Of a DNA stretch of 64,000 nucleotides, positions 1 through 64,000 are shown piece by piece. How positions within the stretch are numbered: the first letter of the stretch is position 1; the number at the start of each line of letters is the position of its first letter. Source of the stretch: Thermodesulfobacteriota bacterium. GTDB lineage: Bacteria > Desulfobacterota_D > UBA1144 > Nemesobacterales > CSP1-2. The position numbers and the translations under genes were made by a program. Location of the stretch: the NCBI GenBank assembly GCA_035559815.1, contig DATMAT010000029.1, forward strand, positions 2,485 through 66,484, written 5' to 3'. A model generated the notes under the pieces. That model was not told the DNA's origin. It ran no database searches and worked only from the letters and a program-made list of their open reading frames with translations.

Positions 1-68
1 CGTCCTAGAGCTTAAAAGATAATTTAAGCACGAATCTGCGAAAACTATCTGTTTTCTAGGAGAGACTA

Positions 69-314
69 ATGCCTATTTGTCCTAGGTGTCAAACATTAAT
101 GATTTGTAGCAAGAGAATTTCTGTGGCAGGGATAGAAAACAAAGAGATTGAATGGATCTGTGAATTAGACAAAATCCAAGCAGAAATAAGGCATCCTGTC
201 CAGTATGTTTACATTGTAATAGGTGATGAGGAAGAGATAGAGGGTAAAAGAAAAAGAGTCATTGAAAAGCAAATAAGCGGGGCAGAACTCTTTGTATACT
301 ATGAATTTCTTTAG
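69..314 (+). CDS. small hypothetical protein (81 aa)
   Basis: ORF only; no recognisable motif. Confidence 0.2.
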   Translation: MPICPRCQTLMICSKRISVAGIENKEIEWICELDKIQAEIRHPVQYVYIVIGDEEEIEGKRKRVIEKQISGAELFVYYEFL

Positions 315-339
315 AAGCTAAATTTATTCTCCATATGAA

Positions 340-1005
340 ATGGAGGAAATCATGGATAAGAAAGTAAGCCTACCATTAGATGATGAGCGTTATCAACCCT
401 TGAAAGACCAACTTAAAAATATTCTTCGTAGAGACCCAGAGCTCTCGGATGCAAACTTGCTACGAGAGTTTCTGGAAAACTACAAGGATTACTTTGGCAC
501 GAGAACCTCTTCGGAAATCTCAACTGGGACAGATAATATGATTCGAAGAACCGTTCACTATATGGTGCTGAGTGCAACGGATCTGCAAAGCTTTCACATT
601 ACCAGCCGCAACTGGTTAAAAGAGCAAGGGTATCAACTTCCGCCCTGGGATACCGAATCAAGCCACAAACTGCATCGTGTGATTGAATATAAAGGGCATG
701 CAGCAGCTGTAGTAGAATGGGAGCCGGAAAAAAACATCACTTTAGACCCAAGTCTTGAAGAAAGTGAAAAGAATTGGGTGCTTGCTATGGCAATCGGTGC
801 GGGTGAAAAACCGGAATGGAGTGTAGAAGAACTACGCAGGTTTGCCGCTTATCTCACGATGGGCAGAGCAGAATTCTCGAATGATAGAGAATTGGGTGAT
901 CAAGAAATCGCCGAAAAATACGAAGTGCCGATTGAAGAGGTAGCGTACCGCCGTGGGCTGCCTGATGAGATTGGTACCACCGAGGGGGAGAAAAATAAAC
1001 ATTAA
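340..1005 (+). CDS. hypothetical protein (221 aa)
   Basis: long ORF with acidic C-terminus; no recognised family. Confidence 0.4.
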   Translation: MEEIMDKKVSLPLDDERYQPLKDQLKNILRRDPELSDANLLREFLENYKDYFGTRTSSEISTGTDNMIRRTVHYMVLSATDLQSFHITSRNWLKEQGYQLPPWDTESSHKLHRVIEYKGHAAAVVEWEPEKNITLDPSLEESEKNWVLAMAIGAGEKPEWSVEELRRFAAYLTMGRAEFSNDRELGDQEIAEKYEVPIEEVAYRRGLPDEIGTTEGEKNKH

Positions 1006-1052
1006 GTCTTTAAAAAAATATAAAATTCTTGAAAAACTAGAAGGGAGAAGTT

Positions 1053-1370
1053 TTGGTCAGGAAAGGCTATCTACTAGTAGGAAACAACTCATACTATGTT
1101 GCAGAGAAATACGTCGAACCGAAAGATATAGCTATAGTTGATGCTTTTTACCTCGTTGTAATTATAGATTCCATTTCAGAAGAAGAAAGGAAAAAACTCC
1201 TTATTGAGGCAATAAAAGTTGGGCTCGAGACCGTCCCAGTTGAAGTAGAGGTTCCAGAGAAATACAGCTACACACGGTATGGGTTTCAACTTGACCCGGT
1301 AATGATTCAAATAAGAAAAGGCATTATGCCACGGGGTACTACTAAAGAACTGGGCTCATCCGAACACTAG
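1053..1370 (+). CDS. hypothetical protein (105 aa)
   Basis: ORF only. Confidence 0.3.
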   Translation: MVRKGYLLVGNNSYYVAEKYVEPKDIAIVDAFYLVVIIDSISEEERKKLLIEAIKVGLETVPVEVEVPEKYSYTRYGFQLDPVMIQIRKGIMPRGTTKELGSSEH

Positions 1371-1381
1371 ATAAAGAAGAC

Positions 1382-1984
1382 ATGAAACCTAAACTAATAG
1401 TTTTCTCCGACTATATCTGTCCTTTCTGCTTTTTTGCCCTAAAAATGGTAGAGAAATTACAAGCTGAATATGTTATCGAGGTAGAATGGAAAAACTATGA
1501 AATTCATCCTGATATACCTAAAAACGGAGCATCAAAATCTTTTCTCGGAGAAAACTACCTAAAGACAGTAGAGGAAAATATGAGGCTACTGGCTGAGTTA
1601 GAAAAGCTTGAGGTTAAATCTAATTCATTTATATCCAACTCTCACCTTGCGCTCGAGTCCTCGGAGTTTGCAAAGGAAAAAGGGGTGTTTGGTTCTTTTC
1701 ACAAAAAGGTTTTTGAAGCTTATTTTATGGAGGGCAGAAACATAGGAGATAAATCGGTGATTTTAGATATTGCTCAAGGACTTAGATTAGATCCTGACGA
1801 TCTAAGCTCGTCATTGGATGAGCATCGTTACCACGGAAGATTACTAGAAGTTCGAATGGAGAAAACTAGGCTTGGTGTAATCGGTACGCCGACTTTTATC
1901 GTAGGTAAAAGACAACTAGCCGGACTCCCAAGCTACGATGTATTGAGACAATTCGTTGAACCCATAATGAAGAGGGGTGAGTGA
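1382..1984 (+). CDS. DsbA-family thioredoxin-fold oxidoreductase (FrnE-like)
   Basis: N-terminal DYICPFC CxxC motif typical of DsbA/FrnE thiol-disulfide isomerases; stop overlaps gcvH start (operon). Confidence 0.65.
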   Translation: MKPKLIVFSDYICPFCFFALKMVEKLQAEYVIEVEWKNYEIHPDIPKNGASKSFLGENYLKTVEENMRLLAELEKLEVKSNSFISNSHLALESSEFAKEKGVFGSFHKKVFEAYFMEGRNIGDKSVILDIAQGLRLDPDDLSSSLDEHRYHGRLLEVRMEKTRLGVIGTPTFIVGKRQLAGLPSYDVLRQFVEPIMKRGE

Positions 1985-2394
1985 TGTATCCAAGGGACCT
2001 AAAATACACGAAAGATCACTGGTGGATAAAAGTTGAAAATGGAAAAGCACGTATAGGGATCACTCAGCGAGTTGCTGATTTCTTGACCCTTATCACCAAT
2101 GTAGAGTTTGCAAAATTAGGTGATGAAATAAAAGTCGGTGACACTATAGGTATAATAGAATCCCAGAAAACAACGGTAGATCTCTCCTCCCCATTGAGTG
2201 GTAAGGTTTTAGAAGTAAACGCTAATCTAATCAATGACCCACTCCCTTTAGTACATGACCCATATAGAGATGGCTGGATGATTGTAATTGAGCTATCTAA
2301 CCCAAAGGAGATTGATGAACTTATAGATATAGATGAGTACGTGAAGATCGTTGAGTGGGAAAAAGAAACACAAAAAGGAGTTGGGAGAATCTAA
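1981..2394 (+). CDS. gcvH: glycine cleavage system H protein
   Basis: YTKDHWW...GITQ...ESQK(lipoyl-Lys)T...SPLSGKV...DPYRDGWM signature of GcvH. Confidence 0.8.
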   Translation: MMYPRDLKYTKDHWWIKVENGKARIGITQRVADFLTLITNVEFAKLGDEIKVGDTIGIIESQKTTVDLSSPLSGKVLEVNANLINDPLPLVHDPYRDGWMIVIELSNPKEIDELIDIDEYVKIVEWEKETQKGVGRI

Positions 2395-2564
2395 AATCCA
2401 TTCATCTGAGAACAAACTTCCGGATGAAATTTCCTACTGAGTTAGACCTGAAGATATACGGCGAGACCATGATCGGAATCCCCCACATAGAGGCCGGCCC
2501 CCTCGTCAGAAGCTCCTACCATGCGCAGAAGCAGGTGATTAAGCTGGGTGGAGATTTTAGTTAG
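2355..2564 (+). pseudogene. lipA: lipoyl synthase C-terminal remnant (about 50-60 codons)
   Basis: encodes ...FPTELD...GIPHIEAGPLVRSSYHAQKQ, matching the conserved LipA C-terminus (GFxHVxSGPLVRSSYHA); radical-SAM N-terminal 85% absent; out of frame with and overlapping gcvH 3' end. Confidence 0.6.
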
Positions 2565-2667
2565 AATTAACTTTTAAACCTGTAGTTAACCCACTCTTAA
2601 CTCACCTTGACTTTATCAATATTAAGTTTATATTTGAGTTCCAATTCGAAGCTCTTTTAAAAATTAA

Positions 2668-2840
2668 GGTTCACGGGTGCCTATGAAGGCCTAAGAGGGA
2701 AGTCCGGTGAAAATCCGGCGCAGCCCGCTCGCTGCTGTAAGTAGCCCGTAAAGCCCTTTGCACTATGCCACTGGAATTCTTTTCATGCCGGGAAGGCGCA
2801 AGGGAGCCAGATGCTACAAGCCAGAAGACCTGCCTGGGGA
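2668..2840 (+). promoter_or_regulatory. cobalamin (B12) riboswitch
   Basis: ggtgcc...agggaagtccggtgaaaatccggcgcagcccgc...gccactgg...ccgggaaggcg and B12-box gccagaagacctgcc; directly upstream of a TonB-dependent receptor. Confidence 0.85.
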
Positions 2841-2929
2841 CTGAGTTTGCTTTTCTTCGAGGGGAGAAAGTAAATGACTTCAACCGTAGAACGAACCCCT
2901 GTCTTCTTCCCTGAAGACCGGGGGTCCTG

Positions 2930-4804
2930 ATGAAAAATTTGATCCTGCTGTTCCTCTTCTTATTCTCCGCGGATATCCTTGCGGAAGAGGAAGAGACTAT
3001 TACGCTTGAGCCGGTGGTTGTCGAAGAAGTACCGGTAGAGCCCCCTCTCGATTACCCTTCCGCTTTTTCAACCGTGATCGACCTCGGTGATTTCGGCGGT
3101 GAGTACAACACCACGTCTGAGATTCTTTCTTTCTCCCCGGGTGTAGTGGTGAGAGACTTCGGCGGGTTTGGCCAGCTCAAAACCTTGTCTATTCGCGGTT
3201 CATCCAATGACCAGGTGGTAATCCTGCTAGACGGCGTGAGGATAAACAGTCCACTGGGGGGAGGGGTGGATTTATCTACCATTCCCATTGATTACGTGGA
3301 GAGATTTGAAATCGTAAGAGGCGGCGCATCGGCCCTGGTAGGCTCTGATGCCATAGGCGGAGTGGTAAACATAGTAACCAAAAAAACAGACGACCCCTTC
3401 ACCAATTTGTCCTTTACATACGGTTCATTCAACACCCTGAGTGCAAACCTCTCCAGGGCTCAGAAATTAGGAAATCTGAGCTACTTCTTCTCTTATACAC
3501 ACGCCCAGAGTGAAGGCGATTTTAAGTTCAAGTCTGTCAATAACCTGACCCTCACCAGGATAAACAACGAGTTCTTCTCCGAAAGCTTTCTGGGGAAGGT
3601 TGAATATGAGCTTAACGGCTGGACGATCGGCTTTCTTAACGAATTTTATTACGACGACAAGGGTGTTCCCGGGCTCGGCGAATTTCAGCAGCCCGATGCG
3701 AACCAAAAAGACCTGAGAAACTTAACCAGCATTAACATTTCTAAGAGTGGATTTCTTAGGCAGGACATAGATTTTGACTTGGTCCTGTTCAACAGGTTTG
3801 ACTGGCTCGAATTCAAAAATCCTGAGCCCACGGTTGGAATCCCTATTGACACCCTCAGCAAGACCTTCAGCTTCGGCTTAAATCCGAGGCTCACCTGGTA
3901 TGCGCCTTACAACCAGATAGTGACCTTCGCCACGGAGGTGAGGGGAGATATTCTAAGGGATGAGGATTTTGATAACCCTAAAAGGTTTACTTTTAGTTCT
4001 TTTCTCAGCGATGAAATCAATCTTTTTGACGACCTCCTTCTCATAAGTCCGATAATACGGTTTGACCTTTACCAAACCTCCGCCGAGGAAAGCACGACCG
4101 ATACCGGATTCTCGCCGAAACTGGGAATTATATTCTCTCCTCTGAAGTATGTTTCTCTAAAAGGTAATGTTGGAAGGTCTTACAGAGCGCCCAGTTTCAG
4201 TGAACTCTTCTTTCCCGAAGAGGGTTTCATCGGCGGAAACCCAAACCTCAAGCCGGAAAGCTCTTTTGATTTTGATTTCGGTCTGGTTTTTTCCCATCCG
4301 CGAGTCGGTTTTGAGATTACCTACTTCAGGAACGAGGTTGATGACCTCATTCTTTTCGTTTTCGTCAGCGCGCAGAGGATAGAGCCATTAAACGTAGGAA
4401 ATGCAACCGAGCAGGGAATCGAGACCAGCCTGGTCTTAAGACCGTTTGATTTTATGGAGCTATTTGCCGGATACACCTTCCTTGACGGTGAGCTCGAGGA
4501 TACCGGGGCGCAGCTTCCGGGAAGGCCCAGAAACAAGTTTGACTTTCGTGGGGTTTTAACATACCGCTCATTCTCGTTCTTCTGGGAGACACATTATGTA
4601 GACAAGATTCCACTTAGTCCATTCCCGGACTCGGCTACCACCGATGCCAGAACCACGAGCGATGTGGGAGGAAAAGTGGAGTGGAAGAATATATTCGTTA
4701 CGCTCGAAGCAAAAAACGTCTTTAACAACCTGGACGTGCAGGACGCCTTAGACTTCCCGCTTCCGGGAAGGACGATTTTTTTTACGGCAGGAATAAAGTT
4801 TTGA
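2930..4804 (+). CDS. btuB: TonB-dependent outer-membrane receptor, BtuB-like (B12 uptake)
   Basis: signal peptide, plug-domain motifs (TLSIRGSS...ILLDGVRIN), C-terminal ...TAGIKF, riboswitch-controlled. Confidence 0.85.
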   Translation: MKNLILLFLFLFSADILAEEEETITLEPVVVEEVPVEPPLDYPSAFSTVIDLGDFGGEYNTTSEILSFSPGVVVRDFGGFGQLKTLSIRGSSNDQVVILLDGVRINSPLGGGVDLSTIPIDYVERFEIVRGGASALVGSDAIGGVVNIVTKKTDDPFTNLSFTYGSFNTLSANLSRAQKLGNLSYFFSYTHAQSEGDFKFKSVNNLTLTRINNEFFSESFLGKVEYELNGWTIGFLNEFYYDDKGVPGLGEFQQPDANQKDLRNLTSINISKSGFLRQDIDFDLVLFNRFDWLEFKNPEPTVGIPIDTLSKTFSFGLNPRLTWYAPYNQIVTFATEVRGDILRDEDFDNPKRFTFSSFLSDEINLFDDLLLISPIIRFDLYQTSAEESTTDTGFSPKLGIIFSPLKYVSLKGNVGRSYRAPSFSELFFPEEGFIGGNPNLKPESSFDFDFGLVFSHPRVGFEITYFRNEVDDLILFVFVSAQRIEPLNVGNATEQGIETSLVLRPFDFMELFAGYTFLDGELEDTGAQLPGRPRNKFDFRGVLTYRSFSFFWETHYVDKIPLSPFPDSATTDARTTSDVGGKVEWKNIFVTLEAKNVFNNLDVQDALDFPLPGRTIFFTAGIKF

Positions 4805-4816
4805 AAGAACGAAACT

Positions 4817-4935
4817 TAGCCACTAATTAACACAGATTAACACGAATAAAGATAAGTGAGATACATGATTCATGATATACAATGCAGGATTTATATGAAT
4901 ATTCTTACATGCATCCTGTATCGTGCTTCGTTCGA
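4817..4935. repeat. family F element (agccacNaat...acacgaat...catcctgNatcgtgcNtcg)
   Basis: similar copies at 23689-23805 and partial at 33765-33812. Confidence 0.5.
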
Positions 4936-5017
4936 CTGAGCTCACGACGAAGTCTTGCATCCTTTGTCTTTATTTGTGTTCATTCGCGGCTAAAACGAAA
5001 AAAAGGAGGATAAAGCA

Positions 5018-6487
5018 ATGAGGTTCCTTATAGTTATTTTCATCCTGGGGATATGGGGATTTATTATCGGCGGGTGTCAGACGAGTGACGGCGGCTCCGG
5101 TTTCATCCCTACCGGCCGCATCGTGGCGGTAGCGGAGAGAAGCAGTTCAGACACGGTTCAAGTTGGCGGACCAAGAGGCTCGGCCACTCCGGGAGCATTT
5201 GTAGGGATTACCAACTTAGATACCGGTGATTTTAAAACCACCAATGTAAGGGATGACGGAAGTTTCTCCGTAGAGTTCGACGCCTCGACCGAGGACATAT
5301 TCAGAGTGGTTATAGAAGAAGACGGCATAGATGAGACGATAGGTGTTTCTATTTTGAGGGATGCCGTGGCCAGAAACATAGCTCAACTTGGCAGCGTACC
5401 CACGGAAATAGTGATAAGGGAAGAAAAAGCTTACGTGGTGAACGGTTTCTCCGATAACATCCAGGTCTTCGACATCAATCAGAGTCCGCCCGAGCAAATA
5501 GGAACGATAGTCTTACCGCCCGGCTCCGACCCGGTGGCTATGGCTTTTTTGGATGACACCCGTGCTTATGTGGCCAATATGATAGGGCAGAGCGTTGCCG
5601 TGGTGAACGTGGTAACAGGGCAGTGCGAGGCAATTATAGCTCGTACTGGCGGAGATTTTTCACCCTGCCAGACTGTGTTTATAGCCGTTGGCGCTTTCGA
5701 AGACCCGTCGGGAGTGGCTATTGCAAACGGTAAGGTTTATGTAACAAACGCTAACCTAGATGACTTCTTTGACCCTATTGGAAACGGGTTTGTAACTGTG
5801 ATCAACACTCAGACAAATCAGTTCATAAAACGTATTGATTCTAGTGGACAGGGGACGAATGAAATAACCGAATTAAACGGGAATATTTATTCCGTAAATG
5901 TGGGAGATACGGATTTCGACACAGATACAGGGGATTTCTTCTGCGACCCGGCCTCTATTCAAAGCATTGATGTCATTAATACTGAATCTGATGATATTGC
6001 AGACTCCATCTTCATTCCTTTAAGCGGTGAAAATCCCTTTGCCTGTAGTCCAAATAAGCTCGAGCCGACACCGGACGGCCGATTCGGATATTTGGGAAGC
6101 GGATTGGCCGGGGTACTGTTCAAAGTTGACCTTTTAAATAATACTCTCATTAGGGGCGCGGATAATCCGATAGTAATAACTTCGGCTGACGACCTTGACG
6201 CAACTTTTGATGTGGAGATTCGTGATGACGGCCTGGCGTTCATAGCTCTTTTTAACTCGGACCAGATTGCGGTGATGGATACACTGGATGATTCAGTAAA
6301 CCCCTTCCCTTTCATAGCCCCTTTTCCTGCTGGCCTCAGGGGGGATAATCCAAATTCTCAGTTCTTTGACGGTATACAGGACATTGCCATAAGGGAAGAT
6401 GGAGAATTCCCGGATGTTTTTTTTATCACCGGAATCAGCAGTCAACTGGGCTCTATAGATACTTCGCTTATACTTCCGCCGGAGTAG
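5018..6487 (+). CDS. beta-propeller (YVTN-like repeat) surface lipoprotein in B12 locus
   Basis: lipobox IIGGC; repeated AYV(A/T)N...VNVVTG / VYVTNAN blades; RBS aaaggagg. Confidence 0.5.
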   Translation: MRFLIVIFILGIWGFIIGGCQTSDGGSGFIPTGRIVAVAERSSSDTVQVGGPRGSATPGAFVGITNLDTGDFKTTNVRDDGSFSVEFDASTEDIFRVVIEEDGIDETIGVSILRDAVARNIAQLGSVPTEIVIREEKAYVVNGFSDNIQVFDINQSPPEQIGTIVLPPGSDPVAMAFLDDTRAYVANMIGQSVAVVNVVTGQCEAIIARTGGDFSPCQTVFIAVGAFEDPSGVAIANGKVYVTNANLDDFFDPIGNGFVTVINTQTNQFIKRIDSSGQGTNEITELNGNIYSVNVGDTDFDTDTGDFFCDPASIQSIDVINTESDDIADSIFIPLSGENPFACSPNKLEPTPDGRFGYLGSGLAGVLFKVDLLNNTLIRGADNPIVITSADDLDATFDVEIRDDGLAFIALFNSDQIAVMDTLDDSVNPFPFIAPFPAGLRGDNPNSQFFDGIQDIAIREDGEFPDVFFITGISSQLGSIDTSLILPPE

Positions 6488-6561
6488 GAGTCGATGGGAG
6501 CACATATTTAGACTTGGTTCTCTTCCGGAATAGACCGGCTTAGAAAATCCACATTATAAAT

Positions 6562-6589
6562 GTAGAGACGCATGGCCATGCGTCTCTAC
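6562..6589. repeat. REP (GTAG-type palindrome)
   Basis: gtagagacgcatggccatgcgtctctac, 75 nt after beta-propeller gene. Confidence 0.65.
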
Positions 6590-6741
6590 GATAAACTGCA
6601 CGGTGGCTTTTTTGTTCCACGGCTACTTTAACTGTATGATCTATCGAACCTTTTTATTATCTTGCATCGAGTACTAAATTAGTTAAAGATATTTAGGAGA
6701 GGATAATTTCTTCTCATTAACTTATTGCGGGGGTTTCTGCT

Positions 6742-7686
6742 ATGCGAATCTGCTCCTTCCTTCCAAGCACGACGGAGATTGTTTACGCGCTGGGGCTTGG
6801 GGACAACCTGGTAGGGGTGACTCATGAATGCGATTACCCTCCCGAAGCGGCCAGTAAATCCAGGGTAATAATGAGCCTTATCAACCCGGAGGAGCTTTCC
6901 AGCCTGGAAATAGACAGATTGGTAAGTGAAAACCATAAAGCCGGAAAGAGCACCTACATCGTGGAAGAAGAGGCTCTTCGGAAGGCTAACCCGGATATAA
7001 TCCTTACTCAAGGGCTTTGCGATGTTTGTGCCGTCTCCGGGAACGAAGTCATAGAGGCAGTGAAGGTTCTTGGACACAACCCTCAAATAATTTCTCTGGC
7101 ACCGAGTACCATTGGTGAAATCTTGGAAACAATCTTGATTATCGGAGAAGCGACTCAAAAGAAGGAGCAGGCAAGGGAGTTGGTGGACAAGCTCAAATCC
7201 AGGATAGAAAGGGTCAGGTCGTTGCTTGCGGCGGAGAAAGATCGTCCCCGGGTTTTCTGCATGGAATGGCTCGACCCGCCTTATGTGGCCGGGCACTGGG
7301 TTCCGGAGATGGTGGAGATTGCCGGCGGTGATTGTGTGGCCGGGAAACCGGGGAAGCCCTCTTTCCGGGTTTCCTGGGAAGAGATTTTAAACCATGCCCC
7401 ACAGGTCATAGTTCTCATGCCATGCGGTTTTGGTATAGATAAAACCCTCGAGGAGGTGGACGTCTTAACCTCGGTCGATTTCTGGTACAAGATTCCCGCG
7501 GTTAGAAAGGGGCACGTTTATTTAGTGGATGCAAACTCCTACTTCTCCAGGTCAGGACCAAGGGTGGTAGATGGGCTGGAGATAATGGCCAGGATACTCC
7601 ATCCGGAGGTAGTTGATTTTGAAATTCCCAAGGATTCGGTGCTTAACCTAAGAAACCACATTTTCCTTGAGTCTTTTTTGGGATGA
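6742..7686 (+). CDS. BtuF/TroA-like periplasmic-binding-fold cobalamin-binding protein (no signal peptide)
   Basis: LPSTTEIVYALGLGDNLVGVTHECDYP N-terminus typical of class III PBPs (BtuF, FhuD); B12 locus context. Confidence 0.65.
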   Translation: MRICSFLPSTTEIVYALGLGDNLVGVTHECDYPPEAASKSRVIMSLINPEELSSLEIDRLVSENHKAGKSTYIVEEEALRKANPDIILTQGLCDVCAVSGNEVIEAVKVLGHNPQIISLAPSTIGEILETILIIGEATQKKEQARELVDKLKSRIERVRSLLAAEKDRPRVFCMEWLDPPYVAGHWVPEMVEIAGGDCVAGKPGKPSFRVSWEEILNHAPQVIVLMPCGFGIDKTLEEVDVLTSVDFWYKIPAVRKGHVYLVDANSYFSRSGPRVVDGLEIMARILHPEVVDFEIPKDSVLNLRNHIFLESFLG

Positions 7687-7792
7687 AACGTCCAAAGTGG
7701 AAATCACTCAACTCATGGGAAAGAATAGAGGTGGGAAGAAGAAGTTTAAAATCTAGACTTCAAAAGAAGCTAGCGCTATATTATAAGACCCG

Positions 7793-8464
7793 ATGGAACG
7801 TAATTTTTTAGGAGTTTTGATGAATCATAATCTGAGTGTGCTTTTACTATTTATAGTCATGATAAGCAACTTAGCGTGCAGTCCTAAAATAGTATCTTTT
7901 GAGGCAAACCCAATTTTTGTATGTGAAGGGCAAAGTACCCGAGTTTCCTGGAAGGCTAGAGGCAGCACTGTACTTTTATCTAATCCTTTGCTTCCCGGAA
8001 CGGGGGCAGTGGAACCTGCCGGCTCCGAGAGATTTACTCCGATTGATACTACCATCTTCACAATCAAGGCTATGCGTAACGGCAGAGAAACATTTGTTGA
8101 GCAAGAGGTTATTCTTTTGCCTAGTAGAACGGAAAGGGAGATAGTAATCAGTATCAAGCCTAGTGTTGACGGAGATCTGGTTGGTGTTGAAACGATTAAA
8201 CCGTCGGTTTTAAGAGACTTTAAAAGCATAGAAACCATAAGAGGGGATATTGATAGGCCTATAACCGTTCTGCATGAGGGTCGCGAGGTTATCCTTCAGG
8301 CTAATGGCGTCCCATCCGAAGCGATGCGTGGTACAGGGTTCAGCGGATACTGGGAGGTACGTGCAAAACCTCTTCCCGGAGAGGAATTTGACGACCCGGC
8401 TCATGCTCCTCCGGATAGCTTTCGTATATTGGTTAGCCTTTCCTGCACTGGTTACAAAAAGTAA
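7793..8464 (+). CDS. hypothetical lipoprotein
   Basis: signal peptide with lipobox SNLAC. Confidence 0.4.
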   Translation: MERNFLGVLMNHNLSVLLLFIVMISNLACSPKIVSFEANPIFVCEGQSTRVSWKARGSTVLLSNPLLPGTGAVEPAGSERFTPIDTTIFTIKAMRNGRETFVEQEVILLPSRTEREIVISIKPSVDGDLVGVETIKPSVLRDFKSIETIRGDIDRPITVLHEGREVILQANGVPSEAMRGTGFSGYWEVRAKPLPGEEFDDPAHAPPDSFRILVSLSCTGYKK

Positions 8465-8476
8465 CACCTTATCAAT

Positions 8477-9463
8477 ATGGACATTGCTCAAGCTGAAAAT
8501 ATTATGGTATCGGAAAACCGGTCTTTAGAAAGCATTTTAAAAAAATCAAAAAGGGCGATCATCATAGGAATAGGGGGAGGCGGGGATATCGTGGGAACGA
8601 TCCCCACGGCCAGGCTACTCGATATGTTCGGGATAGATTGCATCCTCGGCGGTCTTCCCTGGGAAAGGTCTGTTTTTGACCCCATTCCCGGTCCCAGAGT
8701 CTTTGGTGAAATCAAAAATCTTCGCCCATTGAATGATACCGTTTGGTTTGCTAATAAAGACACTGTAACCGCCACCGGGGTCAGATTCGCCGAGACGGAA
8801 ATGGCCGAGATATACGAAAAAGAAATGCTACTGGTTGACATAACGAAAGGGGTTGTGGGTGTGGTAAAGGGGTTAGATAAGGCGATGTCGGAATTGAATG
8901 CGGATCTCTTAATCGGCATAGATGTGGGCGGTGATTCAATCGGATTCGGGGATGAAAAAGGACTAGCCAGCCCGCTTGCAGACGCTATAATGACTACCTC
9001 CCTTTCCGAGCTGAGCGGAAAATACGACACTCTCCTCGGCCTATTCGGATATGGCAGTGATGGCGAGCTTACTCCGGATGAATTAGAAAGGTCGTTAAGC
9101 TTGATTTCAAGAGAGGGGGGATTTCTTGGAGCTTGGGGAATTACCACTGAAATTCTTCGGGAGATGGAGATGGTGATATCAAAAATTCCGACCGAGGCAA
9201 GCAGAATTCCGGTTGAATGTGCAAAGGGGGAGAGGGGAGAAAAGTACATCCGCAGTGAGACTAGGAAGGTTTATCTCTCCACAGCATCCACGGTTACGTT
9301 TTATTTATCTCCAGTTGTGGTTGTGGAAAAGGTGTCAAAACCGGCGAGACTGGTTTTGGGCTCTAAGTCCTTGGATGAAGCCAACGAAGCCCTTCATTCC
9401 ATCGGTCTCTTTACGGAGCTGGATTTAGAGAGGGAAAGAGAAAGGTCCGGGGCTAAAAATTGA
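8477..9463 (+). CDS. DUF1152-like protein (GIGGGGD and DVGGD motifs)
   Basis: IIIGIGGGGDIVG ... IGIDVGGDS motifs recalled from DUF1152; 12 nt after previous gene. Confidence 0.4.
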   Translation: MDIAQAENIMVSENRSLESILKKSKRAIIIGIGGGGDIVGTIPTARLLDMFGIDCILGGLPWERSVFDPIPGPRVFGEIKNLRPLNDTVWFANKDTVTATGVRFAETEMAEIYEKEMLLVDITKGVVGVVKGLDKAMSELNADLLIGIDVGGDSIGFGDEKGLASPLADAIMTTSLSELSGKYDTLLGLFGYGSDGELTPDELERSLSLISREGGFLGAWGITTEILREMEMVISKIPTEASRIPVECAKGERGEKYIRSETRKVYLSTASTVTFYLSPVVVVEKVSKPARLVLGSKSLDEANEALHSIGLFTELDLERERERSGAKN

Positions 9464-9545
9464 ATTTAAACTAGCTTTTTAAAGTTGTTGGGCTCTATCT
9501 TATAAGTTTTGTGATGATATCTTCGGCCAAATTTGTCCTACATAG

Positions 9546-10060
9546 CAGATTGATTGTCGGAGTCGGCCTGATAGTAATCAAAGAACTACAATGACGGGCA
9601 AAGAAAAAGTAACCCCTCTTTAATTCTTCTTCTGTAAGCCTGTCCTGAGCGGAGTCGAAGGGCCTGTCCTGAGCAAAGTCGAAGGGCGGAAGGATGCACT
9701 TTATAGGCACTACTAGCTGCATGGCTAGTTTATGAAGTTTTTCTTTTTGCTTGGAATTGCATGGGGTGACTGTGCGTCTCTTCATCTCACGCACATTACA
9801 CACCACTAAATCCCCTCTCAAGAGGGTACTTGATGTAGAAATTCCCCTCTAGAGAGGGGTGTCCCGAAGGGACGGGGTGTGTCAGTTTAGAGAGGATGTC
9901 ACGGAGGCGTAGATAAGATATTTTAAAAAATAGGGTTAGGACGGTGCTTGCATAGTAACATAAAAGAGTGGACCTGATTTTTAAAATATGTTTTAGCCAT
10001 CTAAAGGCTTTGTTTTACGAGAGTGAATTGTTGATTCTTGATTATTTTGGACAGCAGTGA
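9546..10060. repeat. copy 1 of duplicated conserved noncoding element (5' module 9546-9627, 3' module 9938-10060, repeat insertions between)
   Basis: about 75% identity to 59562-59830 over both modules. Confidence 0.6.
9637..9700. repeat. family A repeats (cccttcgacNNNgctcaggNNgaacgg type), two tandem units, reverse orientation
   Basis: ctgtcctgagcggagtcgaagggc x2. Confidence 0.7.
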
Positions 10061-10250
10061 TCTTCGGTAGGAATTTTTTCTCGGTGAGCTTTCAAACTTT
10101 CTAAGTAGATTTTCATGGTGTCTTTAATATTCCCAACAGCTTCTTCGTAGGTATCACCCTGGGTGTGACAGCCTGGAAGAGCAGGGCAAAAGGCGTGGTA
10201 ACTGCCGTCTCCTCTCTTTCTAGAATTATCGTGTAGTTATATTCTTTCAT
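10042..10250 (-). pseudogene. hicB: HicB-family antitoxin, frameshifted (1-bp deletion)
   Basis: frame A gives MKEYNYTIILEREE; +1 frame continues DGSYHAFCPALPGCHTQGDTYEEAVGNIKDTMKIYLESL (HicB/UPF0150 signature); one missing G in gaggag(g)acggc restores it; no hicA adjacent. Confidence 0.55.
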
Positions 10251-10396
10251 TTTTCTTGCCTCCAAACTCTAGCCTTTTCCCATTTAACCTCTACCTTAAT
10301 TTTAAAGTATTTCAAATTAGTAAGAAAGTACCTACGGAGTTCATGCAGGGCTATTTCCTATCGCCGCTCGGAACTCAGGTTTGTGTTTTATCGAGA

Positions 10397-11302
10397 TCAT
10401 CTGATTAAATAGGCGATGATAATCGGCGTGGTGACGATGGAGATCAACGTTCCGGCCATTATGATCGAGGCTACGACCTGGGAGTCTTGTTTATACTTCT
10501 CGGCCAGGACGAAATTAAAAACAGCCGGGGGCATGGCCGATTGAAGTTTCACCACGCTGGCGATAACCCCGCTAAGGTCGAGCATTTTTACCACTACCAG
10601 CCCGAAAATAAACCCGGCTCCCACTCTTAATCCGCCGAAGAGGAACGACCTCTTCAGGTCGGTTAGCCTGACCTCGGACAATTTATACCCTAATGCAAAG
10701 GTCATCATGGGAATGCTGGCCTCTCCCAGAAGGTCTATTCCATTATGAATTGCCGTAGGCATGTTCCACTCCATCACGCTGAAAGCGACACCGAGCACTG
10801 CTGAATAGATGAGCGGGAGCCGGAACACTTCGAGCGGGCTCTTGCCATAATTCAAGATCATTATCCCCAACGAGTAATGAAGAACGGTGGTAGAAATCAT
10901 GTAGAGGATTCCGACGTTGAACCCCAAATCGCCAAATGCGAATAGCACCAGGGGAAGCCCCATGTTTCCGGTGTTGGCAAAAAGTACGGTTGGAAGATAA
11001 ACCTTGGTACGGAGATTTAATATTCTGACTGTCAGAAAGCCTATTACGAGGCATCCCAATATCACTCCGATAACGGAAACAAAGACCTTCACGGCAAGGC
11101 TGATTGCAAGCGGCTCCTCGGTGAGCGACGACAGGATGAGGCACGGGGTGGACACGTATATTACGAAGTCGTTGATAGCGGTGAGATTTATCTTTTTTAT
11201 CTTGCCGAACAGGTATCCGATGAGCGTGATCAGAAAAACCGGGAGTACGATGTTTATGATCTGGATGATAATCTGAGAAACCTCCTTCTCGGAGTCTGCC
11301 AT
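10397..11302 (-). CDS. AEC-family (auxin efflux carrier-like) membrane transporter
   Basis: about 10 TM helices, 301 aa, AEC-like architecture. Confidence 0.5.
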   Translation of the reverse strand: MADSEKEVSQIIIQIINIVLPVFLITLIGYLFGKIKKINLTAINDFVIYVSTPCLILSSLTEEPLAISLAVKVFVSVIGVILGCLVIGFLTVRILNLRTKVYLPTVLFANTGNMGLPLVLFAFGDLGFNVGILYMISTTVLHYSLGIMILNYGKSPLEVFRLPLIYSAVLGVAFSVMEWNMPTAIHNGIDLLGEASIPMMTFALGYKLSEVRLTDLKRSFLFGGLRVGAGFIFGLVVVKMLDLSGVIASVVKLQSAMPPAVFNFVLAEKYKQDSQVVASIIMAGTLISIVTTPIIIAYLIR

Positions 11303-11959
11303 AAGCCCCTATCGAGTTGGCTAATCATTTTACCTAACCGATGTGTCGTGACGAGTCTTAAGATAACTAAGTAAGATATTAGAATGTCATTCGAGCTCCT
11401 AATCTGGGGATTTCTTCTGGTTTTTTTCCGCTGTTATTTCTAGGAATCCTTCTGTTTTTGATCGTCCCTAGCGTCGCTTAGAGTTTTGGCTTCGTCATTT
11501 CCCAGGAAGATAACCTGAAACATTGCAAGATTCCTCACATCCGTTCGGAATGACAAAAGCGGTTTTGCGGTATGGGAAACGCAATGAAGGTTCTGTCATT
11601 TCGACTGAAGGGAGAAATCTTAATGATGTAATAGTTCAAGATTCCTCATAAGCTCCTTCGCTGCCGCTCTGGACATGGTTCGGAATGATAACCAGGTTTT
11701 CTAACACCGCATGAAAATGTTTGGTGTGGGTTACAAAAGCCCCCACACCGTCCGAACCGGTGACAGTAAATTCCTTCACCCCTTCCAGCGGGGGAAGGTT
11801 AGGATGTGGGGGGTAAATGAATCTTTCTTCACACATCGTCTATCTTGAGTCAAATCGAAGGGCTCCTCGCAATTGACACAAGGAGCTTGCTGGTTTACTC
11901 ATCTGTCGTTTATGAAATTCGGTTAAAATTAAATAGGAATATCTGATTAGGAGGACGCA

Positions 11960-12358
11960 ATGGCTAAATTACCCGAACAAGCTCTTAAGCTCATTAAAGA
12001 AGGAAAGAATTTCGCCACTATTGCCACGCTGATGCCGGACGGCTCGCCTCATGCGACGGTTACCTGGATAGACACGGATGGCAAACATGTAATATTCAAT
12101 ACCGCTGAGGGCAGGCTTAAACCCAAAAATCTTAGAAAGGATCCCCGGGTATCAATCTCCATACTCAATTCCGATAACCCGTATCAGCAAGTGGTGATTC
12201 AGGGACGGGCTGTCGAAATGACCCATGACGGCGCAGATGAGCACATCGACCGTATGGCCAAAAAATATTTGGGAGTGGATAAGTACCCATATCGTGCACC
12301 CGGAGAGAAGAGGGTTATTGTTAAAGTTGCACCGGATAAGGTTAGTGTGATGGGATAG
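11960..12358 (+). CDS. PPOX-class (pyridoxamine 5'-phosphate oxidase-like) FMN/F420-binding protein
   Basis: 132 aa split-barrel pattern (TIATLMPDGSPHATVTW...VIFNT...). Confidence 0.55.
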   Translation: MAKLPEQALKLIKEGKNFATIATLMPDGSPHATVTWIDTDGKHVIFNTAEGRLKPKNLRKDPRVSISILNSDNPYQQVVIQGRAVEMTHDGADEHIDRMAKKYLGVDKYPYRAPGEKRVIVKVAPDKVSVMG

Positions 12359-12490
12359 GGGATTGGATTTCTAAGGCTCTTTGGTTTTAAGTGATCTACC
12401 GGTCCCTTTGGTAAATTCCAGACATGCTTTGGGTAGACAATGTTGTCTCCTCTTGCAAAAAGATATTGGGTTATACGGGAATATTAGAGA

Positions 12491-13468
12491 CTACCATCTC
12501 ACCACTGCCGAGCCCCAGGTGAAGCCAGCGCCGAAGGCGGAAAATAAAACCAAATCCCCTTTCTGAAGCCTGCCGCTTTTTACCGCTTCATCGAGGGCGA
12601 TGGGCACCGAAGCTGACGAGGTATTTCCGTAGCGGTCCACGTTCATGAATACCTTCTCCGGCGGGATATCCAGGCGCCTTCTCACGGCGTCCATGATTCT
12701 GTAATTCGCCTGATGAGATATGAATAAATCAATTTCCTCCGGGTCCACACCCGCTTTTTTGATTGCCTCGACTGAAGCCGCCCCCATTGCTTTCACAGCC
12801 TCTTTGAACACCTCGTTCCCGTGCATTTTAAGGTAATGAAGCCTGTTTTTCACGCTCTCTTCTGAGGCCGGGTGGCGCGCTCCGCCTCCGGGCATATAGA
12901 GAAGGTTCCAGGCATCTCCGTCCGAGCCGAGGCAAATAGATAGAATTCCTGGTGTTTCCGATCTTGCTACTACCGCCGCTCCGGCTCCGTCGCCGAAGAG
13001 AATACAGGTGGTCCTGTCCTCGTAATCGGTGATTCTGGATAATGTTTCAGCGCCTACAACCAGGACAGTCTCGGCGTTCCCCGCATCTATGAAGGTTTTA
13101 GCTACCTGAAGTGCATATATAAATCCGGTACATCCGGCAAAGACGTCAAAAGCATAAGCTTTTTTGGCTTTCAGTCGGCCTTGAATAAGACAGGAAGTGG
13201 AGGGAAATAGATAGTCGGGTGTAACTGTAGACAGGATTATCAAGTCGATATCTTCGGGATTAAGTGAGGCAGCCTCTAATGCTCTAAGCGATGCTTCGTA
13301 ACCCATATCGGAGGAGGCTATATCCGGATCGGCTATTCTTCTCTCTACTATTCCCGTTCTTGTACGTATCCACTCGTCGGAAGTGTCCACAATTTTCTCA
13401 AGGTCAGCGTTTGAAAGTATCCTTTCGGGAATTGACAAGCCCGTACCTATTATTCTCGCATTAGCCAA
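12491..13468 (-). CDS. fabH: 3-oxoacyl-ACP synthase III
   Basis: RIIGTGLSIPE..., active-site FAGCTGFIYAL, C-terminal GFGAGFTWGSAVVRW. Confidence 0.85.
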   Translation of the reverse strand: MANARIIGTGLSIPERILSNADLEKIVDTSDEWIRTRTGIVERRIADPDIASSDMGYEASLRALEAASLNPEDIDLIILSTVTPDYLFPSTSCLIQGRLKAKKAYAFDVFAGCTGFIYALQVAKTFIDAGNAETVLVVGAETLSRITDYEDRTTCILFGDGAGAAVVARSETPGILSICLGSDGDAWNLLYMPGGGARHPASEESVKNRLHYLKMHGNEVFKEAVKAMGAASVEAIKKAGVDPEEIDLFISHQANYRIMDAVRRRLDIPPEKVFMNVDRYGNTSSASVPIALDEAVKSGRLQKGDLVLFSAFGAGFTWGSAVVRW

Positions 13469-13533
13469 GACGGTCGCTACTCCGATGGAACGTTTGAAGG
13501 GATATTATTAGGTAAATCCCAAATTTTGTCAAA

Positions 13534-14001
13534 CTAACCTCTTGCCTCAGCCGTAACTGATTTTATTTTTTCTTGATCGTCGTTACTTATTTTAACCCTT
13601 TTTAAATATTCGATTTTGTCGCTAAAAAAAATCATGTCCAGGTAATCCTGGTCCTTTAGCTTTTCCAGAAGTTCCATATCTTCACCGGATTCGATATTGA
13701 AGAAATAATCAAAGCGGTGGGGTTTGCTATTTTTATCTACAAGCGAGAAATACATCTTTACCGATGGGAATTCCGGCCTTTTTATGCATTCGAGGCCAAA
13801 TAGTATATTTTTTATAACTTTTAGGGAGTCGATTTTCTCTCGAGGCACCTTGAATATAAAGGCCGTTTTGCCATCGATCAGGTGAGGTAGGCATCCCCGG
13901 TCTATGAAAGAAAGGGTGGTCATCAATTCTGGGGTAAACTCTACTCTAGGATTGGTTTCTTCATCTTCTGGTGTGAGAGGCTCTTGGTTATGAAAGGCCA
14001 A
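13534..14001 (-). CDS. hypothetical protein (155 aa)
   Basis: ORF only. Confidence 0.35.
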   Translation of the reverse strand: MAFHNQEPLTPEDEETNPRVEFTPELMTTLSFIDRGCLPHLIDGKTAFIFKVPREKIDSLKVIKNILFGLECIKRPEFPSVKMYFSLVDKNSKPHRFDYFFNIESGEDMELLEKLKDQDYLDMIFFSDKIEYLKRVKISNDDQEKIKSVTAEARG

Positions 14002-14186
14002 TTAATGCTCCTTAAAGCTCAACGATGTGTTTTTTGTATTATCCTGGATAATACTCATTTTGACCAGCGGGTCAAGCGGATCTTAGGGGCGGACTGCAGA
14101 TTGTTTAAATTTTCATCCTTGACACAGGTCTTTATAATTAATTATTATCGAATTAGGAGGGAGGAACCACCAAACAAGGTCAAGAA

Positions 14187-14393
14187 GTGTTCTTGAAAAA
14201 GGAGGGAGAAATGCCAGTAGCCTTTGTAATAGGTGTGATTATCTTAGTAGTAGTTTTTCTCGCCGTTTACTTTATGCCGGAAAAAACTGAAACCGCTCCA
14301 CCCCCGCAAGCTGAGAAGAGGGAAGAACCCAAGCCGGCTAAATCGGATGAGACTATTGACCCATTCAAATCTGCAGTACCGCCCAAAGACTGA
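14187..14393 (+). CDS. small membrane protein, Pro/Lys-rich tail
   Basis: one TM helix then PPPQAEKREEPKPAK. Confidence 0.25.
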   Translation: MFLKKEGEMPVAFVIGVIILVVVFLAVYFMPEKTETAPPPQAEKREEPKPAKSDETIDPFKSAVPPKD

Positions 14394-14827
14394 GGGCGGC
14401 ACTCTTTATGTTTAGATAGTTATTTGCTCTGCTATCACGGATGAGCAAAGTTAAATTTCAGGGGTTGTAGCCTGAATTTATACGAAGTGAAAACCACTTT
14501 GTGTTAAACTTTAAATAACATAATGTAATTTCCGTAACCTTAATTCAGGCTTTATTTTGCCGAGCCTTACAATCTAACGACTGTAAAGGGGATGTTATTT
14601 TGATGGACTTGATGCCGAACTTTTCTATCCCTCTTTTAAGCATAATGAGCTAATGGGTCTTGACTGCGAATCGTTGATGGGGCAAGGATTCAAAAGAAGG
14701 TGAAACATAAAATACTATGCTAATCATTGAAACGGAAGATGGGTAGGCGCTATTTATTATGATGCTTTACCTATGACTAGGGGACGGTGTAGTAGAGGGT
14801 AACCAGGTAAGAGAAAGGTTAGTAGAG

Positions 14828-15343
14828 ATGAGAAATATACTTATGTGCGGTGGAATTTTTATATCCGCTTTAGTCTTATCGGGATGTGTGACAACAGTCG
14901 ATAAGATTCAGGATATACAGCAGAGGGCCATGATGTCCATGCGAAAGCCCGGCGAGAAGATGGTAGCGCCCCCAGAGGATGCTTCGAGGAGATACTCTTG
15001 CTCTACATATATGAAAGACAAGCTGGTTATCGAAGAAATTGACGTGATTCCGGATAGAATTAACGCCGGAGACGAGATAAACCAGAGAATACGTTACGGT
15101 TTGTGTCCTAACCCTCCTTCCGGTACTATGAACGGGAAGATTGTTAGAACGGTGCTTTTTAATGGAGAGACACAGTTTGAGGATATCACTTACTATGCAT
15201 TTAAGCCGGGTACCTGGACCATAGATGCCTTTATCCAGGTACCGCGAGATGTTGACGAAGGCATGTACGATGTTGAGGTCGTGATCACATACGGTTCTAA
15301 GACGGTGAGAAGCATGGAGTCGTTCCTGGTTAAAAAGAAATAG
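14828..15343 (+). CDS. hypothetical lipoprotein
   Basis: signal peptide and lipobox LSGC. Confidence 0.4.
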   Translation: MRNILMCGGIFISALVLSGCVTTVDKIQDIQQRAMMSMRKPGEKMVAPPEDASRRYSCSTYMKDKLVIEEIDVIPDRINAGDEINQRIRYGLCPNPPSGTMNGKIVRTVLFNGETQFEDITYYAFKPGTWTIDAFIQVPRDVDEGMYDVEVVITYGSKTVRSMESFLVKKK

Positions 15344-15511
15344 ACGGTTGAGGCCGTCATTAATTCGAAGGGCTAAGATAGTAAATCAATATATTCGTTA
15401 TGCTTAAACCGTGGGTTTCTCTCCGTATCTTAATTTATTGTAATTTGAAGTTAGGTTATAATATCCACATCGGATCGACGATGTTAACCAAAAGCTCACA
15501 GGGGGCATAAA

Positions 15512-15958
15512 ATGAAAAGGTTCATGTTACTCTTAGTAATTCCTCTTACGGTCTTTGTTTTTGCATCTTATGGGTGTAAAGAAAAGGAACAGGCTAAAGA
15601 AGGGGTGGGGGAAGTTAAGAAGGAAGCCAAGGAAGAGGCTAAACCGGTGGCAAAGCCCAAGCCTAAGAAGGCTGAACCGGCCACCAAGGTAAACATAAAT
15701 ACAGCAACGGCTGGAGAGCTTGCTCAGGTACCGGGCATCGGGGAAAAGTTGGCCAGACGGATAGTGAGGTACAGAGAAAAGCGTGGGGATTTTCAAACAA
15801 TCGAGGATATAAAGAAAGTGAAAGCCAATTGGGATAAAAGGTATAATAAGGCTAAAAACTACATCACTGTGGGTGGGCCTGCGGCGCCTGCACCGGGAGG
15901 CGGAGAGACTGCTCCAGGAGGAGCCGAGAGCACACCCGCACCCCAGCCTGCTCAGTAA
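15512..15958 (+). CDS. comEA: ComEA-like helix-hairpin-helix DNA-binding lipoprotein
   Basis: VNINTATAGELAQVPGIGEKLARRIVRYREKRGDFQTIEDI HhH motif; lipobox SYGC. Confidence 0.7.
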   Translation: MKRFMLLLVIPLTVFVFASYGCKEKEQAKEGVGEVKKEAKEEAKPVAKPKPKKAEPATKVNINTATAGELAQVPGIGEKLARRIVRYREKRGDFQTIEDIKKVKANWDKRYNKAKNYITVGGPAAPAPGGGETAPGGAESTPAPQPAQ

Positions 15959-16017
15959 TTTTTAAGTATTAAAAGCTCGTATTTTTATTTTAGATTAAGT
16001 TAAAGCTATGAAAATAA

Positions 16018-16057
16018 GGGGCGGCAGTTAGGACTTATTTAGCTAGCCGCCTTTTTT
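16018..16057 (+). terminator. putative intrinsic terminator after comEA
   Basis: ggggcggc...gccgcc stem then tttttt. Confidence 0.45.
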
Positions 16058-16226
16058 CGCCCCGATAGTATTATTTCTTGCCACGGGTTAACACTAGTAC
16101 ATTATCATTGCTAACGCGGTGAAGCAATCTCGTTTTTGGATTGCTTCGTCGCTATGCTCCTCGCAATGACAACTGAGACGGTATTATTGTAAGATTAAAG
16201 TTTATTAATAGTGGGAGTGACTTATC

Positions 16227-17258
16227 ATGCCCAATCTTAAGTTCGGCATTGTAGCTCCGGCTGGCGAAGAGCCCAAGAAGCTCCTGGAATTCATAAGGCG
16301 GGCCGAGGAGTCCGGGTTCGATAGCTTCTGGGCCGGGGATCATATGGTTTTTATGAGACCGGTTGCATACGACGTTTTATCCACTATTGCTGCGGCCAGT
16401 GTTTTAACCGATAAGATTTCGATGGGCTCCTTTTCTGATGCTCATAAGTTCCATCCCGCTGTTCTGGCCCAGCGCCTTGTTACGCTCGACCACCTCACGA
16501 ACGGAAGATTCATACTCGGCCTTGGTTTAGGCGAGGCGATGAACCTCGACCCTTATGGGATAAGGTGGAATAAACCGCTCTCTCGGATGGTGGAGTCAGT
16601 TAAATTAATCAGAAAACTTTGGGAAAGCGAGGAACCGTTCGACTATGAAGGTGAGTTCTTTACATTCAAGAAAGCGGTCCTGGGGGCAAAGCCGACTAGG
16701 GGAAAGGTTCCAATCTACATTGCCGCACACCGCCCAAAGAGCCTTCGTGTTGCTGCGGAAATGGGAGACGGTTGGATTACTCTCCCTCAGCCCCCATCTC
16801 TCTTTGCCAAAAGGTGTAAGCAGGTAGAGGAATGGAGAAAAGGTGTGGGTGGTGATTTGGATGGATTTGAGAAATGCCAGTACCTTTTTACATCGATTGC
16901 CAAAGACAAGGATGATGCTTACCGGGCGCTTGAGAATCTGAGGCACACCCTAATCTGGTCTGAGCTTTACGAAGAGGCGTATGTGGTCAAGCTTCCCCAA
17001 GAATACGAGGGCTTCGGCTACATGAATGTGATTACGACTGATGAAAGGGAGAAGCAAAGAATAATAGAGCAGGGAAAGCTTTTCCCGAAGGAAGCGGTGT
17101 TTGACTTTACCCTCTCCGGTTCAGCGAAGGATTGTATAAAGAGAATAGAGGAGTACATCGATGCCGGGGCGAATCATCTTCTAATCCACAACTTCAGCGC
17201 CGACCGAGAGTGGAGTTATAAGGTATTGACCAACCAAGTGATTCCGTATTTTAGGTGA
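16227..17258 (+). CDS. LLM-class (luciferase-like) flavin/F420-dependent oxidoreductase
   Basis: MPNLKFGIVAP...FDSFWAGDHM; TIM-barrel LLM pattern. Confidence 0.7.
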   Translation: MPNLKFGIVAPAGEEPKKLLEFIRRAEESGFDSFWAGDHMVFMRPVAYDVLSTIAAASVLTDKISMGSFSDAHKFHPAVLAQRLVTLDHLTNGRFILGLGLGEAMNLDPYGIRWNKPLSRMVESVKLIRKLWESEEPFDYEGEFFTFKKAVLGAKPTRGKVPIYIAAHRPKSLRVAAEMGDGWITLPQPPSLFAKRCKQVEEWRKGVGGDLDGFEKCQYLFTSIAKDKDDAYRALENLRHTLIWSELYEEAYVVKLPQEYEGFGYMNVITTDEREKQRIIEQGKLFPKEAVFDFTLSGSAKDCIKRIEEYIDAGANHLLIHNFSADREWSYKVLTNQVIPYFR

Positions 17259-17301
17259 GATAATCTAATACGGATAAAGCCGGGTTGTAATTCTTAAAAA
17301 T

Positions 17302-17595
17302 TTGGTTTACGCCGTCCTGAACATATTGACAAAGATAAGAGATAAGAGTTCTATTTCAAAGGCACGTTCCTACCAGCAAATTGGCGAGTTCTGGGATAAT
17401 CACGACCTTTCCGAATATTGGAACCAGACCCGACCAGTTAAATTTGAGGTTGATATTCAATCTGAGATAACCTACTATCCGTTGGAAAGCTCGTTGTCAG
17501 CAAAGGTTCGCTCTATAGCTAAACAAAGAGGTATATCCCCAGAAACTCTTCTAAATCCGTGGGTGCAGGAGAAACTACGGAAACAAAAAGGCTAG
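17302..17595 (+). CDS. BrnA/CopG-like putative antitoxin (EFWDxHD family), orphan
   Basis: IGEFWDNHDLSEYW...VKFEVD motif typical of small BrnA-type antitoxins; no toxin partner visible. Confidence 0.4.
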   Translation: MVYAVLNILTKIRDKSSISKARSYQQIGEFWDNHDLSEYWNQTRPVKFEVDIQSEITYYPLESSLSAKVRSIAKQRGISPETLLNPWVQEKLRKQKG

Positions 17596-17625
17596 TTGGC
17601 ATAGAGCACGGAATAATAAAAACAC

Positions 17626-19668
17626 CTATTTACCCCTCAGTTCATACACACCGTCCCAATCCGGAGGTGGAGGGAAGTTTTGGTATTCGTTGCAACGCCT
17701 GAGGTACTCTTTAGATGGTGTATCACCGGGGTCTAACTCAAGTATTTTTTCAAAAAACTCTCTTGCTTCATTCCACTTACGTTCTCGGTATAAATTAATT
17801 CCAGTTTGGAATTTTTCTAAAATCGCACTATTTCTATCATCTAAGTCGCTTTTTAGTGAGACAAGTTCATAGACCTTTACAGGATAAGTTTTTCCGACTA
17901 CGCGTATAGTATCCAATTCCCTGGCGGCGATTTCTTCATTGGCCAGCCTGTAGGTGTTTTCGGAAATAAGTATCTGAGTGCCGTAAATCTTGTTGGCACC
18001 TTCTAGCCTGCTTGCCAGGTTCACTTCATCTCCAATTACCGTATATTCAAACCGGGAGGAGGAGCCGATATTTCCCACTACCGCCTCGCCGGTGTTAATA
18101 CCGAAGCGGAAAGTCCTTGCCGGTATTCCTTGCTCTATCCATCTTCCTTGCAAGGTTTTAAGAAAATCCCGGCATCTGAGCGCTGCCAGGCAGGCAAGGG
18201 CGGAGTGGTTTTCCTGTGGAACAGGCGCTCCCCAGAAAGCTACGATGGCGTCTCCTTGAAACTGATTGATCGTTCCGTTGAATTCGAGGATTGCCGAGCT
18301 CATTCCCTCAAAATATTCATTCAGGTGTTTGACCACTTCCTCCGGTGTCAAGGTTTCGGAGAGAGTGGTGAATCCGCCTATGTCTGAGAACATGACGGTG
18401 AGCTCTTTCTTGCTTCCTCCAAGGCGCACCAGTTCCGGGTTTTTGATGATTTCAGAGGCAACGGCCTTAGAAACGTAGCGCTCGAAGGTGCTTTTGATAA
18501 ACTCCCTTTCTTTAAGACCTTTGGTCATATCATTAAATGCGCCACCCAGCTCCTGAAGCTCGTCTCCGGTTTGAATATTTACCCGGGTGTCAAGCTCTCC
18601 CTCTCCGATTTTTCTTGCTGCTATTGCTAGGGTTTTGACCGGCTTTGTGACCCCCTCTGCTAAAAAGAAGCTGAGTCCTACGGCTATGAGCAGTATGAGC
18701 CCGCCTGCGAGGAGCAGGGTGATCTGTAATTTCTTCAAGAAACTGAGTTCTTCGGTCAGTGATTTGAGGACTAAGAATCCACCCTCTCCTGCCGGAACAT
18801 CGGGCAGGATCGAGGATTTCATGGCAAGAAATTGTTCTTTACCCAATGATAACTCTTCCACTAAATTTTCGTCGGTATTTGTTCCCGTCGCGGCCTCGAA
18901 CTGTTTTGATAGCTCTTCTTCTTTTTGAGGCGAAAAGGTGGATGCGTTAATACCAGCTTTGGAATAGAGAATTATATCCACCGATGAAATCTCTTTTATG
19001 CTCTCCAGTGTTTTCCTATCAATTCGGCTGCCCCAGACAACAATCCCATGGACCTCATCCCCGAATGCCACCGGTTTTGCCACAATCTGGTATATAGACT
19101 CTTTTACTCCGGGCGGGAAAATCTTTATACCCTCGACGTTATCCAAGCGGGAATTCCATATGGTTACTGCTTCCCGCTCTTCAAAAATTCTTCTGAAAAA
19201 AGGTAGGCCGCTTAAATCCTGGCCAAATTTCTCCGGGTCCTCTTTCGTGAATAGGAGTTCTCCCTGGGCGTTTGTCACCAGGAAAACATCGCCTTTCTGG
19301 TAAATTGAGATAAATGGAAGAAGGGAGTTTAGCCTGAGGTTCGCATCCTTTAAAATCTCATTATGATCTGTAGCCAGACCAAAACCAAAATCCTCCGTCC
19401 CTATTGATGCCGTGGACAGTATGGTGCGAAATTGAGCGTTACTCATGGTAAGAGAGTTAATCTCATCTAGGGCGAATTGGGTTCTTAGTTCCTGTAGCTG
19501 CCTGAAGGCAAAGATGGTGCTTTCAAATCTGGACCTTATGTTTTCCTTTACCTGATTTTTCGTAGTTTCTTGGAGCACCAGAAGCACCGTTATAATGGAG
19601 ATGAAAACAACCAGTGCCAAGACAACAAAAATCTTAGTACGGAAGCTGAGGGATGGTCTTGAGAACAT
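17626..19668 (-). CDS. class III adenylate/guanylate cyclase with periplasmic sensor, HAMP and C-terminal TPR-like tail
   Basis: N-terminal TM, extracytoplasmic domain, second TM, HAMP, cyclase core (FSDIGGFT...GDAIVAFWGAP). Confidence 0.75.
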   Translation of the reverse strand: MFSRPSLSFRTKIFVVLALVVFISIITVLLVLQETTKNQVKENIRSRFESTIFAFRQLQELRTQFALDEINSLTMSNAQFRTILSTASIGTEDFGFGLATDHNEILKDANLRLNSLLPFISIYQKGDVFLVTNAQGELLFTKEDPEKFGQDLSGLPFFRRIFEEREAVTIWNSRLDNVEGIKIFPPGVKESIYQIVAKPVAFGDEVHGIVVWGSRIDRKTLESIKEISSVDIILYSKAGINASTFSPQKEEELSKQFEAATGTNTDENLVEELSLGKEQFLAMKSSILPDVPAGEGGFLVLKSLTEELSFLKKLQITLLLAGGLILLIAVGLSFFLAEGVTKPVKTLAIAARKIGEGELDTRVNIQTGDELQELGGAFNDMTKGLKEREFIKSTFERYVSKAVASEIIKNPELVRLGGSKKELTVMFSDIGGFTTLSETLTPEEVVKHLNEYFEGMSSAILEFNGTINQFQGDAIVAFWGAPVPQENHSALACLAALRCRDFLKTLQGRWIEQGIPARTFRFGINTGEAVVGNIGSSSRFEYTVIGDEVNLASRLEGANKIYGTQILISENTYRLANEEIAARELDTIRVVGKTYPVKVYELVSLKSDLDDRNSAILEKFQTGINLYRERKWNEAREFFEKILELDPGDTPSKEYLRRCNEYQNFPPPPDWDGVYELRGK

Positions 19669-19849
19669 TTATGTTAATTAGTTTGCCACAAAGACACTAA
19701 GACACGAAGGAAAAATATGAGTTTCAAGAAGAATCCAGAGGTCAGAATACAGAATTTAGAAGTTTTTCCTTTTTACTTCTGACTCCTGGCCCCTGGATTC
19801 TATATTCTAACTTAGTGTCCTAATGCCTTAGCGGTTGATAGTTACGATA

Positions 19850-20584
19850 TTACTCCCAGTTATCTTCTTCTTCAGGATAATCGGTGCCGTCTTTTCTCTT
19901 GTGGGGCGGTATCTTCTCGATCTCTTTAAGCTCGAAGTCTATGAATAATTCTTGTCCGGGCAGAACCTCGATTTCTTTACTCACCCTTTGGGTTCTGGGT
20001 TTCCATACGTTTATGGAGTATCGCCCGGGTGGAACATTGGATATAGTGAACTTACCGTCCTTTCCGGTTTGGGCATAGGCTTTATTCTCCAGGACAAGGA
20101 CGAAAGAGATCATTTGGGGGTGAATGTTGCAGTAAACTGGCACTAGGCCGGGCTTATCGAATGTAACATCCTTGGGCGGGTCGGTGGACTTGTATTGGCC
20201 CAGGTCAAAGGATTTAACCGGAGATACGGAAAAGACATTGTGGTATATATCGTCGTGATTGGGGAAGGTCACGGTTTGTCCGGCAACTATGGGAAGAAGC
20301 ATGGGATGGAAGGTTTTGTCTTCCTGTACCAAATCATGCACCTCTCTTGGAGGTTCTGATTGGAACCCGGTAAGATAAACGACTACCCCGCTCATATCAT
20401 CCTTCTCTTTCATTCCCCCCATGAATTTCTTCTCCAGTACGGTCACCTGTCCGGTTATCAGGCCGTAGTTTTTAGTAGAGTTAGAGTTTTGAGAGTGTCC
20501 GGATATGGAAAACCCAAGACTGAAAATAGAGCAAATTAGAATTGCAAAACATTTCTTCATGGAGGGTCTCCTTGCATGGAACAA
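19850..20584 (-). CDS. secreted protein with carboxypeptidase-regulatory-like beta-sandwich
   Basis: signal peptide; GKFTISNVPPGRYSINVW resembles CarbopepD_reg-like domains. Confidence 0.3.
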   Translation of the reverse strand: MFHARRPSMKKCFAILICSIFSLGFSISGHSQNSNSTKNYGLITGQVTVLEKKFMGGMKEKDDMSGVVVYLTGFQSEPPREVHDLVQEDKTFHPMLLPIVAGQTVTFPNHDDIYHNVFSVSPVKSFDLGQYKSTDPPKDVTFDKPGLVPVYCNIHPQMISFVLVLENKAYAQTGKDGKFTISNVPPGRYSINVWKPRTQRVSKEIEVLPGQELFIDFELKEIEKIPPHKRKDGTDYPEEEDNWE

Positions 20585-20765
20585 ATGTAATTACCTTCCG
20601 GTCATTGTGAGAGATACTTTGTTCACACTCAGCACGGGTCCCGTCTTGAAGCAATCTGACAGCAAGTGTCATTCCGAACGTACGTGAGGAATCTCAACGG
20701 ATTGCTTTGCTAATGCTGGCAATGACAACTTATTAATGCAATTAATATAATCGACATTCCTATCC

Positions 20766-22250
20766 TTAAAAACTTACCGTAAGTTGCGTCCTGAATCTAT
20801 TGGTGTCTATATCCAGAAACTCATCCCGTATAAAAGAATAATCAAACTGAAGTTTTAGGCTGTGGTTCTTAAGGAAATAAAAGCTTACTCCGGGTGTGAT
20901 CTCCCAAATCCGGTCGTCGTCCGAATCATTGTCCAGGTCGATAAGGGCAAATCTTCCCGCCACTTCAAGGGTTCTCGGAACAATGAAAATTCCCGACTGT
21001 ATTCTTATTCCCTGGGAAAGTAGGCTGTCTATTCCTGCTTCATTCGGATTTATGTTTCTTAGGTCGTATTCCGCCTCTAGTGAGAAGATAAGATACTTTA
21101 TCGAGAGGTCGGTGGAGAACTGGAAGATATCGCTTTTGACTGAGCCAAGGGAAATGACTCTATCGTTTATAAAAGCATTGTCCGGGCTCTTTTCGGCGGG
21201 CTTGAATCCCGGGAGATAGGCAAAGGCGGTGCTTACCGCTATGAGCGGAATTTCCGGGTTATCAAAAGACCCCTGTGAGTAGGTATAATCGCCCGAAACC
21301 GGGAATGGATTAATGGAAGAATACCGGGGCTGCCCGGTCGGGGTGAACATAACTCTCCCTACATAAAGTAGGTTGGAGTTATCGGATATGGAATTTCTTC
21401 CGTCTCCATTGAATATACCCACTTCATACGTAAGGAATCTACCGACAACCCCACCTATACCTGCGCCTACATCCCGGCCCAGGCTGAATTCTCGATTTAC
21501 GATAGAGTTATCCACGAGTTGGAGGTTAAAAGGATCGGTCAACTCCTCGCGGTTGAAAGGAACCCGGTACTGTCCTGCTCTCGGAACGGCTTCGGTGAAT
21601 TTGGCGAAGTCGAGAATATAATCAAGTAGCTCTACATCACCACTTGCCTCCAGTATAACTAAATATTTAAGCCAAGGGAGGAAAGCGTTTCCTCTGAACG
21701 ATATCCAGAGCCTTCTAATGTCGAAACCGGTTTGCGTATCGCTGTCTTCATCTTCCACGAAGAATTGGAACTGAGAACGGAAGTTTATTTTTAAGGAAAA
21801 TAAATCGTCCTTAGTTTCCATGAAAAACCCGCTACTGTATCCCACCTCTACATACTTCCACCACTCGGTGACGAATGTTTTTGTTGCCGGTTCATCGACT
21901 TCTTCCTGCGGCTTAACTGGCTCGGCGTATTCTTTCTCTTCCTTGCTCTTGGCTTCGAGCTCTTCGATGCGTTTATTCAACTCCTCAATCTCTTTTTCGT
22001 GCTGTTTCTGAATCCTCTTTATCTCCAGCTTCAAGTTCTCTATTTCCCTATCCGTTTCGTCATCGGTTGTAAAAGCAGGTAGGGAAAAAGAAAACGGAAT
22101 GGAGAAGCATAGGACCAGAATCAACATACGTAGGGGCGAATCTTGTGTTCGGCTTTCGGTTTTATTCTTCAGTATCTCTTTTGTAGAGCGGTCGGGGGAT
22201 TTTTTTTTATCACGAAAGCTGGTGTCAGCCAGCTTTGATAGAAGTTTCAT
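20766..22250 (-). CDS. outer-membrane beta-barrel protein (porin O/P-like) with N-terminal coiled coil
   Basis: signal/TM, coiled coil, alternating beta-strand pattern, C-terminal ...TVSF. Confidence 0.4.
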   Translation of the reverse strand: MKLLSKLADTSFRDKKKSPDRSTKEILKNKTESRTQDSPLRMLILVLCFSIPFSFSLPAFTTDDETDREIENLKLEIKRIQKQHEKEIEELNKRIEELEAKSKEEKEYAEPVKPQEEVDEPATKTFVTEWWKYVEVGYSSGFFMETKDDLFSLKINFRSQFQFFVEDEDSDTQTGFDIRRLWISFRGNAFLPWLKYLVILEASGDVELLDYILDFAKFTEAVPRAGQYRVPFNREELTDPFNLQLVDNSIVNREFSLGRDVGAGIGGVVGRFLTYEVGIFNGDGRNSISDNSNLLYVGRVMFTPTGQPRYSSINPFPVSGDYTYSQGSFDNPEIPLIAVSTAFAYLPGFKPAEKSPDNAFINDRVISLGSVKSDIFQFSTDLSIKYLIFSLEAEYDLRNINPNEAGIDSLLSQGIRIQSGIFIVPRTLEVAGRFALIDLDNDSDDDRIWEITPGVSFYFLKNHSLKLQFDYSFIRDEFLDIDTNRFRTQLTVSF

Positions 22251-22357
22251 CGCTATGAATATACCATCTCTCTACAAGTTACAGAAAAGAAACTCTAAGT
22301 TTCAATCGTTAATCTAATTGTATAAAATCTATATAATAAAATACTAAGGAGTTCAAC

Positions 22358-23674
22358 ATGAAAATCCCGGAGGGTCTTAATGTCGCTTTAGATTTTGGTC
22401 TTCTCGATGCCATATTCACCAGACGGTCCAGAAGGTTCGGCCTGGGCATGGAGATGAAAGAAGGAACATTGAAATATAAATCCAGGTTCGAGCCGATTCC
22501 GCTTACCGAGCTTGAAGAAGCCTTCCTGGTCTGGGCGGGAACAGGTATGACCGGGCTTTCTTTGGGTGACCTTCCCCGAACCGGGATCTCCTGGCTTTTC
22601 CAGTGGACCGGGCGTTCCTGGCCCTGTTCCTGCAATTCTCATTCTACAGAGCTCTTCTATACCAACGATAACGGGGTATATATGGTAAAGCTCTTCAACC
22701 TCATGCCCGAGCCGGGGGAGACCCTGATTTTTTCGGGCAAATCCGAGGAGGAGAAGTTAGAGAAAGTAATAAGACTTTTCCGGAAGAGCCTGATAAAACT
22801 CCAGGATGGAAGAGCGGACTTGCCAAAAGGAGAGCCGGGTTTATTTGATTTCAACGCCTGGAATACGAACAAGCCGGGAACTACTTTTTTCATCCCGGTC
22901 ACCAATACCACCGTCGAATACATGGTTCTTTTATTTATCTATTTCGGCTCTAAATATGGATTCAACATCATCGACGAGCTTAATGGCGGAAGGTCATGCG
23001 GCCTGGATAAATGGATTGAGAAGGGTTATATAAGAAATGACGTAAGAATGTCTCTCTTCGACCTTGAGCTTAGGGTTCTCACCACGCTGAATGTGGAACA
23101 GGCTTTTATATGCCAGAATATGAACCTCGCACTCCAGGCGCTCGGGCTTGGAGGATGGGCTTTTACCGGGCTCCTTCCCCATTATGCTTTGGGGGTTAAT
23201 CCATCATACAAAGGACTAGGATTCAGGTTTATAAGCCCGGAGAAGAGTTTAAGAAGCATCTTGAACCCGGTTCCGGTAGGGCGTGACGGGGTATTTGAAG
23301 CGTTGTGCCCACCCTATGTAAAGGACATGGGTGAGGCGGTGGATAAATTTCTCAGGATTAGGGGAGATTTCTGGAAGGAGGGAAATCCCTATCCATACCG
23401 GAATCCCCAGGGAGTACTCGATGATGAGTATCATCCTTCTCCGGAGAGAGTACAGATTGTGAAGGATTTTTGCACCTACGTTTATGAGAACTATGGTAGA
23501 TTCCCGGCATTTCTCGACCCGATGTTTGCGAGGCTGGTTTTCCAGGCCCATCATCTTGACCTGGAATTTTATGATAAACACTACACCGAAGGGGCATACA
23601 CCGAGGTTCACAAGAATCACTTCAAGCTCTGGCACCCGGAGATTGTGGATTTGGGATTGCGAAATTCGGAGTAA
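22358..23674 (+). CDS. nitroreductase-fold (SagB-type dehydrogenase-like) protein with about 170-aa C-terminal extension
   Basis: LDAIFTRRSRRF (nitroreductase RRSxR motif) and EQAFICQNMNLALQALGLGGWAFTG (FMN-site motif). Confidence 0.45.
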   Translation: MKIPEGLNVALDFGLLDAIFTRRSRRFGLGMEMKEGTLKYKSRFEPIPLTELEEAFLVWAGTGMTGLSLGDLPRTGISWLFQWTGRSWPCSCNSHSTELFYTNDNGVYMVKLFNLMPEPGETLIFSGKSEEEKLEKVIRLFRKSLIKLQDGRADLPKGEPGLFDFNAWNTNKPGTTFFIPVTNTTVEYMVLLFIYFGSKYGFNIIDELNGGRSCGLDKWIEKGYIRNDVRMSLFDLELRVLTTLNVEQAFICQNMNLALQALGLGGWAFTGLLPHYALGVNPSYKGLGFRFISPEKSLRSILNPVPVGRDGVFEALCPPYVKDMGEAVDKFLRIRGDFWKEGNPYPYRNPQGVLDDEYHPSPERVQIVKDFCTYVYENYGRFPAFLDPMFARLVFQAHHLDLEFYDKHYTEGAYTEVHKNHFKLWHPEIVDLGLRNSE

Positions 23675-23837
23675 ATTAGCCACGAAGGACAGAGAGGGCA
23701 CGAATGGACATAGACCAGGATCCAGGATACACGATGCATGATGAGTAGTTCATGAGGATTTTATCGGGCATCCTGCATCTTGAATCGTGCATCGGTTTAC
23801 TCAAGTGACTCTGTGCTCTCTTTGATTATAATAAAGT

Positions 23838-24941
23838 ATGAGAGTAATCTACAAGCGTCTAGTCACTAAAAGCGGGTCCGAGCAGGATGTTCTCTATATC
23901 CCCGATAAATGCGTGATAACACATAGTCATTATCTTGATAACTATCTGTACAGTTCGAAGGATGATTGGCTGCGAAAATATGGAAAAGCCAAGGGTATAA
24001 TGGAGAGGGAAATAGAGGCAGACGAAGCTTCGGTGAATAGACTCGTAGAGATTGGAGAGCTGTACATCGACCCAAGAGGTAGGATTCACGATATTGATAA
24101 CGAAGAGTTTAGGCTATTATTCAAAACTTTAGCCGGGGGTAGAGTAATGAAAACGTTAACGGCCGAGTCGATAAAAAAAATTCTTAGGGCGAAAACAATC
24201 GGGGAGCCAATATATTTATTCGAAGAAGTCGGCTCTACGAATGAAGTAGCGTGTGAGCTGGGGAGGAATGGCGCTATTCATGGCACGGTGGTAATTGCCG
24301 ACTCTCAAACCAGGGGGAGGGGAAGGCTTCAAAGGAAATGGATCTCACCACCGGGGCTTAATCTCTATATGTCGGTAGTATTTCGTCCGAATATCGACCC
24401 AAGCGATGCTCCACTGCTTACTTTTGTTGCCGCCGTTGCCGTGTATGAGGCGGTGAAGGGGCAGGGAGCCAACGCCTCCATAAAATGGCCTAATGATGTG
24501 CTTATTGATAACAAGAAGGTAGCAGGCATGTTGACGGAAATGCAGACTAAGGGAGAAAGAGTTGATTTTGTAGCGGTAGGAATAGGAGTGAACCTGAATA
24601 TGACCAGGGAAATAATGGAGAAAGAGATGGGAGAAGTAGCAGAGATAGCAACTTCTCTTACTGAGGCAACCGGACAGGAAATCGACAGGACCAAGTTCAT
24701 TGCCACTCTTATCGATGAGCTTGAAATATGGTATCAGAGGTTTATGAGTGAAGGGAAAACTCTAATCATCAAGGAATGGACGGAAAGGTGGGGATCATCT
24801 AATCGTAGGGTGCGGGCGATATATGATGAGAATATGGTCGAAGGCATTGCTACCGGAGTAAATGAAAATGGGCATTTGGTTCTGAAAAAGGATGATGGAA
24901 CGACCGAGGTGATTGTCGCCGGAGATGTGGTTCTTATTTAA
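23838..24941 (+). CDS. birA: biotin--[acetyl-CoA-carboxylase] ligase with atypical N-terminal domain
   Basis: GRGRLQRKWISPPGLNLYMSVVF catalytic motif; first about 100 aa lack an obvious HTH. Confidence 0.75.
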   Translation: MRVIYKRLVTKSGSEQDVLYIPDKCVITHSHYLDNYLYSSKDDWLRKYGKAKGIMEREIEADEASVNRLVEIGELYIDPRGRIHDIDNEEFRLLFKTLAGGRVMKTLTAESIKKILRAKTIGEPIYLFEEVGSTNEVACELGRNGAIHGTVVIADSQTRGRGRLQRKWISPPGLNLYMSVVFRPNIDPSDAPLLTFVAAVAVYEAVKGQGANASIKWPNDVLIDNKKVAGMLTEMQTKGERVDFVAVGIGVNLNMTREIMEKEMGEVAEIATSLTEATGQEIDRTKFIATLIDELEIWYQRFMSEGKTLIIKEWTERWGSSNRRVRAIYDENMVEGIATGVNENGHLVLKKDDGTTEVIVAGDVVLI

Positions 24942-24952
24942 GAATTGAGTTG

Positions 24953-25075
24953 TTCACCCTTCGACTGCGCTCAGGGTGAACGGTTTTTATTCCTTATTTC
25001 CAGCGGATGTAAATCCGCTCATGCTGAGTTTAGTCGAAGAATGAATTTAAAATGTAGGGAGTTCATCCTTCGTCA
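24953..25075. repeat. family A composite hairpin repeat
   Basis: cccttcgactgcgctcagggtgaacgg...cagcggatgtaaatccgctcatgctgag...gtcgaag. Confidence 0.7.
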
Positions 25076-25138
25076 GCGTATTTATGGGCAACACCTGTGC
25101 CGACATTGTCTGAAACCTTTAATCCCAACTATTGCATT

Positions 25139-25825
25139 TTAAATCTTTCCTTTGTACTTATGCATGGTATCCCAGAACATGAGTTCGTAGTCGAGTCCCA
25201 GTCGTGCAGCCGTTTTCATTTTCTTTTTGTTCATTTCCGTTCTTGCGTACTCTCCGATTATACTCAATATGTTGCTGTAGAACTCAGAGCCGATGGGATA
25301 AAACCCGTCGAGGAACTTTGTATCTTCAGAGGTTAAACCATAATGCTTTTTGAGTCCCTTGCTTACTCTATTACAGTTTTCTCCCCAGACCTCGAAGTCA
25401 AGAATTATGGATGAGGCAATTTCTCCGGGCGATCCGTACGCTGCCAGGCGGGTAAAGTAGTTGGTGAAGGCTAACGAGCCGGCGTGAGGCTCTGAATTAA
25501 CCAGTTCGTTAGTGCTCAGGTCAAGAGCATTTGCCATTCTGAATAGGTTATCCAGGGCGCTTCGCTCTCCACTTATTAAATTTAGGAAAAAATCTCTAAT
25601 TTTCTGGTTTGGAGAAAAGGCGATGTACAGGGCCAAGTTTCTAAAGTCTCCGCTTACGATGTGAAATTGTTGCTTGAGAAAGAACTGTAGATTCTTTATT
25701 GGAGTTTTCCCTCTTTCCACACCGCCAACAAAGGGATGGGTGAGAATCTTTTTTCTTATGAGCTGGAATTCTTTTCTCAAATCATCGAGAAATTTTTCAG
25801 GGGCTCCGAGAATTTTCTTCTGCAT
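25139..25825 (-). CDS. TenA/PqqC-like (haem-oxygenase-fold) protein
   Basis: about 228 aa all-helical; weak resemblance to TenA/THI-4 family. Confidence 0.3.
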   Translation of the reverse strand: MQKKILGAPEKFLDDLRKEFQLIRKKILTHPFVGGVERGKTPIKNLQFFLKQQFHIVSGDFRNLALYIAFSPNQKIRDFFLNLISGERSALDNLFRMANALDLSTNELVNSEPHAGSLAFTNYFTRLAAYGSPGEIASSIILDFEVWGENCNRVSKGLKKHYGLTSEDTKFLDGFYPIGSEFYSNILSIIGEYARTEMNKKKMKTAARLGLDYELMFWDTMHKYKGKI

Positions 25826-25979
25826 AGTTTATCACCTCGTAAAATCATTTTTCATCCCCCGTCTCTCCTTAAATTATTAAGGGCTGAGAGGCTGGATATA
25901 TTTTATCTATGGTCACGCCTTTTGTGAAACGTCTTCACGGCTGGTTCAACGTCATAATTATCCGTAGCTAGTTAAAGAC

Positions 25980-26270
25980 CCATACTTCAACCCTTCGACT
26001 ACGCTGGACTACGGGATGAGAGGATTTGCATCCGCTGGAAATGAGAAAAAACTCCGTTCATACTGACCTTGTGAGTCTGTCGAACGATCGAAGAATGAAT
26101 ACCTCAAGAAATTCATACTTCGACCCTTCGACGATGCTCAGGACTTCAGTATGAGCGGATTTACATCCGCTAAAATAATTAATGATTAATAAAACCCGTT
26201 CGTCCTGAGCCGGGTCGAAGGATGAACACCTTACGTTTCAAATTCATCCTTCGATTGAAACGGATGAGTG
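25980..26270. repeat. cluster of family A repeats (several units, both orientations)
   Basis: multiple cccttcgac...gctcagg / gtcgaagg units with inner agcggat-N-atccgct hairpins. Confidence 0.7.
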
Positions 26271-26321
26271 ATATTATTACCAAAGCATATCTTGTTGGTA
26301 TAGTATTTTAGGAGAATAAAC

Positions 26322-26513
26322 ATGGACAAAGAAGATGAAATCAAAAAGCTTGAGGAGAAGCTCGAGGAAATAAGAAGAGCTAAAAAAGATGTCGAAGAAG
26401 CATTTTCCCATTCCCCCGACATCCGAAGGCAAATTCTTCTGAACCTTTATGCTCAGGAGAAGTTTTTGCAAAAGCTAATTGATGAAAAGCAAAAAGAAAC
26501 GAGTGATACCTGA
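26322..26513 (+). CDS. small coiled-coil protein
   Basis: charged heptad-like sequence; RBS present. Confidence 0.25.
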   Translation: MDKEDEIKKLEEKLEEIRRAKKDVEEAFSHSPDIRRQILLNLYAQEKFLQKLIDEKQKETSDT

Positions 26514-26565
26514 ATCAAAACTTTAATGCTTTAGGTTTTTTCCTGTTAACTTTGAACTCCGAACT

Positions 26566-26907
26566 CTAAACTTTTAACTCTTCATTTACCATGTTGGTCA
26601 TCTCTTCCCGGACACTGTACATAAGCTCTGTCCATTGACGAATTACGGCCAGGTCATTTGTAGGCAGCTTTTTCTTGATCACGAGCCCTAGGCCGGTGGG
26701 TTCTACCTGGCAATCCTTATACTTGTCCTTAACAATTGCACCGAACCTGTAGAGTATGCGAATAGCCTCTATATCCTTACCCTCGAAGCGGGAAATCAAG
26801 ACCACTTCTTGGTCAAATCCCTCAAAGACTATATTCCACAGGCTGGCTTGCGATTCTAAGCCGAACTTGAGGTCAATGACATTGGATTGCGTATTGAGTT
26901 GCTTCAT
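26566..26907 (-). CDS. hypothetical protein (113 aa)
   Basis: ORF upstream of TPR gene, same strand. Confidence 0.3.
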   Translation of the reverse strand: MKQLNTQSNVIDLKFGLESQASLWNIVFEGFDQEVVLISRFEGKDIEAIRILYRFGAIVKDKYKDCQVEPTGLGLVIKKKLPTNDLAVIRQWTELMYSVREEMTNMVNEELKV

Positions 26908-26919
26908 AGAGTTATGATA

Positions 26920-27954
26920 CTATTTGCCGTTAAGTTTAACCAGGCTTTCCCTAGCGCTGGCAATGTAGTTTGCATATCTCACATGCCCGATAGTGAGGTT
27001 TATAAAGGCCTGATAGTTTTTCACCGCTTCGGCGTTGTTGTTTGCTTTTTCATAGGCTATGGCCAGGTAATAATAAGCATCGGGATAGTTTGGGTTCAGC
27101 GAAATCGCCTTCTTCTGGCTGGCGATTGACTCCTCGATTCTATTCATATAGAGAAGAGTAATTCCAAGGTCCGTATATACGGATGCGTCGTCCGGGTCGA
27201 GCTCGATTGCTCTTTGATACTCGGATAAAGCTTGGCCCAGATAGCCTTGCGTTCTCAGTGAAGTTCCCAGGTACTTGTGCAGTTGCGGAGAGTCAGCCAG
27301 CTCGACTGCCCTTTTGTAGTGCTCCGTGGATTTGTTGTAATCCCCTTTCTTGTAAAAATAGGCTTGGGCTAAGCCAACGTGGGCTATGACCAGGTTGGGG
27401 TCCAGCTCTAGGGCTTTTTTGATGTTTGGGTTGTTTGGGTCCCGCCCGGTAGAAGCCCAAATTATGTAGTAGCTTTCGGCATCGTTTGGGTCTTGAGAAA
27501 GCACCCGTCTGGCTGCTGCTTCCGCTTCCTTGTACCTCCTAAGGTGTAGATAGCTCAATGCCAGCGCCCGCTGGGTCTCTTTGCCGTTAGGGTCTAGCTT
27601 GAGTGCTTTAGCTATGTTTTTATAGGAGGTGTTAAAATCTGCCTCGTATTCTTCCCTCACCTCGAATTTGTAAAAACCGGTGAAGGAATATACTTCTCCA
27701 AGTCCGGCATAAGGAGGCGCATATTCTGGATTAACCTCGATAGATTTATTGTAGTATTTGACTGCGTCTTCAAATCCGCTCGGTGTAAAAAGGAGGTAGG
27801 ACTCCCTACCTTTGATATAATACTCAACTTCCTTTGAACCTTTAGCGCTATCCTCTTTCTTAGATTTTTCTTTAGAGCTTGCTGTGTGTAATGGGAAAGA
27901 AATGGATATGAGCGAAAATGCGACCACTGATAACATAAAAAATTTTCCCCTCAT
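26920..27954 (-). CDS. TPR-repeat secreted/lipoprotein
   Basis: signal peptide; multiple TPR motifs (AxxYY...ALELDPN...). Confidence 0.7.
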   Translation of the reverse strand: MRGKFFMLSVVAFSLISISFPLHTASSKEKSKKEDSAKGSKEVEYYIKGRESYLLFTPSGFEDAVKYYNKSIEVNPEYAPPYAGLGEVYSFTGFYKFEVREEYEADFNTSYKNIAKALKLDPNGKETQRALALSYLHLRRYKEAEAAARRVLSQDPNDAESYYIIWASTGRDPNNPNIKKALELDPNLVIAHVGLAQAYFYKKGDYNKSTEHYKRAVELADSPQLHKYLGTSLRTQGYLGQALSEYQRAIELDPDDASVYTDLGITLLYMNRIEESIASQKKAISLNPNYPDAYYYLAIAYEKANNNAEAVKNYQAFINLTIGHVRYANYIASARESLVKLNGK

Positions 27955-27996
27955 TTTTACATCCTCCTCATGGAAAGATTTTTTTGGCGTTTTTTT

Positions 27997-28524
27997 TCAA
28001 TAGTTTTGGTATATGAATTTTACTATTTCCTCTGCCATTCCTTTATACAGGCCGGCATCGGTAAAACCAAGAGAGTTAAAGCCGTTCACCTCACCGGTGG
28101 CGATTTCCTTGCCCGTGTTTTTTTCGACAAGGGCCAGTTGAACGGTTAGGGCAACCTCGCCGAACTTCAACGCGCCGCCCTCATATTTGACGCTTTTCCC
28201 GGATTGATAATCGATTATCTCACCTAAAAGGACAAGTGTATTCTCTGCCGGTATATCTTGGATTGTTTCTCGCCCTACCTTTTGAAATCTGGACTTACCG
28301 GAAATGAGGAGTTTAGCCGTTTCGTCGGGGATTTTGGTCAGGGCATCACTGGGAACATGCTCGACCTGGGTTTCAAGATTTGTGATTTCTAGCCCGGCGT
28401 ATTTACCTAGCCTTGTATCGGGCTGGCTAAAATGTGAAGAGGTTGTTATATTTCCACAACCGGTTGCCAAAAGTAGTATCAGTAAGAGAATACAGGCAGG
28501 AAATAATATAAATCGGTTTTTCAT
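27997..28524 (-). CDS. hypothetical lipoprotein
   Basis: lipobox LATGCGN. Confidence 0.4.
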   Translation of the reverse strand: MKNRFILFPACILLLILLLATGCGNITTSSHFSQPDTRLGKYAGLEITNLETQVEHVPSDALTKIPDETAKLLISGKSRFQKVGRETIQDIPAENTLVLLGEIIDYQSGKSVKYEGGALKFGEVALTVQLALVEKNTGKEIATGEVNGFNSLGFTDAGLYKGMAEEIVKFIYQNY

Positions 28525-28802
28525 TCCTTAGCTTTCCTCCCTATGATTGTATATATATAACATCCTGCAATCAAGTGCCTAAAATAATATGTGATATTGC
28601 GGGATTTACAAGAAGAGTGGTAACAGCAGAGCCGTGACAAGTAATTAATGCTGATATTCATGCTGGAGCGTTTATTTGGCAAAATCATAAGAGATAGGAA
28701 TCTTAATGAATAGTTGTTAGTAGATGGTGTTTAGTTTATAGGTTAATGCTCGACGAGTCTAGCTATTCGACAATTCCATGATAGGCCTGATGAAGGATGG
28801 AA

Positions 28803-28975
28803 GGTGAACACAACTCTTGATAAACAAAAGATCATGCTTCGACCCTTCGTCTCTGCTCAGGGCTCAGCATGAGCGTATGCATGCATCCGCTAAATAAGGA
28901 GAGATAAAAAACCGTTCACTTTGAGCCGGGCCACCCTGAGTTAGACCGAAGGGTCCAAGGGTGAACACCTCGGGT
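28803..28975. repeat. family A repeat cluster
   Basis: cgacccttcgtctctgctcagggctcag...agcgtatgcatgcatccgct...gaccgaagggtcc. Confidence 0.65.
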
Positions 28976-29359
28976 GTCATATTCGTGAGCAAGAAAAAAT
29001 GAAAGAGGAGAGTTGGGATTCCTCGGGCGTTATTGCGAGGGAGAGAAACGACCGAAGCAATCCCTTGAAAAAAGAGATTGCTTCTATAAAGCCAATTATC
29101 CTCTTGCTCTACCATGGGAAGAGGGAGAATTGTCGAAAATCCGCTCGCCCCGAAAGGAATAAAATCATACAATCCCAAGGATTGACAAAATACGTCTGGA
29201 ATCAGTCAATTTGACAATTTTTGTCGTAAAAATGGGGTAATTTGCGCAAAATGCTACTTCTGGGAGGGTGGATAAAGGTCGGATTTGTTGCATTTTGGTT
29301 AAAGAATATCTTGGCTTTTCAATAGATTGTATTATCATTAAAGAGCGAAACGGCAAGGT

Positions 29360-29375
29360 TGGCACGGGGATTGCA
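29360..29375 (+). promoter_or_regulatory. sigma54 (-24/-12) promoter of pilin-like gene 1
   Basis: TGGCAC-gggga-TTGCA exact RpoN consensus 44 nt upstream of ATG; GACAA-N3-TTGTC palindrome at 29213-29225 as candidate enhancer site. Confidence 0.6.
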
Positions 29376-29418
29376 AAAACATTGGACAATTCAAAATTTT
29401 TTATAGGAGGTAGTCGAG

Positions 29419-30009
29419 ATGTTTAAGTCAAGACTAGTTAGTAAGAAGGGCGAAAAGGGTTTTACCCTGATCGAGCTGTTGGTGGTCGCGGCCATCATCG
29501 GCATATTGCTTGCGATCGCTATTCCTAACCTTATCAAGGCTAGGATGTCCGCGAACGAGGCGAACGCGAGAAAAGCCATGCAAACTTTAAGGGATGCAGA
29601 AGGTGAGTACTTCGAGCAGGACCTGGATAATAATGGAACTAGGGACTACATCGATGAAATAGGTAACCTTACTGGTACTACGCCTTCTTTACGTGACCCT
29701 GAAGGCACTGCTGATGAGCAAGATGCGCTTGTAGACAGTAGTTTTGAGGGGGCAAGCGATACTGGGGGTGCTGATTGTAGTGATCCAAAGGCGGGATATT
29801 GCATTAGATGGGATGCTGCTGTCGTTGCCAATGCAGCTGGCCTTTTTGACGATTTTGGTTGGCAGTCAACTATGACTAGCTTTAACAAGGTTGGAAGAAG
29901 AGACTACGCAGTATACGGGGATGGAGTTATAAGATGTGACGTCAGCACATCAGGAGTCGGCCAACCTGGAACATTTGAAGTTGATCGGACTGACCCTGGT
30001 TGTGATTAA
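29419..30009 (+). CDS. type IV pilin-like protein (prepilin N-terminal methylation domain)
   Basis: KGFTLIELLVVAAIIGILLAIAIPNL class III signal; C-terminal Cys pair; TDPGCD end. Confidence 0.7.
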   Translation: MFKSRLVSKKGEKGFTLIELLVVAAIIGILLAIAIPNLIKARMSANEANARKAMQTLRDAEGEYFEQDLDNNGTRDYIDEIGNLTGTTPSLRDPEGTADEQDALVDSSFEGASDTGGADCSDPKAGYCIRWDAAVVANAAGLFDDFGWQSTMTSFNKVGRRDYAVYGDGVIRCDVSTSGVGQPGTFEVDRTDPGCD

Positions 30010-30479
30010 TAACAACCTAAGACTAAGTACAAAAGGGTGGCTAGAGTATCTTATTCTTGCCACCCTTTTAGTTTTATTAAATCGCTTTAACCAGATTATA
30101 AGACACTATCCAATTAAAAAACATTGCTGTTTATTAGAGTTGAGTATACCGTATAAAACAGGCTCGTAACTGACTAAAGGTCAAATATTTCCCTCGAAAA
30201 ATGTGGGTCTTATATTGTTCTTAATTTTTTGCAAGCTGTTTTAATTTCTAGACTCAGCATTAGAGGTTCTTCGGAGCCTTGTAATGTTAGCATTTTATCG
30301 GATTATTAAAACAAATATTGAAGGGTTGTTATAGAGTATGCAGGGAACACACGACAAAAATTGTCATTTCCTGCAAATTTTGTCAAGACATTATAATTAC
30401 TACTTTCTAAGAAATTAAATTATCAATAAAAACTCTTTGTTCTCAGTGTGTTATATATCCAAAATCAGCCGTTGCTTTC

Positions 30480-30495
30480 TGGTACAAACATTGCA
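30480..30495 (+). promoter_or_regulatory. sigma54-like promoter of pilin-like gene 2
   Basis: TGGTAC-aaaca-TTGCA (GG/GC conserved); GACAA-N3-TTGTC palindrome at 30353-30365. Confidence 0.5.
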
Positions 30496-30531
30496 AGAAA
30501 GATTATTAATTAAAAATTAGAGGCGGTTCTA

Positions 30532-31125
30532 ATGTTTAATTTAGGTATAAATACTGAAAAAGGTTTCACCCTTATTGAACTCTTGGTAGTAGCAGCCATC
30601 ATCGGAATATTACTTGGTATAGCGATTCCAAACCTTATTAAAGCACGTCTTTCGGCTAATGAGTCTAATGCCAGAAAAGCCCTTCAGACTATTAGAGATG
30701 CAGAATATGAATATTCCGAACAAGACTTAGATGATAATGGCGCAAGAGATTATACTAACTTTATAGGTTCGTTGGGTGCGTCAGGTACTTTGCGTGATCC
30801 TTCCGGTACCAACGACGAACAAAATGCGCTTCTGGATATCACTTTTGAAGGTGCAGTAGTGAATGACGGAAATGCAGCGGCTACCGCCAATTGCACTGAC
30901 CCAAAGGCAGGATATTGCATTGGATGGAGTGGAGATGTTAACACCGATTCTACTACGCTAGCAGGTGATTTTGGTTGGGAGGCTTCTATGACAGGTGCTG
31001 GTAAGACCGGAAGAAAAGATTTTTCTGTTTTTGCCGACAAGGTTATCAAATGTATTGCTACTACCCAATCTAGTGGCAGCGCAGGACAATTTGAATCATC
31101 CCGTACCGACCCTGATTGTGATTGA
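30532..31125 (+). CDS. type IV pilin-like protein, paralogue of 29419-30009
   Basis: same N-terminal prepilin domain, conserved DPKAGYCI(R/G)W and TDPDCD C-terminus. Confidence 0.7.
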   Translation: MFNLGINTEKGFTLIELLVVAAIIGILLGIAIPNLIKARLSANESNARKALQTIRDAEYEYSEQDLDDNGARDYTNFIGSLGASGTLRDPSGTNDEQNALLDITFEGAVVNDGNAAATANCTDPKAGYCIGWSGDVNTDSTTLAGDFGWEASMTGAGKTGRKDFSVFADKVIKCIATTQSSGSAGQFESSRTDPDCD

Positions 31126-31292
31126 TGAAACTATGAAGAACTTAGAGTTAAAATGAAAAAATCTTGACTCTAAGATAACACCGTTCTGATTAAGATCGAC
31201 TAAATTAACATTATGCTTAACGATATTCTTAGAACTTGTAAGAATCCGTTAAGATACCTATAATTAAAAAAAATAATTCTGATTCCTAAAAC

Positions 31293-32222
31293 ATGCTCAA
31301 AGTAGAAAATCTCGTAAAGGACTTCGCCACCGGATTTCTGAGAAAGAAGGTTCGGGTGCTCAAAGGTGTGTCTTTCTCAGTGAACAAGGGAGAGATATTC
31401 GGTTTTGTCGGGCCCAATGGTGCGGGGAAAACCACGACGTTTAAAGTGGTTCTGGGTTTTGTCCCCATTACAGATGGAAATGTTGAATTGATGGGGAAGC
31501 CACTCGGTGATGTGGATGTAAAAAAGCACATAGGCTACCTCCCGGAGAATCCATATTTCTATGATTACCTTACGGGCGAGGAGCTTCTTCGATATATGGG
31601 AGAGTTGCATGGGCTAAATGGAAAAGGTCTCTCCGCAAGAATCGATGAGCTTCTGGAGAAGGTAAAAATGTCTCATGCCCGAAAGGTGCAGTTGAGAAAA
31701 TATTCAAAAGGTATGCTTCAGAGGGTGGGTGTTGCTCAGGCCCTTATAAATGACCCTGATTTTCTTATCCTTGACGAGCCTATGACCGGGCTTGACCCTA
31801 TCGGACAAAGAGAAATAAAGGACCTGATTCTAGAGGAAAAAAAGAGGGGAAAAACCATACTTCTCAGTTCCCACATGCTCTCCGATGTCGAGGCTTTATG
31901 CGATAGGGTGGGGGTGGTTATGAACGGGAAAGTAGTCAAGATTGGCGAGCTGGGGAAGCTGTTTGAAGAGATTCATACGGATTATGAGATGCTTCTCAAG
32001 GGTGTTGATGAAAGGATTATGAACAGCCTTAGCGACCTTAAAGTTTCAGTCGAAAAAAGAGCAGGATTTACTGTTCTCAGGTTCGACGAAGATATTAAGA
32101 CCAGGGTATTCCAGGTCGTCTCTGATTCCGGTGCGGATATCGTCTCGCTTCATCCTTTAAGAAAATCTCTCGAAGGACTCTTCGTTGAGGAAGCGAAGAA
32201 GGATGTTCATCTTGAATCATGA
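31293..32222 (+). CDS. ABC transporter ATP-binding protein
   Basis: Walker A GPNGAGKTT, signature YSKGMLQRVGVAQAL, Walker B LILDEP. Confidence 0.85.
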   Translation: MLKVENLVKDFATGFLRKKVRVLKGVSFSVNKGEIFGFVGPNGAGKTTTFKVVLGFVPITDGNVELMGKPLGDVDVKKHIGYLPENPYFYDYLTGEELLRYMGELHGLNGKGLSARIDELLEKVKMSHARKVQLRKYSKGMLQRVGVAQALINDPDFLILDEPMTGLDPIGQREIKDLILEEKKRGKTILLSSHMLSDVEALCDRVGVVMNGKVVKIGELGKLFEEIHTDYEMLLKGVDERIMNSLSDLKVSVEKRAGFTVLRFDEDIKTRVFQVVSDSGADIVSLHPLRKSLEGLFVEEAKKDVHLES

Positions 32223-32632
32223 ACCGGTTTAGCCACGAATCTACACAGATGAACACGAATGAAAAAGATATTTTATATAAAGAGCTTTCTTATAAAATAA
32301 TTGGATTAGATATGGAAGTGCATAATAAACTGGGTTATGGATTCTTAGAAAAAGTCTATGAAAACGCTCTACTGATATTGTTACCGCGTAAAGATATCGA
32401 AGCAAAACAACAAGCACCGATAAAGGTATATTTCGAGGGGGAGGTTGTGGGAAATTACTTCGCTGATATTTTAGTTGAGGATAAAATTATATTGGAAATT
32501 AAAGCTTTAGACAAAATAATAGATGTCTACATTGCGCAGACGTTGAACTACTTAAAAGCAACTGGATTACAGTTAGCAATCATCTTAAATTTTGGTAAGA
32601 AGAGATTAGAGTACGAAAGAATCGTTAACTAG
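32219..32632 (+). CDS. GxxExxY-family protein (likely true start ATG 32249)
   Basis: LGYGFLEKVYENAL = G-x-x-E-x-x-Y signature; about 125 aa. Confidence 0.65.
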   Translation: MNRFSHESTQMNTNEKDILYKELSYKIIGLDMEVHNKLGYGFLEKVYENALLILLPRKDIEAKQQAPIKVYFEGEVVGNYFADILVEDKIILEIKALDKIIDVYIAQTLNYLKATGLQLAIILNFGKKRLEYERIVN

Positions 32633-32672
32633 ACAAATTTTTATTCGTGTAAATTCGTGTTTATTTGTGGCT
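32231..32672. mobile_element. TIR-bounded mini-cassette carrying the GxxExxY gene
   Basis: left agccacgaatctacacagatgaacacgaat vs reverse complement of right attcgtgtaaattcgtgtttatttgtggct (about 70% inverted identity); inserted in the spacer between ABC ATPase and permease. Confidence 0.45.
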
Positions 32673-32686
32673 AAGTAATTGGAATC

Positions 32687-33490
32687 ATGAGCAGAGTCTG
32701 GAGCGTTGCACATAATACATTCATAGAAGCGGTCAGAGACAGGGTTCTCTACAGCTTAATCCTGTTTGCATTTTTGATGATTCTGAGTTCTCTTATCCTA
32801 GCCAGTATATCCGGGGAGCAATATAACAAGATTGTTAAGGACCTCGGATTTACCGTTATTTCGCTCATCGGGGTCATGATTTCGGTATTTCTGGGCATGG
32901 GGCTTGTCTATAAGGAAATTGAGAAGAAAACCGTTTATAACATCTTTTCAAAACCGATACACCGGTATGAGTTTGTCTTCGGCAAATATCTGGGCCTTGC
33001 TTTTACCCTCCTAGTAAACACTGCGGCCATGGCTGTTATTCTTTTCCTGCTGGTGCTGTACACGGAGTTAAGGCATGGAGATTTTATAAAGTTTTACTAT
33101 GGCGGACCATATTACGCCGAGTTTTTCAAAGCAGTTTATTTTATTTACCTTGAGTTTCTTATAATCATCGGGGTTGCTTTGGTATTTTCGAGCTTTACAA
33201 CCCCGGTAATGACGGTGCTCTTTACGTTTCTGGTAATTGCAATCGGAAGGTTTTCGAGTGATGTGAAGCTTTTTGCCGAACAGGTCAAAAATCCTGTGAC
33301 TGGATTTTTCACCGAGGTCATTTATAGGGTTATGCCAAATTTGGAAAAGTTTGATGTAAGGCGCGAGGCCGTGTATGGAGGGAATGTAAGTTGGGAGCTT
33401 ATTCTTAATACCACTGCCTATGCCTTGCTTTACACCTTAGCGCTGCTGTTACTTTCTATAATAATATTCCAGAAGAGGGAATTTAAATAA
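32687..33490 (+). CDS. ABC-2 type transporter permease
   Basis: six TM helices, 267 aa, follows ATPase. Confidence 0.6.
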   Translation: MSRVWSVAHNTFIEAVRDRVLYSLILFAFLMILSSLILASISGEQYNKIVKDLGFTVISLIGVMISVFLGMGLVYKEIEKKTVYNIFSKPIHRYEFVFGKYLGLAFTLLVNTAAMAVILFLLVLYTELRHGDFIKFYYGGPYYAEFFKAVYFIYLEFLIIIGVALVFSSFTTPVMTVLFTFLVIAIGRFSSDVKLFAEQVKNPVTGFFTEVIYRVMPNLEKFDVRREAVYGGNVSWELILNTTAYALLYTLALLLLSIIIFQKREFK

Positions 33491-33579
33491 ACATTATGCA
33501 AGATGCAAGAACAGCTTGTGAGTAATGTAATTGTCTTTACTTAGACCGTATTTGGTCAAAAATTTAAGAAATCAAATAC

Positions 33580-33696
33580 GCCCTTCGACAAGCTCAGGGC
33601 GAACGGTTATGGAGGTAGGCCGCTTATGCTGAGCCCTTTGTCCGATCTTCCCAGCGTGTCGAAGGATGAACGCTCAGGGCAAGCCTGTCGAAAGAA
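33580..33696. repeat. family A repeat
   Basis: cccttcgacaagctcagggcgaacgg...gtcgaaggatgaacgctcagggc. Confidence 0.7.
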
Positions 33697-33802
33697 GTAT
33701 GACTATTATGTATGGGGACCTATGCTGAAAATCATACGGTCTTTATAGGCAAATGGATATTACTTCCACAAATCATGAATCCTGCATCCTGCATCATTTG
33801 TA

Positions 33803-34873
33803 GTGGCTATGCTTGATACACTTGCAAAAAGACCAATCCTAGGACTTCTAGTTGTGTTTGCGCTGATTGTCGTCTCTATCCCTTTTCAGAAAAGGGTTGA
33901 CGATATAAGAGGTAATTTCAGAGCCATAGAGGAGACCCTCTACCTGACCTCATCCGCGCTTAAGAAAATCTCCTTTGGATACAAAGAAATAGTTGCAGAC
34001 ATCTATTGGCTAAGGGCAATTCAATACTTCGGCGGTAAAAAGATTAAAGAGCAAGATCCGGACCTTCTTTATAAATATTTCGATATACTTACCGATCTGG
34101 ACCCGCAGTTCGTGAATGCATACAGGTTTGGCGGTACGTTTCTGGCTGAACCGCCGCCTTATGGTTTAGGCGATATCGAGAAGGGGACAAAGCTATTCGA
34201 TAAAGGAAGGGAAAACAACCCGGACAACTTTAGAATCCCTCTTGAAGAGGCGTTTGTATATTATCTTTATGCTAAGGACTATGAGAAAGCGGCAGAGCTA
34301 TTTGACGAAGCATCGGAAAAACCCGGTCTCTCGCCTTTTCGCCGGGCATCGATAAAGGGAATGGCAGCATCTGCTCATACTTATGGCGGCAATAGAGAAC
34401 TGTCTAAAAAAATATGGAGAGAAATCTATGAAACCACGCCAAATGAAGGAAGAAAGAATTTTGCTTTCAGAAATCTACAAGAGCTAAATACCATGGATAT
34501 GGAAGACCGCTTGACCGAGGCTTTGAGGGAGTATGTCGAGCGTTATAACGAGCTACCGAAAAACCTGGAAGCCCTAAAAGACGCGGGCATCGTCAAACAA
34601 ATACCCAAGGAGCCACTCGGAGGAAAGTTTATCATAGCTAGTAAACTGAAAGCGGTAAAAAGCTCTACATTGGTGGGTCAACAATTAAACCAAAACCTGG
34701 CATTTTTATCATCTAGAATCCAAAAATTTAAGAAAGAGCATGGTCGGTATCCGAAAGATTTAAATGAGTTAAAAGAGTTTATAGAAAAAGATAGTACAGC
34801 ACAATTCCCAACAAATCCTTTGGGAGAAGATTATGTCTATAATCCGGAGAACGGTGTTATAGCCTCTAATTGA
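33803..34873 (+). CDS. membrane-anchored hypothetical protein (356 aa), helical/TPR-like
   Basis: N-terminal TM helix; rest predicted helical. Confidence 0.4.
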   Translation: MAMLDTLAKRPILGLLVVFALIVVSIPFQKRVDDIRGNFRAIEETLYLTSSALKKISFGYKEIVADIYWLRAIQYFGGKKIKEQDPDLLYKYFDILTDLDPQFVNAYRFGGTFLAEPPPYGLGDIEKGTKLFDKGRENNPDNFRIPLEEAFVYYLYAKDYEKAAELFDEASEKPGLSPFRRASIKGMAASAHTYGGNRELSKKIWREIYETTPNEGRKNFAFRNLQELNTMDMEDRLTEALREYVERYNELPKNLEALKDAGIVKQIPKEPLGGKFIIASKLKAVKSSTLVGQQLNQNLAFLSSRIQKFKKEHGRYPKDLNELKEFIEKDSTAQFPTNPLGEDYVYNPENGVIASN

Positions 34874-35028
34874 GATAATATCAAAAACCTTTTCTAATCA
34901 ACTTCAAGCCAAAACCTTCGATTAATAAAATATAGAAGTTTCCTTATTTAATGAACACCAGAGGGATGCCCTACGCATGAGTGTGTACCTAGGTCATTTG
35001 TGAAAGTAGTAATCCAATGTAGAGGCGC

Positions 35029-35056
35029 AAAATTTTGCGTCTCTACCCGTGGGTGC
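35029..35056. repeat. REP (GTAG-type palindrome)
   Basis: gtagaggcgcaaaattttgcgtctctac. Confidence 0.6.
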
Positions 35057-35296
35057 CTGGTTGCTTCTCCGATTAATCGGGTGAGTACACGGTTGTTATG
35101 CGAAAAGAGACAAATTGTTTCGGTATGGGCTATGTCATAGGTATTAAATTAACCAATTGTCTTAAGCCTTTTTTTCAGACTTAAATATAACTAAAGTCCA
35201 ATTGATGAACCCCGGAAAGGAGGGTTTTGTCTATTGGTCTCAGGCAGAACCGCAAGCACCCCATAAAAGTAATAAGCCCACCGTTAACAATGTGAG

Positions 35297-36019
35297 GTGA
35301 AATCAATGTTAAGAAAGATATATGATATTTTTATGTTCACTGCCTATGGCTTTCTCAAAACATCCTTATTTTTGTCTCTTTTTTGTCTTTCTATTTCTTT
35401 CTTCCTGAAATCCAAGAATATTTTTCATATAGAGGTAAAGAGTATAGAACCCTTGGGGGCGCTGGTGACCCCGACAGGTGGAACAAAACGGCTAGGTTCA
35501 ACAAATGCTGAAAGTATGGGCCTCAAAACGGATGAGGCCGATATTTTTAAATTTATTCTCAGGTTTTCCGACCGAATATCCACTGCAGATGCAAAAAAAC
35601 TGGCCAAACTTATTGACGAGGAATGCGAAATTTACGGTCTAGACCCATTTCTTATTCTGGCTATGATTTATGTCGAGAGTAAATTTGACCCGGTCGCAGT
35701 ATCAAATAAGGGAGCCATCGGTTTGATGCAGGTCATGCCTGTAACCGGTGAATTTATAGCCGGGAAATTGGGTATTCCTTTCAATGGAGATAAATCTCTT
35801 TTTGACCCGGTCGTCAACGTGAGGTTAGGCATATATTATTTTTCATCACTGATCAATCGCTTTGAGAGTATAGACCAGGCGCTTATTGCCTATAACGCCG
35901 GTCCAACCAGGTTCTTAAATACTGCAAGTTTGAGGAATGGAAAATCTACATACTTAACTAGAGTTTTACATTTTAGAAGTCTCCTGGAAGACGAAGGCAT
36001 AATAACCGAGGAGAGCTAG
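35297..36019 (+). CDS. lytic transglycosylase (SLT domain) protein
   Basis: IYVESKFDPVAVSNKGAIGLMQVMP...AYNAG; GTG start in track, ATG at 35306 with gaggtga RBS more likely. Confidence 0.7.
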   Translation: MKSMLRKIYDIFMFTAYGFLKTSLFLSLFCLSISFFLKSKNIFHIEVKSIEPLGALVTPTGGTKRLGSTNAESMGLKTDEADIFKFILRFSDRISTADAKKLAKLIDEECEIYGLDPFLILAMIYVESKFDPVAVSNKGAIGLMQVMPVTGEFIAGKLGIPFNGDKSLFDPVVNVRLGIYYFSSLINRFESIDQALIAYNAGPTRFLNTASLRNGKSTYLTRVLHFRSLLEDEGIITEES

Positions 36020-36072
36020 GGGCAACAAATGCTAAAGACTATGATAGTGCCTTCCTTCGTTCGTGATACCTC

Positions 36073-36411
36073 ATGTTCTGTCATTGCGAGGAGTTAAACG
36101 ACGAAGCAATCCCAGGCATTGCTATAATCGATCAACAATACTATGTATATATAATGACCAACAAAAACAATACTGTGCTCTACACGGGTGTTACAAACGA
36201 TTTAAAAAGAAGAGTTTATCAACATAGAGAAAAGTTAATAGATGGATTTACTAAAAGATATAATATCAATAAGTTGATATACTACGAGGTATTTGAGGAC
36301 ATACATAGTGCGATTTCAAGGGAAAAACAGATTAAGGCCGGTTCATGACAGAAAAAGATCGATCTCATTAATCGTATGAATAAAGGATGGAAAGACTTAT
36401 ACAGGGAATTA
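36073..36411 (+). pseudogene. GIY-YIG nuclease-family small protein with in-frame TGA at 36346-36348
   Basis: YYVYIMTNKNNTVLYTGVTNDLKRRVYQH...YYEVFEDIHSAISREKQIKAGS*QKKIDLINRMNKGWKDLYREL: the family's conserved tail continues in frame after the TGA; N-terminal 20 codons of the track ORF are repeat-encoded. Confidence 0.5.
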
Positions 36412-36483
36412 TGATGTTTTAAAGATAATAAACAGAAGCCAGAAGGTAATTTCAAGGGATTGCTTCACTACGTTCGCAATGAC
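36080..36483. mobile_element. mini-cassette: GIY-YIG gene flanked by inverted family B repeat units
   Basis: left gtcattgcgaggagttaaacgacgaagcaatccc (36080-36113), right gggattgcttcactacgttcgcaatgac (36456-36483) in opposite orientation. Confidence 0.4.
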
Positions 36484-36713
36484 AGAATTGGAAGATCTAT
36501 TGTTAGTGCCCTTCGGCAGGGTTTTAACAATAAGTCGGAGTGTTCGGAATACAATCTATGACCGAAGCAATCTACTTAGATTCCTCACGTTCTCCTTCGT
36601 CTTCGCTCAGGACTTGGTTCGGAATGACGACTTGTGTCAGATTGCCACGCTGCCAAAAGAAAGTGGCTTGCAATGACAGGTAGAATAGGTCATTCCAAGG
36701 ATGGTAAGCCGAG

Positions 36714-37616
36714 ATGAAATTCGGGGTGTCGCTGCCTAACTTCGGAAAGTATGCAGAGAGAGACTATATAATCGAGATTGCCAGAACAGCCGAGGACCTC
36801 GGCTTTGATTCACTCTGGGTTAGCGATCACATTATTATTCCTCATTCACATAAAGGTTTTGGTGAGGTATTTTATGAACCGCTTGTCACCTTAGCCTACA
36901 TAGCCTCCCATACAAACAAAATTCATCTGGGAACGAGCGTAATAATTCTTCCCTACAGGAATCCCATAGTGCTCGCAAAGACAATCTCAACCTTGGACGT
37001 GCTTTCTGGAGGAAGAGTAATATTTGGCATGGGTGCAGGATGGCTCAAGGAGGAATTTCTGGCTCTAGGTGCGTCTTATGAAGAAAGAGGTTCTATCACC
37101 GACGAGTGGATAGAAGTCTTAAAGCTACTCTGGACTGAGGAGAGGCCGGTTTTTAAAGGCCGGTATCACGAATTCTCGGATATTAGCTTTCTACCAAGAC
37201 CTATTCAAAAACCACATCCGCCAATATGGGTAGGTGGTAATAGCAGGAAAGCAGTCGAGCGGGCGGTTAGTTGCGGAGACGGTTGGCATCCTGTGGGTCT
37301 CATTCCGGAGGAGATAGCGGAGAAAGCCGACTATCTTGATGAAATGTTAGCCGCGAAAATGAAAAAAAGGTCCGAGTTTGTGATTTCCCTTAGGAAAAAC
37401 CTTCAAGTCTTCACCGGGAGGAAGCTCGATGTTGATGTTAAGGACGAAAGAGAAACACTCCGTGGCACCCGTGAGAAGATAATCAAGGGTTTAGAGCAAT
37501 ACGGGAGAGCGGGTGTATCGCACCTGGTTTTTCAGGTTTTGAGTGGGGATTTAAAAGGGATAGTGGAAACAATGAAAATTTTTTCAAAAGATATTGGTCC
37601 CGCGTTTAAACCCTAG
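36714..37616 (+). CDS. LLM-class flavin/F420-dependent oxidoreductase
   Basis: MKFGVSLPNFG...FDSLWVSDHI pattern. Confidence 0.7.
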   Translation: MKFGVSLPNFGKYAERDYIIEIARTAEDLGFDSLWVSDHIIIPHSHKGFGEVFYEPLVTLAYIASHTNKIHLGTSVIILPYRNPIVLAKTISTLDVLSGGRVIFGMGAGWLKEEFLALGASYEERGSITDEWIEVLKLLWTEERPVFKGRYHEFSDISFLPRPIQKPHPPIWVGGNSRKAVERAVSCGDGWHPVGLIPEEIAEKADYLDEMLAAKMKKRSEFVISLRKNLQVFTGRKLDVDVKDERETLRGTREKIIKGLEQYGRAGVSHLVFQVLSGDLKGIVETMKIFSKDIGPAFKP

Positions 37617-37729
37617 ATTTGTACTCTTTAGTTTTTCTCCATGTTGACAAGAAGCCATTTCTGTAGAGATAATGAAGTTAGGTGGGTTTTATCAGGAATG
37701 AAAATTGAACTGCTTTTTAGTGTTTTTTT

Positions 37730-38025
37730 AATGAGTTCGCCCTTCGACTACTTCACCCTTCATCTTCGCTCAGTGTGAAGTAGTGTTAGAATGAGCTTTC
37801 CCTAGCTTCATGGTGAGGGCTTTGGCAAGCTCAGCATAAACTACGTCGAACCATGAGCCATTCGACTCGGCCCTTCTTCAAACGCAGGACAGGCTCAGGG
37901 CGAACGGAGTTTCATTTTATTAGTCATTTTAGCGGATAAGTATCCGCTCATGCTTGTCGAAGTATGATTTCTTGGGTGTTCATTCTTCCCCTGGTTAAAC
38001 CGAGGGACTTAGCTCAGAATGAACG
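37730..38025. repeat. family A repeat cluster
   Basis: gcccttcgactacttcaccc...gctcagtgtgaag...gtcgaaccatgag...gctcagggcgaacgg...agcggataagtatccgct. Confidence 0.7.
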
Positions 38026-38086
38026 AAGATCTATAAGACAAAACTGTTATGATTATTTATGAAGTAACTCACAGGAGGTTAAGAGC

Positions 38087-39166
38087 ATGGTAGAGAACAG
38101 CCAGAGATTCGTAGCCGCTGCGGTGCAAACCGCACCGGTTTTCTTGAACAAGGTGGAAACGATTGGAAAGGTATGCGGTTTGATCGAGGAGGCCAGTGAA
38201 AATGGAGCTGACCTAATCGTGTTCCCGGAGGCCTTGATCCCTACTTATCCCTACTGGCCTAAGGACTTGGGATCCGGGCCGGAAAGGAAACTCGTTCTCG
38301 ATGCCTATACAGAGTTATACAAAAACTCGGTTGAAGTTCCCAGCAAAGACACTGATAAACTCTCGGAAGCGGCTCGAAAAGCAGGAGCCCATGTAATCAT
38401 CGGTATCAACGAAAGGGACGGAGGCACTCTTTATAACACCATTCTGTTTATAGATAAAAGCGGTAGGATTCTGGGCAAACACAGAAAGCTCATGTCCATA
38501 GACAGCGAAAAGTGCATATGGGGAATGGGGAGGGCGGAGGACCTCCGGGTGTTTGACACCGATTTAGGAAAGGTCGGAGGGTTCTTCTGCTACGAGCACC
38601 ATATGACCTTGGCCAAATACGCCATGTTTATGAAAGGAGAGGAAATACACGCAGGGCTATGGGCGGGGCACGGCTTTGTTAAACCCACTATGGATTTCGC
38701 CAGCCGGCAATATGCTTTTGAGGGACAGGTATTTGTGATTGCCGCTTCACTATACATCAATGAAGATATGGTTCCGGATTCTTTTCCTCTTAAAAAATAC
38801 ACCAAATGGGATTTTCCCGGCGGGAGCGGAATAATAAACCCCCGGGGAGAATATTTAGCCGGCCCGCTTTATGACCAAGAGGGAATTCTGTATGCCGAGA
38901 TTGATAAGGACATGATTATCCGGGCTAAGGCGGTTATAGATTCGGTGGGGCATTTTTCCCGGCCGGACATCTTGACCCTGAGTATTAACGAACCTGGTCA
39001 TTCCTATAAACTCGATAGAGATAGTATTCGGAACGACTCAGCGGCTGAGTATAACGATATCATCGGAGCCATAGGTGAGCTCAGGCAAAGACAGGAGAGA
39101 CTTGAGGGAAAGCTAGATGAGCTTATTAACGCCTTGTCCTCGGATAAAAAGCGGGTCCGGAAATAA
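38087..39166 (+). CDS. nitrilase / carbon-nitrogen hydrolase family enzyme with C-terminal coiled-coil extension
   Basis: catalytic E (FPEALIP), K (HRKLM), C (GGFFCYEHH) triad pattern. Confidence 0.8.
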   Translation: MVENSQRFVAAAVQTAPVFLNKVETIGKVCGLIEEASENGADLIVFPEALIPTYPYWPKDLGSGPERKLVLDAYTELYKNSVEVPSKDTDKLSEAARKAGAHVIIGINERDGGTLYNTILFIDKSGRILGKHRKLMSIDSEKCIWGMGRAEDLRVFDTDLGKVGGFFCYEHHMTLAKYAMFMKGEEIHAGLWAGHGFVKPTMDFASRQYAFEGQVFVIAASLYINEDMVPDSFPLKKYTKWDFPGGSGIINPRGEYLAGPLYDQEGILYAEIDKDMIIRAKAVIDSVGHFSRPDILTLSINEPGHSYKLDRDSIRNDSAAEYNDIIGAIGELRQRQERLEGKLDELINALSSDKKRVRK

Positions 39167-39226
39167 TAGGTTATACAGATTAGATCTTGTCGACCGATGT
39201 TCTGTGCTTCATAGCCAAGCCTATAA

Positions 39227-40780
39227 TCAATGGGTCTTCTTCTTAATCGACCCGATTAATTCCTGTTTGAGGTCCCAAAGCCTCTCCGTCAGAGAGACGT
39301 GGTAAATATGAGGGTTCATTATACGCTTTACCCCAGCGTCTAACCGCTCAATGTCTGACCGGCGGAGTTTGCGCATATCCTCGATCGAAGGTAAATCGTA
39401 TGCAAGTTTTCCTTCATTTAGCACCTCTACCAGAAGTGGCTCGACCTCGGTGAATTGGCTTCGGTCCAATACCCTATATTTCGTATGGTCCGAAGGATGG
39501 CGCAAGATGATTCTGTCCATCTTCCGCGGGTCTTCCTCATCCAGGCTCAAGAGGTCGGCTGTGGCCTTACCCCTTTGGTCATATATGCGCCAGACGCGCT
39601 TATGGCCGGGATTGGGGGTTTTATCCAGGGATTCGGAAATCTTTATGGCCGGCTTCCACCTGTTTTCGTCATAAACGGCAACCAACTTGTATACCCCGCC
39701 GAGAGCCGATTCTCCGCGTGAGGTAATCAGCCTTGTCCCTACACCGTACACCAGCCTCCGGATGAGACGATCGGGGTCGACACCGTAGCGCGGTGCCTCC
39801 TCGATTATTTGAGTAATGATCTGCCATATGACCAGCTCGTCCAGTTCATTAGATAGGACGATGTGAGTATCGGAAAAGCCAGCCTGGTCCAGCATCTTGG
39901 AGGCCTGGATGCTCAGGTGAGCGAGGTCTCCAGAGTCGAGCCTGATTCCAACCGGTTTGTGCCCTTTTTGTCTAAGTTCTTCGAATACCCTTATGGCATT
40001 AGGAATCCCGCTCTCCAGGGTATTTATCGTATCTACTAACAACAAACAATCGTCGGGGTACATCTCTGCAAAAGCGCGAAAGGCGCCGAGTTCGCCCTCT
40101 CCCAATGCCATAAAAAGTTGAACCATGCTGTGAGCGTGGGTTCCCTTGGGCTGATATCCAAGGACATGAGATATGCCAACGTTTGAAGTAAAATCCGCAC
40201 CGCCTATAAGCGCTGCTCTGGCGCCGGCATTTGCGCCTTTGTCATGGGCCCGCCGCATTCCAAATTCGAGGAGTAGCTGTCCTCGTCCGCTCTCTCGAAC
40301 CCGCGCGGCCTTAGTAGCTATTAGAGTTTGGTAGTTGAGTTGGTTAAGAAGGGGCGATTCTAGAATCTGGGCCATAGCCAGGGGGCCTTGCACAACGGCG
40401 ATAGGAACGTTCGGATGAACCACACGGCCTTCCGGTATGGCATAAAGGGTTAGACTGCTAAAGTTACCGTTTTCCCTGAGCCAATTCAGGAAATCATCTT
40501 GAAACACCCGCTCCCCGGTTCGGCCAGTCTGAGTACGAAGGCAATAAATGTCTTCTTCGTCGAAACGGGCATCATTCATCCAGTCTAGCAGCCATTCCAG
40601 GCCAGCGTTGACACAATAGCCGGCCTGATGAGTTCCGTAATCGGGGTATTTACGAAAGAAGTAATCAAATTGAACCTTTTTCTCGTGTAAACCCATTCTG
40701 TAATATAGCTGAGCCATAGTGAGCTGATACTGATCGGTGAACAAAATACCCTCGGCAATATTCTGCTCTGATTTTTTCAC
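39227..40780 (-). CDS. pncB: nicotinate phosphoribosyltransferase
   Basis: [17 protein letters not shown]-terminus and overall length typical of NAPRTase. Confidence 0.8.
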
Positions 40781-40870
40781 CTACGTGACCTCATACTCTA
40801 TAATTCTCTTCTTGGAGAAAGTTTATTTACTTTAACACTCATTAAAACTAATTTAATCAAGGTTAATTTT

Positions 40871-40897
40871 GTAGATACGACCGCGGGTCGTGTCTAC
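40871..40897. repeat. REP (GTAG-type palindrome)
   Basis: gtagatacgaccgcgggtcgtgtctac. Confidence 0.55.
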
Positions 40898-40999
40898 TTT
40901 TTACAATCGGTATTTGCTTTTTGCTATAGCGTCTTAAAGAGCGATGAGACATTAAATAAATCTATAGAAGTTGATAAGATAGCCAAACCCGCTGGATTT

Positions 41000-41821
41000 T
41001 TATTGTATGGTAAATTTCTCGGAGCTTCCAGAGGCTTTCCTTCTTATAATCTCCCATTTCTCGAAGGTCACCGACATAACGGATATGGCCTCCGCCATTT
41101 GTCCGTCCTTCACATACGAAAGTAGGTCCCAGATTTCCTTCACCGATCGTTCATTTTGCATGGCCTGAGGATTGATCAAACCATTTAATTCTCCGTAGTC
41201 AAGAATTACATATCCCGACTGGTCAAATCCTCCGAGCCAAGTTTGTAGGTTTGCTACCCCAGTTCGTAACTGCTTTAGCCTCGGAAAAAGAGAAAACGAC
41301 TGAGAATCAGGTCCTTTATAATTCTTCAAAACATCATTCAAGGTTAAATACGCTGCTTCCAGCCTCTCCCGGCTGCGGTTAACTTTCGAGTCGTAATATA
41401 TCCCATCACATTGTATGGCCCCGAATCCGGTATGGGTATAGAGAAACTTTCTTTCCTCATCTTTAAAAAGCAGGAACCATTCCATGGGTATGTGGTTCTC
41501 CGAAATCAATAGGTGAGGGGTAATTGTCGAACCGATGGGTGCGAGATAATGACTGCCCCTTTCATCCCTGATGAAGAAACAGTCCTCGATTAGTTCAGGG
41601 TCAACGTCCAACTGTATGGCCAGGGATTCCCTAAACTCATCGTACTCTCTGCCAAACCAGACCCCACGGGGAGATGACGGGCTATCCCAGTACTGCTCAT
41701 AAAAGGATATATAAGTACTCCAATAGTTCTGTTTATCCCTGAATCTATCCAGGGGCTCATAGATGATGAGTGTGCTTCTGGCCATATGTGAATTGATAAA
41801 CCAAATTGATATTAAAGTCAA
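41000..41821 (-). CDS. hypothetical protein (273 aa)
   Basis: ORF only. Confidence 0.4.
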   Translation of the reverse strand: MTLISIWFINSHMARSTLIIYEPLDRFRDKQNYWSTYISFYEQYWDSPSSPRGVWFGREYDEFRESLAIQLDVDPELIEDCFFIRDERGSHYLAPIGSTITPHLLISENHIPMEWFLLFKDEERKFLYTHTGFGAIQCDGIYYDSKVNRSRERLEAAYLTLNDVLKNYKGPDSQSFSLFPRLKQLRTGVANLQTWLGGFDQSGYVILDYGELNGLINPQAMQNERSVKEIWDLLSYVKDGQMAEAISVMSVTFEKWEIIRRKASGSSEKFTIQ

Positions 41822-41842
41822 ACCGTAAACGTGAGAAGTATT

Positions 41843-42733
41843 CTATTTGGACTCACGGATTACCAGATAATTGGAGAGCAGTATTAGACCTCCTCCCCAG
41901 ATCACATTCAAACCTATCGGCTGGCCGAATGTAATTTTTGCCAGCAAGGTCGCGCTGACCGGCTCCAGAAGGAGTATTATGCCGGCGATAGAAGCTTGCA
42001 CATTTTTCATCCCTCGGTAAAAGAGTAAATGGGGTATGACTCCGGCTACAAACCCAAAAATAAGGAAATTAACCCAATGGTCTGAAAGGGAGTGTAAAGA
42101 GAACTCGACTATACTCGGCTCCTGGATGAATAGTGCCGTAATCGGCCAAAGTAACAATAGCCAAACAACTGAAAACCCCGACCAACCGATTGTGGTAGTA
42201 AGGTAATGTTGGTTATTCATTCCGCTTTTTCTACCCCATATTATCCATAACGATAGAAAAATACCCCCCAACAAAGCGCATGTAACGCCGGCCATCGAGT
42301 CAAACGATTTTATATCCCATGATTTAAGAAGAACGGCCAGACCGAGGAGGGCTATTACCACTGATAAGATTTTTCTTACGGTGATTTTTTCATCTAACAT
42401 CAGCCTGGCCAGAGGAACCGTCCAGACCGGTTGGCTATAGAGAAGGAATACCACAATTGCTACGGGCACCCCTAGGGCAATCCCGGCAAATTGGGTCAAT
42501 TCTAAGAAGGCGCCTATCAGCCCGTAGACCGTGAAAAAATAAATCGCCTCTCTTTTTATGAGATATTGCCTTTTGACTAGAACTACGGGAAGCAATATAA
42601 GGCTGATAAGAAGCACCCGGTATAACGAAACTTCAAAGAGGGATAAGCCTGAATTGATGAAGAATTGTCCGCCTGCAGCGATTGTACCGTACAACAAAGC
42701 CGCAGTGGTGACAAACCAGTATTCCCTGGACAT
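41843..42733 (-). CDS. EamA/DMT-family transporter
   Basis: 10 TM helices in two 5-TM halves. Confidence 0.6.
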   Translation of the reverse strand: MSREYWFVTTAALLYGTIAAGGQFFINSGLSLFEVSLYRVLLISLILLPVVLVKRQYLIKREAIYFFTVYGLIGAFLELTQFAGIALGVPVAIVVFLLYSQPVWTVPLARLMLDEKITVRKILSVVIALLGLAVLLKSWDIKSFDSMAGVTCALLGGIFLSLWIIWGRKSGMNNQHYLTTTIGWSGFSVVWLLLLWPITALFIQEPSIVEFSLHSLSDHWVNFLIFGFVAGVIPHLLFYRGMKNVQASIAGIILLLEPVSATLLAKITFGQPIGLNVIWGGGLILLSNYLVIRESK

Positions 42734-42854
42734 AGAGTTATATTACATACCGGGCATTTATGAAGAGAAGAAATTAAAACTTAGAAAAACCTGAAGTGAG
42801 TATACCCTACCTCAGTAGATAGTTTTAGAGTTCAGGCAATATCTCTTTTATTGA

Positions 42855-43232
42855 TTATCCCGTTTTTTCTACACCTTTTGCCTTAATCACGTTTTTAAAC
42901 TTGAAAATAGCGTAGCGCTTTTCTTTGTTGAATTTCCCCATGACCCTTACCTTGCTGCCCTCAGAAATCTGGATGCGACCCTTGGTGTAAACACCAACGG
43001 TGCTCTCGTCCCCGTCGTGAAGTTTAAAAAGGGTGTAAGGGTCACCAGAGATCGAGGTTGTATATTTTATCTTTTTGACCTCTCCCTCTACTACCACCTC
43101 TTTGCCATCATAACTTATTGGGTTCGATACGATTCTCTCGATTGCGCTTTCCTGGTCATCAGCTTTGGCGAAGCCTGGCCAGAGTAAGAGGAAAGTGGCT
43201 ATAGCTATCAGAGCTAAAAATCTCTTGGTCAT
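42855..43232 (-). CDS. periplasmic OB-fold (BOF/YgiW-like) protein
   Basis: signal peptide; 125 aa; GKEVVVEGEV...KVRVMG pattern. Confidence 0.3.
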   Translation of the reverse strand: MTKRFLALIAIATFLLLWPGFAKADDQESAIERIVSNPISYDGKEVVVEGEVKKIKYTTSISGDPYTLFKLHDGDESTVGVYTKGRIQISEGSKVRVMGKFNKEKRYAIFKFKNVIKAKGVEKTG

Positions 43233-43443
43233 TCTTCTATCTCCCTTCTAGATATTCGAAGTTTAAGTTGTGGAACATAAGACCGTAATAATATAAGCAA
43301 CGATTTCCCGATTTCCACAATTTTTCGTGTTTTTTAAATTTTGGATGTTAGCTACAAGGAAAAGGATTCACGCGGGTGATTACGGCTCTAAGGTTTTTTA
43401 AGCGGTAATGAACCGATTTAAACTTCATAAATAACTCGTATTT

Positions 43444-44316
43444 TTAATATCGATCCAATTTAAGAAGACTGTAGTACCCTAATACCTTGTCTACATAATC
43501 TATGGTTTCTGAGTATGGTGGGATTTGAAAACCGTGCCTTATCACCGAACCCTTGCCGGCGTTGTAAGCGGCCAGTGCTAGCCTGAGGTCGCCGCCGAAG
43601 TAATTTATCAGGTCTTTCAGGAACCTTATACCCCCGTCTATATTCTCCTCGGGGTCGAAAGGGTTTCTAACCCCATAGTCTTTTGCCGTCTCCGGTATGA
43701 GCTGCATCATTCCCATTGCTTTCTTGGGCGAAACTGCAAGTGGGTTGAAATTAGATTCAGCTTTAATTACCGCTTTGACCAGATAAGGGTCAATACCGTG
43801 TCTATTACTTGCGATAATAATTTCACTTTCGTAGTCATATTTGGCTTTTTCGAGTCCATTCCTGTTTTCTTTCGACCTGCTCACCACTTTGTATTTGGAG
43901 AGCGGGAAAAACGCCCTATAAATTGCGGCCTCGCTCATGTATCCATCATGCTCCTGCTCTCCTGAGTTACCCATATCGCAGCTCAATGTTTCGTATCGGT
44001 CTTCTCTTTTGATCATGACCACACAATCTGAGATCTGGGCCAGTACCACCTCTTCGGTGTAAACGAGGTCGATCCTTTCTCCTTCTGCGTATGTCTTGAG
44101 CTTGCCGGTATTCAGGTTTTTTATTATTGCTGTCCCGGTATCTTCTTTAACAATCGTACCGAGAAGGGATAGTTCCAAGTTGGATTTGGTGAGGTCCGCT
44201 GATAGCAGGTCTTTTCTAATATTTGCCTTTTCTATTTCTAAGCCTTGAGAGCCGTAAGGGTAAACAAATAAAATCCCCAAAAGGATGTTCAATATTATCG
44301 GAATATATCTCTTCAT
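43444..44316 (-). CDS. lytic transglycosylase (SLT domain) protein
   Basis: VIKAESNFNPLAVSPKKAMGMMQLIP...AYNAG. Confidence 0.65.
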   Translation of the reverse strand: MKRYIPIILNILLGILFVYPYGSQGLEIEKANIRKDLLSADLTKSNLELSLLGTIVKEDTGTAIIKNLNTGKLKTYAEGERIDLVYTEEVVLAQISDCVVMIKREDRYETLSCDMGNSGEQEHDGYMSEAAIYRAFFPLSKYKVVSRSKENRNGLEKAKYDYESEIIIASNRHGIDPYLVKAVIKAESNFNPLAVSPKKAMGMMQLIPETAKDYGVRNPFDPEENIDGGIRFLKDLINYFGGDLRLALAAYNAGKGSVIRHGFQIPPYSETIDYVDKVLGYYSLLKLDRY

Positions 44317-44401
44317 GAGTTCTTTATCGAAAAAAAGCTAGATTAACATAATGAATCCTGGGAAAAAGTAAATAACTCCTTAAATACCCCGAAAGAATGG
44401 G

Positions 44402-45829
44402 CTAAAAAACGTGCTTTATCAGTTGTAGTCTATTGGTAATGCCGTATTTGCTGAATATATTCGCCAGGTGGGTCTTTACCGTGTTTTCGCTTATGAAGAG
44501 GGTATTGGAGATTTGCTTATTGCTGTAACCTAAAACAATAAGGTTCACAATCTCCTCCTCCCTTCTGGTTAGCTTGGGCTGCAAGCCAGACTTACTTTTC
44601 CTCACAGGTATGAGCCGGGTTAAGACATTGGTTATGGAGCTCATCTCCATCCAAATCGAATCTTTGCTTACCGTCCTGATTGCTTGGATTAGATGCTCCT
44701 TGTTAGATACATCGGTTAAACACCCGCGCACTCCGGAGGAGATATTCTTTATAACCTCGTCTTCATCGATGGTATGTAGCAATAGAAGCACCTTGGTTTC
44801 GGGGCTCTTTTCCCGGATTGAATTCATGAGTTCAGCGATATCCGAGTTGCATATCGCTGCATCGATAAGGAGGACATTGGGCCGGCTCTGCTCGATAGAC
44901 GGAATAATCTCTTGGTCCGAGGAGGCCTCCGCTATAATCTCAATATCCCTCTCTGGTTCCAGGATCTTACGTATTCCCTCTCGGAATATGGTTGAACAGA
45001 TTATTATTAGTTTAATTTTTTCAGTTGGTTCCGGTTGCTGAAATTTTTTAGTCCTAGTTTCTAAGAGACCGTTCAACTTTCGAAATGCTAATACCACGCC
45101 GGATATATTACCGATGTCATCCCGGATCGGGGCTGCACTCTTTTCGATGAGCACTTCTTTTCCATTCTTGGAAATGAGTATCACCTGATGGCCTCTTATT
45201 GGGCTGTTATTCAGCACATTCTTGACCGGGTTTGGCAGGGGGGAACGAGTTTCCTCCGTTATTATTTTGAACACATCGGATATATTTTTACCTAAGGCCT
45301 CTTCTTTTTCCCATGCAGTTAAGGATTCAGCCACTGGATTCATGAAAGTTATTACCCCTTCGGTATCGGTGGTAATAACCCCATCGCCTATACTCTTAAG
45401 TGTTAGAGCAAGCCACTTCTTTTTCTCTTTTAGTTTTTTATCCACATGATGTTTGTGAAGGGCTATTTCGATGCTTGAACGCATTTCCTTGATTTCGAAG
45501 GGTTTATGAATGTAACCGAACGGTTCTGTCATCTTGACCCGTCTTAGTGTCTCTTTATCGGAGTAAGCAGTAAGATATATCACCGGGATGTCGAATCTTG
45601 TGTATATTTCCTTGGCTGCCTTGACGCCGTCTATCTTGCCTTTTAGGACAATATCCATTAAAACTAAGTCTGGTCTTATCTCTTCTGCTTTTTGAATAGC
45701 CTCCTCTCCTGAAGAGACGATAGCCGGTACGGTGTAGCCTAGGTTTCGGAGCCGGTTTTTTATGTCTCTTGCTACGATTTTTTCATCCTCGACAACGAGT
45801 ATTCTAGCACTGTCCGCACTTGCCTCCAT
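44402..45829 (-). CDS. response regulator: REC - PAS - second REC-like - LuxR-type HTH
   Basis: N-terminal LVVEDEKIVARDI...DLVLMDI receiver; C-terminal LTRREEEIVNLIVLGYSNKQISNTLFISENTVKTHL. Confidence 0.7.
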   Translation of the reverse strand: MEASADSARILVVEDEKIVARDIKNRLRNLGYTVPAIVSSGEEAIQKAEEIRPDLVLMDIVLKGKIDGVKAAKEIYTRFDIPVIYLTAYSDKETLRRVKMTEPFGYIHKPFEIKEMRSSIEIALHKHHVDKKLKEKKKWLALTLKSIGDGVITTDTEGVITFMNPVAESLTAWEKEEALGKNISDVFKIITEETRSPLPNPVKNVLNNSPIRGHQVILISKNGKEVLIEKSAAPIRDDIGNISGVVLAFRKLNGLLETRTKKFQQPEPTEKIKLIIICSTIFREGIRKILEPERDIEIIAEASSDQEIIPSIEQSRPNVLLIDAAICNSDIAELMNSIREKSPETKVLLLLHTIDEDEVIKNISSGVRGCLTDVSNKEHLIQAIRTVSKDSIWMEMSSITNVLTRLIPVRKSKSGLQPKLTRREEEIVNLIVLGYSNKQISNTLFISENTVKTHLANIFSKYGITNRLQLIKHVF

Positions 45830-45991
45830 GCTAAAACTCCTCCAGTGTGGGAATAACCAGCCTAATATACTACAAATTCGATTAAGAATATAGTGGTGTA
45901 GGTTCTACAAGTTATTAGCCGCTTCTGTTGAGTATGAACGCTTTTATGATAGACTAGCTCCACCTAAAATAACTTATTAGAGGGCTTATAG

Positions 45992-47248
45992 ATGTTCGAC
46001 CTATTTAGATCTCCAGCTTTTGATAACGCCGTAGTGTATTACGACCGAGCTTGTGAGCTACTGGGGTTAGAAGACTGGCTCAGAGAAAGGCTCCGCTTTC
46101 CCCAAAGAACCCTGGTTGTAAGCTGTCCTATACGCATGGACGAGGGAGAAATAAGGGTATTCACCGGATACCGGGTGCAGCATAATTTAACCCTCGGCCC
46201 CTGCAAGGGCGGGGTTCGATACCATCCGGATGTGGACATGGGAGAAGTAGCATCTCTGGCCATGGGTATGAGCTGGAAATGCGGCCTGGCGGAGTTACCA
46301 TTTGGGGGGGCAAAAGGTGGGGTTTCTGTGGACCCCATGGAACTCTCCTTGGGCGAACTAGAACGCCTTACCCGGAGATATACGGCTGAAATCCTGCCCA
46401 TAATAGGCCCGAACAAAGATATTCCGGCACCGGATATGGGAACAAACCCACAAACCATGGCTTGGATGATGGATACCTACAGTATGACCGAGGGTTACAC
46501 GACGCCCGCTGTGGTCACCGGTAAGCCGGTTATTATCGGAGGGTCTCTGGGAAGAGAAGAGGCAACCGGGTTTGGAGTAGCTTACATAGTCGAGGATGCT
46601 TTAAGGCATTTTAAGAAAAGCCTACCCGGGGCAAAGGTGGCTATCCAGGGTTTTGGGAATGTGGGAACGTACACTGCACAGAAGCTATCGGAAATGGGCT
46701 GCTCCGTCGTTGCGGTAAGCGATATGTATGGGGGAATTTATAATTCATCGGGCCTGCCTGTTCATGAACTGTTAGACCTGGTGAGGCACAAGGGAAGGGT
46801 GCAAGAATTTAAACAGTCCGACAAGATAACAAACGATGAACTAATAACCCTCGACTGCGACGTTCTTATTCCGGCGGCCGTAGGAAGGGTAATCACAAAA
46901 GAGAACGCCAATAAGCTTAGATGTAAGATGGTTGTGGAAGGGGCGAATGGCCCCACCACTGCCGATGCTGACGACATCCTGGCGGAAAGAGGGATCCCGG
47001 TGGTCCCGGATATTCTGGCCAATGCCGGGGGGGTAATCGTTTCATACTACGAATGGGTGCAGGGTCTTCAGGAATATTACTGGTCTAAGGATATGGTCTT
47101 TACCGAGCTTCAGAAGCGGATGCGGGGAATGTTTAATAAGGTATCCCATTTTGCCCTGGAAAAAGCGGTTTCACTCCGTATGGCCGCACTCATGTTTGGC
47201 ATTAACCAGGTCGCTCAAGCAAAGAAGCTCCGTGGTCTTTATCCGTAA
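45992..47248 (+). CDS. gdhA: glutamate dehydrogenase
   Basis: GPCKGGVRYHPDV...LPFGGAKGGV Glu/Leu/Phe/Val dehydrogenase signature; Rossmann GFGNVG. Confidence 0.85.
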   Translation: MFDLFRSPAFDNAVVYYDRACELLGLEDWLRERLRFPQRTLVVSCPIRMDEGEIRVFTGYRVQHNLTLGPCKGGVRYHPDVDMGEVASLAMGMSWKCGLAELPFGGAKGGVSVDPMELSLGELERLTRRYTAEILPIIGPNKDIPAPDMGTNPQTMAWMMDTYSMTEGYTTPAVVTGKPVIIGGSLGREEATGFGVAYIVEDALRHFKKSLPGAKVAIQGFGNVGTYTAQKLSEMGCSVVAVSDMYGGIYNSSGLPVHELLDLVRHKGRVQEFKQSDKITNDELITLDCDVLIPAAVGRVITKENANKLRCKMVVEGANGPTTADADDILAERGIPVVPDILANAGGVIVSYYEWVQGLQEYYWSKDMVFTELQKRMRGMFNKVSHFALEKAVSLRMAALMFGINQVAQAKKLRGLYP

Positions 47249-47271
47249 ATTTCTGAATGTTCGATTCTTAG

Positions 47272-47299
47272 GTAGGGGCACGCTGCAGCGTGCCCCTAG
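47272..47299. repeat. REP (GTAG-type palindrome)
   Basis: gtaggggcacgctgcagcgtgcccctag; near-identical copy at 59299. Confidence 0.65.
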
Positions 47300-47305
47300 A
47301 TTTGT

Positions 47306-48157
47306 TTGTCAGTAATTCAAAACAACTGTAGAATAACCTCGATGATCCAAAAGATTCCGCGGGCGCTGACGATTGCCGGCTCGGACTCCGGCGGAGGAGC
47401 CGGAATTCAGGCCGATTTAAAGACTTTTACAGCACTCCGGGTTTACGGACTCTCGGTGCTTACCTCGATAACCGCTCAAAATACCTTGTCTGTTCTCGGT
47501 ATCAACGATATACCGCCTGAATTTGTGGAACTGCAGATCGATGCCGTTCTTAGCGACATAGGGGCTGATGCTGTTAAGACTGGGATGCTGTCGAATGAGG
47601 GGATAATCCTAGCGGTAACTAAAAAGATTAAACGGTATGGCGTTGAAAACCTGGTTGTAGACCCGGTCATGAGGGCAAAGAGCGGGGATGCGCTTTTGGA
47701 CCCGGGAGCGGAGGAAGCATTGAAACGAGAGCTTCTTCCCCTAGCCTTGGTCGTTACTCCTAATATTCCGGAAGCGCAGGCTCTTTCAGGGGTAGCAATT
47801 TCTTCCTTCGACGATATGAGAGAAGCGGCTGAAAAAATAAAGTCCTTCGGACCTCGGTATGTTTTGATAAAAGGGGGGCACCTTGAATGGGCCAAAGAGG
47901 CAGTAGATATTATGTATGATGGAAAAGGATTTGACCTGTTCCAAGCCCCCAGGGTTGAAACCAAGAATACACATGGCACGGGATGCACTTACTCTTCGGC
48001 CATTTGCGCAGGGCTGGCGAAGGGGCTCGATGTGCCGGAAGCGGTTAGGCAGGCTAAGCAGTATGTCACCGAGGCTATAATAAGGTCTTTTGGCCTGGGC
48101 AAAGGGCATGGGCCATTGAATCACTTTTGGAAGTTCGAACAAGAGAGCCAAAGATGA
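47306..48157 (+). CDS. thiD: hydroxymethylpyrimidine/phosphomethylpyrimidine kinase
   Basis: ALTIAGSDSGGGAGIQADLKTF ... GCTYSSAICAGLAKG. Confidence 0.8.
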   Translation: MSVIQNNCRITSMIQKIPRALTIAGSDSGGGAGIQADLKTFTALRVYGLSVLTSITAQNTLSVLGINDIPPEFVELQIDAVLSDIGADAVKTGMLSNEGIILAVTKKIKRYGVENLVVDPVMRAKSGDALLDPGAEEALKRELLPLALVVTPNIPEAQALSGVAISSFDDMREAAEKIKSFGPRYVLIKGGHLEWAKEAVDIMYDGKGFDLFQAPRVETKNTHGTGCTYSSAICAGLAKGLDVPEAVRQAKQYVTEAIIRSFGLGKGHGPLNHFWKFEQESQR

Positions 48158-48261
48158 ATACGGTAAAGGAATTGCCACGGAGGTCACAGAGAAAGGGAAG
48201 AAAATCTATGCAAAAACTCGGTGTTATCTGTGGCTAGATAATTCTCAAGGAAGGAGTTAAC

Positions 48262-49116
48262 ATGGCACATATCATAGACGGCAAAGAGGTCTCACAACAC
48301 ATAAGAAAGGAAGTCGCAAACGAGGTATTAAAACTAAAAGGGGAAAGGGGAATAACCCCTGGGCTGGCGGCAGTTCTGGTGGGGGATAATCCGGCATCGC
48401 AAATCTATGTGCGGAACAAGAGAAAAGCTTGTGAGGAGGCTGGAATATATTCAGAGGAGTATAGACTGGCGGAAGAAACTACCGAGGACGAGCTCCTTTC
48501 ACTTATAATGAGGCTTAACGAAGATAAAAGAATCCATGGAATACTGGTGCAGCTACCCCTTCCCAAGCAGATAAACGAGACCAAAATCCTGCGGTCGGTA
48601 TCTCCGTTAAAGGATATCGACGGGTTTCATCCGGAAAATGTAGGGTTTCTGGTAGAGGGCAATCCCCGGTTTATTCCCTGCACCCCACACGGCATAATCA
48701 AGCTTTTAGACTATTATAAGATTGAAATACAGGGTAAAGAGGCTGTCGTAGTGGGGAGGAGCAATATCGTGGGGAAACCGGTATCGCTTCTTCTGCTACA
48801 CCGTCATGCCACGGTTACCATTTGCCATTCACGGACTAGACCCCTCGAAGAGGTTACGCGGCGAGCAGACATATTGGTAGCGGCTATGGGGCGTGCTAAA
48901 TTTATAACCGGAAATATGGTCAAGGAAGGCGTGGCGGTAATAGATGTGGGAATTAATCGACTTGACGATGGGAAGCTGGTGGGGGATGTTGATTTCGAAA
49001 GCGTCCGGGAGAAGGCCTCTTATATAACCCCCGTCCCGGGCGGGGTTGGGCCTATGACCATAGCCATGCTTCTCTGGAATACGTTGTCGTCAGCCAGGGA
49101 TTTTCATGAACTATAG
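48262..49116 (+). CDS. folD: bifunctional methylene-THF dehydrogenase/methenyl-THF cyclohydrolase
   Basis: GLAAVLVGDNPASQIYVRNKRKACEEAGI ... GGVGPMT. Confidence 0.85.
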   Translation: MAHIIDGKEVSQHIRKEVANEVLKLKGERGITPGLAAVLVGDNPASQIYVRNKRKACEEAGIYSEEYRLAEETTEDELLSLIMRLNEDKRIHGILVQLPLPKQINETKILRSVSPLKDIDGFHPENVGFLVEGNPRFIPCTPHGIIKLLDYYKIEIQGKEAVVVGRSNIVGKPVSLLLLHRHATVTICHSRTRPLEEVTRRADILVAAMGRAKFITGNMVKEGVAVIDVGINRLDDGKLVGDVDFESVREKASYITPVPGGVGPMTIAMLLWNTLSSARDFHEL

Positions 49117-49162
49117 ATTTACACCGTTTTCATTTTTTATCGCCTGCAAAAATAACACCCAA

Positions 49163-49305
49163 GGTGTTCACCCTTCGAACGGGTGAGCGGTTTTTATCCC
49201 TCTTTTTATTCAGCGGATGCGTGCGTCCGCTCATGCAGAGCCTGTCGAAGCATGGTGTATCTTAAGGCGTTCGTCCTTCGACTGGGCTCAGGACGACCGG
49301 GTTGA
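49163..49305. repeat. family A repeat cluster
   Basis: gttcacccttcgaacgggtgagcgg...cagcggatgcgtgcgtccgctcatgcagag...cttcgactgggctcaggacgaccgg. Confidence 0.7.
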
Positions 49306-49546
49306 TTCTTAGAAGAGGTGATTAACATACTGGAACGAGCGTGAAGAATCTTGAATCGTAATGTAGCAATAATCCTTAATTCATATCTACTAATCACTAA
49401 CAACTATCCGGTAAGATTTCTCCCCATGAGATATGAAATTATCTCACGGTTTCGAAATGACAAAAGGCCGTTTATTCCTGCGATTAACCCTGAACTTGTT
49501 GCGATTTAGTCGCCGCTAGAAACCGTTCCTGCTTTAATTTAGATCA

Positions 49547-50305
49547 TCACTCCACATAGTTCCTCAGAACTCCAATTCCCTCGATTTCTACCTCAACTTT
49601 ATCCCCACTTTTCATGGGACCTATTCCGGCGGGGGTACCGGTGGCGATAATATCCCCGGGTAAAAGGGTCATAACGTGAGAGATAAAGCTTAGGAGCCTT
49701 GGCACGCTGAATATGAGATTTGAAGTACTGGAGTGTTGCCTTATTTCTCCGTTGAGGATGGTCGTGATTTTGAGGTTAGCAGGATCAACTTCGGTTTCTA
49801 TAACCGGGCCGATGGGGGCAAATGTGTCAAAACCCTTTGCCCGTGTATACTGCACGTCTTTTGCCTGAAGATCACGCGCCGTCACATCGTTTATACAGGT
49901 GTATCCGAAAACGTATTGATAAGCCTCCCTTTCCTTCACCCAACTTGCTTTCCTCCCAATCACAACGGCCAGTTCTCCCTCGTAGTCAACCCGGGAGGAC
50001 ATGTGTTTTGGATAGATAATCTTATCCTCATGGCCGATAACCGAGGTGCTCGGCTTCATGAAGAGCATCGGTTCTTCCGGGGGGTCTTTTTTCATTTCCT
50101 CGGCATGGTCTTTGTAGTTGAGCCCTACTGCTACGATTTTAGTGGGCAGGCACGGAGGGAGTAGTTTTATCTTATCTAGTCGGTGTTCAGCCTTGGCTAT
50201 CCTGTACTCCCCGAAAATATTACCCTCGACCTCGATAACGCTCTTTCCCTCGAGTAGGCCGAACCCGGTTTTTCCTTCTTCACTTTTAAACCTAAGAAAT
50301 CGCAT
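49547..50305 (-). CDS. fumarylacetoacetate hydrolase (FAH)-family hydratase/isomerase
   Basis: FAH-fold pattern ...DYEGELAVVIGRKA...GTPAG. Confidence 0.75.
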   Translation of the reverse strand: MRFLRFKSEEGKTGFGLLEGKSVIEVEGNIFGEYRIAKAEHRLDKIKLLPPCLPTKIVAVGLNYKDHAEEMKKDPPEEPMLFMKPSTSVIGHEDKIIYPKHMSSRVDYEGELAVVIGRKASWVKEREAYQYVFGYTCINDVTARDLQAKDVQYTRAKGFDTFAPIGPVIETEVDPANLKITTILNGEIRQHSSTSNLIFSVPRLLSFISHVMTLLPGDIIATGTPAGIGPMKSGDKVEVEIEGIGVLRNYVE

Positions 50306-51106
50306 TTATCTGCCGCTAAAAGAGGGTTCCCGTTTTTCGAGGAAAGCCCTCATGCCTTCCACTCTGTCCTCAGAGTCAAAACATAGGGATACCAGGGTCT
50401 TTTCGAGTAGTAAGGCCTTCTGTAAATCCATCTCCGAGCCAGCGTTTATGGCTGTCTTGGCCATTCTGACTGCTCTCGGTCCTCTCTTGGAAATAATAAG
50501 GGCAAGATTCCTGGCCTCTTCCATTACCTTTTCGTGGGGTACGACTTTCTCCACAAGCCCAATTCTCAGTGCCTCTTGGGCGTCTATCATCTCACCGGTG
50601 AAAACCAGCTCCTTGGTTTTTCCCAGACCCAAAATCCTGGTCACCCTTTGAGTGCCGCCCCATCCGGGGAATATACCCAGCTTCACCTCTGGAAACCCCA
50701 GCTTGGCCCTCTCCGAAGCTATCCTGATGTCACAGGAAAGGGCCAGTTCACATCCCCCTCCTAGCGCATATCCGTTAATTGCGGCTAGGCAAGGGCTTGG
50801 GTCATTCTCTATAAGATGATAAACCTTGTGTGCAAGGTCTACGTATTCCTGAAACTCGGTGTCCTTCATCTGGTTCATCTCTGAGATGTCGGCCCCGGCG
50901 ACAAAGGCTTTATCCCCTGCTCCGGTTATAATCAGGGCCTTAAGGCCTTCTTTAGGAAGGATGTCTTCGAGGAAAAACCGGAGTTCCTTAAGGGTCATCC
51001 AGCTTAGCGCATTGAGTACCTTCGGGCGATTTATGGTCAGGATACCTATGTCGTTGGGCTCTCTTTCATAAGTGATAAATTCAAATTCCATGATTCCCCT
51101 CCTCAA
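50306..51106 (-). CDS. enoyl-CoA hydratase/isomerase (crotonase)
   Basis: ITGAGDKAFVAGADI ... ALGGGCELALSCDIRIA. Confidence 0.8.
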   Translation of the reverse strand: MRRGIMEFEFITYEREPNDIGILTINRPKVLNALSWMTLKELRFFLEDILPKEGLKALIITGAGDKAFVAGADISEMNQMKDTEFQEYVDLAHKVYHLIENDPSPCLAAINGYALGGGCELALSCDIRIASERAKLGFPEVKLGIFPGWGGTQRVTRILGLGKTKELVFTGEMIDAQEALRIGLVEKVVPHEKVMEEARNLALIISKRGPRAVRMAKTAINAGSEMDLQKALLLEKTLVSLCFDSEDRVEGMRAFLEKREPSFSGR

Positions 51107-51194
51107 TTATTCGCTTAGCCTATGGTAAGTTATCCAGCCTTAAAAAAGCTTGTCAAATGCATTCAGTATCAAACTTGTCCAAATAGTAGATTGC

Positions 51195-51310
51195 TTTGCA
51201 ATGACACCTTCTGTCTTGTCAATGCGAGAGACCCTTCGACGGAGTTTACACTGAGTTTATCGAATGTGCTCCGGGCAGGCCTTGCTTAAAACGTGTGAGT
51301 ATAAGGTTAA
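51195..51310. repeat. 115-bp repeat unit, near-identical copy at 57095-57215
   Basis: caatgacacc...cccttcgacggagtttacactgagtttatcgaatgtgctc(c/a)gggc(a/t)ggccttgcttaaaacgt. Confidence 0.75.
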
Positions 51311-51560
51311 GTGGGAATACACCGATCTGTCATTCCCGCGGAAGCGGGAATCCAATCTTTAATTATAGATTCCCGATTAAAAGATTTCGGGAATGACAAA
51401 GTGGATGGATCCCCGATTAATCCAGTCCCCAAATGTTTTTATTGGTGAACATTCGGGAATGACAACCAGGATGGATCTCTGATTCAGCTTGTCCCCGCGT
51501 ATGCGGAGAACAGGAATCCACCGATCTGTCATTCCCGCGGAAGCGGGAATCCAGTATTGT
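51310..51560. repeat. family C palindromic repeats (gtcattcccgcg-gaag-cgggaatcc), mixed orientation
   Basis: at least 4 units/half-units at irregular spacing. Confidence 0.7.
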
Positions 51561-51579
51561 AATTCCGGAGCCCCGATCG

Positions 51580-51790
51580 ATCCCCCGGTTTGCCCTGGAG
51601 ACCTGGCTCAGGACTGGCGGGTTTTGTTTTTAAAGCTTTTACTGCAGATATACATCCGCTCATTCTGAGCATCGTCGAAGGATGAATTAAGAGTGAATTA
51701 AAGCGAGAGGGGTTCATTCTTCGACTCGCCTGTAGTGAGCATGTCGAACTACTCAGAATGAACGGGTTTTGTTTCATAAAGCCTTTTGAG
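51580..51790. repeat. family A-type repeats
   Basis: cctggctcaggactggcggg...cagatatacatccgctcattctgagcatcgtcgaagg... Confidence 0.65.
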
Positions 51791-51812
51791 CGAATAGGCT
51801 ACAGGTACACTC

Positions 51813-52550
51813 TCAATACTTTACCTCTTTGAGGAAAAGTCCCCAAGGCGGAGCAGAGCGCACGAAATGTGTCTTCTCGCCCGTTTCCAGAATTCTCTTA
51901 AAATCCTGGATATCGATTTTACCTTTTCCCACGTGTACAAGTGTTCCTACTATTAAACGAACCATACCCTTGAGAAACCCGTTAGCCTCTATGTGAAACT
52001 CGATAATGGAATCGTGTTTTTCATCCAGGCCTACGGTCAAGACCGTGCGTACCTTGGTTTTTACATTAGTTTTGGATAACGCGAAGGCACTAAAATCGTG
52101 CCGGCCTAAGAGCATCTGGGCGGCTTTTTTCATTTTGGATTTATCTAGCTTAACCGGGATAAACCAGGCTCTTTGTCTTTCTAGTGCCGATGGGAAGGGG
52201 CTATTCAAGATTCTATAAGCATATACCTTGCTTTTTGCGTCTAGCTGGGCGTGGAAGTGGATGTCCACCTCTTCGGCTTCCTTAATCACTATATCTTTTG
52301 GTAAGGAAGAGTTAAGCGCTTTCTGGAATTGAGAAGGGGTCATTTTAGTCTCGGTCTTGAAATTTGCCACTTGCGCCAGTGCATGTACCCCGGAATCTGT
52401 CCTGCCCGAGCCGATAACATTTATTTTCTCCTTGGTGATCTTTTCCAGGGCCTTTTCTATGCACTCTTGTATCGTCTGGCCTTGGGGTTGTCTCTGCCAT
52501 CCTAAATAATTCGTGCCGTCGTATTCTATGATGAGTTTTATGTTGCGCAT
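51813..52550 (-). CDS. truA: tRNA pseudouridine(38-40) synthase
   Basis: MRNIKLIIEYDGTNYLGWQRQ...GSGRTDSGVHA; ATG at 52550 preferred over track TTG at 52580. Confidence 0.8.
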   Translation of the reverse strand: MRNIKLIIEYDGTNYLGWQRQPQGQTIQECIEKALEKITKEKINVIGSGRTDSGVHALAQVANFKTETKMTPSQFQKALNSSLPKDIVIKEAEEVDIHFHAQLDAKSKVYAYRILNSPFPSALERQRAWFIPVKLDKSKMKKAAQMLLGRHDFSAFALSKTNVKTKVRTVLTVGLDEKHDSIIEFHIEANGFLKGMVRLIVGTLVHVGKGKIDIQDFKRILETGEKTHFVRSAPPWGLFLKEVKY

Positions 52551-52725
52551 TTCCGTAAATTCGTGGAAATTTGACCGCAAATCAGCACGATTAGAAAAAT
52601 GGGTTTCAGTTTCGAGTTGACGAGTTTGCGGGTTGACGGGTTAAACTTCTAACCAGCAAACCTGATAGCAAGTAAACAATAACAACACATTTGTGTCCAT
52701 TCGTGCTAATTCGTGGCTGTATAAC

Positions 52726-53655
52726 CTAATTTTTTCTTTTCTCAAACTTTATCCTCGGGTCGAGGAGGGTATAGCAGATATCCACGATTAAATTGGCTAG
52801 GACGAGTATTAACGTGTAAACAATGGTTATTCCCATGACCAGCGGGTAGTCCCTGTTTGAAACCGCAAATACGAAAAATCTTCCCATTCCCGGGATCGCA
52901 AATATATGCTCTACCACGAATGACCCGGTGACCAGATAAGCGGTGATCGGCCCCAACACGGTTACTACTGGAATAAGTGCATTTCTCAGGATGTGCTTTA
53001 CCACCACCTTTACTTCACCCAGTCCTTTAGCCCTGGCCGTTTTTACGAATGGCGCTTGGGAGGTTTCCAGCATACTGGCCCTTATCAAGCGGGTAAGATA
53101 GGCGGTGGGCCCCGCCGCTAGGGTCAACCCGGGGAGTACAAGGTGTTCCAGCCTTCCCCATAGGGCGGCCGGGAACAAGCCCAGTTTCACCGAGAATAGG
53201 TATATTAGAATGGCGCCCACTACGAAGTTGGGGACGGAGACCAGTGCGGTTGCTACGGAGAAGGAAAGAAAATCCAAGAACCCTCTAGGCCGGGTTGACG
53301 AGAGTATCCCCAGGGTCGTCCCCACTCCTATCGTGATTAAAAGCGCGACAATCCCCAGGGTGACCGAGACGGGGAGGGTCTCTTTAATGATCTCGTTCAC
53401 CGAGCGGTCGACGTATTTGTAGGAAGGACCTAAGTCCCCTCGAACCAGGTTTTTCAGGTAAATTCCATATTGCTTTAATATTGGTTCGTTAAGCCTATAT
53501 TTTTCTTCTATGTTTTTTTGAATTTGGGGAGGAAGCTTCTTTTCCGTGTCGAAGGGGCCGCCGGGCAGGGCCCTTAATAGAAAGAAGGTGAATGTGGCTA
53601 CTACGAAAACAACTGAAGACCCGGTAAAGGCGCGACTAAGTATGAATTTGAACAT
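52726..53655 (-). CDS. ABC transporter permease (DppB/OppB type)
   Basis: 6 TM; EAA-like loop region; 309 aa. Confidence 0.75.
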   Translation of the reverse strand: MFKFILSRAFTGSSVVFVVATFTFFLLRALPGGPFDTEKKLPPQIQKNIEEKYRLNEPILKQYGIYLKNLVRGDLGPSYKYVDRSVNEIIKETLPVSVTLGIVALLITIGVGTTLGILSSTRPRGFLDFLSFSVATALVSVPNFVVGAILIYLFSVKLGLFPAALWGRLEHLVLPGLTLAAGPTAYLTRLIRASMLETSQAPFVKTARAKGLGEVKVVVKHILRNALIPVVTVLGPITAYLVTGSFVVEHIFAIPGMGRFFVFAVSNRDYPLVMGITIVYTLILVLANLIVDICYTLLDPRIKFEKRKN

Positions 53656-53673
53656 TCATCGAAAAAGCCCTTT

Positions 53674-56598
53674 TTAAGCTCCCTTCCTCACCACGAAGGT
53701 TCTCTTCGAGAATACATCCTTGGCGTTCTTTGCATAAACCGTTACCGAATTAATCCCATCGGCTAGCTTTACCGGTATGGAGATGGGCACATCCTTTCCC
53801 TGGGACGGCAGCAATTCCACCTTATCGTCCCCCACGAAGATTGAGACCAGTTGAATTCCGTACTCATCCCTTATAGCTCCGCTCAGGTTTATTTGGTCGG
53901 AATTGGTATGAAGCGGGGGGTTGGCTAAATTTATAGTAGGTGGCTTTTGAAAAACCTCGGTAAAACCGGAGTCGCTGGGGAGTACCTGGGAATCCGCGAA
54001 GACGACGTCGTCCTTACTCACCCAGCCGGTTAGTTTTTCGCCAAGTTTGAGTTTTAGCCAGCCTTCGCTCTCTACCGTGCTCGTAAAAACCGAGCCTTTT
54101 TCGGATACAGCGATAATCGGAGCTTCGATAAAGCTTCCTCCTCTTATCGGCGCCTTATCCCTGGAGACTATGACTACCCGTGAGCTGGCCGGGAACCGTA
54201 CTTGGCCGCTTTTTTCGGGGATTTGTACCTTACTGGTTAGCCCTTCCCTCAAAACTTCATCCAACATCTGAAGCTCCATGTTAATTAAGCTGTCCGGCTT
54301 TTTAGCGCTGAATGTTAAGACCTCCTCTTTTATTTCGCCGGGGTTAAGGTTCTTAAACTGTACCCTGCCCCTTTTCAGGAACGCTTTATCACCGGAGAGA
54401 TTTTTAAGCGATAAAACCCCCTCCTCTGCCGTTCCCTTTCCAATGTTTTTTATCCTGACTAAAAGCGCTATGGTCTCTCCCACCTCCGGGATTCCGTCTC
54501 CGTTTCCCTCGGAGCCGTGCCTTCCGTCGTCTATGACCTGGTAATTGAAGGCAAAGATTGGCCTGGGAAGCTCCTCTATTACCGCCTCAAACTTGGAATC
54601 GGGAAAGGCAGTATTGTATGCATCCTTGAACTCAAGGGTGATTTCGGCTTCCCTGGTCAGAACCCACCTGGGGATTTCAAATGTTACGCTCCACTTTCTT
54701 TTCTCTCCAGGATTTAGTCTCCCAAAGGTAAACTCCTTGCCGTTGAATATCTCGTCCTCGGATTTGGTTATGGCGTTTAGCCGGTAAATAGTCGCCGGCC
54801 CGGTATTTTCCACCTCGGCTGTAACCGTAAGCTGGTCCCCCGCCTTAGCCCTAAGAACGCCTGGCTCCAGTTTGACGTCGAGGGTAGAAGCCCCTGGAAA
54901 TGCCCCGTCCAGTGACCAGTCCACCCCTATCTCCTGCCACATTTCCTCTATCTTTCTTTCTTCATCCTTGGAGATTCGGTGTATTTTATCCTGCGCCTCC
55001 CCGAGCATCTTTTCCCTGGCTACCGAGTCGGAGGAGCGGATAATTTCTTTGGCCAGGGTTACATAGAAATCGTTCTCGATTTTTTTCCTTCTCTCTTGGC
55101 GGCTGAGGGCTTCTTCCGGAGTCTCCTCGTCCGGGTCAGTAACCGGCTCCTGGGTCTCCAGGTAGCTGATTGTGTAGACTGGTTTATCGGTTGTTTCCTT
55201 TTGTCCGTTTGACTTTTCGCGCTGCTCGTTCTCGGGAGGGGAACCGAGGGCGATTTCCCTGGAAATAACCGCCGGTTGAATACCGATATCCGGTGTAATT
55301 CCTATATCTTGTATGGAAATATCGCCCGGTGTGAGATAATGGGCAATGGTCAACTTGAGCGCGGAGCCGTCGTTAAGGTCGAATATTTGCTGGACCGAAC
55401 CTTTGCCGAATGTCCTCTGCCCGATGACTACCCCCCGGTCGTTGTTCTTTATAGCCCCGGCCACGATCTCCGATGCGCTGGCGCTGCCCGAGTCTACGAG
55501 GACGACTATCCTTCCGCTGAAATCATAATCTTCATGCTGTGCATAGTATGGTTTTTTTGAATTTCCAATCTCAGTGGTTACTACAACCCCGCTCTTTAGA
55601 AATAGGTCTGAAATTCTTTCCGCCTGGTCCAAAAGCCCTCCTGGATTTCCTCTGAGGTCGAGTATGAGTCCCTTCAAAGTGCCGTTCTTGGCGAAGTCCT
55701 TAAGGGTATCCTGCAGGTTGGATAGGGTGTTTTTCTGAAAGTCCCTTATTTTAACGTATATGATACCGTCATTAAGATTGAAGGCTTCTACGCTTTGGAT
55801 GTTAATGGTGTCTCTGACGATGGAGAATCTTTTTGGTTCAGGAAGGCCTTCCCTGTGGATATGGATGTTCACCACGCTGCCTTTCGGCCCCCTGAGCTTT
55901 CCCACCGCCTCGATGAGAGACATGTTTACCGTGGATTCATCCTCGATCTGGACAATCCGGTCGTTGGGTTTTATCCCGACCCGGTAAGCCGGCGTTCCTT
56001 CGATCGGGGCGATGACGGTTAGATTCCCGTCCCTGATTCCTATGACTATACCCAGGCCGCCAAAGCTGCCCTCGGTTTCGATGGTGAATTCCTGATAAAC
56101 CTGGGGGGTAATTATCCCGGAATAAGGGTCAAGGGTCTTGAGCATCTCATCGGTTACGGCGTACTCTACGTCAATGGCCGTAGGTTCTTTGGAGACCCGG
56201 CGGGGCATGACGAAACGAAAAACCTCCTCCACTTTATCGGCGGCGCTATCCAGGTCGACGACATCGGTCATGGTAAAGGTCTTTTCTTCACCCATCACCC
56301 GGACGACGAAAGTAGGGCTGTTCTCTCCATCCGGAAAGCTGACCAGCACCTCGTCGAGGGTTCTTTCCAATTTGTTGAGCCCGTTGACCAGCATAGCCCG
56401 GGGGTTTATAGCCGGTTGATCCACATAGTATCTTTTCACATAACGCATGGTCAGGGGAAGAATGTTTACATTGCCGCCCTGGCCTGATTCTTTTTCAGAG
56501 TTTTGAAGCCTGGGCGAGAGAAATAAAAGGTAAACCAGGAGGAGAAAAACAAAAAAAATAAATCGGTTTCTCCTTATTAGATTGGACATTATTTGCAA
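53674..56598 (-). CDS. S41-family C-terminal processing peptidase with PDZ domain and about 500-aa C-terminal extension
   Basis: GLILDLRGNPGGLLDQAERISDLFL S41 motif; PDZ upstream; signal/TM at N-terminus. Confidence 0.75.
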   Translation of the reverse strand: MQIMSNLIRRNRFIFFVFLLLVYLLFLSPRLQNSEKESGQGGNVNILPLTMRYVKRYYVDQPAINPRAMLVNGLNKLERTLDEVLVSFPDGENSPTFVVRVMGEEKTFTMTDVVDLDSAADKVEEVFRFVMPRRVSKEPTAIDVEYAVTDEMLKTLDPYSGIITPQVYQEFTIETEGSFGGLGIVIGIRDGNLTVIAPIEGTPAYRVGIKPNDRIVQIEDESTVNMSLIEAVGKLRGPKGSVVNIHIHREGLPEPKRFSIVRDTINIQSVEAFNLNDGIIYVKIRDFQKNTLSNLQDTLKDFAKNGTLKGLILDLRGNPGGLLDQAERISDLFLKSGVVVTTEIGNSKKPYYAQHEDYDFSGRIVVLVDSGSASASEIVAGAIKNNDRGVVIGQRTFGKGSVQQIFDLNDGSALKLTIAHYLTPGDISIQDIGITPDIGIQPAVISREIALGSPPENEQREKSNGQKETTDKPVYTISYLETQEPVTDPDEETPEEALSRQERRKKIENDFYVTLAKEIIRSSDSVAREKMLGEAQDKIHRISKDEERKIEEMWQEIGVDWSLDGAFPGASTLDVKLEPGVLRAKAGDQLTVTAEVENTGPATIYRLNAITKSEDEIFNGKEFTFGRLNPGEKRKWSVTFEIPRWVLTREAEITLEFKDAYNTAFPDSKFEAVIEELPRPIFAFNYQVIDDGRHGSEGNGDGIPEVGETIALLVRIKNIGKGTAEEGVLSLKNLSGDKAFLKRGRVQFKNLNPGEIKEEVLTFSAKKPDSLINMELQMLDEVLREGLTSKVQIPEKSGQVRFPASSRVVIVSRDKAPIRGGSFIEAPIIAVSEKGSVFTSTVESEGWLKLKLGEKLTGWVSKDDVVFADSQVLPSDSGFTEVFQKPPTINLANPPLHTNSDQINLSGAIRDEYGIQLVSIFVGDDKVELLPSQGKDVPISIPVKLADGINSVTVYAKNAKDVFSKRTFVVRKGA

Positions 56599-56664
56599 GA
56601 TTTTTTACCCCTCAAGCGCTTTGGTTCTCTGACAGTAGATTATTATCTTAATTGAATGGATTTA

Positions 56665-57105
56665 TCAAATCAAATCTGACTTGAGGATTTCTTTTACCTT
56701 CTCCACAACGCCCCCTATTCTCACCGGCCTGGTGATAACGTGCTTGAACCCGGCCTTTTCAAGCCCTATGGCTTTCCTCTTGCCGCCAGCCGCTATTATT
56801 AAGATTGGAATCGATGAGGCGTGCTCAGAAAGAATCTTGATGTCCCGAGTTGGGTCATCTTGGGATTGATTGTCGTATATTATGATTGCCGGTATTATTC
56901 TCTTATCGGAAATCCAGTCGAGTCCTTCGTTCAATGTCTCAACGGCCAGGGTTCTGATCCCCTCCTCTAGAAGCTGGGCCCGGAGAAAAGCCCTTTCCCG
57001 CCAATCCTTCATTATCAATATCGCCGCACGTGTTTTCATGAGGAAACTATGACAATTATACTTCTTCCAACTGATCCAAAATAGGAGATTCCTTCGCAAT
57101 GACAC
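56665..57105 (-). CDS. stand-alone receiver-domain-like protein
   Basis: about 120-aa alpha/beta pattern resembling CheY-like REC; weak. Confidence 0.35.
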   Translation of the reverse strand: MSLRRNLLFWISWKKYNCHSFLMKTRAAILIMKDWRERAFLRAQLLEEGIRTLAVETLNEGLDWISDKRIIPAIIIYDNQSQDDPTRDIKILSEHASSIPILIIAAGGKRKAIGLEKAGFKHVITRPVRIGGVVEKVKEILKSDLI

Positions 57106-57215
57106 CTTGGGTCTTGTTATTGCGAAGAGCCATTCGGCCCTTCGACGGAGTTTACACTGAGTTTATCGAATGTGCTCAGGGCTGGCCTTGCTTAAAACGT
57201 TTGAGTATAAGTGAG
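57095..57215. repeat. second copy of the 115-bp unit
   Basis: see 51195-51310. Confidence 0.75.
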
Positions 57216-57222
57216 AATCCAC

Positions 57223-57530
57223 CAATCTGTCATTCCCGCGCAACTTGTCCTCGACCATGATCGGGGAGCGGGAATCCGTCCACCTGTCATTCCCACGCAA
57301 GTGGGAATCCATTGTTTAATTATGGATCCCCGATTAATCTTGTCCCCGCATGTGTCTGGCGGGGAACATTCGGGGATGACAACCAGGGGGATCCCCCGGT
57401 TAAAACGGGGGACGGGGATGACATGCGGAGAGGAACCTCGCTTGATCTCTCGGTTTAACCGGGGTACAGGCATGACCGGAAGACTACTGTCATTCCCGTG
57501 GAAGCGGGAATCCAGTTTTTCAAAAAATGG
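57223..57530. repeat. family C palindromic repeats with nested insertion
   Basis: gtcattcccgcg[caacttgtcctcgaccatgatcgggga]gcgggaatcc etc. Confidence 0.7.
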
Positions 57531-57629
57531 ATCCCCGATTCGATAAAATTCAGTGTGTACTCCATCGTAGGGATAAACTACGACGAAGTAGAACATGAGT
57601 AATCTTTTGACGAGTTCGCCCTTCCCCCG

Positions 57630-57900
57630 GTTAAACCAGGGGACCTGGCTCAGGACGAACGGGCTTTTATTTCATAAAGCCTTTACAGCGGATATACATC
57701 TGCTCATTCCTTCATTGCACTCACCCTTCGTCTCCGCTCAGGGTGAAGTGGTATTAGAATGAGCTTGCCCTTCCTTCATGGTGAGCGGAGTCGAACCATG
57801 AGCCTTTCGCCTCCGCTCAAAGCCTGTCCTGAACCTGCTGAGGGCATAAACTCCGTCGAACCATGGGCCCATCGGTAAACTCTGAGCCTGTCGAAGGATG
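57630..57900. repeat. family A-type repeat cluster
   Basis: cacccttcgtctccgctcagggtgaag...gagtcgaaccatgag... Confidence 0.7.
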
Positions 57901-58173
57901 TAGTTTCTTGACGAGTTCTATCAACTTACTACTCAAGGCGAAAGGCATCATTAAGGTGCTGAATTGCGCTTTGCATCAGATCGCTTTAAGGAGCTCACCC
58001 AGCGCGTTCGAGCGCTTCGCAATCGCAAAGTGAAGCAAGTCATTATTCCTTTTTTCGTATACTAATCTAAGCTAGGGGTTGGAAAAAATGGAAAAAAAGG
58101 GCCTTGTGTGTTACCTTTTTAATACGAAGAGGGTTTAAATCTAAGGGTACTAAACTGTCCAAGGAGGACTCTA

Positions 58174-58626
58174 ATGAAAAAAAGCGTAGTTTCAATGTGT
58201 ATGGTTATAAGTCTGGTGGTTTCTACAATGGGCTCATCTGCTTTTTTATCTTCCTGTGCCACCAGCCAGCGTACCTATGAGGGTGCCGGGGTAGGCGCTG
58301 CGCTCGGCTCCGTGGCCGGGCTTTTGATCGATGACGACAACAGATGGCGGGGCGCTGTAATCGGTGGTTTGATCGGCGCTGCTGTTGGCGGTACGGTCAC
58401 CGAGATATCCCAAAGGGCGGCGCGCGAGGCTGCATATGAAGGACGGCCGGTTGCTTATCAGAGTACAGATGGGTTCCAGAGGGTGGAAGCTACACCGGTA
58501 GGTTATGATGCGAGTACCAAGTGTCATAAAGTTCGGGAGAGGGTGTGGCAGGATGGCCAGCTAGTAAAGGATGAAGTAAGAGAGGTATGTGAGTCCGACA
58601 GGGTAGAGCCGGGATATAATTATTAG
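58174..58626 (+). CDS. glycine-zipper (SlyB / 17-kDa antigen-like) lipoprotein
   Basis: lipobox LSSC; GAGVGAALGSVAGLLI...GAVIGGLIGAAVGG. Confidence 0.5.
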   Translation: MKKSVVSMCMVISLVVSTMGSSAFLSSCATSQRTYEGAGVGAALGSVAGLLIDDDNRWRGAVIGGLIGAAVGGTVTEISQRAAREAAYEGRPVAYQSTDGFQRVEATPVGYDASTKCHKVRERVWQDGQLVKDEVREVCESDRVEPGYNY

Positions 58627-58703
58627 TGATTATTTAGCCACGGAGAACATAGAGACTTCGCTAAGATCAGTCGAGCATTCAAGAATTTTTCTTTGAGCTA
58701 TTA

Positions 58704-58744
58704 AAGCCAGAGAGATTAAACACATCTTTCTGGCTTTTTATTTG
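58704..58744 (+). terminator. intrinsic terminator
   Basis: aaagccagaga...tctttctggc then tttttatttg. Confidence 0.6.
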
Positions 58745-58989
58745 CCCCGTGAGATAAGTTTTACTATCCAACGGGTTGAGATACGCAGTGGTATTAACCC
58801 ACGAAACGAGGGTCTCTCAGGTCTCACGGAATTATCTCTTGGGGTTAATACTGCTTTCCAAAAAATTAGAAACCAGTGGTTCACACTCGCAAACAAGGAC
58901 TTTAGATAGGTAAAAAGTCTTTTTAAAATCAGGTTTACTTTTCTATGTTTGTTATGCAAGTGCTGTTCCAACCCTATTCGTTGAAATTG

Positions 58990-59165
58990 CCTTTTTAACC
59001 CTGCTCACCCTTCGTCTCCGCTCAGGGTGAAGGGCATGGTATTGCTTGGAGTTTTAGACCTGCCTTCATGGTGAGCGGAGTCGAACCATGAGTAGTTCGA
59101 TTGCGCTCAAAGCCTGTCCTGAGGAATAAACTCAGTCGAACCATGGACCCTTCTAAGCATAATCT
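58990..59165. repeat. family A repeat cluster
   Basis: near-copy of 57720-57870. Confidence 0.7.
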
Positions 59166-59298
59166 CGTTTTTTCAATGGATTGCTTCGTCGCTTTGCTCC
59201 TCGCAATGACACCCAGGAAATGGCGACTCTTCTCTCTGACTCCACGCGAAGCAATCTTTTAATTTCGGACAAGGTTGACCGCTACAAATGATGGCTTA

Positions 59299-59326
59299 GT
59301 AGGGGCACGCTGCAGCGTGCCCCTAC
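59299..59326. repeat. REP (GTAG-type palindrome)
   Basis: gtaggggcacgctgcagcgtgcccctac. Confidence 0.65.
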
Positions 59327-59561
59327 CATAGTAAAAAGACGTCTGAAGAAAAAAACTAAGTATTATCCCAACCCGTGAAATAAATTTTACTATCTAACTA
59401 ACTCGCCATACTCCAAAGCTAGTGCTGTTTTATAACGATTTGCACGTAAATATGGAACCAACATTCGTATATGTAAGACGTGAGAGTATGTGTTGATCCC
59501 CAATTAGAAAGATAATAAAAGATAATAGAGGTTAAAACTGTCCCAAATAGAGGGATTGATT

Positions 59562-59830
59562 GCAAGAGTTCGTCTGATAGTAATCAAAGGGCTCCAATGA
59601 CGGATAAATAAGAGGAAGCAAACCCCTCTCTTTAATTCCCCCCCTTAGTAAGGGGGGAAATGCAAGGGGGTTAGAAGGGCTATTTGAACGAATAGGATCA
59701 GTACAGCGCTTGCATAGGAAACATCAAAGAGAGTAACCTGATTTTAAGAAGCCGTTTTATCCGTCGAAGAGCCTTGTTTTATAAAGGGTGAATCTGTTGG
59801 TTTTTAATTATTTTTGATAGCAGTGTATAC
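59562..59830. repeat. copy 2 of duplicated conserved noncoding element, followed by hicB 3' fragment (59809-59865)
   Basis: aligns to 9546-9627 and 9938-10060; tacactgctatcaaaaataa corresponds to hicB end gatcactgctgtccaaaataa. Confidence 0.6.
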
Positions 59831-59874
59831 AGGGTATCCTTTGAGGCAATGCCTAATGATCGTATAGATCGTTT

Positions 59875-59902
59875 GGAGGGGTTCAAAATTTTGAACCCCT
59901 CC
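59875..59902. repeat. REP-like perfect palindrome
   Basis: ggaggggttcaaaattttgaacccctcc. Confidence 0.55.
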
Positions 59903-60032
59903 AAAAGCAAAATACATTCAGCACATAGCAAAGTTATGGGCTCTATTATTCAGTGCAGACAAATCTGCCGCTCAGGCTGTTCTGCGTGTTTTTACACAAC
60001 AAACAGATTTTTTATATTTTAATGAAAAGCTC

Positions 60033-60061
60033 TTGACAAGGTATGTGATTTGTGATGTAAT
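60033..60061 (+). promoter_or_regulatory. sigma70-like promoter (TTGACA-17-TGTAAT)
   Basis: ttgaca aggtatgtgatttgtga tgtaat. Confidence 0.45.
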
Positions 60062-60136
60062 TGCTTTAATTTTAAAGGAGGATAGAAAGAGTGATGTCAT
60101 CTGTTCAAGCCTGTTTTGGATCCACAAAGAAAGGGC

Positions 60137-60165
60137 TTGACAATCAATTTTTTCTGTGTTGTAAT
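60137..60165 (+). promoter_or_regulatory. second sigma70-like promoter (TTGACA-17-TGTAAT)
   Basis: ttgaca atcaattttttctgtgt tgtaat. Confidence 0.45.
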
Positions 60166-60312
60166 TCAAAGCATCCAAAAGTCTGGAGGAGGCTTTTTTA
60201 AAAATCTTAAGGAGGATGAAAGCCATCTCAAAAAATCAATTCCCGAATCCAACCGTTTTTTCCCATAATCAATACCTGAAGCTTAATAAAACAACGAAAA
60301 AGGAGGGTGTAA

Positions 60313-61329
60313 ATGTTTAAGGAATTATTTGGTGAAAAAAATCAAAAAAGGAGGATAGCTTCTATGCTAGAGAAGAATTTTAGCAGGATAAAGTATCTTT
60401 TGTTGTTAGCATTGCTTTTGATGGTGCCGGCCAAATCTTGGGCCGGAGCACCGGGGCTTTTCGACACGGACGGTCTTAATGCTCAGATGGTCGGTTTCTG
60501 GGACCTAAGAAACCGGAACTCATTCGCGCAGGTAACAAACACCAGCGCGCTACCGATAACCGTACACGTCCAGATATTCAATGCGGCATCAGGTTGTTTG
60601 GAGGTTGACTTTTATGACACCTACACCGGGAATGATACCCACGTATATGACCTAAGGGGCATAGTCAGGAATGACGGCGGGCCGTTAAGCATAGTGTTAC
60701 CGGATGGCGGTTTTGGCATAATCGTGGTAACGAATGTGGCTGGGGTGTTCGGTCCGGCACTTGGGAATTTTATCGAGGACTACGTACTGACCGGGAATTT
60801 CCGGGTAGTGGACTTTGCCGGATACGAGTACAGGTCAAATTTTGACGGGGTTCCCAATATTTTAACAGGCCTGGCAGATGATCTCACGTTTAACTTTAAC
60901 AACGTTAACGGGAATAGCCTCTCGGACGTGGTTGGCATAGTGCTGGATGATACCGGGCCTGGATTTTTCGAGGTGATTGCCGCAGGCACCTTTATCACAT
61001 TCGACGTATTCCTTTTTGACCAGTTTGAGAACCCGATTTCCTGCGACCTCTTTACATTTGCCTGTACGGCAAGCTCATTGGACGTCGGTATAAATGGCGC
61101 GCTTCCTAACAGCAGGGGGGCGGGAAGCCTTTGCCCGGCGAATGTTGATACCGTGGGGCACGTAAGGTTGTTTGGCGTAGCCGCGGCTGGCGACTATTTC
61201 ACCGGATTTGTCGGACTAAATAACGGGGACGGAACCGGCAGCATGGACACATGGTGGGGTCCTTTACCTTCCAATGGTGTCGCCGCTCTTGACAGCTTGG
61301 GCCAGGGGGGCTTAAACCTAGGAAACTAA
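60313..61329 (+). CDS. secreted protein, paralogue family with 61385-62812 (signal peptide likely from Met at 60364)
   Basis: shared N-domain (QVTNT...CLEV.F.DT....DTHVYD). Confidence 0.5.
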   Translation: MFKELFGEKNQKRRIASMLEKNFSRIKYLLLLALLLMVPAKSWAGAPGLFDTDGLNAQMVGFWDLRNRNSFAQVTNTSALPITVHVQIFNAASGCLEVDFYDTYTGNDTHVYDLRGIVRNDGGPLSIVLPDGGFGIIVVTNVAGVFGPALGNFIEDYVLTGNFRVVDFAGYEYRSNFDGVPNILTGLADDLTFNFNNVNGNSLSDVVGIVLDDTGPGFFEVIAAGTFITFDVFLFDQFENPISCDLFTFACTASSLDVGINGALPNSRGAGSLCPANVDTVGHVRLFGVAAAGDYFTGFVGLNNGDGTGSMDTWWGPLPSNGVAALDSLGQGGLNLGN

Positions 61330-61384
61330 ATATGATGATTAAACGGATTGAACATAATAAAATTAGAATAAAGGAGGAGAAATC

Positions 61385-62812
61385 ATGTTAAAGAGGTTGA
61401 AGATAATAAACTTGATGGTGATGGCAAGTTTAATGCTTGTTCTCACCTTTAGCGCCTTCGACAAGGCCAAAGCGCAGGGGCTTACAGCCTGCCCCGGGGT
61501 GCCTTTTGATACCGGCTGGTTTCAATTGAACGTTGATTTTCCAGGGGACGACGTTAAGGTCGGTCTTCTGGGGCAAGCAGAGGCAGCCGGCGCCGGGTTC
61601 ATAGGGGGTATAGACTGGTTATACACCGACAGCTCGCTTTTCAACACCCAGCTAAGCGGCTCCCAGTTAGTAAGCTGGTGGACCCAGGCCCCTGGAAGAA
61701 ACACATCCATACAGGTTACAAACACCGACCCGTTCGATGCGGTCAATATTCACGTGGTGATCATAGGCTCGGACTGTTTAGAGGTAAGGGACTTCTGTGA
61801 TACCTTGACGCCGTTAGATACGCACGTGTACGACTTCGGCAACCTGATAAACAACCTGGGCCAGGACATACCTGATGCCAATATCCAGGGTGAGGAGGGG
61901 TTTGTGGTGATATCCGCGGTTGATTCTTGCCCTAATCCGAATGGCGCCATATCATTTAACGCTCTTGAGGGTCAGTTAAGCGTGATAGACAGTAATCTGG
62001 ATACAGATTACGGGACAAACCTATGGACGAGGCTGGCTGTCACGTTTACTAATGGGGCCTCTGTAGCAGACAACGGGACAACACTAGACGGGGTAAATGC
62101 TGGCTATTTAGGGCCGGATGTGGACCCGATATTTGCAACCGACCTGCTGTTCCAGAACTATGCGGTGCTTGGCGCAGGCCCGGCCGGTGCGGACTTGGTT
62201 CTCATAAACTATTTAGATGTTTATGGACCTCCGTACGATCCGGTACCGATATTCGAGAACTACACCCCGGGGATTTTTGACGATGCGGAGAATTTCGTAA
62301 GCTGTGGAGAGCAGTTCTCATGCGGTTTCCTGAGGTTGGGAATTGATGATGCTATCGTAAATAGCGATGATATTATTGTTGTACCTCCAACCCCAACACC
62401 TGAACCGCCTACGCCATGTTTCAGCGACGAAGATTGTGCCTTGAATGAGTTCTGCGCTGGCGGACAAGTTGGAGCATGCGATGTTTCCGGCGACCCGTGT
62501 ACATCCGATGCTGATTGCCCCGAGGGTGAGGTATGTGAGGGTGCAGTAGCGGGTACTTGCGAGCTTATACCATGTACATCCGATGCTGATTGCCCCGAAG
62601 GTACGGTATGTGATGTGGAAGGTGGTTTCTGCGTGATAGTTACACCGACACCGACACCAACACCTGATGGTGATGGCGGCGGCGGATGTGCGATAGCTGG
62701 ACCGGTCAGTGTTGGAACGGCTATGGCTAACATACTGATACCTCTGGTACCGGTAGCGTTTGCATTCGGTCTCAGCGCACTGAGAAGAAGAAATAGAAAG
62801 GACAATAAGTAA
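61385..62812 (+). CDS. secreted Cys-rich protein with Pro/Thr linkers and GlyGly/MYXO-CTERM-like C-terminal sorting signal
   Basis: signal peptide; CTSDADCPEGxVC repeats; TPTPEPPTP and TPTPTPTP linkers; C-terminal GDGGGGC-hydrophobic helix-RRRNRKDNK. Confidence 0.55.
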   Translation: MLKRLKIINLMVMASLMLVLTFSAFDKAKAQGLTACPGVPFDTGWFQLNVDFPGDDVKVGLLGQAEAAGAGFIGGIDWLYTDSSLFNTQLSGSQLVSWWTQAPGRNTSIQVTNTDPFDAVNIHVVIIGSDCLEVRDFCDTLTPLDTHVYDFGNLINNLGQDIPDANIQGEEGFVVISAVDSCPNPNGAISFNALEGQLSVIDSNLDTDYGTNLWTRLAVTFTNGASVADNGTTLDGVNAGYLGPDVDPIFATDLLFQNYAVLGAGPAGADLVLINYLDVYGPPYDPVPIFENYTPGIFDDAENFVSCGEQFSCGFLRLGIDDAIVNSDDIIVVPPTPTPEPPTPCFSDEDCALNEFCAGGQVGACDVSGDPCTSDADCPEGEVCEGAVAGTCELIPCTSDADCPEGTVCDVEGGFCVIVTPTPTPTPDGDGGGGCAIAGPVSVGTAMANILIPLVPVAFAFGLSALRRRNRKDNK

Positions 62813-62825
62813 ACAAGCGTGACCT

Positions 62826-62853
62826 GTAGGGGTTCAAAATTTCGAACCCCTAC
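62826..62853. repeat. REP (GTAG-type palindrome)
   Basis: gtaggggttcaaaatttcgaacccctac. Confidence 0.65.
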
Positions 62854-62878
62854 ATATTTTATATAAGCGTTGAAAACT

Positions 62879-62917
62879 AAAGCCAGTGAGGCTAATTTTG
62901 TCTCTCTGGCTTTTTTA
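62879..62917 (+). terminator. intrinsic terminator
   Basis: aaagccagtgag...ctctctggc then ttttttattt. Confidence 0.55.
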
Positions 62918-62989
62918 TTTGCCCTAAGAGATTATTTTATTACCGATTGGGTGAAGGTCTAATTTTATTTCACAGGGGGAATGTTAAAG

Positions 62990-63531
62990 ATGAGTTATGA
63001 TCCTGATAGACATCAGCGTAGGTCTATTAGATTAAAAGATTATGATTATTCTCAACCAGGAGCGTATTTTGTAACGATATGTACGCGTGACCGGGAATGC
63101 CTTTTGGTGATATTGTTGAAGGTCGAATGTTTTTGAATGAAATCGGTTTTCTTGTGAGTGATGAATGGATCCGTTCAGTTCAATTACGAAAAGAAATCGA
63201 ATTAGATGAGTTTGTTGTAATGCCAAATCATCTACACGGTATTGTTATAATTAGAGAATCAAATGTAGGGGCGACCGGCCGGTCGCCCCTACCTAAGGGA
63301 CCCAAGCCGAGATCAATAGGGGCGTTTATTGCAGGTTTTAAATCCTCTGCAACAAAACGAATAAATATAATGCGTGGTACCTCCGGTTTCCGTATATGGC
63401 AACGTAATTATTACGAACGCATCATCCGAAACGAAGATGAATTAAATGAGATCAGAGAGTATATCGCTAATAACCCCCTAAAATGGGAATCGGATGAAGA
63501 AAACCCGGACGTTTACCCTATGGCTTTTTAA
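62990..63531 (+). pseudogene. REP-associated tyrosine transposase (RAYT, IS200/IS605 Y1 family), frameshifted
   Basis: frame 2 from 62990: MSYDPDRHQRRSIRLKDYDYSQPGAYFVTICTRDREC; frame 1 from 63097: (M)PFGDIVEGRMFLNEIG...VVMPNHLHGIVII...WQRNYYERIIRNEDELNEIREYIANNP; one missing T in ctttt(t)gg joins them. Confidence 0.65.
63265..63292. repeat. REP-type palindrome embedded in RAYT coding sequence
   Basis: gtaggggcgaccggccggtcgcccctac encodes VGATGRSPL. Confidence 0.5.
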
Positions 63532-64000
63532 AACCGATTAATTACAATTCTCTAAAATCATGTCAATCCTGGTGCACTACGGTGAGCTTGCCCTCAAGGG
63601 TAAGAACCGGAGATTATTCGAAAACAAACTCATAGAGAATATTAAAAAGGCTACCGGTGGAAAGGTCGGAAGGTTCGAGGGGCGCCTATTAGTGGAGGAC
63701 GGAGATTCGGATTCGTTAAATAATGTTTTTGGTATATCCTGGTTCGCCCCGTCATATAGAGTTAAAAAAGACCTAAAAGAGATAAAGGAATTGATAATAG
63801 AAAAAACGGGAGAAAGAATAAATGGGGATCCCACTTTCGGGATATTTGTAAAAAGGGTGGATAAAAAGTTTCCCTATACCTCTATGGAGGTAGCGAAAGA
63901 TATAGGCGAGGAGATAGTTAGAAAATATAAGCTCGAGGTGAGTCTTAAGAATCCGGAGCTTCCTATTTATGTAGAGATCGCCGACGAGGTTTTTGTCCAT

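Follow-up and report, generated by a model that had tools for sequence, protein, structure and literature searches.

A probable recently inactivated ssnA homologue between inverted hairpin repeats in a Thermodesulfobacteriota genome

The SsnA nucleases and the locus in the window

The gene-plus-repeat system to which the present locus belongs has been known since 2025 as SsnA/NTS-SRM (PMC11893778), and the copy described here adds a decayed relative to it. Its prototype, SsnA of Neisseria meningitidis, is a 94-aa single-domain GIY-YIG nuclease classified as CDD cd10448 (GIY-YIG_unchar_3) (Chenal et al. 2025, Nat Commun, PMC11893778). SsnA binds a hairpin repeat, the NTS (CGTCATTCCCGCGMAVGCGGGAATCYRG), solely when it is single-stranded and cleaves a few nucleotides upstream, 5' of the GTC, being inactive on duplex DNA, RNA and the reverse strand (PMC11893778). 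Cutting depends critically on the three nucleotides that precede the palindrome on its 5' side, and binding on the hairpin foot and the C immediately 3' of it; the substitutions Y6A, Y17A and E64A abolish cleavage (PMC11893778). A related repeat, the SRM (Ssn-related motif), occurs near 71% of the homologues and on both sides of the gene in 42%, and four Ssn homologues were found to cut their own repeats (PMC11893778). Neisseria SsnA limits transformation by NTS-containing DNA, and the authors of that study likened the NTS-ssnA-NTS arrangement to an insertion sequence and also drew an analogy with REP/RAYT (PMC11893778).

The locus analysed here lies in a 64,000-nt stretch of DNA (the window) from a Thermodesulfobacteriota metagenome-assembled genome (MAG). 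An ORF of 91 aa at 36073-36348 on the forward strand matches the GIY-YIG domain of Pfam (PF01541, E=9.4e-18), as does the protein obtained by reading through its stop codon in the frame 36127-36414 (E=2e-18), in which no other Pfam domain was detected. The window protein aligns without gaps to the 94-aa SsnA orthologue of N. gonorrhoeae (49% identity over 89 aa, E=2e-33). The gonococcal gene is surrounded by canonical NTS repeats, and its length, repeats and genus suggest that its product is the orthologue of NMV_0044. Tyr8, Tyr19 and Glu66 of the window protein align with Tyr6, Tyr17 and Glu64 (N. meningitidis numbering), the residues mutated in the published study (PMC11893778), and an AF2 model (pLDDT 77.8) predicts one compact alpha/beta domain. 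Database searches return thousands of relatives, the best of which are mostly 95 aa long and 75-82% identical to the window protein; by tblastn, the window is 86% identical to the family consensus over residues 1-95. No NCBIfam model is specific to the protein, all matches being sub-threshold. Literature searches by repeat sequence, by family names and accessions and by links to MITEs or REPs retrieved nothing relevant, and the Ssn paper was found by another route.

To judge from these sequence comparisons, the locus is a pseudogenised ssnA homologue flanked by SRM-type repeats (Table 1). We consider it very probable that it represents a recently inactivated copy of the family that still lies between two inverted hairpin repeats of the kind that the family recognises. 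The first-pass annotation of this DNA had proposed a GIY-YIG gene between two oppositely oriented repeat units, and both elements of that proposal are borne out by the PF01541 match and by units at 36080-36111 (+) and 36458-36483 (-).

It is exceedingly unlikely that the gene encodes a classical free-standing homing endonuclease of the T4 Seg or I-TevI type that cuts double-stranded DNA. In NCBIfam, the region of the GIY-YIG motif does weakly resemble group I intron endonucleases, and the presence/absence polymorphism and frequent decay described below resemble a homing cycle. However, TIGR01453 scores only 17.8-19.5 bits against a cut-off of 56 bits, the 95-aa protein ends after the catalytic domain with no DNA-binding domain, the characterised relative SsnA does not act on double-stranded DNA (PMC11893778), and 2.9 million viral contigs yielded two weak matches to the family.

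Table 1. Coordinates of the features of the ssnA-like locus in the window
Feature	Position	Strand	Description
ssnA-homologous frame	36127-36414	+	95 codons (36127-36411) and terminal TGA (36412-36414); single-domain GIY-YIG
Catalytic codons in the ssnA frame	36148-36150; 36181-36183; 36322-36324	+	Tyr8; Tyr19; Glu66
Publicly annotated ORF (P0001, 91 aa)	36073-36348	+	Upstream ATG to premature TGA
Family start-codon position	36124-36129	+	ATA ATC in the window, ATG ATG in L083
Premature in-frame TGA	36346-36348	+	At the position of a near-invariant Arg
Stranded tail, 21 codons	36349-36411	+	QKKIDLINRMNKGWKDLYREL; conserved family C-terminus
Left unit, SRM-type hairpin repeat	36078-36113 (core 36080-36111)	+	CTGTCATTGCGAGGAGTTAAACGACGAAGCAATCCC; core GTCATTGCGAGGAGTTAAACGACGAAGCAATC
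Right unit, inverted	36456-36487 (core 36458-36483)	-	Minus strand reads GTCATTGCGAACGTAGTGAAGCAATC
Adjoining unit cluster	36560-36696	.	Further units beyond the right repeat
3' half-unit	36563-36572	+	In the 36560-36696 cluster
ATTCC/GGAAT-foot unit	36579-36628	-	In the 36560-36696 cluster
Further unit	36640-36677	-	In the 36560-36696 cluster
Unit head	36689-36696	+	In the 36560-36696 cluster

Start loss and a premature stop in the reading frame

The first 18 codons of the annotated ORF are a translation of the left repeat (FCHCEELNDEAIP...). Homologues begin with M-(D/N/S)-(K/Q)-Q-Y-Y, and the closest relatives (loci L082-L090, 80% aa identity to the window protein) read ATG ATG GAT CAG CAA where the window has ATA ATC GAT CAA CAA (36124-36138). 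The true start had earlier been placed near 36130-36154. This placement has to be corrected, since the family start aligns to 36124-36129, where both methionine codons are replaced. The one in-frame ATG past that point, at 36154, would drop the first beta-strand and with it a catalytic Tyr; thus, the canonical start is lost.

The second lesion is the in-frame TGA, which removes the last 22 residues of the family protein. In an alignment of 24 sequences, comprising the window protein and 23 homologues, its column falls within ...REKQIKAGS-R-QKKIDLIN... and is a near-invariant Arg; among the genomic loci, Arg is found there in 62 of the 63 with a parsable motif. The codon at this position is CGA in the closest relative, L083, as well as in L082 and L097, and because the closest relatives read CGA there, a C-to-T transition at 36346 is supported. 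Beyond the stop, the tail retains the K, L, N, W, D and L that are invariant in the family. Hence, the earlier proposal that the frame past the TGA encodes the conserved family tail stood up in this alignment: the homologues do not end at IKAGS. An altered genetic code or selenocysteine insertion was ruled out, as TGA is a normal stop that ends 18 of the 51 long ORFs in the window and the aligned residue is Arg.

Comparison with L083 gives a dN/dS of 0.09 (dS 1.09), and 0.13 for the tail alone. Such values indicate purifying selection for nearly all of the divergence, which points to strong constraint on the gene until recently and to a correspondingly recent decay. Seven of the 80 best genomic homologues likewise contain one nonsense or frameshift change, with the affected codon differing in every case, suggesting that random decay is common in the family and that recoding at a conserved site does not account for the stop. 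Taken together, the near-invariant Arg column, the CGA of the nearest relative, the loss of both canonical ATG codons and the low dN/dS support the reading, already made in the first-pass annotation, of a pseudogene with a CGA-to-TGA nonsense mutation, to which the loss of the start is now added. The truncated product would probably be inactive.

Could the gene nonetheless be alive, with translation from 36073 giving either a functional 91-aa enzyme or, by read-through of the TGA, a full-length product? The shorter product would retain Tyr8, Tyr19 and Glu66, and the tail past the stop is still intact and constrained (dN/dS 0.13). The NCBI annotation treats the 91-aa ORF as an intact protein; an identical 91-aa protein in a Thermodesulfobacteriota MAG is labelled 'GIY-YIG nuclease family protein', and several database homologues also have repeat-encoded N-terminal extensions (CHCEExSDEAI). 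A TGA followed by C, as here, is a leaky stop context, so some residual activity of the window gene could persist. However, little or no variation is seen across phyla at the replaced Arg or at the K, L, N, W, D and L beyond it, and this Arg is kept even in the distant protein of PDB 1ZG2. Most of the extended homologues retain an internal ATG or GTG start, which makes the N-terminal extensions look like artefacts of ORF calling. Position 36073 is preceded by no Shine-Dalgarno or promoter-like site, and a promoter and terminator scan found nothing upstream of either candidate start. Moreover, the lesions of other family members at unrelated codons are those expected of random decay. We therefore regard a living gene as unlikely. 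The intact appearance of the ORF has a simple basis in the inactivated copy: the 18-codon extension at the N-terminus offsets the 22-codon loss at the C-terminus, so that the ORF looks full-length. In this manner, automatic annotation can hide decay, a repeat-encoded N-terminus masking C-terminal loss.

The contig belongs to a MAG, in which single-base consensus errors and strain mixtures do happen, and the lesions might accordingly be errors of sequencing or assembly in a gene that is in truth intact. A second assembler's product for the same reads (Logan, SRR7882662) agrees with the window at every one of 3276 nt, lesions included, though it shares the underlying data. The error reading would further need three separate wrong substitutions, and the genes around the ssnA copy are intact. 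It is thus very unlikely. As a pseudogene, the locus is a routine one, in a family whose biochemistry was worked out in 2025.

Repeat units and their association with the gene

The left unit consists of GTC, a 5-nt foot ATTGC, a variable centre, the opposing foot GCAAT and a C. Two exact inverted arms (36076-36089/36474-36487 and 36103-36113/36456-36466) relate it to the right unit, whose 26-mer is found unchanged beside homologues in a cyanobacterium (L006) and in Fodinibius (L067). A 30-nt pattern of the left unit with five free central positions matches the window three times, versus no match in 100 shuffles, and GTCATT[GC]C heads number 21 versus about 4 expected, lying in intergenic clusters such as that adjoining the right unit (Table 1). 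One further window unit, at 51329-51352 (GTCATTCCCGCGGAAGCGGGAATC), is nearly the canonical Neisseria NTS. A scan of 35000-37500 against Rfam at E<=1 gave zero matches, and the units are thus not a described RNA family.

For a wider view, we used a scan of one genome per species that recovered more than 569 relatives, of which 80 loci from more than 15 phyla were kept. A '+' unit ends within 60 nt upstream of the gene in 39 of these loci and a '-' unit starts within 60 nt downstream in 31, the commonest flank configuration being (+,-), with 28 loci. Against a background of about 0.07 units per kb per strand at more than 1 kb from the gene, this amounts to a roughly 100-fold enrichment beside it. 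Close pairs of units are inverted in 99 cases versus 21 direct ones. In most of the homologous loci, a GAGGAG..GACGAAGCAATC subtype of the unit stands 5-30 nt upstream of the start codon. Thus, a GIY-YIG gene between inverted units is the rule for the family.

Counted independently of the search pattern, GTC precedes 310 of 331 ATTGCGAG cores (94%) and C directly follows 303 of 336 GAAGCAAT cores (90%). The centre varies in length and sequence with pairing kept, its paired positions alternating among GC, AT and CG; the G.A/A.G mismatches become Watson-Crick pairs in some copies, and a sister class of units carries the compensatory foot ATTCC/GGAAT. The closing stem averages 2.1 bp versus 0.35 bp in shuffles. 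By nearest-neighbour folding, the short units of the window do no better than shuffles (z -0.1 to -0.5), while a long-centred unit of the family folds with z=-4.1; given the energetic weakness of the window units, the case for a hairpin rests on covariation and not on energy.

These units depart from the published description of the repeat. Across the 80 loci, not one of the 333 ATTGC-type units fits the SRM string HGTCWYN(0-2)YYVSBRHN(0-5)WNVSBRGN(0-2)RNCYNB. Nor does any unit identified in the window, the string's single match there (2900-2929) falling elsewhere; run with the same script, it is found nine times around the Neisseria gene. The mismatch falls at the YY positions, which are TG in ATTGC. 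With the architecture of GTC, foot, centre, foot and C unchanged, the ATTGC-type units are, as far as their sequence indicates, a variant class of the same repeat. This ATTGC/GCAAT class appears to be a specificity class that is undescribed or has been under-detected and that predominates in the subfamily closest to the window gene; as the published string misses it, the link between that subfamily and these repeats is one of association. The GTC-ATTGC...GCAAT-C class, which that string overlooks, stands beside homologues in more than 15 phyla and is a candidate new pairing of Ssn and repeat specificity on which tools for single-stranded DNA could draw.

If the window enzyme were active and cut as SsnA does, its predicted cuts would fall immediately left of 36080 on the top strand and immediately right of 36483 on the bottom strand, both at the outer edges of the cassette; about 20 other units of the window would be cut likewise. 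Such Ssn-dependent single-strand cutting, followed by copying or recombination between units, might give rise to the spread of units, to gene-less doublets and to whole cassettes.

An opposing possibility is that the nuclease gene is a mere passenger among generic REP- or MITE-like elements that another enzyme moves in trans. In keeping with this, the slot described below also received a four-helix-bundle cassette in which no nuclease is recognisable, the units cluster in alternating orientation like BIMEs even far from any ssnA, and the flank architecture varies, L095/L096 having the gene between two units in direct orientation. Yet the enrichment of about 100-fold is right beside the gene and biased in orientation, and the conserved flanking GTC and C are the recognition determinants of SsnA that were mapped experimentally (PMC11893778). 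The published biochemistry also established direct, specific binding and cleavage of the repeat by SsnA, and a homologue is encoded in 81% of the genomes that have over 200 repeats (PMC11893778). A passenger role is accordingly improbable.

Cassette turnover and shared intergenic slots

DNA similarity to the cassettes of L083 and L082 starts at CTGTCATTGC... and stops at ...GCAATGACA, delimiting a cassette of about 408 bp (36078-36485). The homology with the L083 cassette begins exactly at the left unit and ends at ...CGCAATGACA in the right unit. A sister contig, L091, whose upstream SLT gene is 96% identical in nucleotide sequence, is devoid of the ssnA cassette at the site where the window has it, and its similarity to the window resumes at 36476.

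In the closest relatives, the intact ssnA cassette lies elsewhere, between an ABC ATPase gene and an ABC-2 permease gene. The same ABC operon is present in the window at 31293-33490, and a metagenome scan with the ABC-2 permease provided 47 loci for comparison of this slot. All basal lineages have it empty (0-80 nt), and in derived lineages its contents vary. An ssnA cassette occupies it in L083-90, L095-97 and L100; a GxxExxY/PDDEXK_3 cassette with 37-nt inverted repeats in the window (32219-32632), L091, L098 and L131; and a four-helix-bundle/23S_rRNA_IVP cassette with its own repeats in L094 and L132, a gene-less remnant of which is seen in L109. Gene-less SRM doublets fill the slot in L092 and L101/102; those of L092 and L101 are related to the cassettes but do not represent simple excision of them. 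The permease gene tree pairs sister taxa whose slots are in different states. That the window holds two different nuclease-like genes on miniature elements of their own, as had been suggested before, agrees with the GxxExxY ORF at 32219-32632 having its own 37-nt inverted repeats. The comparison extends that suggestion, as this ORF sits in the very slot that houses the GIY-YIG cassette in relatives.

Orthologous sites in related genomes thus differ in whether they hold the cassette. The divergence of ssnA is also decoupled from that of host genes: between L095 and L096, dS is 0.32 for ssnA versus 0.075 for a host gene. Between the window and L083, pS is 0.58 for ssnA versus 0.71 for a host gene, a weak difference given the few synonymous sites. 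These patterns suggest that the cassette may be self-mobile. No clean empty site or target-site duplication was found in the loci compared, so that any mechanism of mobility is conjectural. As candidate vehicles, phages and plasmids were rejected: the two viral relatives are weak, and the 32 plasmid or chromid records, mostly of less than 60% identity, are not obvious vectors. PADLOC defence models gave no meaningful match.

We tentatively raise the possibility, which we would not yet favour over its negation, that SRM-ssnA-SRM cassettes are active self-propagating micro-elements and not host-domesticated nucleases. They would then belong to a guild of ultra-small single-gene cassettes comprising ssnA, the GxxExxY PD-(D/E)xK gene and the 23S-rRNA-IVS four-helix-bundle gene, each with its own terminal inverted repeats, that repeatedly invade the same intergenic slots and replace each other there. 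The resemblance to an insertion sequence was all that had been raised before (PMC11893778), and the slot sharing and the presence/absence pattern would be its first comparative support. The natural role of Ssn outside Neisseria was left open by the same authors (PMC11893778). On this question, the gain and loss of cassettes between close relatives, the decoupling of ssnA from its hosts and the slot common to three small-gene cassettes furnish testable evidence.

Comparison with known systems

The locus recalls several described systems in part. Like REP/RAYT, BIME and IS200/IS605 elements, it has a small gene between inverted short hairpin repeats; as in REP/BIME arrays, window-type repeats lie in intergenic clusters in alternating orientation. 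A conserved short tag beside the foot of the hairpin is likewise reminiscent of REP/RAYT, as would be, by analogy, a single-stranded DNA substrate. In contrast to those systems, Pfam and the fold neighbours assign the window enzyme to the GIY-YIG fold and not to the HUH/Y1 transposases, and its tag is GTC...C in place of GTAG/CGTC. A classical IS or MITE was considered and rejected: inverted units are present, but no transposase is encoded and no direct duplication is seen at the cassette of either the window or L083.

With respect to the protein, the one solved structure to which sequence similarity could be detected is that of UPF0213 BH0048 (PDB 1ZG2; E=8.6e-5, identity about 29%). It is also the top fold match of the AF2 model, which predicts a single domain of the same size, and it conserves the S-R-x-K-K segment that holds the mutated Arg. 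This protein, itself functionally uncharacterised, is grouped with small GIY-YIG proteins of the E. coli YhbQ type. Slx1 and the N-terminal GIY-YIG domain of UvrC have nuclease activity directed at DNA structures or unpaired strands. They are the next-best fold neighbours of the model at a TM of about 0.5-0.6, with E values of 0.16-0.3 that are not significant, and they differ in being multi-domain or multi-subunit repair enzymes that have no associated repeats.

The window gene differs from the described members of the Ssn family itself in having ATTGC/GCAAT feet with a GAG...CGAA internal loop where those have ATTCCC/GGGAAT, in its host, a Thermodesulfobacteriota MAG that is not known to have any connection with natural transformation, and in being broken by start loss and a nonsense codon. 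It shares with them a single-domain protein of about 95 aa, flanking inverted repeats of the form GTC-palindrome-C, and an abundance of these repeats in intergenic regions elsewhere in the genome. To this known system, the turnover of cassettes, the slot that they share with other small genes and the repeat class missed by the published string add features that go beyond its published description.

A variable slot between ABC transporter genes

Comparison of related genomes (loci L083-L132) revealed that the slot separating the genes for an ABC ATPase and an ABC-2 permease varies in content, being either empty or filled in different ways, and that its state is unlike between sister taxa. The filled states comprise a cassette carrying ssnA, the gene of the small single-domain GIY-YIG nuclease, a GxxExxY/PDDEXK_3 cassette bounded in the window by 37-nt inverted repeats, a four-helix-bundle/23S_rRNA_IVP cassette with repeats of its own, and repeat doublets without a gene. 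One site seems to be contested by three unrelated small-gene cassettes. In two very close genomes, the ssnA copies occupying this same slot (L095:1500-1787 and L096:5438-5725) differ with a dS of 0.32, four-fold above that of the host permease (0.075), which suggests that alleles were replaced, whether by transfer or by gene conversion. An additional repeat doublet is present in L096. At the site where the window carries its ssnA cassette, outside this slot, the sister contig L091 instead has a different dispersed repeat of ~110 nt, containing cattccttcattgcattcaggacaggctctgagcccgtcgaagg, which also recurs in the window (see table).

Features of the window and of sister contig L091
Feature	Position	Remark
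ABC ATPase gene	31293-32222
Slot	32219-32674
ABC-2 permease gene	32687-33490
GxxExxY/PDDEXK_3 inverted repeats	32229-32265 / 32638-32674
Repeat at ssnA cassette site	L091:9349-9610
Same ~110-nt repeat in window	57614-57723, 24969-25022, 26151-26250, 37975-38025
Intergenic SRM-type clusters	11530-11650, 16100-16170, 20600-20726, 29017-29085, 51190-51535, 57087-57496, 59179-59256
Example SRM-type doublet	16113-16170	spacer 8-9 nt
Unit close to canonical NTS	51329-51352	GTCATTCCCGCGGAAGCGGGAATC
Shared 26-mer	36458-36483	GTCATTGCGAACGTAGTGAAGCAATC
ORF P0001	36073-36348	91 aa

Decay and annotation of ssnA copies

Copies of ssnA frequently decay: among the 80 best genomic homologues, seven (L002, L018, L020, L063, L064, L072 and L080) have a reading frame that is well conserved except for one lesion, either an in-frame stop or a frameshift, which lies at a different codon in each. 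The public annotation of the window (P0001) enters the pseudogene as an intact protein. The 22 codons missing at the C-terminus are offset by an N-terminal extension of 18 codons that the repeat encodes. Repeat-encoded extensions of a similar kind (CHCEExSDEAI) are found in many database entries of the family.

Repeat units flanking ssnA and across the window

The exact 26-mer GTCATTGCGAACGTAGTGAAGCAATC adjoins ssnA homologues in three hosts, namely the Thermodesulfobacteriota MAG of the window, the cyanobacterium Kamptonema (L006) and a Fodinibius (L067), a pattern that may stem from either transfer or constraint. None of the 333 ATTGC-type units flanking homologues at loci L001-L080 matched the published degenerate search string for SRMs, the hairpin repeats of the Ssn family; therefore, the published repeat association figures of 71% and 42% (PMC11893778) may be too low. 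This ATTGC-type class may itself be undescribed. The intergenic SRM-type clusters of the window include units with an ATTGC foot and units with an ATTCC foot, and the orientation of the units often alternates; GTCATT[GC]C heads number 21 against ~4 expected from shuffles. One unit, GTCATTCCCGCGGAAGCGGGAATC, is almost identical to the canonical NTS, the Neisseria version of these repeats.

Follow-up and report, generated by a model that had tools for sequence, protein, structure and literature searches.

Two intergenic regions of the window (the whole stretch of DNA analyzed here, 64,000 nucleotides) carry corresponding modules in identical order. They are probably paralogous, diverged copies of one non-coding composite block, an intergenic mosaic of REP-class hairpins that is NIME-like and, more loosely, BIME-like. 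The modular order that an earlier note had seen in both regions was borne out by a collinear alignment of about 500-640 bp, which includes a unique linker common to both copies (Table 1). Moreover, a third copy of the block was found in a related metagenome contig (L068, 1863-2190), at a different locus with unrelated flanking genes, and the three copies agree in module order and in their left boundary, AACT..TCCAAATAG, which is half of a B-B dimer spacer. Copy 1 also has orthologues in the related-strain contigs L067 and L069, each with different deletions. As the enoyl-CoA hydratase gene really starts at 51091, locus 1 corresponds to 51092-51812. Locus 2 had been placed at 57106-58173; the repeats are indeed present there, but the block starts already at 57068 and the repeat-bearing part ends near 57920, the remainder (57920-58173) being the native upstream region of the glycine-zipper gene, partly conserved in relatives. 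Within the 64 kb, the C elements and the conserved unit described below are confined to these two loci. A tandem-repeat search revealed no tandem or regularly spaced array in either locus, and orientation is mixed and spacing irregular, in agreement with the earlier exclusion of CRISPR. Nor did comparison of the copies reveal the hallmarks of a MITE: the composite has no matching inverted end or terminal inverted repeats and no target-site duplication, and its right boundary is diffuse.

Table 1. Positions of the composite block copies and of their repeat elements in the window.
Feature	Positions	Strand	Description
Composite repeat block, copy 1	51170-51665	+	Spacer flanked by truA (stop 51813) and the enoyl-CoA hydratase gene (start 51091); collinear with copy 2 and L068; order: B hairpin pair, A hairpin with nested module, linker, C array, E module, small hairpin
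Composite repeat block, copy 2	57068-57710	+	Divergent spacer with a 124-aa ORF (start 57039) on one side and the glycine-zipper gene (start 58174) on the other
B-type hairpin	51189-51230		Reverse complement TGTC-ATTGC-AAA-GCAAT-C at 51189-51206, facing a degenerate second B head at 51217-51230 (motif scan); copy 2 counterpart is a 13-bp hairpin, 57092-57104 / 57115-57127
A-type hairpin, core of the "115-bp unit"	51232-51281	-	cccttcgac ... gctccgggcaggcc; hosts the nested module
Nested 27-nt module GGAGTTTACACTGAGTTTATCGAATGT	51241-51267	+	AT-rich A-type hairpin, inverted, at the center of the host loop
Nested 27-nt module, copy 2	57147-57173	+	Inside host hairpin 57138-57187
Linker ttgcttaaaacgtgtgagtataaggttaag and right half of a C element (gtgggaatacacc)	51282-51327	+	Copy 2 counterpart 57188-57227
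C element (CGTC-1/dRS3 type)	51328-51354	+	TGTC-ATTCCCGC-GGAA-GCGGGAAT-CCA; features match Di Nocera 2013
C element, inverted, 10-nt loop	51366-51398	-	TGTC-ATTCCCGA-aatcttttaa-TCGGGAAT; tail-to-tail doublet with 51328-51354
C element, inverted	51406-51464	-	36-nt loop insert with a GTCCCC...GGTGAAC hairpin remnant; head-to-head with 51527-51553; in the counterpart, 57323-57381, the nested hairpin GTCCCCGC-N9-GCGGGGAAC is intact
C element, canonical	51527-51553	+	Lies in the 41-nt direct repeat 51314-51354 / 51513-51553, whose two copies enclose the segment absent from L067
C element	57228-57278	+	28-nt loop in place of the 4-nt loop (+24 nt relative to copy 1; alignment columns 243-266)
C element, compensated stem variant	57285-57311	+	ATTCCCAC-GCAA-GTGGGAAT; stem variant also in Neisseria gonorrhoeae sequence
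Two C-type elements, inverted	57323-57423 (57323-57381, 57389-57423)	-	Nested hairpin in each
C element, canonical but for one G-T stem pair	57488-57514	+	ATTCCCGT-GGAA-GCGGGAAT-CCA
C-like element	57528-57574	-	Loop with a degenerate reverse-complement module copy (TTCGATAAAATTCAGTGTGTAC, 57539-57560)
Right part of block, copy 1	51582-51665	+	CCCCCGG hairpin and half A element (ggctcaggactggcggg), then small hairpin GCAGAT-ATAC-ATCCGC
Right part of block, copy 2 counterpart	57624-57709		Related copies of the right part at 25002 and 37931
A-type hairpins outside the shared block, locus 1	51656-51686 (+), 51712-51765 (-)		The second shows inverted A-in-A nesting at 51727-51752
A-type hairpin mosaic, locus 2	57702-57900		Host 57702-57764 with nested 57720-57748; 57774-57802, 57806-57819, 57844-57874, 57876-57900

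The best conserved part of the block is what the earlier note had described as a 115-bp unit about 95% identical between the loci. A shared unit does exist, but identity of 96% holds only over 74 nt (51232-51305 against 57138-57211) and falls to 85.7% over the 133 alignment columns of the extended unit (51181-51305 against 57079-57211; E = 5e-26). Rather than a discrete entity, the unit is a mosaic composed of the B hairpin pair, the A hairpin with its nested module and the unique linker. The linker (ggccttgcttaaaacgtgtgagtata...) is kept in all four copies, and L067 and L068 were recovered using it as a probe. A rival reading is that two independent pile-ups arose at hot spots, where the same elements inserted serially in an order set by insertion-site preferences. 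We consider this unlikely. The nested insertions are real, and the same families adjoin or nest elsewhere in the window, for example at 36629, 16171, and 59211; nevertheless, the copies have in common a non-repetitive linker that occurs nowhere else in the window, the left boundary, and a truncated half C element ahead of the first full C, their 74-nt stretch of highest identity straddles the junction between host hairpin and nested module, and the third copy repeats the order. The serial insertion postulated earlier is therefore retained for the nesting of elements, which L068 documents as an empty versus a filled site, while the shared order reflects the copying of a pre-assembled block, since the linker and the left boundary are common to the copies.

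Quite unlikely, in our opinion, is a functional reading, in which the 74-133-nt unit is a cis-regulatory RNA or small RNA gene, or the block a portable promoter or 5′ leader, with the repeats as passengers. Apart from the high conservation of the unit, its end lies 25-78 nt upstream of a same-strand start codon in all three copies, a shared position that could hint at a cis-regulatory role, and in Coxiella some sRNAs and promoters are known to derive from MITEs. Against this, Rfam gave no relevant match, either for the whole window at the gathering threshold or for 51000-58300 in E-value mode, and the only hits of these scans and of the one on Bacteroidota loci described below were a cobalamin riboswitch and a 5S rRNA. 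When the unit was folded (both strands, three copies), its stability was no better than that of shuffled sequences (z between +0.5 and -1.7). No sigma-70-type promoter was conserved between the copies, as the ATGACA-N18-TATACT site of locus 2 has a spacing of 24 nt in the others, and a terminator scan of the unit found none. The genes downstream of the three copies are unrelated, with no paralogy among them in a paralogy test. Furthermore, the unit is partly deleted in close strains, as in L069, where its left 100 nt are gone and the downstream gene is whole. The copy in L068 is short of 24-27 nt in the middle of the unit. The proposal that the unit is a small RNA or a transposase-recognition site thus found no support. 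Finally, an assembly artefact with collapsed or chimeric repeats, which the earlier note had raised against itself, is most improbable, because the short-read Logan contig L001, even though it breaks within both loci (at 51529 and 57167), a sign that they are difficult to assemble, matches the window at 100% identity over 51529-57167 and so confirms the left end of copy 2, because locus 1 is spanned together with both flanking genes in two independent related-strain assemblies (L067 and L069), and because L067 also contains the start of locus 2; past 57167, the structure of locus 2 is that of the present assembly only.

One component of the paralogous block is family C, whose canonical form reads TGTC-ATTCCCGC-GGAA-GCGGGAAT-CCA. 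The strict pattern GTCATTCCC-N8-GGGAATC occurs four times (51329, 51528, 57286, and 57489), against none in shuffled sequences and none elsewhere in the 64-kb window, and further copies have inverted orientation or expanded loops, so that the family-C palindromes in mixed orientation and with nested insertions that had been noticed before are in the sequence. A TGTC tag precedes the stem in all the canonical copies (51328, 51527, 57228, 57285, and 57488; on the other strand, 51398 and 51464). The stem has 8 bp with A-T first and second pairs and encloses a 4-nt loop, as in ATTCCCGC-GGAA-GCGGGAAT (twice), ATTCCCAC-GCAA-GTGGGAAT, and ATTCCCGT-GGAA-GCGGGAAT; the loops of the remaining copies are expanded to 10, 28, or 36 nt. 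A CCA tail follows the stem at 51352-51354, 51551-51553, 57309-57311, and 57512-57514. Elements are paired head-to-head (51454-51464 with 51527-51537, and 57412-57423 with 57488-57499) as well as tail-to-tail (51328-51398), and the C clusters form far more stable folds than their shuffles (z = -3.4 and -5.6). Outside the window, we found C copies at further loci of related contigs (L067, 7517-7626, and L068) and the C pattern in at least 120 viral contigs of IMG/VR. A literature search with peptide and DNA strings produced a single match, a Neisseria sequence for family C; a Neisseria gonorrhoeae copy reads CGTCATTCCCGCGAAAGCGGGAATCTA.

Family A is defined by the conserved loop CTGAGC-N3-GTCGAAG and by covarying stems. 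There are 15 instances of the loop motif in the window, compared with about two in shuffled sequences, and, as the earlier note had it, A hairpins follow the C elements in both loci (51656-51765 and 57700-57900). With instances picked by the loop alone, the flanks pair in 71% of cells versus 55% in shuffles, and the covariation score is 0.54 versus 0.24 (0 of 500 shuffles reach 0.54; slid controls, 0.11-0.18). Family A is a genuine hairpin. As G-T versus A-C mismatches in the A stems showed no significant strand bias (21 vs. 14, p = 0.31), these hairpins may matter either as RNA or as DNA. Family B, a TGTC-tagged hairpin of the published CGTC class with an ATTGC stem, occurs elsewhere in the window at 16171, 36079, 36484, and 59211. 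Altogether, the earlier description of mosaic REP-type palindromes of the BIME kind was supported.

Comparison of strains that are 92-96% identical shows how such arrays change, as arrays at the same position differ by module-sized insertions and deletions, several of them bounded by short direct repeats. In L067, the segment between the 41-nt direct repeats of locus 1 is missing, and the orthologous locus 2 carries a 48-nt insert in the loop of the B hairpin; in the same contig, a C doublet lies downstream of an FAA hydrolase gene, at a place occupied by different sequence in the window. Three stretches are missing from L069, namely 51165-51267, the part enclosed by two CCCCGA repeats (51411-51416 and 51571-51576), and the A hairpins; two of the three indels are edged by CCCCGA or GCNGATA microhomology. 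Gene order is preserved in the 70-78% identical relatives L070, L071, and L072, but there is no C, unit, or module sequence at these spacers, which makes the arrays recent, lineage-specific features. In L069 and L070, gene callers predicted no gene within the block.

Small hairpin modules are placed precisely within the loops of further hairpins, and at one of these sites another copy of the block lacks the module. The nested 27-nt module is present in both window copies and in L067 and absent from L068, where the host hairpin is uninterrupted and reads cccttctac-TAC-gctcagggcaggcc (…gctcaggg). The 20-mer core of the module was recovered from 65 loci in other phyla, and a 24-nt core, GTTTACACTGAGTTTATCGAAGTG, has sharp boundaries in at least seven phyla, namely Bacteroidota, Patescibacteria, Cyanobacteriota, Pseudomonadota, Chloroflexota, Ignavibacteriota, and Dadabacteria. 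This 24-nt element occupies the loop centers of A-type, B-type, and terminator-like hairpins. In candidate-phyla-radiation genomes it lies 0-2 nt past the 3′ ends of tRNAs, and twice it constitutes the entire tRNA-tRNA spacer. On 18 Bacteroidota loci carrying the module, Rfam at the gathering threshold found nothing relevant. The module is absent from viral contigs, where family C is abundant. It is conceivable, although on balance doubtful, that the 24-nt element is an undescribed pan-bacterial micro-element, being either mobile, with hairpin loops or stem ends as targets, or a conserved protein-binding hairpin.

As for the genes that could mobilize these repeats, a Pfam search of all window ORFs of at least 100 aa identified no transposase or recombinase linked to A, B, or C elements, and no phage or IS110-type gene is found in the window. 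The sole mobile-type gene is a RAYT-like Y1 transposase (62990-63531), 5 kb away, which has GTAG palindromes of a different family on its flanks and within it. No mobilizing enzyme is known for CGTC-type REPs, nor any transposase for CGTC-type and A-type hairpins. We propose that single hairpins may spread as non-autonomous single-strand-DNA hairpin elements with a preference for existing hairpin loops, and that the mobilizing enzyme would act in trans. The assembled composite would then have been copied whole, by transposition or by recombination or gene conversion between arrays, and slippage or recombination at internal direct repeats may make the arrays grow and shrink. The consequences for the cell are most likely structural, in the form of DNA or RNA hairpins between genes and of recombination hot spots, and action through an encoded RNA or protein is unlikely.

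The nearest precedent for the two loci is provided by the NIME/dRS3 arrays of Neisseria and the CGTC-tagged REP class, rather than by the BIMEs of E. coli. NIMEs were defined as 20-bp dRS3 inverted repeats (ATTCCCNNNNNNNNGGGAAT) flanking repeat segments of 19-214 bp in arrays, that is, dRS3 repeats (consensus ATTCCC-N8-GGGAAT) flanking RS elements; they were described as Neisseria-specific, with dRS3 as the integration site for a phage transposase and a regular G+C wave of dRS3 peaks and RS troughs (Bentley et al., 2007; PMC1797815). The core repeat of our loci fits the dRS3 consensus exactly and is near-identical to gonococcal copies, down to the ATTCCCAC/GTGGGAAT stem variant. Likewise, copies in both orientations are separated by short unrelated or repeated segments and mixed with other repeat families, and syntenic arrays vary in length and content by strain, here in the spacer between truA and the enoyl-CoA hydratase gene (window, L067, and L069). 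The differences are that the dRS3-like elements (four exact consensus matches and six loop-expanded or ATCCCC variants) are spaced 13-72 nt apart, as opposed to about 50-150 nt in Neisseria, that many of them have hairpins nested in their loops, and that the host is not Neisseria but uncultured, with MAGs labelled Thermodesulfobacteriota or Deltaproteobacteria as its closest named relatives, and no dRS3-targeting phage or recombinase was seen in the window. The canonical elements have 50-60% G+C and some spacers 21-38%; nested hairpins hold G+C high for long distances, and a regular wave is not evident. The loci thus work like a NIME array, yet they do not count as neisserial NIMEs in the narrow sense.

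The CGTC-1 family, to which the dRS3 core of the NIME arrays belongs, has a CGTC tag (often TGTC or CCTC), an 8-bp stem starting with AT, a 4-nt loop, and a CCA tail; it is dispersed in many copies per genome, often as head-to-head dimers and to a negligible extent head-to-tail, was listed in five phyla in 2013, has no dedicated transposase, and is clustered and interleaved with other repeats in Neisseria and Wolbachia (Di Nocera, De Gregorio, and Rocco, 2013; PMC3733652). Matched on its stated features of sequence and arrangement, family C appears to fit every published one, with the tag, stem, loop, tail, intergenic site, and head-to-head and tail-to-tail dimers all present. It differs in that the phylum lies outside the five of 2013 and in that head-to-tail runs and loop-expanded variants are frequent. 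With the BIMEs and REPINs of E. coli, the loci have in common that they are intergenic mosaic clusters of alternating short imperfect palindromes, with inverted doublets able to fold into long hairpins. The E. coli BIMEs are nevertheless the more distant precedent, because their REPs are GTAG-tagged and tied to a RAYT (TnpA-REP), whereas A, B, and C have TGTC or other heads. The nested module recalls the SDRs of Nostoc, which were reportedly described by Elhai and colleagues in 2008, in cyanobacteria only, as sharp-edged modules of 21-27 nt, nested and precisely inserted in repeats or palindromes by a mobilization mechanism said to be unknown. Our module, likened to SDRs by description, is also small, sharp-edged, and set precisely inside other hairpins; unlike them, its 24-nt form is sequence-identical across at least seven phyla. 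SDR5, for its part, inserts precisely into HIP1 (PMC4390886).

The finding is real, yet largely ordinary, in that it is a REP/NIME/BIME-like intergenic array as in Neisseria and E. coli. It extends mosaic arrays of the dRS3/NIME type to an uncultured lineage labelled Thermodesulfobacteriota, and the strain series (window, L067, L069, and L068) shows nested insertion and microhomology-bounded loss directly. This series should be of use to those who study REP dynamics and to annotators, because such regions break short-read assemblies and yield spurious ORFs. The 24-nt module, in turn, is a sharply defined probe of how A-type and CGTC-type hairpins stay near-identical across phyla, and, if it is the micro-element we tentatively describe, a single machinery would explain the near-identity of both hairpin types in distant phyla.

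The palindromes that the earlier note had described in mixed orientation at both loci (locus 1, the truA-ECH spacer, ECH being enoyl-CoA hydratase; locus 2, the spacer between a 124-aa ORF and a glycine-zipper lipoprotein gene) are present there, and this family C has the form TGTC-ATTCCCGC-GGAA-GCGGGAAT-CCA. The strict pattern occurs 4 times in the window, only at these loci, and never in shuffles; the C clusters are strongly structured compared with shuffles (z = -3.4 and -5.6). CGTC-tagged REPs are recognised by a CGTC end tag, which is often TGTC, by a stem of 8 bp whose first pairs are A-T, by a loop that measures 4 nt in family 1, and by a CCA tail (PMC3733652, Di Nocera et al.). Family C has all four characters of CGTC-1: tag, 8-bp A-T-starting stem, 4-nt loop and CCA tail. 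The CGTC-1 of Neisseria is dRS3; the CGTC elements of Neisseria and Wolbachia form large clusters interleaved with other repeats, and no dedicated transposase is known (PMC3733652). In the NIMEs, dRS3 (ATTCCCNNNNNNNNGGGAAT) flanks RS elements, and the arrays differ between strains (PMC1797815, Bentley et al.). A gonococcal copy of the family C type reads CGTCATTCCCGCGAAAGCGGGAATCTA, the stem variant ATTCCCAC/GTGGGAAT is also found in gonococcal sequence, and the pattern occurs in at least 120 IMG/VR contigs. Judged by their sequence, we take the two loci to be dRS3/CGTC-REP arrays of the NIME type, here in a new lineage. We infer the host from the closest named relatives of TruA, which are MAGs labelled Thermodesulfobacteriota or Deltaproteobacteria plus 'bacterium HR37', and from the presence of the window's repeat families on Dadabacteria CSP1-2 contigs.

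Coordinates of the flanking gene, the two loci and the parts of the shared unit
Feature	Position	Strand or orientation	Description
ECH gene	ATG at 51091	minus	GGAGG ribosome-binding site
Locus 1	between ECH start (51091) and truA stop (51813)		
Locus 2	between 124-aa ORF start (57039, minus strand) and glycine-zipper lipoprotein gene (58174, plus strand)		
Unit part 1	51189-51230		B hairpin pair
Unit part 2	51232-51281	inverted	A hairpin
Unit part 3	51241-51267		27-nt module within the loop of the A hairpin 51232-51281
Unit part 4			unique linker, then right half of a C element

Both loci follow the modular order already noted: the shared unit comes first, palindromes of the TGTC-ATTCCCGC type follow in either orientation, and A-type hairpins close each locus after the C run. 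A tandem repeat search found no periodicity at either, so that a CRISPR remains excluded. An assembly artefact was rejected: a Logan contig is 100% identical across 51529-57167, and locus 1 is also found in independent assemblies of related strains. The earlier reading of a REP-type mosaic built by nested insertion holds for the mosaic and the nesting, but not for two independent pile-ups: pairwise alignment shows the loci to be collinear (~51170-51665 vs 57068-57710), including a linker found nowhere else in the window. Used as a probe against metagenome contigs, this linker retrieved two: L067, which is orthologous to the window and comes from a strain with 94-96% identity to it, and L068, from the same metagenome, which carries a third copy at 1863-2190 between unrelated flanking genes, with the block order and left boundary of the window copies. 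The loci are therefore copies of one block and, because the three copies precede genes that have no relation to each other, what was copied was a non-coding composite rather than a gene with its upstream region. Neither terminal inverted repeats of the block nor target duplications around it were found; its left end corresponds to half of the kind of spacer seen in B-B dimers, and on the right it has no sharp edge. At the left end of all three copies (51170-51195, 57068-57092, L068 1863-1885) a conserved TATTTGGA(C/T) reads in the direction of the downstream gene, 25-78 nt from its start codon, and in two of the three a -10-like hexamer follows after 13-18 nt, a spacing that is not conserved; it is conceivable that this end serves as a portable -35.

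The unit, put at 115 bp and about 95% identity, deserves that figure in its core (51232-51305 vs 57138-57211, 96% over 74 nt), but the longer stretch of 125/133 nt is just 86% identical. It is itself a mosaic of four parts. The proposal that it is a small RNA or a transposase-recognition site was not borne out: besides being a mosaic, it has a folding stability that does not exceed that of shuffles (z = +0.5 to -1.7), has no match in Rfam, and has no promoter or terminator conserved between its copies. At the module site L068 has an uninterrupted hairpin, cccttctac-TAC-gctcagggcaggcc, whereas both window copies and L067 contain the module; these are the empty and filled states of one site.

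The hosts of such inserts are small hairpins. Family B (TGTC-ATTGC...GCAAT-CC) and a third tagged type (TGTC-ATTCC) are scattered across the window. Family A, with the conserved loop CTGAGC-N3-GTCGAAG, was seen in 11 of the 68 loci fetched from other phyla, and the window holds 15 instances of its loop where shuffles give about 2. When instances were picked by the loop alone and seven flanking positions were scored, 71% of cells were paired (55% in shuffles) and the covariation score was 0.54 (0.24 in shuffles), a value reached by 0 of 500 shuffles, with slid controls at 0.11-0.18. Counts of G-T and A-C mismatches do not separate an RNA from a DNA role of the hairpins. Outside both loci, a CGTC-tagged ATTCC-stem hairpin (36585-36629, minus strand) holds a nested A-type hairpin (CCTGAGCGAAGACGAAGG) in its loop.

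The 20-mer core of the module, TTTACACTGAGTTTATCGAA, occurs 67 times in 65 genome loci of at least 7 phyla, with 1-3 expected by chance, and conservation extends one base beyond it on the left (G, 75%) and three on the right (GTG, ~88%) before dropping abruptly, which gives a 24-nt unit. Nine instances are hosted by A-type and at least 3 by B-type hairpins; 16 lie between inverted repeats of at least 8 bp, terminator-like hairpins included; in 8, a -10-like hexamer follows TTTACA at 17-18 nt; and 7 adjoin a tRNA gene 3' end by pattern match, 6 of them placed 0-2 nt from it by ARAGORN. In these six (L005, L015, L050, L055, L061 and L065, from candidate-phyla-radiation and other MAGs) the module, read as its reverse complement, starts 0-2 nt past the 3' end of Gly, Arg or Ser tRNAs, and it takes up the whole 25-27-nt tRNA-tRNA spacer in L050 and L061. 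In the Patescibacteria loci L003, L025, L041, L045 and L047, the TTTACA is followed by 17-18 nt, a TAnnAT hexamer, ~10 nt and ATG; because of this arrangement, the module may contribute a promoter's -35 box and spacer there. It was not found in IMG/VR, in Rfam or in searchable literature. In kind it is comparable to the small dispersed repeats of Nostoc, reportedly described by Elhai in 2008.

Among the window's ORFs of at least 100 aa, which are ordinary cellular genes, no mobile-element or recombinase domain was found save a RAYT-like Y1 transposase (62990-63531), which is associated with GTAG palindromes rather than with A, B or C. This IS200-family (Y1_Tnp) gene (62826-63531 region) seems to have been split by a frameshift into ORFs 62981-63136 and 63097-63531. 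Two GTAG-type palindromes accompany it, one within its coding sequence (63264-63292) and one immediately upstream (62826-62853); similar ones are at 6559-6589, 35016-35046 and 59303-59327, and short fragments like the 5' end of its coding sequence at 4865-4903 and 38019-38057. A separate ~300-bp repeat family (59535-59837, 9528-10059, 58845-59001; L069 3338-3634; copies 76-81% identical) is inserted beside truA in the related strain L069, not in the window, and a 1.7 kb gene-free region (58627-60312) is another mosaic with A, B and GTAG hairpins. Elsewhere we observed a cobalamin riboswitch (RF00174, 108.8 bits; 2658-2851) upstream of genes for a TonB-dependent receptor (2930-4804) and a periplasmic binding protein; a PD-(D/E)XK nuclease ORF (PDDEXK_3, 32219-32632) between ABC transporter ATPase and ABC-2 permease genes, overlapping the former by 4 nt; and neighbouring genes with N-terminal methylation (pilin-like) motifs (29419-30009 and 30532-31125) sharing a 197-nt stretch 74% identical.

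Further nesting is seen in a C element with 24 extra nt in its loop (57228-57278), a second inverted A-in-A arrangement (51727-51752), a degenerate reverse-complement module within a C-like element (57539-57560) and, at the orthologous locus 2 of L067, a 48-nt insert in a B hairpin loop. In L067 the sequence between two 41-nt direct repeats (51314-51354 and 51513-51553) is missing, and downstream of its FAA hydrolase gene stands a C doublet that the window, with different sequence there, does not share. Three stretches are missing from L069, whose identity to the window is ~92%: 51165-51267, the sequence flanked by two copies of CCCCGA (51411-51416, 51571-51576), and the A hairpins that GCNGATA-like repeats enclose. 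The data show directly that the block is paralogous, that modules are nested and one such site stands empty, that indels are bounded by microhomology and that the hairpins covary. As to mechanism, single hairpins would spread as non-autonomous elements in single-strand hairpin form, with a preference for loops that are already there; the composite would then be copied as a unit, via transposition or recombination between arrays, and slippage between direct repeats inside the arrays would make them grow and shrink. L070 and L071/L072, which are more distantly related (70-78% identical), keep the gene order of the window; none of these repeats was found at their truA-ECH or gly-zipper/123-aa spacers, and the spacers of L071/L072 are short (10-144 bp). 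This makes the arrays recent and specific to the lineage, with a rapid turnover.

Follow-up and report, generated by a model that had tools for sequence, protein, structure and literature searches.

Cys-containing C-terminal signals and the CPBP myxosortases that act on them were recognised only in 2023-2025, in four lineages. The CPBP myxosortases process tripartite signals that contain a Cys (Haft 2023, doi 10.1101/2023.06.07.544157; Guo, Haft and Wall 2025, PMC11980579), and for TraA experiments have shown that a CPBP protease cleaves it and that the Cys is required (PMC11980579). The helices of MYXO-CTERM signals contain neither Pro nor charged residues, and a GCGC motif is frequent among these signals (Haft 2023, doi 10.1101/2023.06.07.544157). 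The locus that we describe here, a pair of adjacent genes (A and B) in a 64-kb stretch of DNA analysed as a whole (the window), resembles the MYXO-CTERM/myxosortase system of Myxococcota (MrtX, MrtC, and MrtP, with TraA as the prototype cargo) in several respects: B ends in a tripartite tail (invariant Cys, helix, and Arg cluster), it carries TIGR04201 repeats, and the candidate protease of its relatives best matches MrtP and Mrt_core. However, this tail scores under the MYXO-CTERM HMM cut-off, has two invariant Pro in its helix, never takes the GCGC form, has a spacer of 8-11 residues from the Cys to the GT motif, and belongs to a different lineage. Unlike the Myxococcota myxosortases, the candidate protease is minimal (~202 aa) and under the Mrt_core cut-off.

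The Synerg-CTERM/MrtS system of Synergistota is also similar, with a Gly/Ser cluster ending in a single invariant Cys and a conserved Pro in the helix, but Synerg-CTERM has no spacer before the helix, where the tail here has 8-11 conserved residues, and the phylum is different. In the PGF-CTERM/archaeosortase A system, known from the haloarchaeal S-layer glycoprotein, a Thr/Pro-rich, O-glycosylated linker directly precedes the sorting signal, and once this signal has been removed a lipid anchor takes its place. That system differs from our locus in signature motif (PGF), in enzyme class, and in domain of life. For the region upstream of the genes, the closest parallels are leaders of S-layer or cell-wall protein operons and mRNA-stabilising sequences at the 5' end. 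The cwp operon of Bacillus brevis consists of adjacent surface-protein genes with multiple tandem promoters, a long leader, and two in-frame starts, and the STAB-SD of cryIIIA in B. thuringiensis is a 5' Shine-Dalgarno (SD) stabiliser of the mRNA without a productive ORF. As far as can be read from its sequence, the A-B locus shares with these leaders tandem promoter-like boxes, a long leader, two in-frame starts, and 5' SD boxes without a productive ORF; the hosts of the cwp operon and of the cryIIIA STAB-SD are unrelated to Dadabacteria.

On balance, we favor the reading that this region holds the main copy of a Dadabacteria-specific operon of two genes, whose products would be envelope or surface proteins. 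It would be expressed from tandem promoters, and the tail of its second product would be processed by a myxosortase-like CPBP protease.

Organization of the locus

The features described in an initial annotation of this DNA (open reading frames, promoter-like boxes, tail, and mini-ORFs) are all present where it had placed them (Table 1). Genes A and B are separated by 55 nt, and because neither a promoter-like site on the + strand nor a terminator-like site was found in this gap, we consider the two genes to be one operon. Five of the 17 AAGGAGG copies of the window fall between 60075 and 61377. The core of the palindrome at 59874..59903 occurs twice in the 64-kb window, where 0.02 copies are expected, and a homologous hairpin lies at the equivalent place in the related locus L001; this element could be a terminator or REP-like. 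The second copy, with its T-rich run, likely terminates the A-B operon.

Table 1. Positions of the features of the A-B locus in the window.
Feature	Position	Strand	Description
Palindrome	59874..59903	.	30 nt, TGGAGGGGTTCAAAATTTTGAACCCCTCCA; upstream edge of cassette; repeat family D3/I3
Box P1	60033..60061	+	TTGACA, 17-nt spacer ending TGA (extended -10), TGTAAT
SD box 1	60075..60081	+	AAGGAGG; ~7 nt from the putative P1 transcript start
Upstream ORF 1	60091..60201	+	GTG 60091 / ATG 60094; 35-36 codons; overlaps P2
Box P2	60137..60165	+	TTGACA, 17-nt spacer ending TGT, TGTAAT; starts 104 nt after P1
SD-like boxes	60186..60215	+	GGAGGAGG at 60186-60193; AAGGAGG at 60209-60215; near the putative P2 transcript 5' end
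Mini-ORF 2	60216..60320	+	34 codons; ATG abuts AAGGAGG; not conserved as an ORF
Gene A	60313..61329	+	338 aa; secreted beta-sandwich protein without membrane anchor
SD box of gene B	61371..61377	+	7 nt 5' of the B ATG
Gene B	61385..62812	+	475 aa; signal peptide, head, linkers, Cys repeats, sorting tail
Sorting domain of B	62666..62809	+	Gly run, Cys435, AIAGPVSV spacer, GTAMANILIPLVPVAFAFG hydrophobic segment, RRRNRKDNK
Second palindrome copy	62825..62854	+	Followed by T-rich run; terminator-like site; repeat family D3; core match

Tandem promoter-like boxes

Upstream of gene A, the initial annotation had pointed to two TTGACA-17-TGTAAT promoters, and both sites are there as P1 and P2. Each reads TTGACA-N14-TGn-TGTAAT, with a perfect -35, a conserved TGn, and five of the six -10 positions, and TTGACA-N17-TGTAAT has only these two matches in the 64-kb window (0.25 expected). 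P1 is kept in L001, L003, L006, L008, L009, L013, L019, and L037, and also in L040/L043, L042, L044, L045, L046, and L049, and the phasing of P1 and P2 is held at 103-104 nt in orthologous loci, where the A proteins share only 33-40% identity. Since the boxes have kept a fixed phasing despite this protein divergence, we regard them as functional elements, most likely promoters. P2 is dispensable, having been lost in L009, whose A protein is 91% identical; it was not found in L013 either.

It is unlikely that the boxes are instead a duplicated operator for a regulator, or relics of a 104-nt duplication, and not two active promoters. The phasing amounts to about ten helical turns, which suits cooperative binding, TGTAAT has a G at position 2 where the canonical -10 has an A, and the loss of P2 in L009 would also fit such a reading. 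Yet each box has all the parts of a promoter at the proper 17-nt spacing, an SD box follows each of them by ~15-25 nt, and the hexamers are conserved whereas the spacers vary. As promoters, the two boxes would be of the sigma70 type with an extended -10 and, 104 nt apart, would drive the expression of A and B.

The paralogous proteins A and B

The proposal that the two genes encode secreted paralogues with a common N-domain is borne out by BLASTP, in which A and B are 31% identical over ~250 aa (E=3e-12). The N-domains have no match in Pfam or NCBIfam by HMM search, in keeping with the earlier remark that no family name came to mind for these proteins, while their description as Cys-rich holds for B (19 Cys) and fails for A (4 Cys). 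Translation of gene A could begin in the same frame at ATG 60313 (SD at 60300) or ATG 60364 (SD at 60348), each with its own AAGGAGG; its classical signal peptide starts at the second ATG, and cleavage is predicted after KSWA (residue 44). In B, a signal peptide (residues 1-30) is followed by a beta-sandwich head paralogous to A (~31-331) and by three four-Cys repeats (345-365, 372-392, and 397-416) set between Pro/Thr linkers (332-344 and 419-427). Two of the three repeats read CTSDADCPEGxVC, and they match NCBIfam TIGR04201 (Myxo_Cys_RPT) in two stretches with 31.8 bits, where the cut-off is 25; such repeats may form disulfide-knot-like structures. Among known folds, the ASRT/TM1070 beta-sandwich (PDB 1nc7, 2ii7) is the one to compare with A and B, at 8-13% identity and with no Pfam match; unlike ASRT/TM1070, both are secreted and have conserved Cys, and their size is three times as large.

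The two genes also occur as a pair elsewhere. In the syntenic loci and at most paralogue loci of OZ244991.1, the A-like gene is followed immediately by a B-like gene that bears the tail, and in P0017, P0023, and P0029 the A-like and B-like parts are in one reading frame. In one genome of 2.67 Mb, the pair has expanded to at least 15 anchored paralogues, and the main variable component of the Dadabacteria surface is apparently the A/B family. Our literature search returned no paper tying Dadabacteria to an S-layer. The putatively strong promoters with their SD boxes, and the architecture of anchor and linkers, are indirect hints of an S-layer or a major surface protein.

The C-terminal sorting tail of B

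Residues 428-475 of B read DGDGGGG-C435-AIAGPVSV-GTAMANILIPLVPVAFAFGLSAL-RRRNRKDNK, and the hydrophobic segment GTAMANILIPLVPVAFAFG contains two invariant Pro. This tail is nearly invariant in ~137 Dadabacteria-type proteins. In the consensus of 137 tails, the positions of G-T-A-x-A-N-x-L-I-P-L-x-P are 85-100% conserved, the two Pro of I-P-L-V-P reach 98-100%, and there is only ever a single Cys, which is separated from the GT motif by a conserved spacer of 8-11 residues. The Cys is present in 100% of the tails and lies 9-12 positions upstream of the GT motif in 137/137, values to be read in light of the collection script, which would have skipped any tail without a Cys at the expected place.

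The tail is rare, being found in 53 cluster representatives among 1.84 billion, and it lies at most five residues from the protein end in 52 of them; the 53rd (P0395) has an internal match that is probably spurious. Its cargo is otherwise unrelated and includes Peptidase_S8, SBBP/DUF7948, FG-GAP, a lactonase-type propeller, a galactose-binding-like domain, and DUF4394. By these sequence patterns, the tail is a portable sorting domain.

Against the NCBIfam CTERM models, including MYXO-, JDVT-, PTPA-, and GlyGly-CTERM, the tail stays below every curated cut-off. With the MYXO-CTERM model TIGR03382 it obtains 12.3 bits (cut-off 15.85), and the best score with JDVT-CTERM (NF033191), whose DP motif is absent, is 16.1 bits (cut-off 27). 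TIGR03901 and the Synerg-CTERM model TIGR04564 reported no tail at E<=10, and at the same threshold neither the GlyGly-CTERM nor the PEP-CTERM models matched any of three representative tails. The layout of Cys, helix, and Arg cluster and the silence of the PEP-CTERM model uphold the initial view of a three-part, sorting-type tail that is not PEP-CTERM. That view had left the type between rhombosortase and MYXO-CTERM signals. The myxosortase-like side agrees with a Cys-type tail, the GlyGly/rhombosortase side does not, and no described model fits. The tail would thus group with the Cys-containing signals that myxosortases process, and not with GlyGly-CTERM/rhombosortase, while standing outside all described models. 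We interpret it as a previously undescribed variant of Cys-type C-terminal sorting, carried by an uncharacterised family of surface proteins.

A candidate myxosortase-like protease in relatives

Relatives of this genome encode a polytopic CPBP membrane protease of ~202 aa (L031:6340-6948 and four orthologues) that carries the motifs EExxxR, FxxxH, and HxxxN, with the catalytic stretches PEEVFFRG, LLFAxGHF, and FHFxANIVH in L031, L050, L051, and L053. The top NCBIfam matches of these candidates are all myxosortase models, with 75-79 bits for MrtP, 69.5-73 bits for Mrt_core, and 53-65 bits for MrtS. The Mrt_core alignment spans model positions 3 to 101-104 of 108, at a score under the curated cut-off of that model (NF040914; ~72 versus 100 bits). 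The family has 237 matches in Dadabacteria/Thermodesulfobacteriota MAGs, and among the 120 matches listed its members are ~202 aa long and carry PF02517.

In two mapped genomes (CAZPHQ010000003.1 and CAWGRW010000009.1), the CPBP gene has the same orientation as B and follows it at a distance of 14.7 kb, with GT2, PMT, GtrA, and Mannosyl_trans2 genes in between. The same four kinds of gene are found upstream of the CPBP gene in a third assembly, where the contig that carries it measures 29.6 kb, as does the one bearing a B-like gene (P0036); in five more assemblies, the CPBP and B-like contigs likewise match by size. The closest relatives, L001 and L003, show the beginning of an equivalent downstream synteny. 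No sorting enzyme was found within the 64-kb window, and because the window ends 1.2 kb 3' of B, the synteny is extrapolated from relatives. The initial annotation had proposed a search for a rhombosortase or another sortase gene; what the relatives have is a myxosortase-like CPBP protease in synteny with A-B, and a crude motif scan of 0.88 Mb (related loci and window) found no rhomboid-like ORF. Some observations count against the pairing of tail and protease: 14.7 kb is a loose linkage, and among the flanking genes, those for NAD synthase and glutamate synthase have housekeeping functions. The co-occurrence of the two is not discriminating because both seem to be widespread in the lineage. 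We nevertheless think that the tail is probably cut by the myxosortase-like protease encoded nearby in relatives.

We give little credence to the alternative that the tail is an uncleaved transmembrane anchor of a tail-anchored or bitopic protein, conserved for helix packing or for a membrane partner. The window without an enzyme and the sub-threshold CTERM scores are in its favor, and the conservation of GTAxANxLIPLxP, which exceeds that of most sorting signals, could mean a structural role in the membrane. Against it, the tail has the classic layout (Gly/Ser cluster, invariant Cys, helix, and Arg cluster) at the extreme C-terminus, and unrelated cargo, including secreted subtilases, shares this layout. 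It is by this pattern that processed sorting domains are defined. The lineage also has a conserved myxosortase-like protease, encoded near the locus in relatives. We consider it quite improbable that the tail is of the GlyGly-CTERM type and is cleaved by a rhombosortase, exosortase, or archaeosortase, with the CPBP protease unrelated to it. A Gly run does precede the hydrophobic segment, as in GlyGly-CTERM, and the genome search was incomplete, covering the window and related loci. However, the GlyGly-CTERM and PEP-CTERM models are silent, the sole invariant signature residue is a Cys, the hallmark of CPBP-processed classes (Haft 2023), and the crude 0.88-Mb scan that found no rhomboid-like membrane ORF found CPBP-like ORFs only of the Mrt-like family.

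Proposed route and implications

If processing by a myxosortase-like protease is correct, the route of B can be sketched by analogy with MYXO-CTERM/myxosortase. B would leave the cytoplasm through Sec, with its tail helix keeping it in the inner membrane, the invariant Cys would be lipidated, the CPBP intramembrane protease would remove the helix together with the Arg cluster, and B would end up lipid-anchored at the cell surface. The PMT-type, GtrA, and GT2 genes of the downstream cluster in relatives probably serve to O-glycosylate the Pro/Thr linkers of B, and A, which has no anchor, is probably bound to B non-covalently.

More tentatively, and with a good deal of doubt, Dadabacteria might have a sorting system of their own, with a dedicated minimal myxosortase subfamily and genetic coupling to a PMT-type O-glycosylation island, in which the ASRT-fold beta-sandwich pair A/B is the chief cargo and forms the principal surface coat. 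The signal of such a system may be a fifth Cys-type, GGG[GS]-C-[AS]IAG-x(4-7)-GTAxANxLIPLVP...RRR, and in one lineage A/B may be made as a polyprotein, in which a hairpin of tail helix and signal peptide is cut by the sorting protease and signal peptidase.

Dadabacteria are common in soils, oceans, and sponges. If our interpretation holds, the finding in this uncultivated phylum of a distinct, sharply conserved signal and of a protease subfamily dedicated to it would extend the myxosortase mechanism, and C-terminal sorting would be tied to genes for protein O-glycosylation. The tail would then also be a ready marker of the Dadabacteria surface proteome, from subtilases and propeller proteins to a large paralogous family.

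The leader and its mini-ORFs

Of the mini-ORFs and their start regions, only the SD boxes and the start codon after box 1 are conserved, and the encoded peptides are not. SD box 1 (usually AAGGAGG) is followed 4-13 nt on by an ATG or GTG in 11/11 leaders examined. An AAGGAG(G)-type box is kept in all aligned relatives at the site of the second pair of boxes (60186..60215), which has no productive start codon at a usable spacing. The initial annotation had credited both mini-ORFs with a perfect RBS, and an AAGGAGG does stand before each, but that of ORF2 is unusable for its ATG because the spacer is zero.

The start site of ORF1 is conserved and its peptide is not, with lengths of 8-45 aa in relatives. 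Similarity among them is confined to the stretch that overlaps P2, and even there the lineages do not all read the P2 box in one frame (KGLD versus KDLTT). In L009, ORF1 is truncated to 22 aa and diverged amid flanking DNA that is nearly identical by eye. ORF2 has 23 aa in L003 and ~21 aa in L010, of unrelated sequence (read from alignments), and in L040, L042, L045, and L049 it is reduced to four codons (MELA) or lacks an ATG. The suggestion that the mini-ORFs are leader peptides or small co-secreted partners is thus not upheld, given that length, frame, and sequence all vary in relatives and that non-conservation had been named at the outset as what would refute it. Functional small peptides of either kind are very unlikely in our estimate, since the start codon found after SD box 1 in every leader examined and the 35 codons that ORF1 retains in L003 are outweighed by these changes of length and frame, by the decay of ORF1 in L009, and by the unspaced ATG of ORF2.

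The leader, of ~280 nt, would be unstructured: 0 conserved pairs were found, the MFE z-score is -0.16, and there is no Rfam match. In our proposal, its SD boxes would load ribosomes near the 5' end of each transcript, and this loading would give high expression or protect the mRNA, with no functional peptide encoded. Across the lineage, the conservation of tandem promoters in this leader is unusually clear, and the leader could serve to map promoter logic in organisms that are all uncultured. Between the window and L003, nucleotide identity is 72% in the leader, 63.5-64.3% in the coding regions, and 52% in the DNA upstream of P1.

Genes A and B

Judged by their sequences, genes A and B belong to an uncharacterised, lineage-specific surface-protein family with a variant of a known Cys-type sorting system, for which lipidation, cleavage, glycosylation, surface display and high expression are predicted. 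Literature searches linking Dadabacteria with S-layers or CTERM signals gave nothing relevant. Every feature listed in the initial annotation is present in the window. That annotation had described the two proteins as paralogous, secreted and Cys-rich. They are indeed paralogues (31% identity over ~250 residues, E=3e-12), their genes are separated by 55 nt, and a site scan detected neither a + strand promoter-like site nor a terminator-like site in that gap. Secretion is likewise upheld as an interpretation, with a classical signal peptide in A (MLEKNFSRIKYLLLLALLLMVPAKSWA), whereas the description as Cys-rich holds for B and not for A, which has only four Cys. In B, the head is followed by a Pro/Thr linker, three four-Cys repeats (two of them CTSDADCPEGxVC), a second Pro/Thr linker and a C-terminal sorting-type tail. 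With NCBIfam TIGR04201 (Myxo_Cys_RPT; cut-off 25), the repeats score 31.8 bits, and they also match Pfam Dickkopf_N and DUF7107, there barely exceeding the gathering scores. The proposed HMM search of the N-domains gave no Pfam or NCBIfam match for either domain, in keeping with the annotation, which could name no family.

Translation of gene A could begin at either of two in-frame starts, 60313 and 60364. Both are preceded by AAGGAGG, and the classical signal peptide begins at the second. The intervening N-terminal extension of 16-17 residues is in frame and stop-free in all leaders, with the ATGs 48-51 nt apart; translation of this extension, or use of both starts, is probable. Protein A is identical to P0121, from an NCBI MAG labelled Thermodesulfobacteriota, and an exact-sequence look-up returned no record for B. 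Named homologues of A and B are all in MAGs labelled Candidatus Dadabacteria, Thermodesulfobacteriota or Deltaproteobacteria. Among related loci L013, L042, L046, L047 and L033, several MAGs with a Dadabacteria-type locus are titled "uncultured Spirochaetia" and one 3.3-kb contig Hyphomicrobiales, and these are probably mislabelled or mis-binned. The G+C of L047 looks much higher, and a 711-aa fusion-like ORF is present there.

Locations of the features discussed in the window and in related loci
Feature	Location	Strand	Remark
Promoter-like box P1	window 60033	+	TTGACA-N17-TGTAAT
Promoter-like box P2	window 60137	+	TTGACA-N17-TGTAAT
Mini-ORF1	window 60094-60201	+
Mini-ORF2	window 60216-60320	+
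ORF A	window 60313-61329	+	338 aa
ORF B	window 61385-62812	+	475 aa
Prepilin-type genes	window 29419-30009, 30532-31125		196-197 aa
Inverted repeats	window 58891-59001, 59668-59779		64-nt and 45-nt arms
Direct repeats D2, D6, D5	window 58702-59330 vs 62878-63293
IS200/Y1-transposase (RAYT-like) gene	window 62981-63531		ORFs 62981-63136 and 63097-63531
Glycosylation cluster	L050 2392-9538
Glycosylation cluster	L051 1397-8608
Glycosylation cluster	L053 1414-8583
Variant Cys tail	L048 5204-8164
Variant Cys tail	L033 2518-3321	-
Family gene array L007	OZ244991.1 2442979-2465045		13 family genes within 22 kb

The C-terminal sorting signal

Protein B ends in DGDGGGG-C-AIAGPVSV-GTAMANILIPLVPVAFAFGLSAL-RRRNRKDNK. 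All 89 distinct tails, from ~137 homologues, contain the Cys, and a motif G-T-A-x-A-N-x-L-I-P-L-x-P is 85-100% conserved and followed by an Arg cluster. When the 48-residue tail was searched with phmmer against 1.84 billion cluster representatives, 53 proteins only were returned; 52 match within 5 residues of the C-terminus, and the single internal match is probably spurious. Many tail-bearing proteins do not resemble B in their N-terminal parts, and the cargo includes two subtilases, two kinds of propeller (SBBP/DUF7948 and lactonase-type), an FG-GAP protein, DUF4394 and a galactose-binding-like domain. Because one tail is found on many cargos, in terminal position and within one lineage, it is by operational definition a C-terminal sorting signal.

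The sorting tail proposed initially therefore stands, but its link to rhombosortase is unlikely: three representative tails were scanned against CTERM models at E<=10, and GlyGly-CTERM, like PEP-CTERM and Synerg-CTERM, was absent from the matches. The best scores were 16.1 bits for JDVT-CTERM (cut-off 27), 14 bits for PTPA-CTERM (cut-off 29) and 12.3 bits for MYXO-CTERM TIGR03382 (cut-off 15.85), and by these scores the tail is outside every described CTERM class. As described by Haft (2023, doi 10.1101/2023.06.07.544157), Synerg-CTERM likewise has a Gly/Ser cluster closing in a single Cys, but the B-type tail differs in its conserved spacer of 8-11 residues ahead of the GT motif, and it differs from MYXO-CTERM in the same description by two invariant Pro in its helix. 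Variant Cys tails occur in L048, L033 and P0110/P0111 (the OFTM105-type clade and others), passing from G-C-S-[LI] through a Pro-containing helix (LLLIP in L048, LLPII in P0110/P0111) to a basic cluster, and these do not match the GTAxANxLIPLVP consensus. The signal apparently differs in subtype between lineages.

A candidate sorting protease

The "myxosortases" of the CPBP family process tripartite signals that contain a Cys (Haft 2023, doi 10.1101/2023.06.07.544157; Guo, Haft and Wall 2025, PMC11980579), and the cleavage of TraA by MrtX is Cys-dependent (Guo, Haft and Wall 2025, PMC11980579). The suggested search for a sortase gene points to a probable enzyme of this kind: when all window ORFs were scanned by hydropathy and motif, no membrane protein of CPBP, rhomboid or exosortase-like type was seen, but relatives carry a myxosortase-like CPBP gene. 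In the 0.88 Mb scanned (related loci and window), the CPBP-like ORFs all form one orthologous family of ~202 aa with the motifs EExxxR, FxxxH and HxxxN. Myxosortase models are the top NCBIfam matches in all five members scanned, with MrtP at 75-79 bits, Mrt_core NF040914 at 69.5-73 bits (positions 3 to 101-104 of 108) and MrtS, MrtC, MrtX, MrtZ and MrtJ ranked lower, all under the curated cut-offs (100 for the core model). The family has 237 matches and, among the matches listed, the taxon-labelled ones are all of the same lineage as A and B.

In CAZPHQ010000003.1 and CAWGRW010000009.1, the stop of the syntenic B gene and the start of the CPBP gene are 14.7 kb apart, with CPBP downstream on the same strand, and in a third assembly it is on a 29,625-bp contig, the B-like gene P0036 being on a contig likewise of 29,625 bp. 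Between A-B and CPBP, the two mapped genomes encode ThiI, a GMC oxidoreductase (seen in L044), an FG-GAP/ASPIC protein, a GT2, a PMT-family glycosyltransferase, GtrA, another GT2 and a Mannosyl_trans2-like protein; upstream of CPBP, the third assembly has the GMC oxidoreductase, FG-GAP/ASPIC, GT2, PMT, GtrA and second GT2. The closest relatives of the window show the beginning of this order, with A, B, Y1_Tnp, ThiI and Gluconate_2-dh3 in L001, and A, B, Gluconate_2-dh3, GMC oxidoreductase, FG-GAP and PMT in L003. Extrapolating from synteny in relatives, we infer that the source genome has the protease ~15 kb beyond the window end.

The glycosylation cluster between A-B and CPBP in L050, L051 and L053 consists of a GT2, a ~440-aa unknown protein, PMT/PMT_2, GtrA and a GT2, with Mannosyl_trans2 in L051 and L053 only, and may O-glycosylate the PTPTP linkers. 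Elsewhere, the window encodes two paralogous proteins of prepilin type (N_methyl), which could serve as type IV pilins or as pseudopilins in type II secretion. In the MYXO-CTERM model, the outer-membrane step falls to a type II secretion system.

The leader of gene A

Within the window, TTGACA-N17-TGTAAT occurs at P1 and P2 only (0.25 expected), and 5 of 17 copies of AAGGAGG fall in 60075-61377. The TGTAAT hexamer has G at the key second position, and both boxes have TGn directly upstream (extended -10); a generic promoter scan missed them because it accepts only A at that position of the -10. In aligned orthologous leaders, the two promoter-like boxes stand out as conserved, as do the Shine-Dalgarno (SD) boxes. 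Tandem boxes 103-104 nt apart recur in L019, L037, L040/L043, L042, L044, L045, L046 and L049, each with a perfect TTGACA, a 17-nt spacer, TGn and TGTAAT, although the A proteins of these loci are only 33-40% identical to that of the window, and this conserved phasing argues for the tandem promoters first proposed. The boxes are confined to the syntenic locus, with an S41 peptidase and a Gly-zipper gene upstream and ThiI downstream where checked, and are in none of the paralogue loci fetched from OZ244991.1. Nucleotide identity between the window and L003 is 72% in the leader, 63.5-64.3% in coding sequence and 52% upstream of P1. In L009, whose A is 91% identical, P2 is missing and is thus non-essential.

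A riboswitch or structured regulatory RNA is rejected, because an Rfam scan of 58600-64000 at E<=1 returned nothing, RNAalifold recovered 0 conserved pairs from eight leaders, and the leader MFE z-score of -0.16 means folding no better than shuffled sequence. A strong ribosome-binding sequence is conserved ~7-40 nt from each inferred transcript start. Both in STAB-SD-type elements and in S-layer gene leaders, SD boxes are described as loading ribosomes or protecting the mRNA 5' end, and by analogy those of the A leader may load ribosomes or shield that end.

Both mini-ORFs had been credited with an AAGGAGG ribosome-binding site; the motif is present, but it cannot serve mini-ORF2, whose ATG abuts it with zero spacer. 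A start codon lies 4-13 nt past SD box 1 in 11/11 leaders, in which mini-ORF1 has 8, 22, 30, 35, 37 or 44-45 codons, with peptide similarity limited to the part overlapping P2. That part reads KGLD...CCNS in the window, L003 and L040 lineages versus KDLTT...YVVIL in the L042, L045 and L049 lineages, and since the frames differ, it is the DNA and not the peptide that is conserved. Mini-ORF2 has 34, 23 and ~21 codons of unrelated sequence in the window, L003 and L010, respectively, and in more distant relatives four codons (MELA) or no ATG. With length, frame and sequence varying among relatives, the suggestion that the mini-ORFs encode functional peptides is refuted by the criterion set with it, conservation in relatives.

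The A/B family in relatives

The complete genome OZ244991.1 (2.67 Mb) has tandem arrays in which A-like (~345 aa) and B-like (~650 aa) genes alternate, with at least 15 distinct tail-bearing (anchored) B paralogues over six regions (fetched loci L007 and L022-L039). In the syntenic loci and most OZ244991.1 paralogue loci, an A-like gene is followed directly by a tail-bearing B-like gene; in the MAG OFTM105 clade, A-like genes are solitary or in their own arrays. In P0017, P0023 and P0029, from three separate sequence clusters, an A-like protein with its own Cys tail continues in frame and stop-free into a B-like signal peptide (residues ~330-400). We rejected a "Rosetta-stone" A-B domain fusion for these 806-830 aa proteins, as the internal tail and internal signal peptide are kept. 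As read from the sequences, they would be either a polyprotein whose helical hairpin would be cut on both sides or three independent, recurrent gene-call artefacts.

Mobile elements around the cassette

Just downstream of B, the IS200/Y1-transposase gene is apparently frameshifted, being split into two ORFs in different frames with a PF01797 Y1_Tnp match in the second only; its L001 orthologue is intact (176 aa). Direct repeats D2, D6 and D5 suggest a second, decayed Y1_Tnp copy upstream of the A-B cassette, and L003 has an intact Y1_Tnp gene at the corresponding position. On both counts, the cassette appears bracketed by Y1_Tnp copies or remnants; it is also bracketed by GGGGTTCAAAATTTNGAACCCC palindromes. 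Also upstream of A, the imperfect inverted repeats are 78% complementary and enclose ~670-800 nt without a sizeable ORF, and this region (58891-59779) could be a MITE-like element or a remnant.

Follow-up and report, generated by a model that had tools for sequence, protein, structure and literature searches.

A probable subclass 2.4 RAYT gene with an in-frame double-foot REP and a one-base deletion in a Thermodesulfobacteriota MAG

The TnpAREP proteins, or RAYTs (class 2), a known type of bacterial domesticated transposase that acts on short GTAG-headed palindromes, are told apart from the IS200 transposases by their tyrosine motif, which is Y---NP in the former and Y---Q in the latter (PMC6006769). 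Subclass 2.4 (Quentin, Siguier, Chandler and Fichant 2018, BMC Genomics 19:475, PMC6006769), equivalent to RAYT Group 4 (Bertels, Gallie and Rainey 2017), is characterized by the motifs NH[IFV]H, WQ and YIxNNP, by a variable insertion between beta3 and alphaC, and by double-foot REPs, some of them inserted in frame within tnpAREP itself, between HuH and Y (PMC6006769). In the E. coli system (Group 2/subclass 2.2), the enzyme bears a tail domain at its C-terminus, missing from subclass 2.4, and its REPs are imperfect, bulged and single-foot, are organized in BIMEs, and do not occur within the E. coli gene. For the Group 3/subclass 2.5 RAYTs of Stenotrophomonas and Pseudomonas, cleavage needs GTAG and a perfect stem, a loop base is critical, and an in-gene REP is not reported (Corneloup et al. 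2021). Other comparable systems are the TnpA proteins of IS200/IS605 elements (IS608, ISDra2), which share the Y1/HUH fold and the logic of hairpin-guided single-strand cleavage, and the Rickettsia palindromic elements and REPs found in repair genes (Di Nocera et al. 2013), in which a short palindromic repeat encodes, in frame, a peptide on the surface of a host protein that is not destroyed by it.

From the sequence of the window, that is, the whole stretch of 64,000 nucleotides analysed here, we conclude that the locus is very probably a chromosomally resident subclass 2.4/Group 4 RAYT of a Thermodesulfobacteriota MAG, split by a 1-nt deletion and carrying an in-frame double-foot REP. A RAYT with an in-gene REP is of a kind already described in 2018, and what is new in this respect is another member, in a poorly studied phylum. 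The coordinates of all features are given in Table 1.

Table 1. Features of the split RAYT gene and palindromes located in the window.
Feature	Positions	Strand	Description
Extragenic REP, subfamily C	6562..6589		GTAGAGACGCATGGCCATGCGTCTCTAC; 75 nt past stop of ORF 5018..6487
Extragenic REP, subfamily C	35019..35046		GTAGAGGCGCAAAATTTTGCGTCTCTAC; 146 nt past stop of ORF 33803..34873, upstream of SLT-domain gene
Extragenic REP, subfamily C	40871..40897		GTAGATACGACCGCGGGTCGTGTCTAC; between two minus-strand genes, upstream of NAPRTase gene
Extragenic REP, subfamily A	47272..47299		last base C to G (CTAG); 24 nt past glutamate dehydrogenase stop, just before thiD
Extragenic REP, subfamily A	59299..59326		GTAGGGGCACGCTGCAGCGTGCCCCTAC; orthologous position in relative L102 also has a REP
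Subfamily B variant	59875..59902		both feet altered, compensatory (GGAG...CTCC)
Extragenic REP, subfamily B	62826..62853		GTAGGGGTTCAAAATTTCGAACCCCTAC; 14 nt past upstream gene's stop, 137 nt before ATG 62990
5' RAYT fragment	62990..63136	+	residues 1-38 in correct frame, then out-of-frame read-through to stop
3' RAYT fragment	63097..63531	+	NCBI annotation: 144-aa 'transposase'
Frameshift site	63102..63105	+	one base lost, Leu38-Phe39 codons (CT-TTT), frame shift -1
HuH H81-L-H83	63229-63237	+	in 3' RAYT fragment
In-gene double-foot REP, subfamily D	63265..63292		GTAGGGGCGACCGGCCGGTCGCCCCTAC; read in frame as VGATGRSPL
W137-Q138	63397-63402	+	in 3' RAYT fragment
Catalytic-Tyr motif YIANNP (Y158)	63460-63477	+	in 3' RAYT fragment

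Two ORFs on the + strand, 62981/62990..63136 and 63097..63531, the second in the -1 frame with respect to the first, each encode one half of a single 180-aa Y1/HUH protein: the addition of one base in the run CC-TTTT-GG produces a single ORF reading ...RDRECLFGDIVEG...MPNHLHGIVII...WQRNYYERIIR...EYIANNP. The likely true start is the ATG at 62990, preceded by the Shine-Dalgarno sequence AGGGGG at 62974-62979, and the homologues in our alignment begin with M-x-Y-D/N-P; a preliminary description of this DNA had placed the RAYT N-terminus in this same frame, and the joined 180-aa ORF agrees with it. That description had also attributed a Y1-transposase HuH motif and a WQ/YIANNP C-terminus to the downstream ORF, and had proposed a search of the joined frames against Y1_Tnp and RAYT profiles. 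The motifs were all located, and the repaired 180-aa protein scored 28.6 bits with Pfam Y1_Tnp (PF01797; cut-off 23), while its top NCBIfam match was REP_Tyr_transpos (NF047646), at 71.8 bits and E 5e-20, which is below the equivalog cut-off of 80. The HuH motif, the single catalytic Tyr on the C-terminal helix and the Y1 fold are all present, and the Tyr motif, YIANNP, is of the Y---NP type by which TnpAREP is recognized in PMC6006769.

The structural comparison points in the same direction. An AF2 model of the protein (overall pLDDT 82.9) has as its best Foldseek match 4er8_A, the E. coli TnpAREP bound to its REP (E 2e-5, TM 0.58 on the target), followed by the ISDra2 and IS608 TnpA, and all the top 30 matches are Y1 transposases. 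Identity to the E. coli enzyme is 22%, and the phmmer alignment to 4er8 spans W-Q...E-[H/R]..R and the Tyr motif, with Y...NP common to both (PMC6006769). The GTAG-reading residues of the E. coli enzyme (W94, Q95, E100, H101 and R104) align with W137, Q138, E143, R144 and R147; thus, four of them are conserved and H101 is replaced by R, a replacement known in other subclasses, 2.5 and 2.7 (PMC6006769). With respect to subclass 2.4, our protein shares WQ, YIxNNP (here YIANNP), a length in the range of about 180-194 aa, the variable insertion that follows the HuH strand and precedes the next helix, the in-frame REP between HuH and Y, the double-foot REPs (5' GT[AG]G and 3' C[TC]AC), the patchy distribution among phyla and the low copy number. 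It departs from the published subclass in five aspects: its HuH is NHLH, with an L outside NH[IFV]H (this middle L is common among the homologues with an in-gene REP in our alignment), its host is a member of Thermodesulfobacteriota, this copy is frameshifted, there is a REP on one flank only, and the stem of that REP belongs to a subfamily different from that of the internal one. The Group 3/subclass 2.5 RAYTs have perfect REP stems in common with our locus, but their REPs are short (8-bp stem), single-foot, high-copy and REPIN-forming, and their HuH is DH[LF]H.

The Y1/HUH fold, together with the name of the Pfam family ('Transposase IS200 like'), would also fit an autonomous IS200/IS605-type insertion sequence whose ends are the hairpins. 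We consider this extremely improbable: the NCBIfam IS200 model NF033573 gives 12.8 bits (cut-off 55), the tyrosine stands in a Y...NP and not in a Y...Q motif (PMC6006769), and neither tnpB nor a second copy occurs in the 64 kb, whereas IS200/IS605 elements are mobile and multi-copy, with left and right subterminal hairpins, often tnpB, and Y...Q, none of which was seen in the window. Furthermore, relatives at about 80-95% nucleotide identity have the gene at the same chromosomal site with the same neighbours. The RAYT is present once in the window, where a tblastn search for further copies or remnants returned only chance-level matches, and the site upstream of thiI is also filled in four related contigs (L147, L148, L149 and L150), so a recent horizontal gain at this locus is ruled out.

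Special attention was given to the missing base. An intact 177-aa orthologue is found in the related metagenomic contig L148, at the same locus upstream of thiI, where ...CLFGD... is read in one frame from CAA TGT TTG TTT GGT GAT; the window has GAA TGC CT- TTT GGT GAT. Both this comparison and the repaired ORF support the earlier claim of a single missing T, but the T-run sits at 63102-63105 instead of 63101-63104. Apart from this deletion the gene has no other lesions, and every catalytic motif is intact. The sister-strain contig L149, the nearest to the window (94.8% identical), begins within the in-gene palindrome, downstream of the frameshift site. For the 3' part of the RAYT gene, dN/dS against a sister strain is 0.14, practically that of the neighbouring thiI (0.15). 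Therefore, the frameshift is either recent or a sequencing error. A long-decayed pseudogene is ruled out by this value, and the substitution pattern indicates that purifying selection acted on the gene up to a very recent time. Should the deletion be real, this copy would be freshly inactivated, because the 3' part evolves at the same dN/dS as thiI, and only truncated products would be left, the 144-aa ORF being without the first beta-strand.

It is possible, although we judge it rather unlikely, that the base was lost in sequencing or assembly and that the gene is intact and its enzyme active in the organism. The lack of further lesions, the intact catalytic motifs, a dN/dS equal to that of a housekeeping neighbour and the location of the deletion in a homopolymer are all in agreement with such an error. 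Against it, the Logan assembly of run SRR7882662 is identical to the window over 2624 nt (100% identity, 4-T run included), so that both contigs agree base for base, although they probably derive from the same reads; moreover, a homopolymer of four bases is short for a systematic consensus error. A third explanation takes the split for a programmed -1 ribosomal frameshift, or for a transcriptional slippage, that sets RAYT dosage, as in some IS families. The shift needed is indeed -1, and at C CUU UUG the tRNA in the A site could re-pair on UUU; however, there is no canonical X XXY YYZ heptamer, and P-site re-pairing from CUU to CCU is poor. A T4 run is also too short for efficient transcriptional slippage. 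In addition, the homologues listed (~8000) are single ORFs of 178-220 aa, and the site is crossed in one frame by 36 of 36 aligned homologues and by the same-locus orthologue. With a non-canonical site and homologues in one frame, programmed frameshifting is highly unlikely.

Regarding the palindromes, we located all of the at least eight that had been announced, of 27-28 nt and perfect or near-perfect. The number said to run from GTAG to CTAC is six and not seven, since the one at 47272 ends in CTAG; the GGAG start at 59875 was found as described, within GGAG...CTCC. The remaining positions were confirmed except one, which had been placed at 35029, 10 nt off its real start, and the REP reported 140 nt upstream of the RAYT start is there, at 137 nt from the ATG. 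A REP with a GT[AG]G foot within +/-1000 nt is one of the criteria for a RAYT, and both the REP at 62826-62853 and the in-gene copy lie in this range. No REP lies downstream of the gene because only 29 nt (63532-63560) separate its stop from the start of thiI at 63561. The sequence GTAGGGG-N-CCCCTAC has three matches in the window and none in 100 shuffles, and GTA...TAC palindromes with at least 80% self-complementarity number eight, against 0-2 in 20 shuffles, although two of them (14036 and 61992) are not REP-like. As single-stranded DNA, all eight palindromes in Table 1 fold into hairpins with energies from -9.7 to -16.6 kcal/mol and z-scores from -5.6 to -7.6.

Could these hairpins have nothing to do with one another, being intrinsic terminators, for instance, or palindromes that arose by chance, instead of a REP family? 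Relatedness in stem sequence, on which the preliminary description had made its reading depend, holds by half: the stem interiors form four subfamilies, whereas the length, the zero or short loop and the GTAG/CTAC feet are shared. Most extragenic REPs lie downstream of housekeeping genes, at a few to about 150 nt, and T-rich sequence follows those at 40871 and 62826 and, on the antisense strand, the one at 63265, all of which would suit terminators. However, the terminator hairpin of the gene upstream of the RAYT (about 62878-62924) comes after the REP at 62826-62853 and is separate and conserved; the exact subfamily A 28-mer recurs in 58 metagenome stretches, in 4 of which it is inside other RAYT genes; and a like architecture is found beside RAYT genes in dozens of phyla. 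Variable stem interiors are normal for the family across 80 other loci. For these reasons unrelated hairpins are very improbable, and the palindromes of the window are double-foot REPs as described for subclass 2.4. They belong to no Rfam family, the sole Rfam match in the 64 kb being a cobalamin riboswitch, and a search for the A, B and C cores in 87 related loci yielded 2-mismatch relatives only. A subfamily A REP is conserved in the relative L102, and the subfamily B REP at 62826-62853 is kept at the same place in L148; at least two of the window's REPs are, by these orthologous positions, older than the split from the relatives.

The REP inside the gene had been described as one variant within the coding sequence. 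It is present at 63265, but it is not a stray copy: an internal REP is a published hallmark of the subclass (PMC6006769). The residues it encodes (93-101) are located in a coil (89-109) between the strand that carries HuH (81-88) and a helix (110-129), and the AF2 model is disordered there, with pLDDT below 50 at residues 95-102. An in-gene palindrome occurs in 65 of 80 homologous loci, in the same loop, at about +255 to +340 nt, and is absent in the other 15. Its relation to the surrounding REPs is close: within a locus, internal and external palindromes have an identity of 0.80, while permutation gives 0.46 (at most 0.52 in 1000 rounds), and the homologous loci contain 20 perfect matches where 0.6 would be expected. 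The reading frames in which the palindrome is used are distributed 26 : 16 : 0, and the frame that would give TAG is never used. Five genes at about 60-65% nucleotide identity elsewhere share an identical 28-mer (28/28), while their third-codon positions outside it are only 29-42% identical; these genes include loci without another copy within 7-10 kb. Protein-level conservation of VGATGRSPL is ruled out as the cause, since two frames are used and synonymous sites are invariant inside the palindrome only. In one relative, at the same locus, the 5' two-thirds of the gene and the internal REP were swapped together and the 3' end was kept. The census of the loop in 65 of 80 loci, the match to the gene's own flanking REPs, the use of two frames and the identity of the 28-mer are new beyond the 2018 description.

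In the window, the internal REP (subfamily D) matches none of the seven extragenic REPs, and its core, with up to 3 mismatches allowed, has no other occurrence. In other genomes the internal REP and the flanking REPs of a RAYT gene match, whereas here they do not. The extragenic REPs of the window are thus probably not substrates of this RAYT copy, nor is it likely to be their cognate enzyme.

The DNA identity of the in-gene REP among diverged orthologues can arise in either of two ways, by selection on the hairpin or by repeated overwriting from the REP family. Of these we prefer overwriting, or homogenisation, in a loop that tolerates it, to a function in cis. A selected cis element, be it a binding or cleavage site by which the enzyme senses or limits its own gene or a resident cognate reference copy, would account for the 28/28 identity in the five genes, for the invariable loop in the 65 loci, for the co-variation with the flanking REPs and for the swap of the 5' two-thirds with the internal REP. 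Nonetheless, re-insertion or gene conversion from genomic REPs into a permissive disordered loop, the view of the authors of PMC6006769, fits the same facts, and the 15 genes without such a palindrome also speak against a selected element, which we regard as unlikely. More speculative, and in our opinion doubtful, is that the in-gene REP is a maintained resident cognate hairpin that travels as a single cassette together with the gene's 5' two-thirds (HuH and the hairpin-binding part), while the 3' part, with the GTAG-reading residues and the tyrosine, stays in place. If this cassette existed, RAYT specificity would be exchanged between genomes or paralogues by module swap, and the in-gene hairpin would be a self-recognition or regulatory site, or a template. 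Palindromic repeats within genes are also known from the Rickettsia palindromic elements and the repair-gene REPs; unlike those cases, here the host gene belongs to the repeat-processing enzyme family, and one fixed loop is used across phyla.

As for the mechanism, we infer it by analogy with enzymes from subclasses other than 2.4, the biochemistry being that of the E. coli, S. maltophilia and Marinomonas enzymes (PMC3333891, PMC3479197 and PMC8266576). An intact enzyme would bind the REP as a hairpin of single-stranded DNA, read the GTAG foot, and cut and rejoin adjacent single-stranded DNA, which would spread and reshuffle the REPs. For the way in which a perfect palindrome may be read, Group 3/subclass 2.5 is the best available model, again by analogy.

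Taken alone, the locus adds a further RAYT and its REPs from a phylum that has received little study, the gene bearing a fresh lesion of one base. The in-gene REP may have a wider use as a built-in label of the REP family of a RAYT, and so may serve work on REP/RAYT co-evolution. Three observations support this idea: the DNA identity across diverged orthologues, the agreement with the flanking REPs, and the exchange of a module seen at one conserved locus. In metagenomes, such a label could show which REP subfamily belongs to which RAYT paralogue. A question that goes beyond the 2018 description also arises, namely whether the in-gene hairpin is selected or merely tolerated.

Two minor observations concern data handling. 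First, perfect 28-nt palindromes break short-read assemblies: two related contigs begin inside the in-gene REP. Second, the palindromes give rise to spurious VGA..PL and RG..APT peptides in ORF calls.

Adding one base to the T-run in CC-TTTT-GG (63102-63105) joins the two RAYT frames upstream of thiI into a single ORF of 180 aa, and searches with this repaired protein bear out that the joined frames encode a RAYT (REP-associated tyrosine transposase, TnpAREP), as the preliminary description had proposed. Pfam Y1_Tnp was matched with 28.6 bits (cut-off 23), and the top NCBIfam match was REP_Tyr_transpos, with 71.8 bits and an E value of 5e-20, which is under the equivalog cut-off of 80. An IS200 identity was rejected, the NCBIfam IS200 model giving 12.8 bits against a cut-off of 55. 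The sole match in a PDB sequence search was E. coli TnpAREP (4er8); likewise, Foldseek on an AlphaFold model (37 homologues as input, pLDDT 82.9) placed 4er8_A first, followed by the ISDra2, IS608 and IS200 transposases. The 144-aa 3' ORF is identical to the NCBI entry 'MAG TPA: transposase [Thermodesulfobacteriota bacterium]', located on a 116.5-kb contig.

Coordinates of the RAYT gene, its neighbours, the REP subfamilies and the cobalamin locus (window positions)
Feature	Position	Strand	Detail
5' RAYT ORF	62981/62990..63136	+	ORF calling
3' RAYT ORF	63097..63531	+	overlaps 5' ORF, in -1 frame relative to it
Upstream neighbour	61385..62812		475-aa secreted-looking protein gene
Downstream neighbour	from 63561		thiI
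REP subfamily A	47272 and 59299		GGGCACGCTGCAGCGTGCCC
REP subfamily B	59875 and 62826		GGGTTCAAAATTT[T/C]GAACCC
REP subfamily C	6562, 35019, 40871		feet with A (GTAGAG.. or GTAGAT..)
REP subfamily D	63265-63292		in-gene copy, GGGCGACCGGCCGGTCGCCC
Cobalamin riboswitch	2658-2851	+	Rfam RF00174, 108.8 bits
TonB-dependent receptor gene	2930..4804		Plug + beta-barrel; directly downstream of riboswitch
Periplasmic binding protein gene	6742..7686		farther downstream of riboswitch

The one-base split between the frames also holds against relatives, the T-run itself lying one position downstream of the 63101-63104 first given. A relative's contig (L148), whose flanks are 85-95% identical to the window, carries, at the corresponding position upstream of thiI, an unbroken RAYT of 177 aa, and the alignment at the Leu-Phe codons (CAA TGT TTG TTT GGT GAT in L148, GAA TGC CT- TTT GGT GAT in the window) indicates that exactly one base is absent from the window gene. 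All 36 aligned homologues read through this site in one continuous frame (...C-L/I/V-F/L-G...), and each of those listed is encoded by one ORF, about 144-290 aa long and mainly 178-220. A programmed -1 frameshift, by which the split gene would still be translated whole, is unlikely, since C CUU UUG is a non-canonical slippery heptamer and none of these homologues needs such a shift. The Logan assembly of run SRR7882662 equals the window over 2624 nt with zero mismatches, the four T included, which argues against an assembler artefact, with the caveat that the same reads probably underlie both. Against the closest sister-strain contig (L149, 94.8% nucleotide identity), the 3' part of the gene (85 codons) gave a dN of 0.031, a dS of 0.226 and a dN/dS of 0.14, compared with 0.15 for the adjoining thiI; the RAYT had thus evolved under ordinary purifying selection up to very recent times. 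The frameshift is either a fresh lesion or not real. If it is genuine, the sole products of this copy would be an N-terminal peptide of 48 aa and, possibly, one of 144 aa without the first core strand, both predicted to be inactive.

All eight palindromes of the preliminary description were found, one of them at 35019 rather than 35029. Six, not seven, have GTAG...CTAC feet, since the copy at 47272 ends in CTAG; the eighth, GGAG...CTCC, has both feet changed in a compensatory way. Their number is far over chance expectation, they fold into strong ssDNA hairpins, and their stem interiors define four subfamilies. The extragenic copies sit between housekeeping genes, mainly 14-146 nt 3' of a stop codon, and the one at 62826 follows the upstream gene's stop codon but precedes the terminator hairpin of that gene, a hairpin kept in relatives. 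Near-duplicate terminator modules (58702-58748 and 62878-62924, AAAGCCAGAGAG...CTCTGGCTTTTTTATTTGCCC, 72% identical over 47 nt) end two genes 4 kb apart, the second being conserved in L148.

These characteristics correspond to TnpAREP subclass 2.4, defined by Quentin, Siguier, Chandler and Fichant (BMC Genomics 2018; PMC6006769), which is the same as RAYT Group 4 in the scheme of Bertels et al. 2017. Members of the subclass show NH[IFV]H, WQ and YIxNNP, have a median length of 194 aa, contain an insertion of variable kind between beta3 and alphaC, and go with 'double foot' REPs that have 5' GT[AG]G and 3' C[TC]AC (PMC6006769). The window RAYT shares WQ, YIANNP and double-foot REPs around the gene, whereas its HuH motif, NHLH, departs from the printed consensus only in the L. 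REPs lying in frame within tnpAREP genes, in the HuH-to-Y interval, were termed 'a remarkable and unique feature' and read as tolerated in a peripheral loop (PMC6006769); similarly, the REP-encoded peptide of the window RAYT falls in a low-confidence loop (89-109) of the AlphaFold model. It has been reported that Group 4 RAYTs are rare in Proteobacteria, span 17 classes and have just moderately repeated flanking 16-mers (Bertels et al. 2017), and that GTAG REPs lie mostly downstream of ORFs, with intragenic REPs also in other genes (Di Nocera et al. 2013). The window RAYT adds a Thermodesulfobacteriota member, an allele with a frameshift, to a kind known since 2018; the initial RAYT/REP observation is confirmed and its interpretation supported.

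We surveyed the in-gene REP in 80 loci, one representative genome per species, covering Chloroflexota, Cyanobacteria, Nitrospirota, Desulfobacterota, Planctomycetota, Bacteroidota, Patescibacteria, Atribacteria and others. In 65 of them the gene has a palindrome at +255 to +340 nt whose stem measures 10 bp or more, mainly as GTAGGGGC-N-GCCCCTAC, with interiors that vary by genome yet remain perfectly self-complementary. In the 52 loci with both internal and external palindromes, the internal ones resemble those of their own locus (central-16 identity 0.80, against 0.46 and at most 0.52 in 1000 permutations of loci), with 20 perfect pairs where 0.6 were expected. The palindrome is read in frame 0 (VGA....PL, n=26) or frame 1 (.RG....APT, n=16) and never in frame 2, where GTAG contains a TAG stop. 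The window's in-gene 28-mer recurs base for base in the genes of four close homologues (P0025, P0026, P0009 and P0017), although these genes are just 58-66% identical to one another in nucleotides and 29-42% at third codon positions. What is conserved is therefore the DNA sequence itself. Locus L082 has the same REP on both sides of its RAYT gene too, and L086-L088 contain no further copy within 7-10 kb; the identity could stem either from selection for the hairpin or from genomic REP copies having overwritten it repeatedly. Its cause, and whether the 5' module and REP are exchanged as a unit, are the questions of interest. In locus L083 (9771-10373), the F and A subunit genes of a V-type ATPase operon enclose a 66%-identical homologue with the same 28-mer, which overlaps its neighbours at both start and stop as an ordinary operon member would. 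Many aligned homologues (P0004, P0016, P0063, P0080, P0098 and others) have called ORFs lengthened at the N or C terminus by peptides such as VGATGRSPLQ, VGAHGRAPLQ and GATCRSPEGEGTSPLRK; these are flanking REPs translated by gene callers, a read-through that leaves spurious low-complexity 'protein' tails in databases.

The RAYT locus is a mosaic. The flanking genes and the final 130 nt of the gene (W137 onward) are 85-97% identical to L148, and the 5' two-thirds (62930-63400) just 55-75%. The in-gene REP of L148, GTAGGGGCGGTTCGCGAACCGCCCCTAC, differs from the window's and is read in the other frame (RRGGSRTAPT). The allele of L148 is also found in L147, and that of the window in L149 and L150; two alleles therefore exist among related strains, the exchanged part including the HuH half and the REP. 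The GTAG-reading and tyrosine part is common to both, and the exchanged 5' part may set hairpin specificity. The L149 and L147 contigs both start, at position 1, within the in-gene palindrome: 28-nt perfect palindromes appear to break short-read assemblies, masking the gene's 5' half in sister strains.

The subfamily D core has no second occurrence in the 64-kb window with three mismatches allowed, and given the family-wide match of internal to external palindromes, the seven extragenic REPs are probably not the cognate set of this RAYT. The exact 28-mer of subfamily A was found in 58 JGI metagenome stretches: in four it lies within a RAYT homologue, at the corresponding loop and translated GRGTLQRAPT, and the remaining 54 have no RAYT homologue. 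Subfamily A is therefore carried by a different RAYT lineage. The A copy at 59299 occupies the orthologous site in contig L102 (94% identical over 2.4 kb), and the B copy at 62826 is found in L148 with small differences, so both insertions are older than the strain splits. By analogy with the E. coli, S. maltophilia and Marinomonas enzymes (PMC3333891, PMC3479197, PMC8266576), an intact RAYT would bind the REP folded as ssDNA and cut and rejoin nearby ssDNA; cleavage would require the GTAG foot and, for perfect-palindrome REPs, also a fully paired stem together with specific bases in the loop. A double-foot REP would offer an identical substrate on either strand.

Other features of the window include the riboswitch, TonB-dependent receptor and periplasmic binding protein genes, which form a B12 uptake locus. 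A second repeat family, unrelated to the REPs, has a unit of about 150 nt (CTCACCCTTCGTCTCCGCTCAGGGTGAAG ... GGTGAGCGGAGTCGAACCATGAG...) at 57720-57873 and 59004-59153, 1.28 kb apart and 87-100% identical. Short hairpin repeats, CTGTCATTCCCGCG... and TCCCCCGGTTAAAACGGGGGAC, occupy 57227-57520 and 57392-57644; contig L001 closes, past the window's end, with a similar motif. The stretch 58740-60310 (about 1.6 kb) has no ORF above 84 aa and no Rfam match; it contains the REPs at 59299 and 59875, one copy of the 150-nt repeat and a G/C-run palindrome (59635-59661), and may represent decayed genes or unannotated RNA. The adjacent secreted-looking paralogues at 60313..61329 and 61385..62812 have the common motif (Q/V)VTNT...VHV.I....CLEV.DF.DT.T..DTHVYD. 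In the longer one, Cys-rich CTSDADCPEG.VC repeats stand in tandem, with weak Pfam matches to Dickkopf_N and DUF7107, and the C terminus has a hydrophobic segment and then an RRRNRK tail, similar to a sorting signal.
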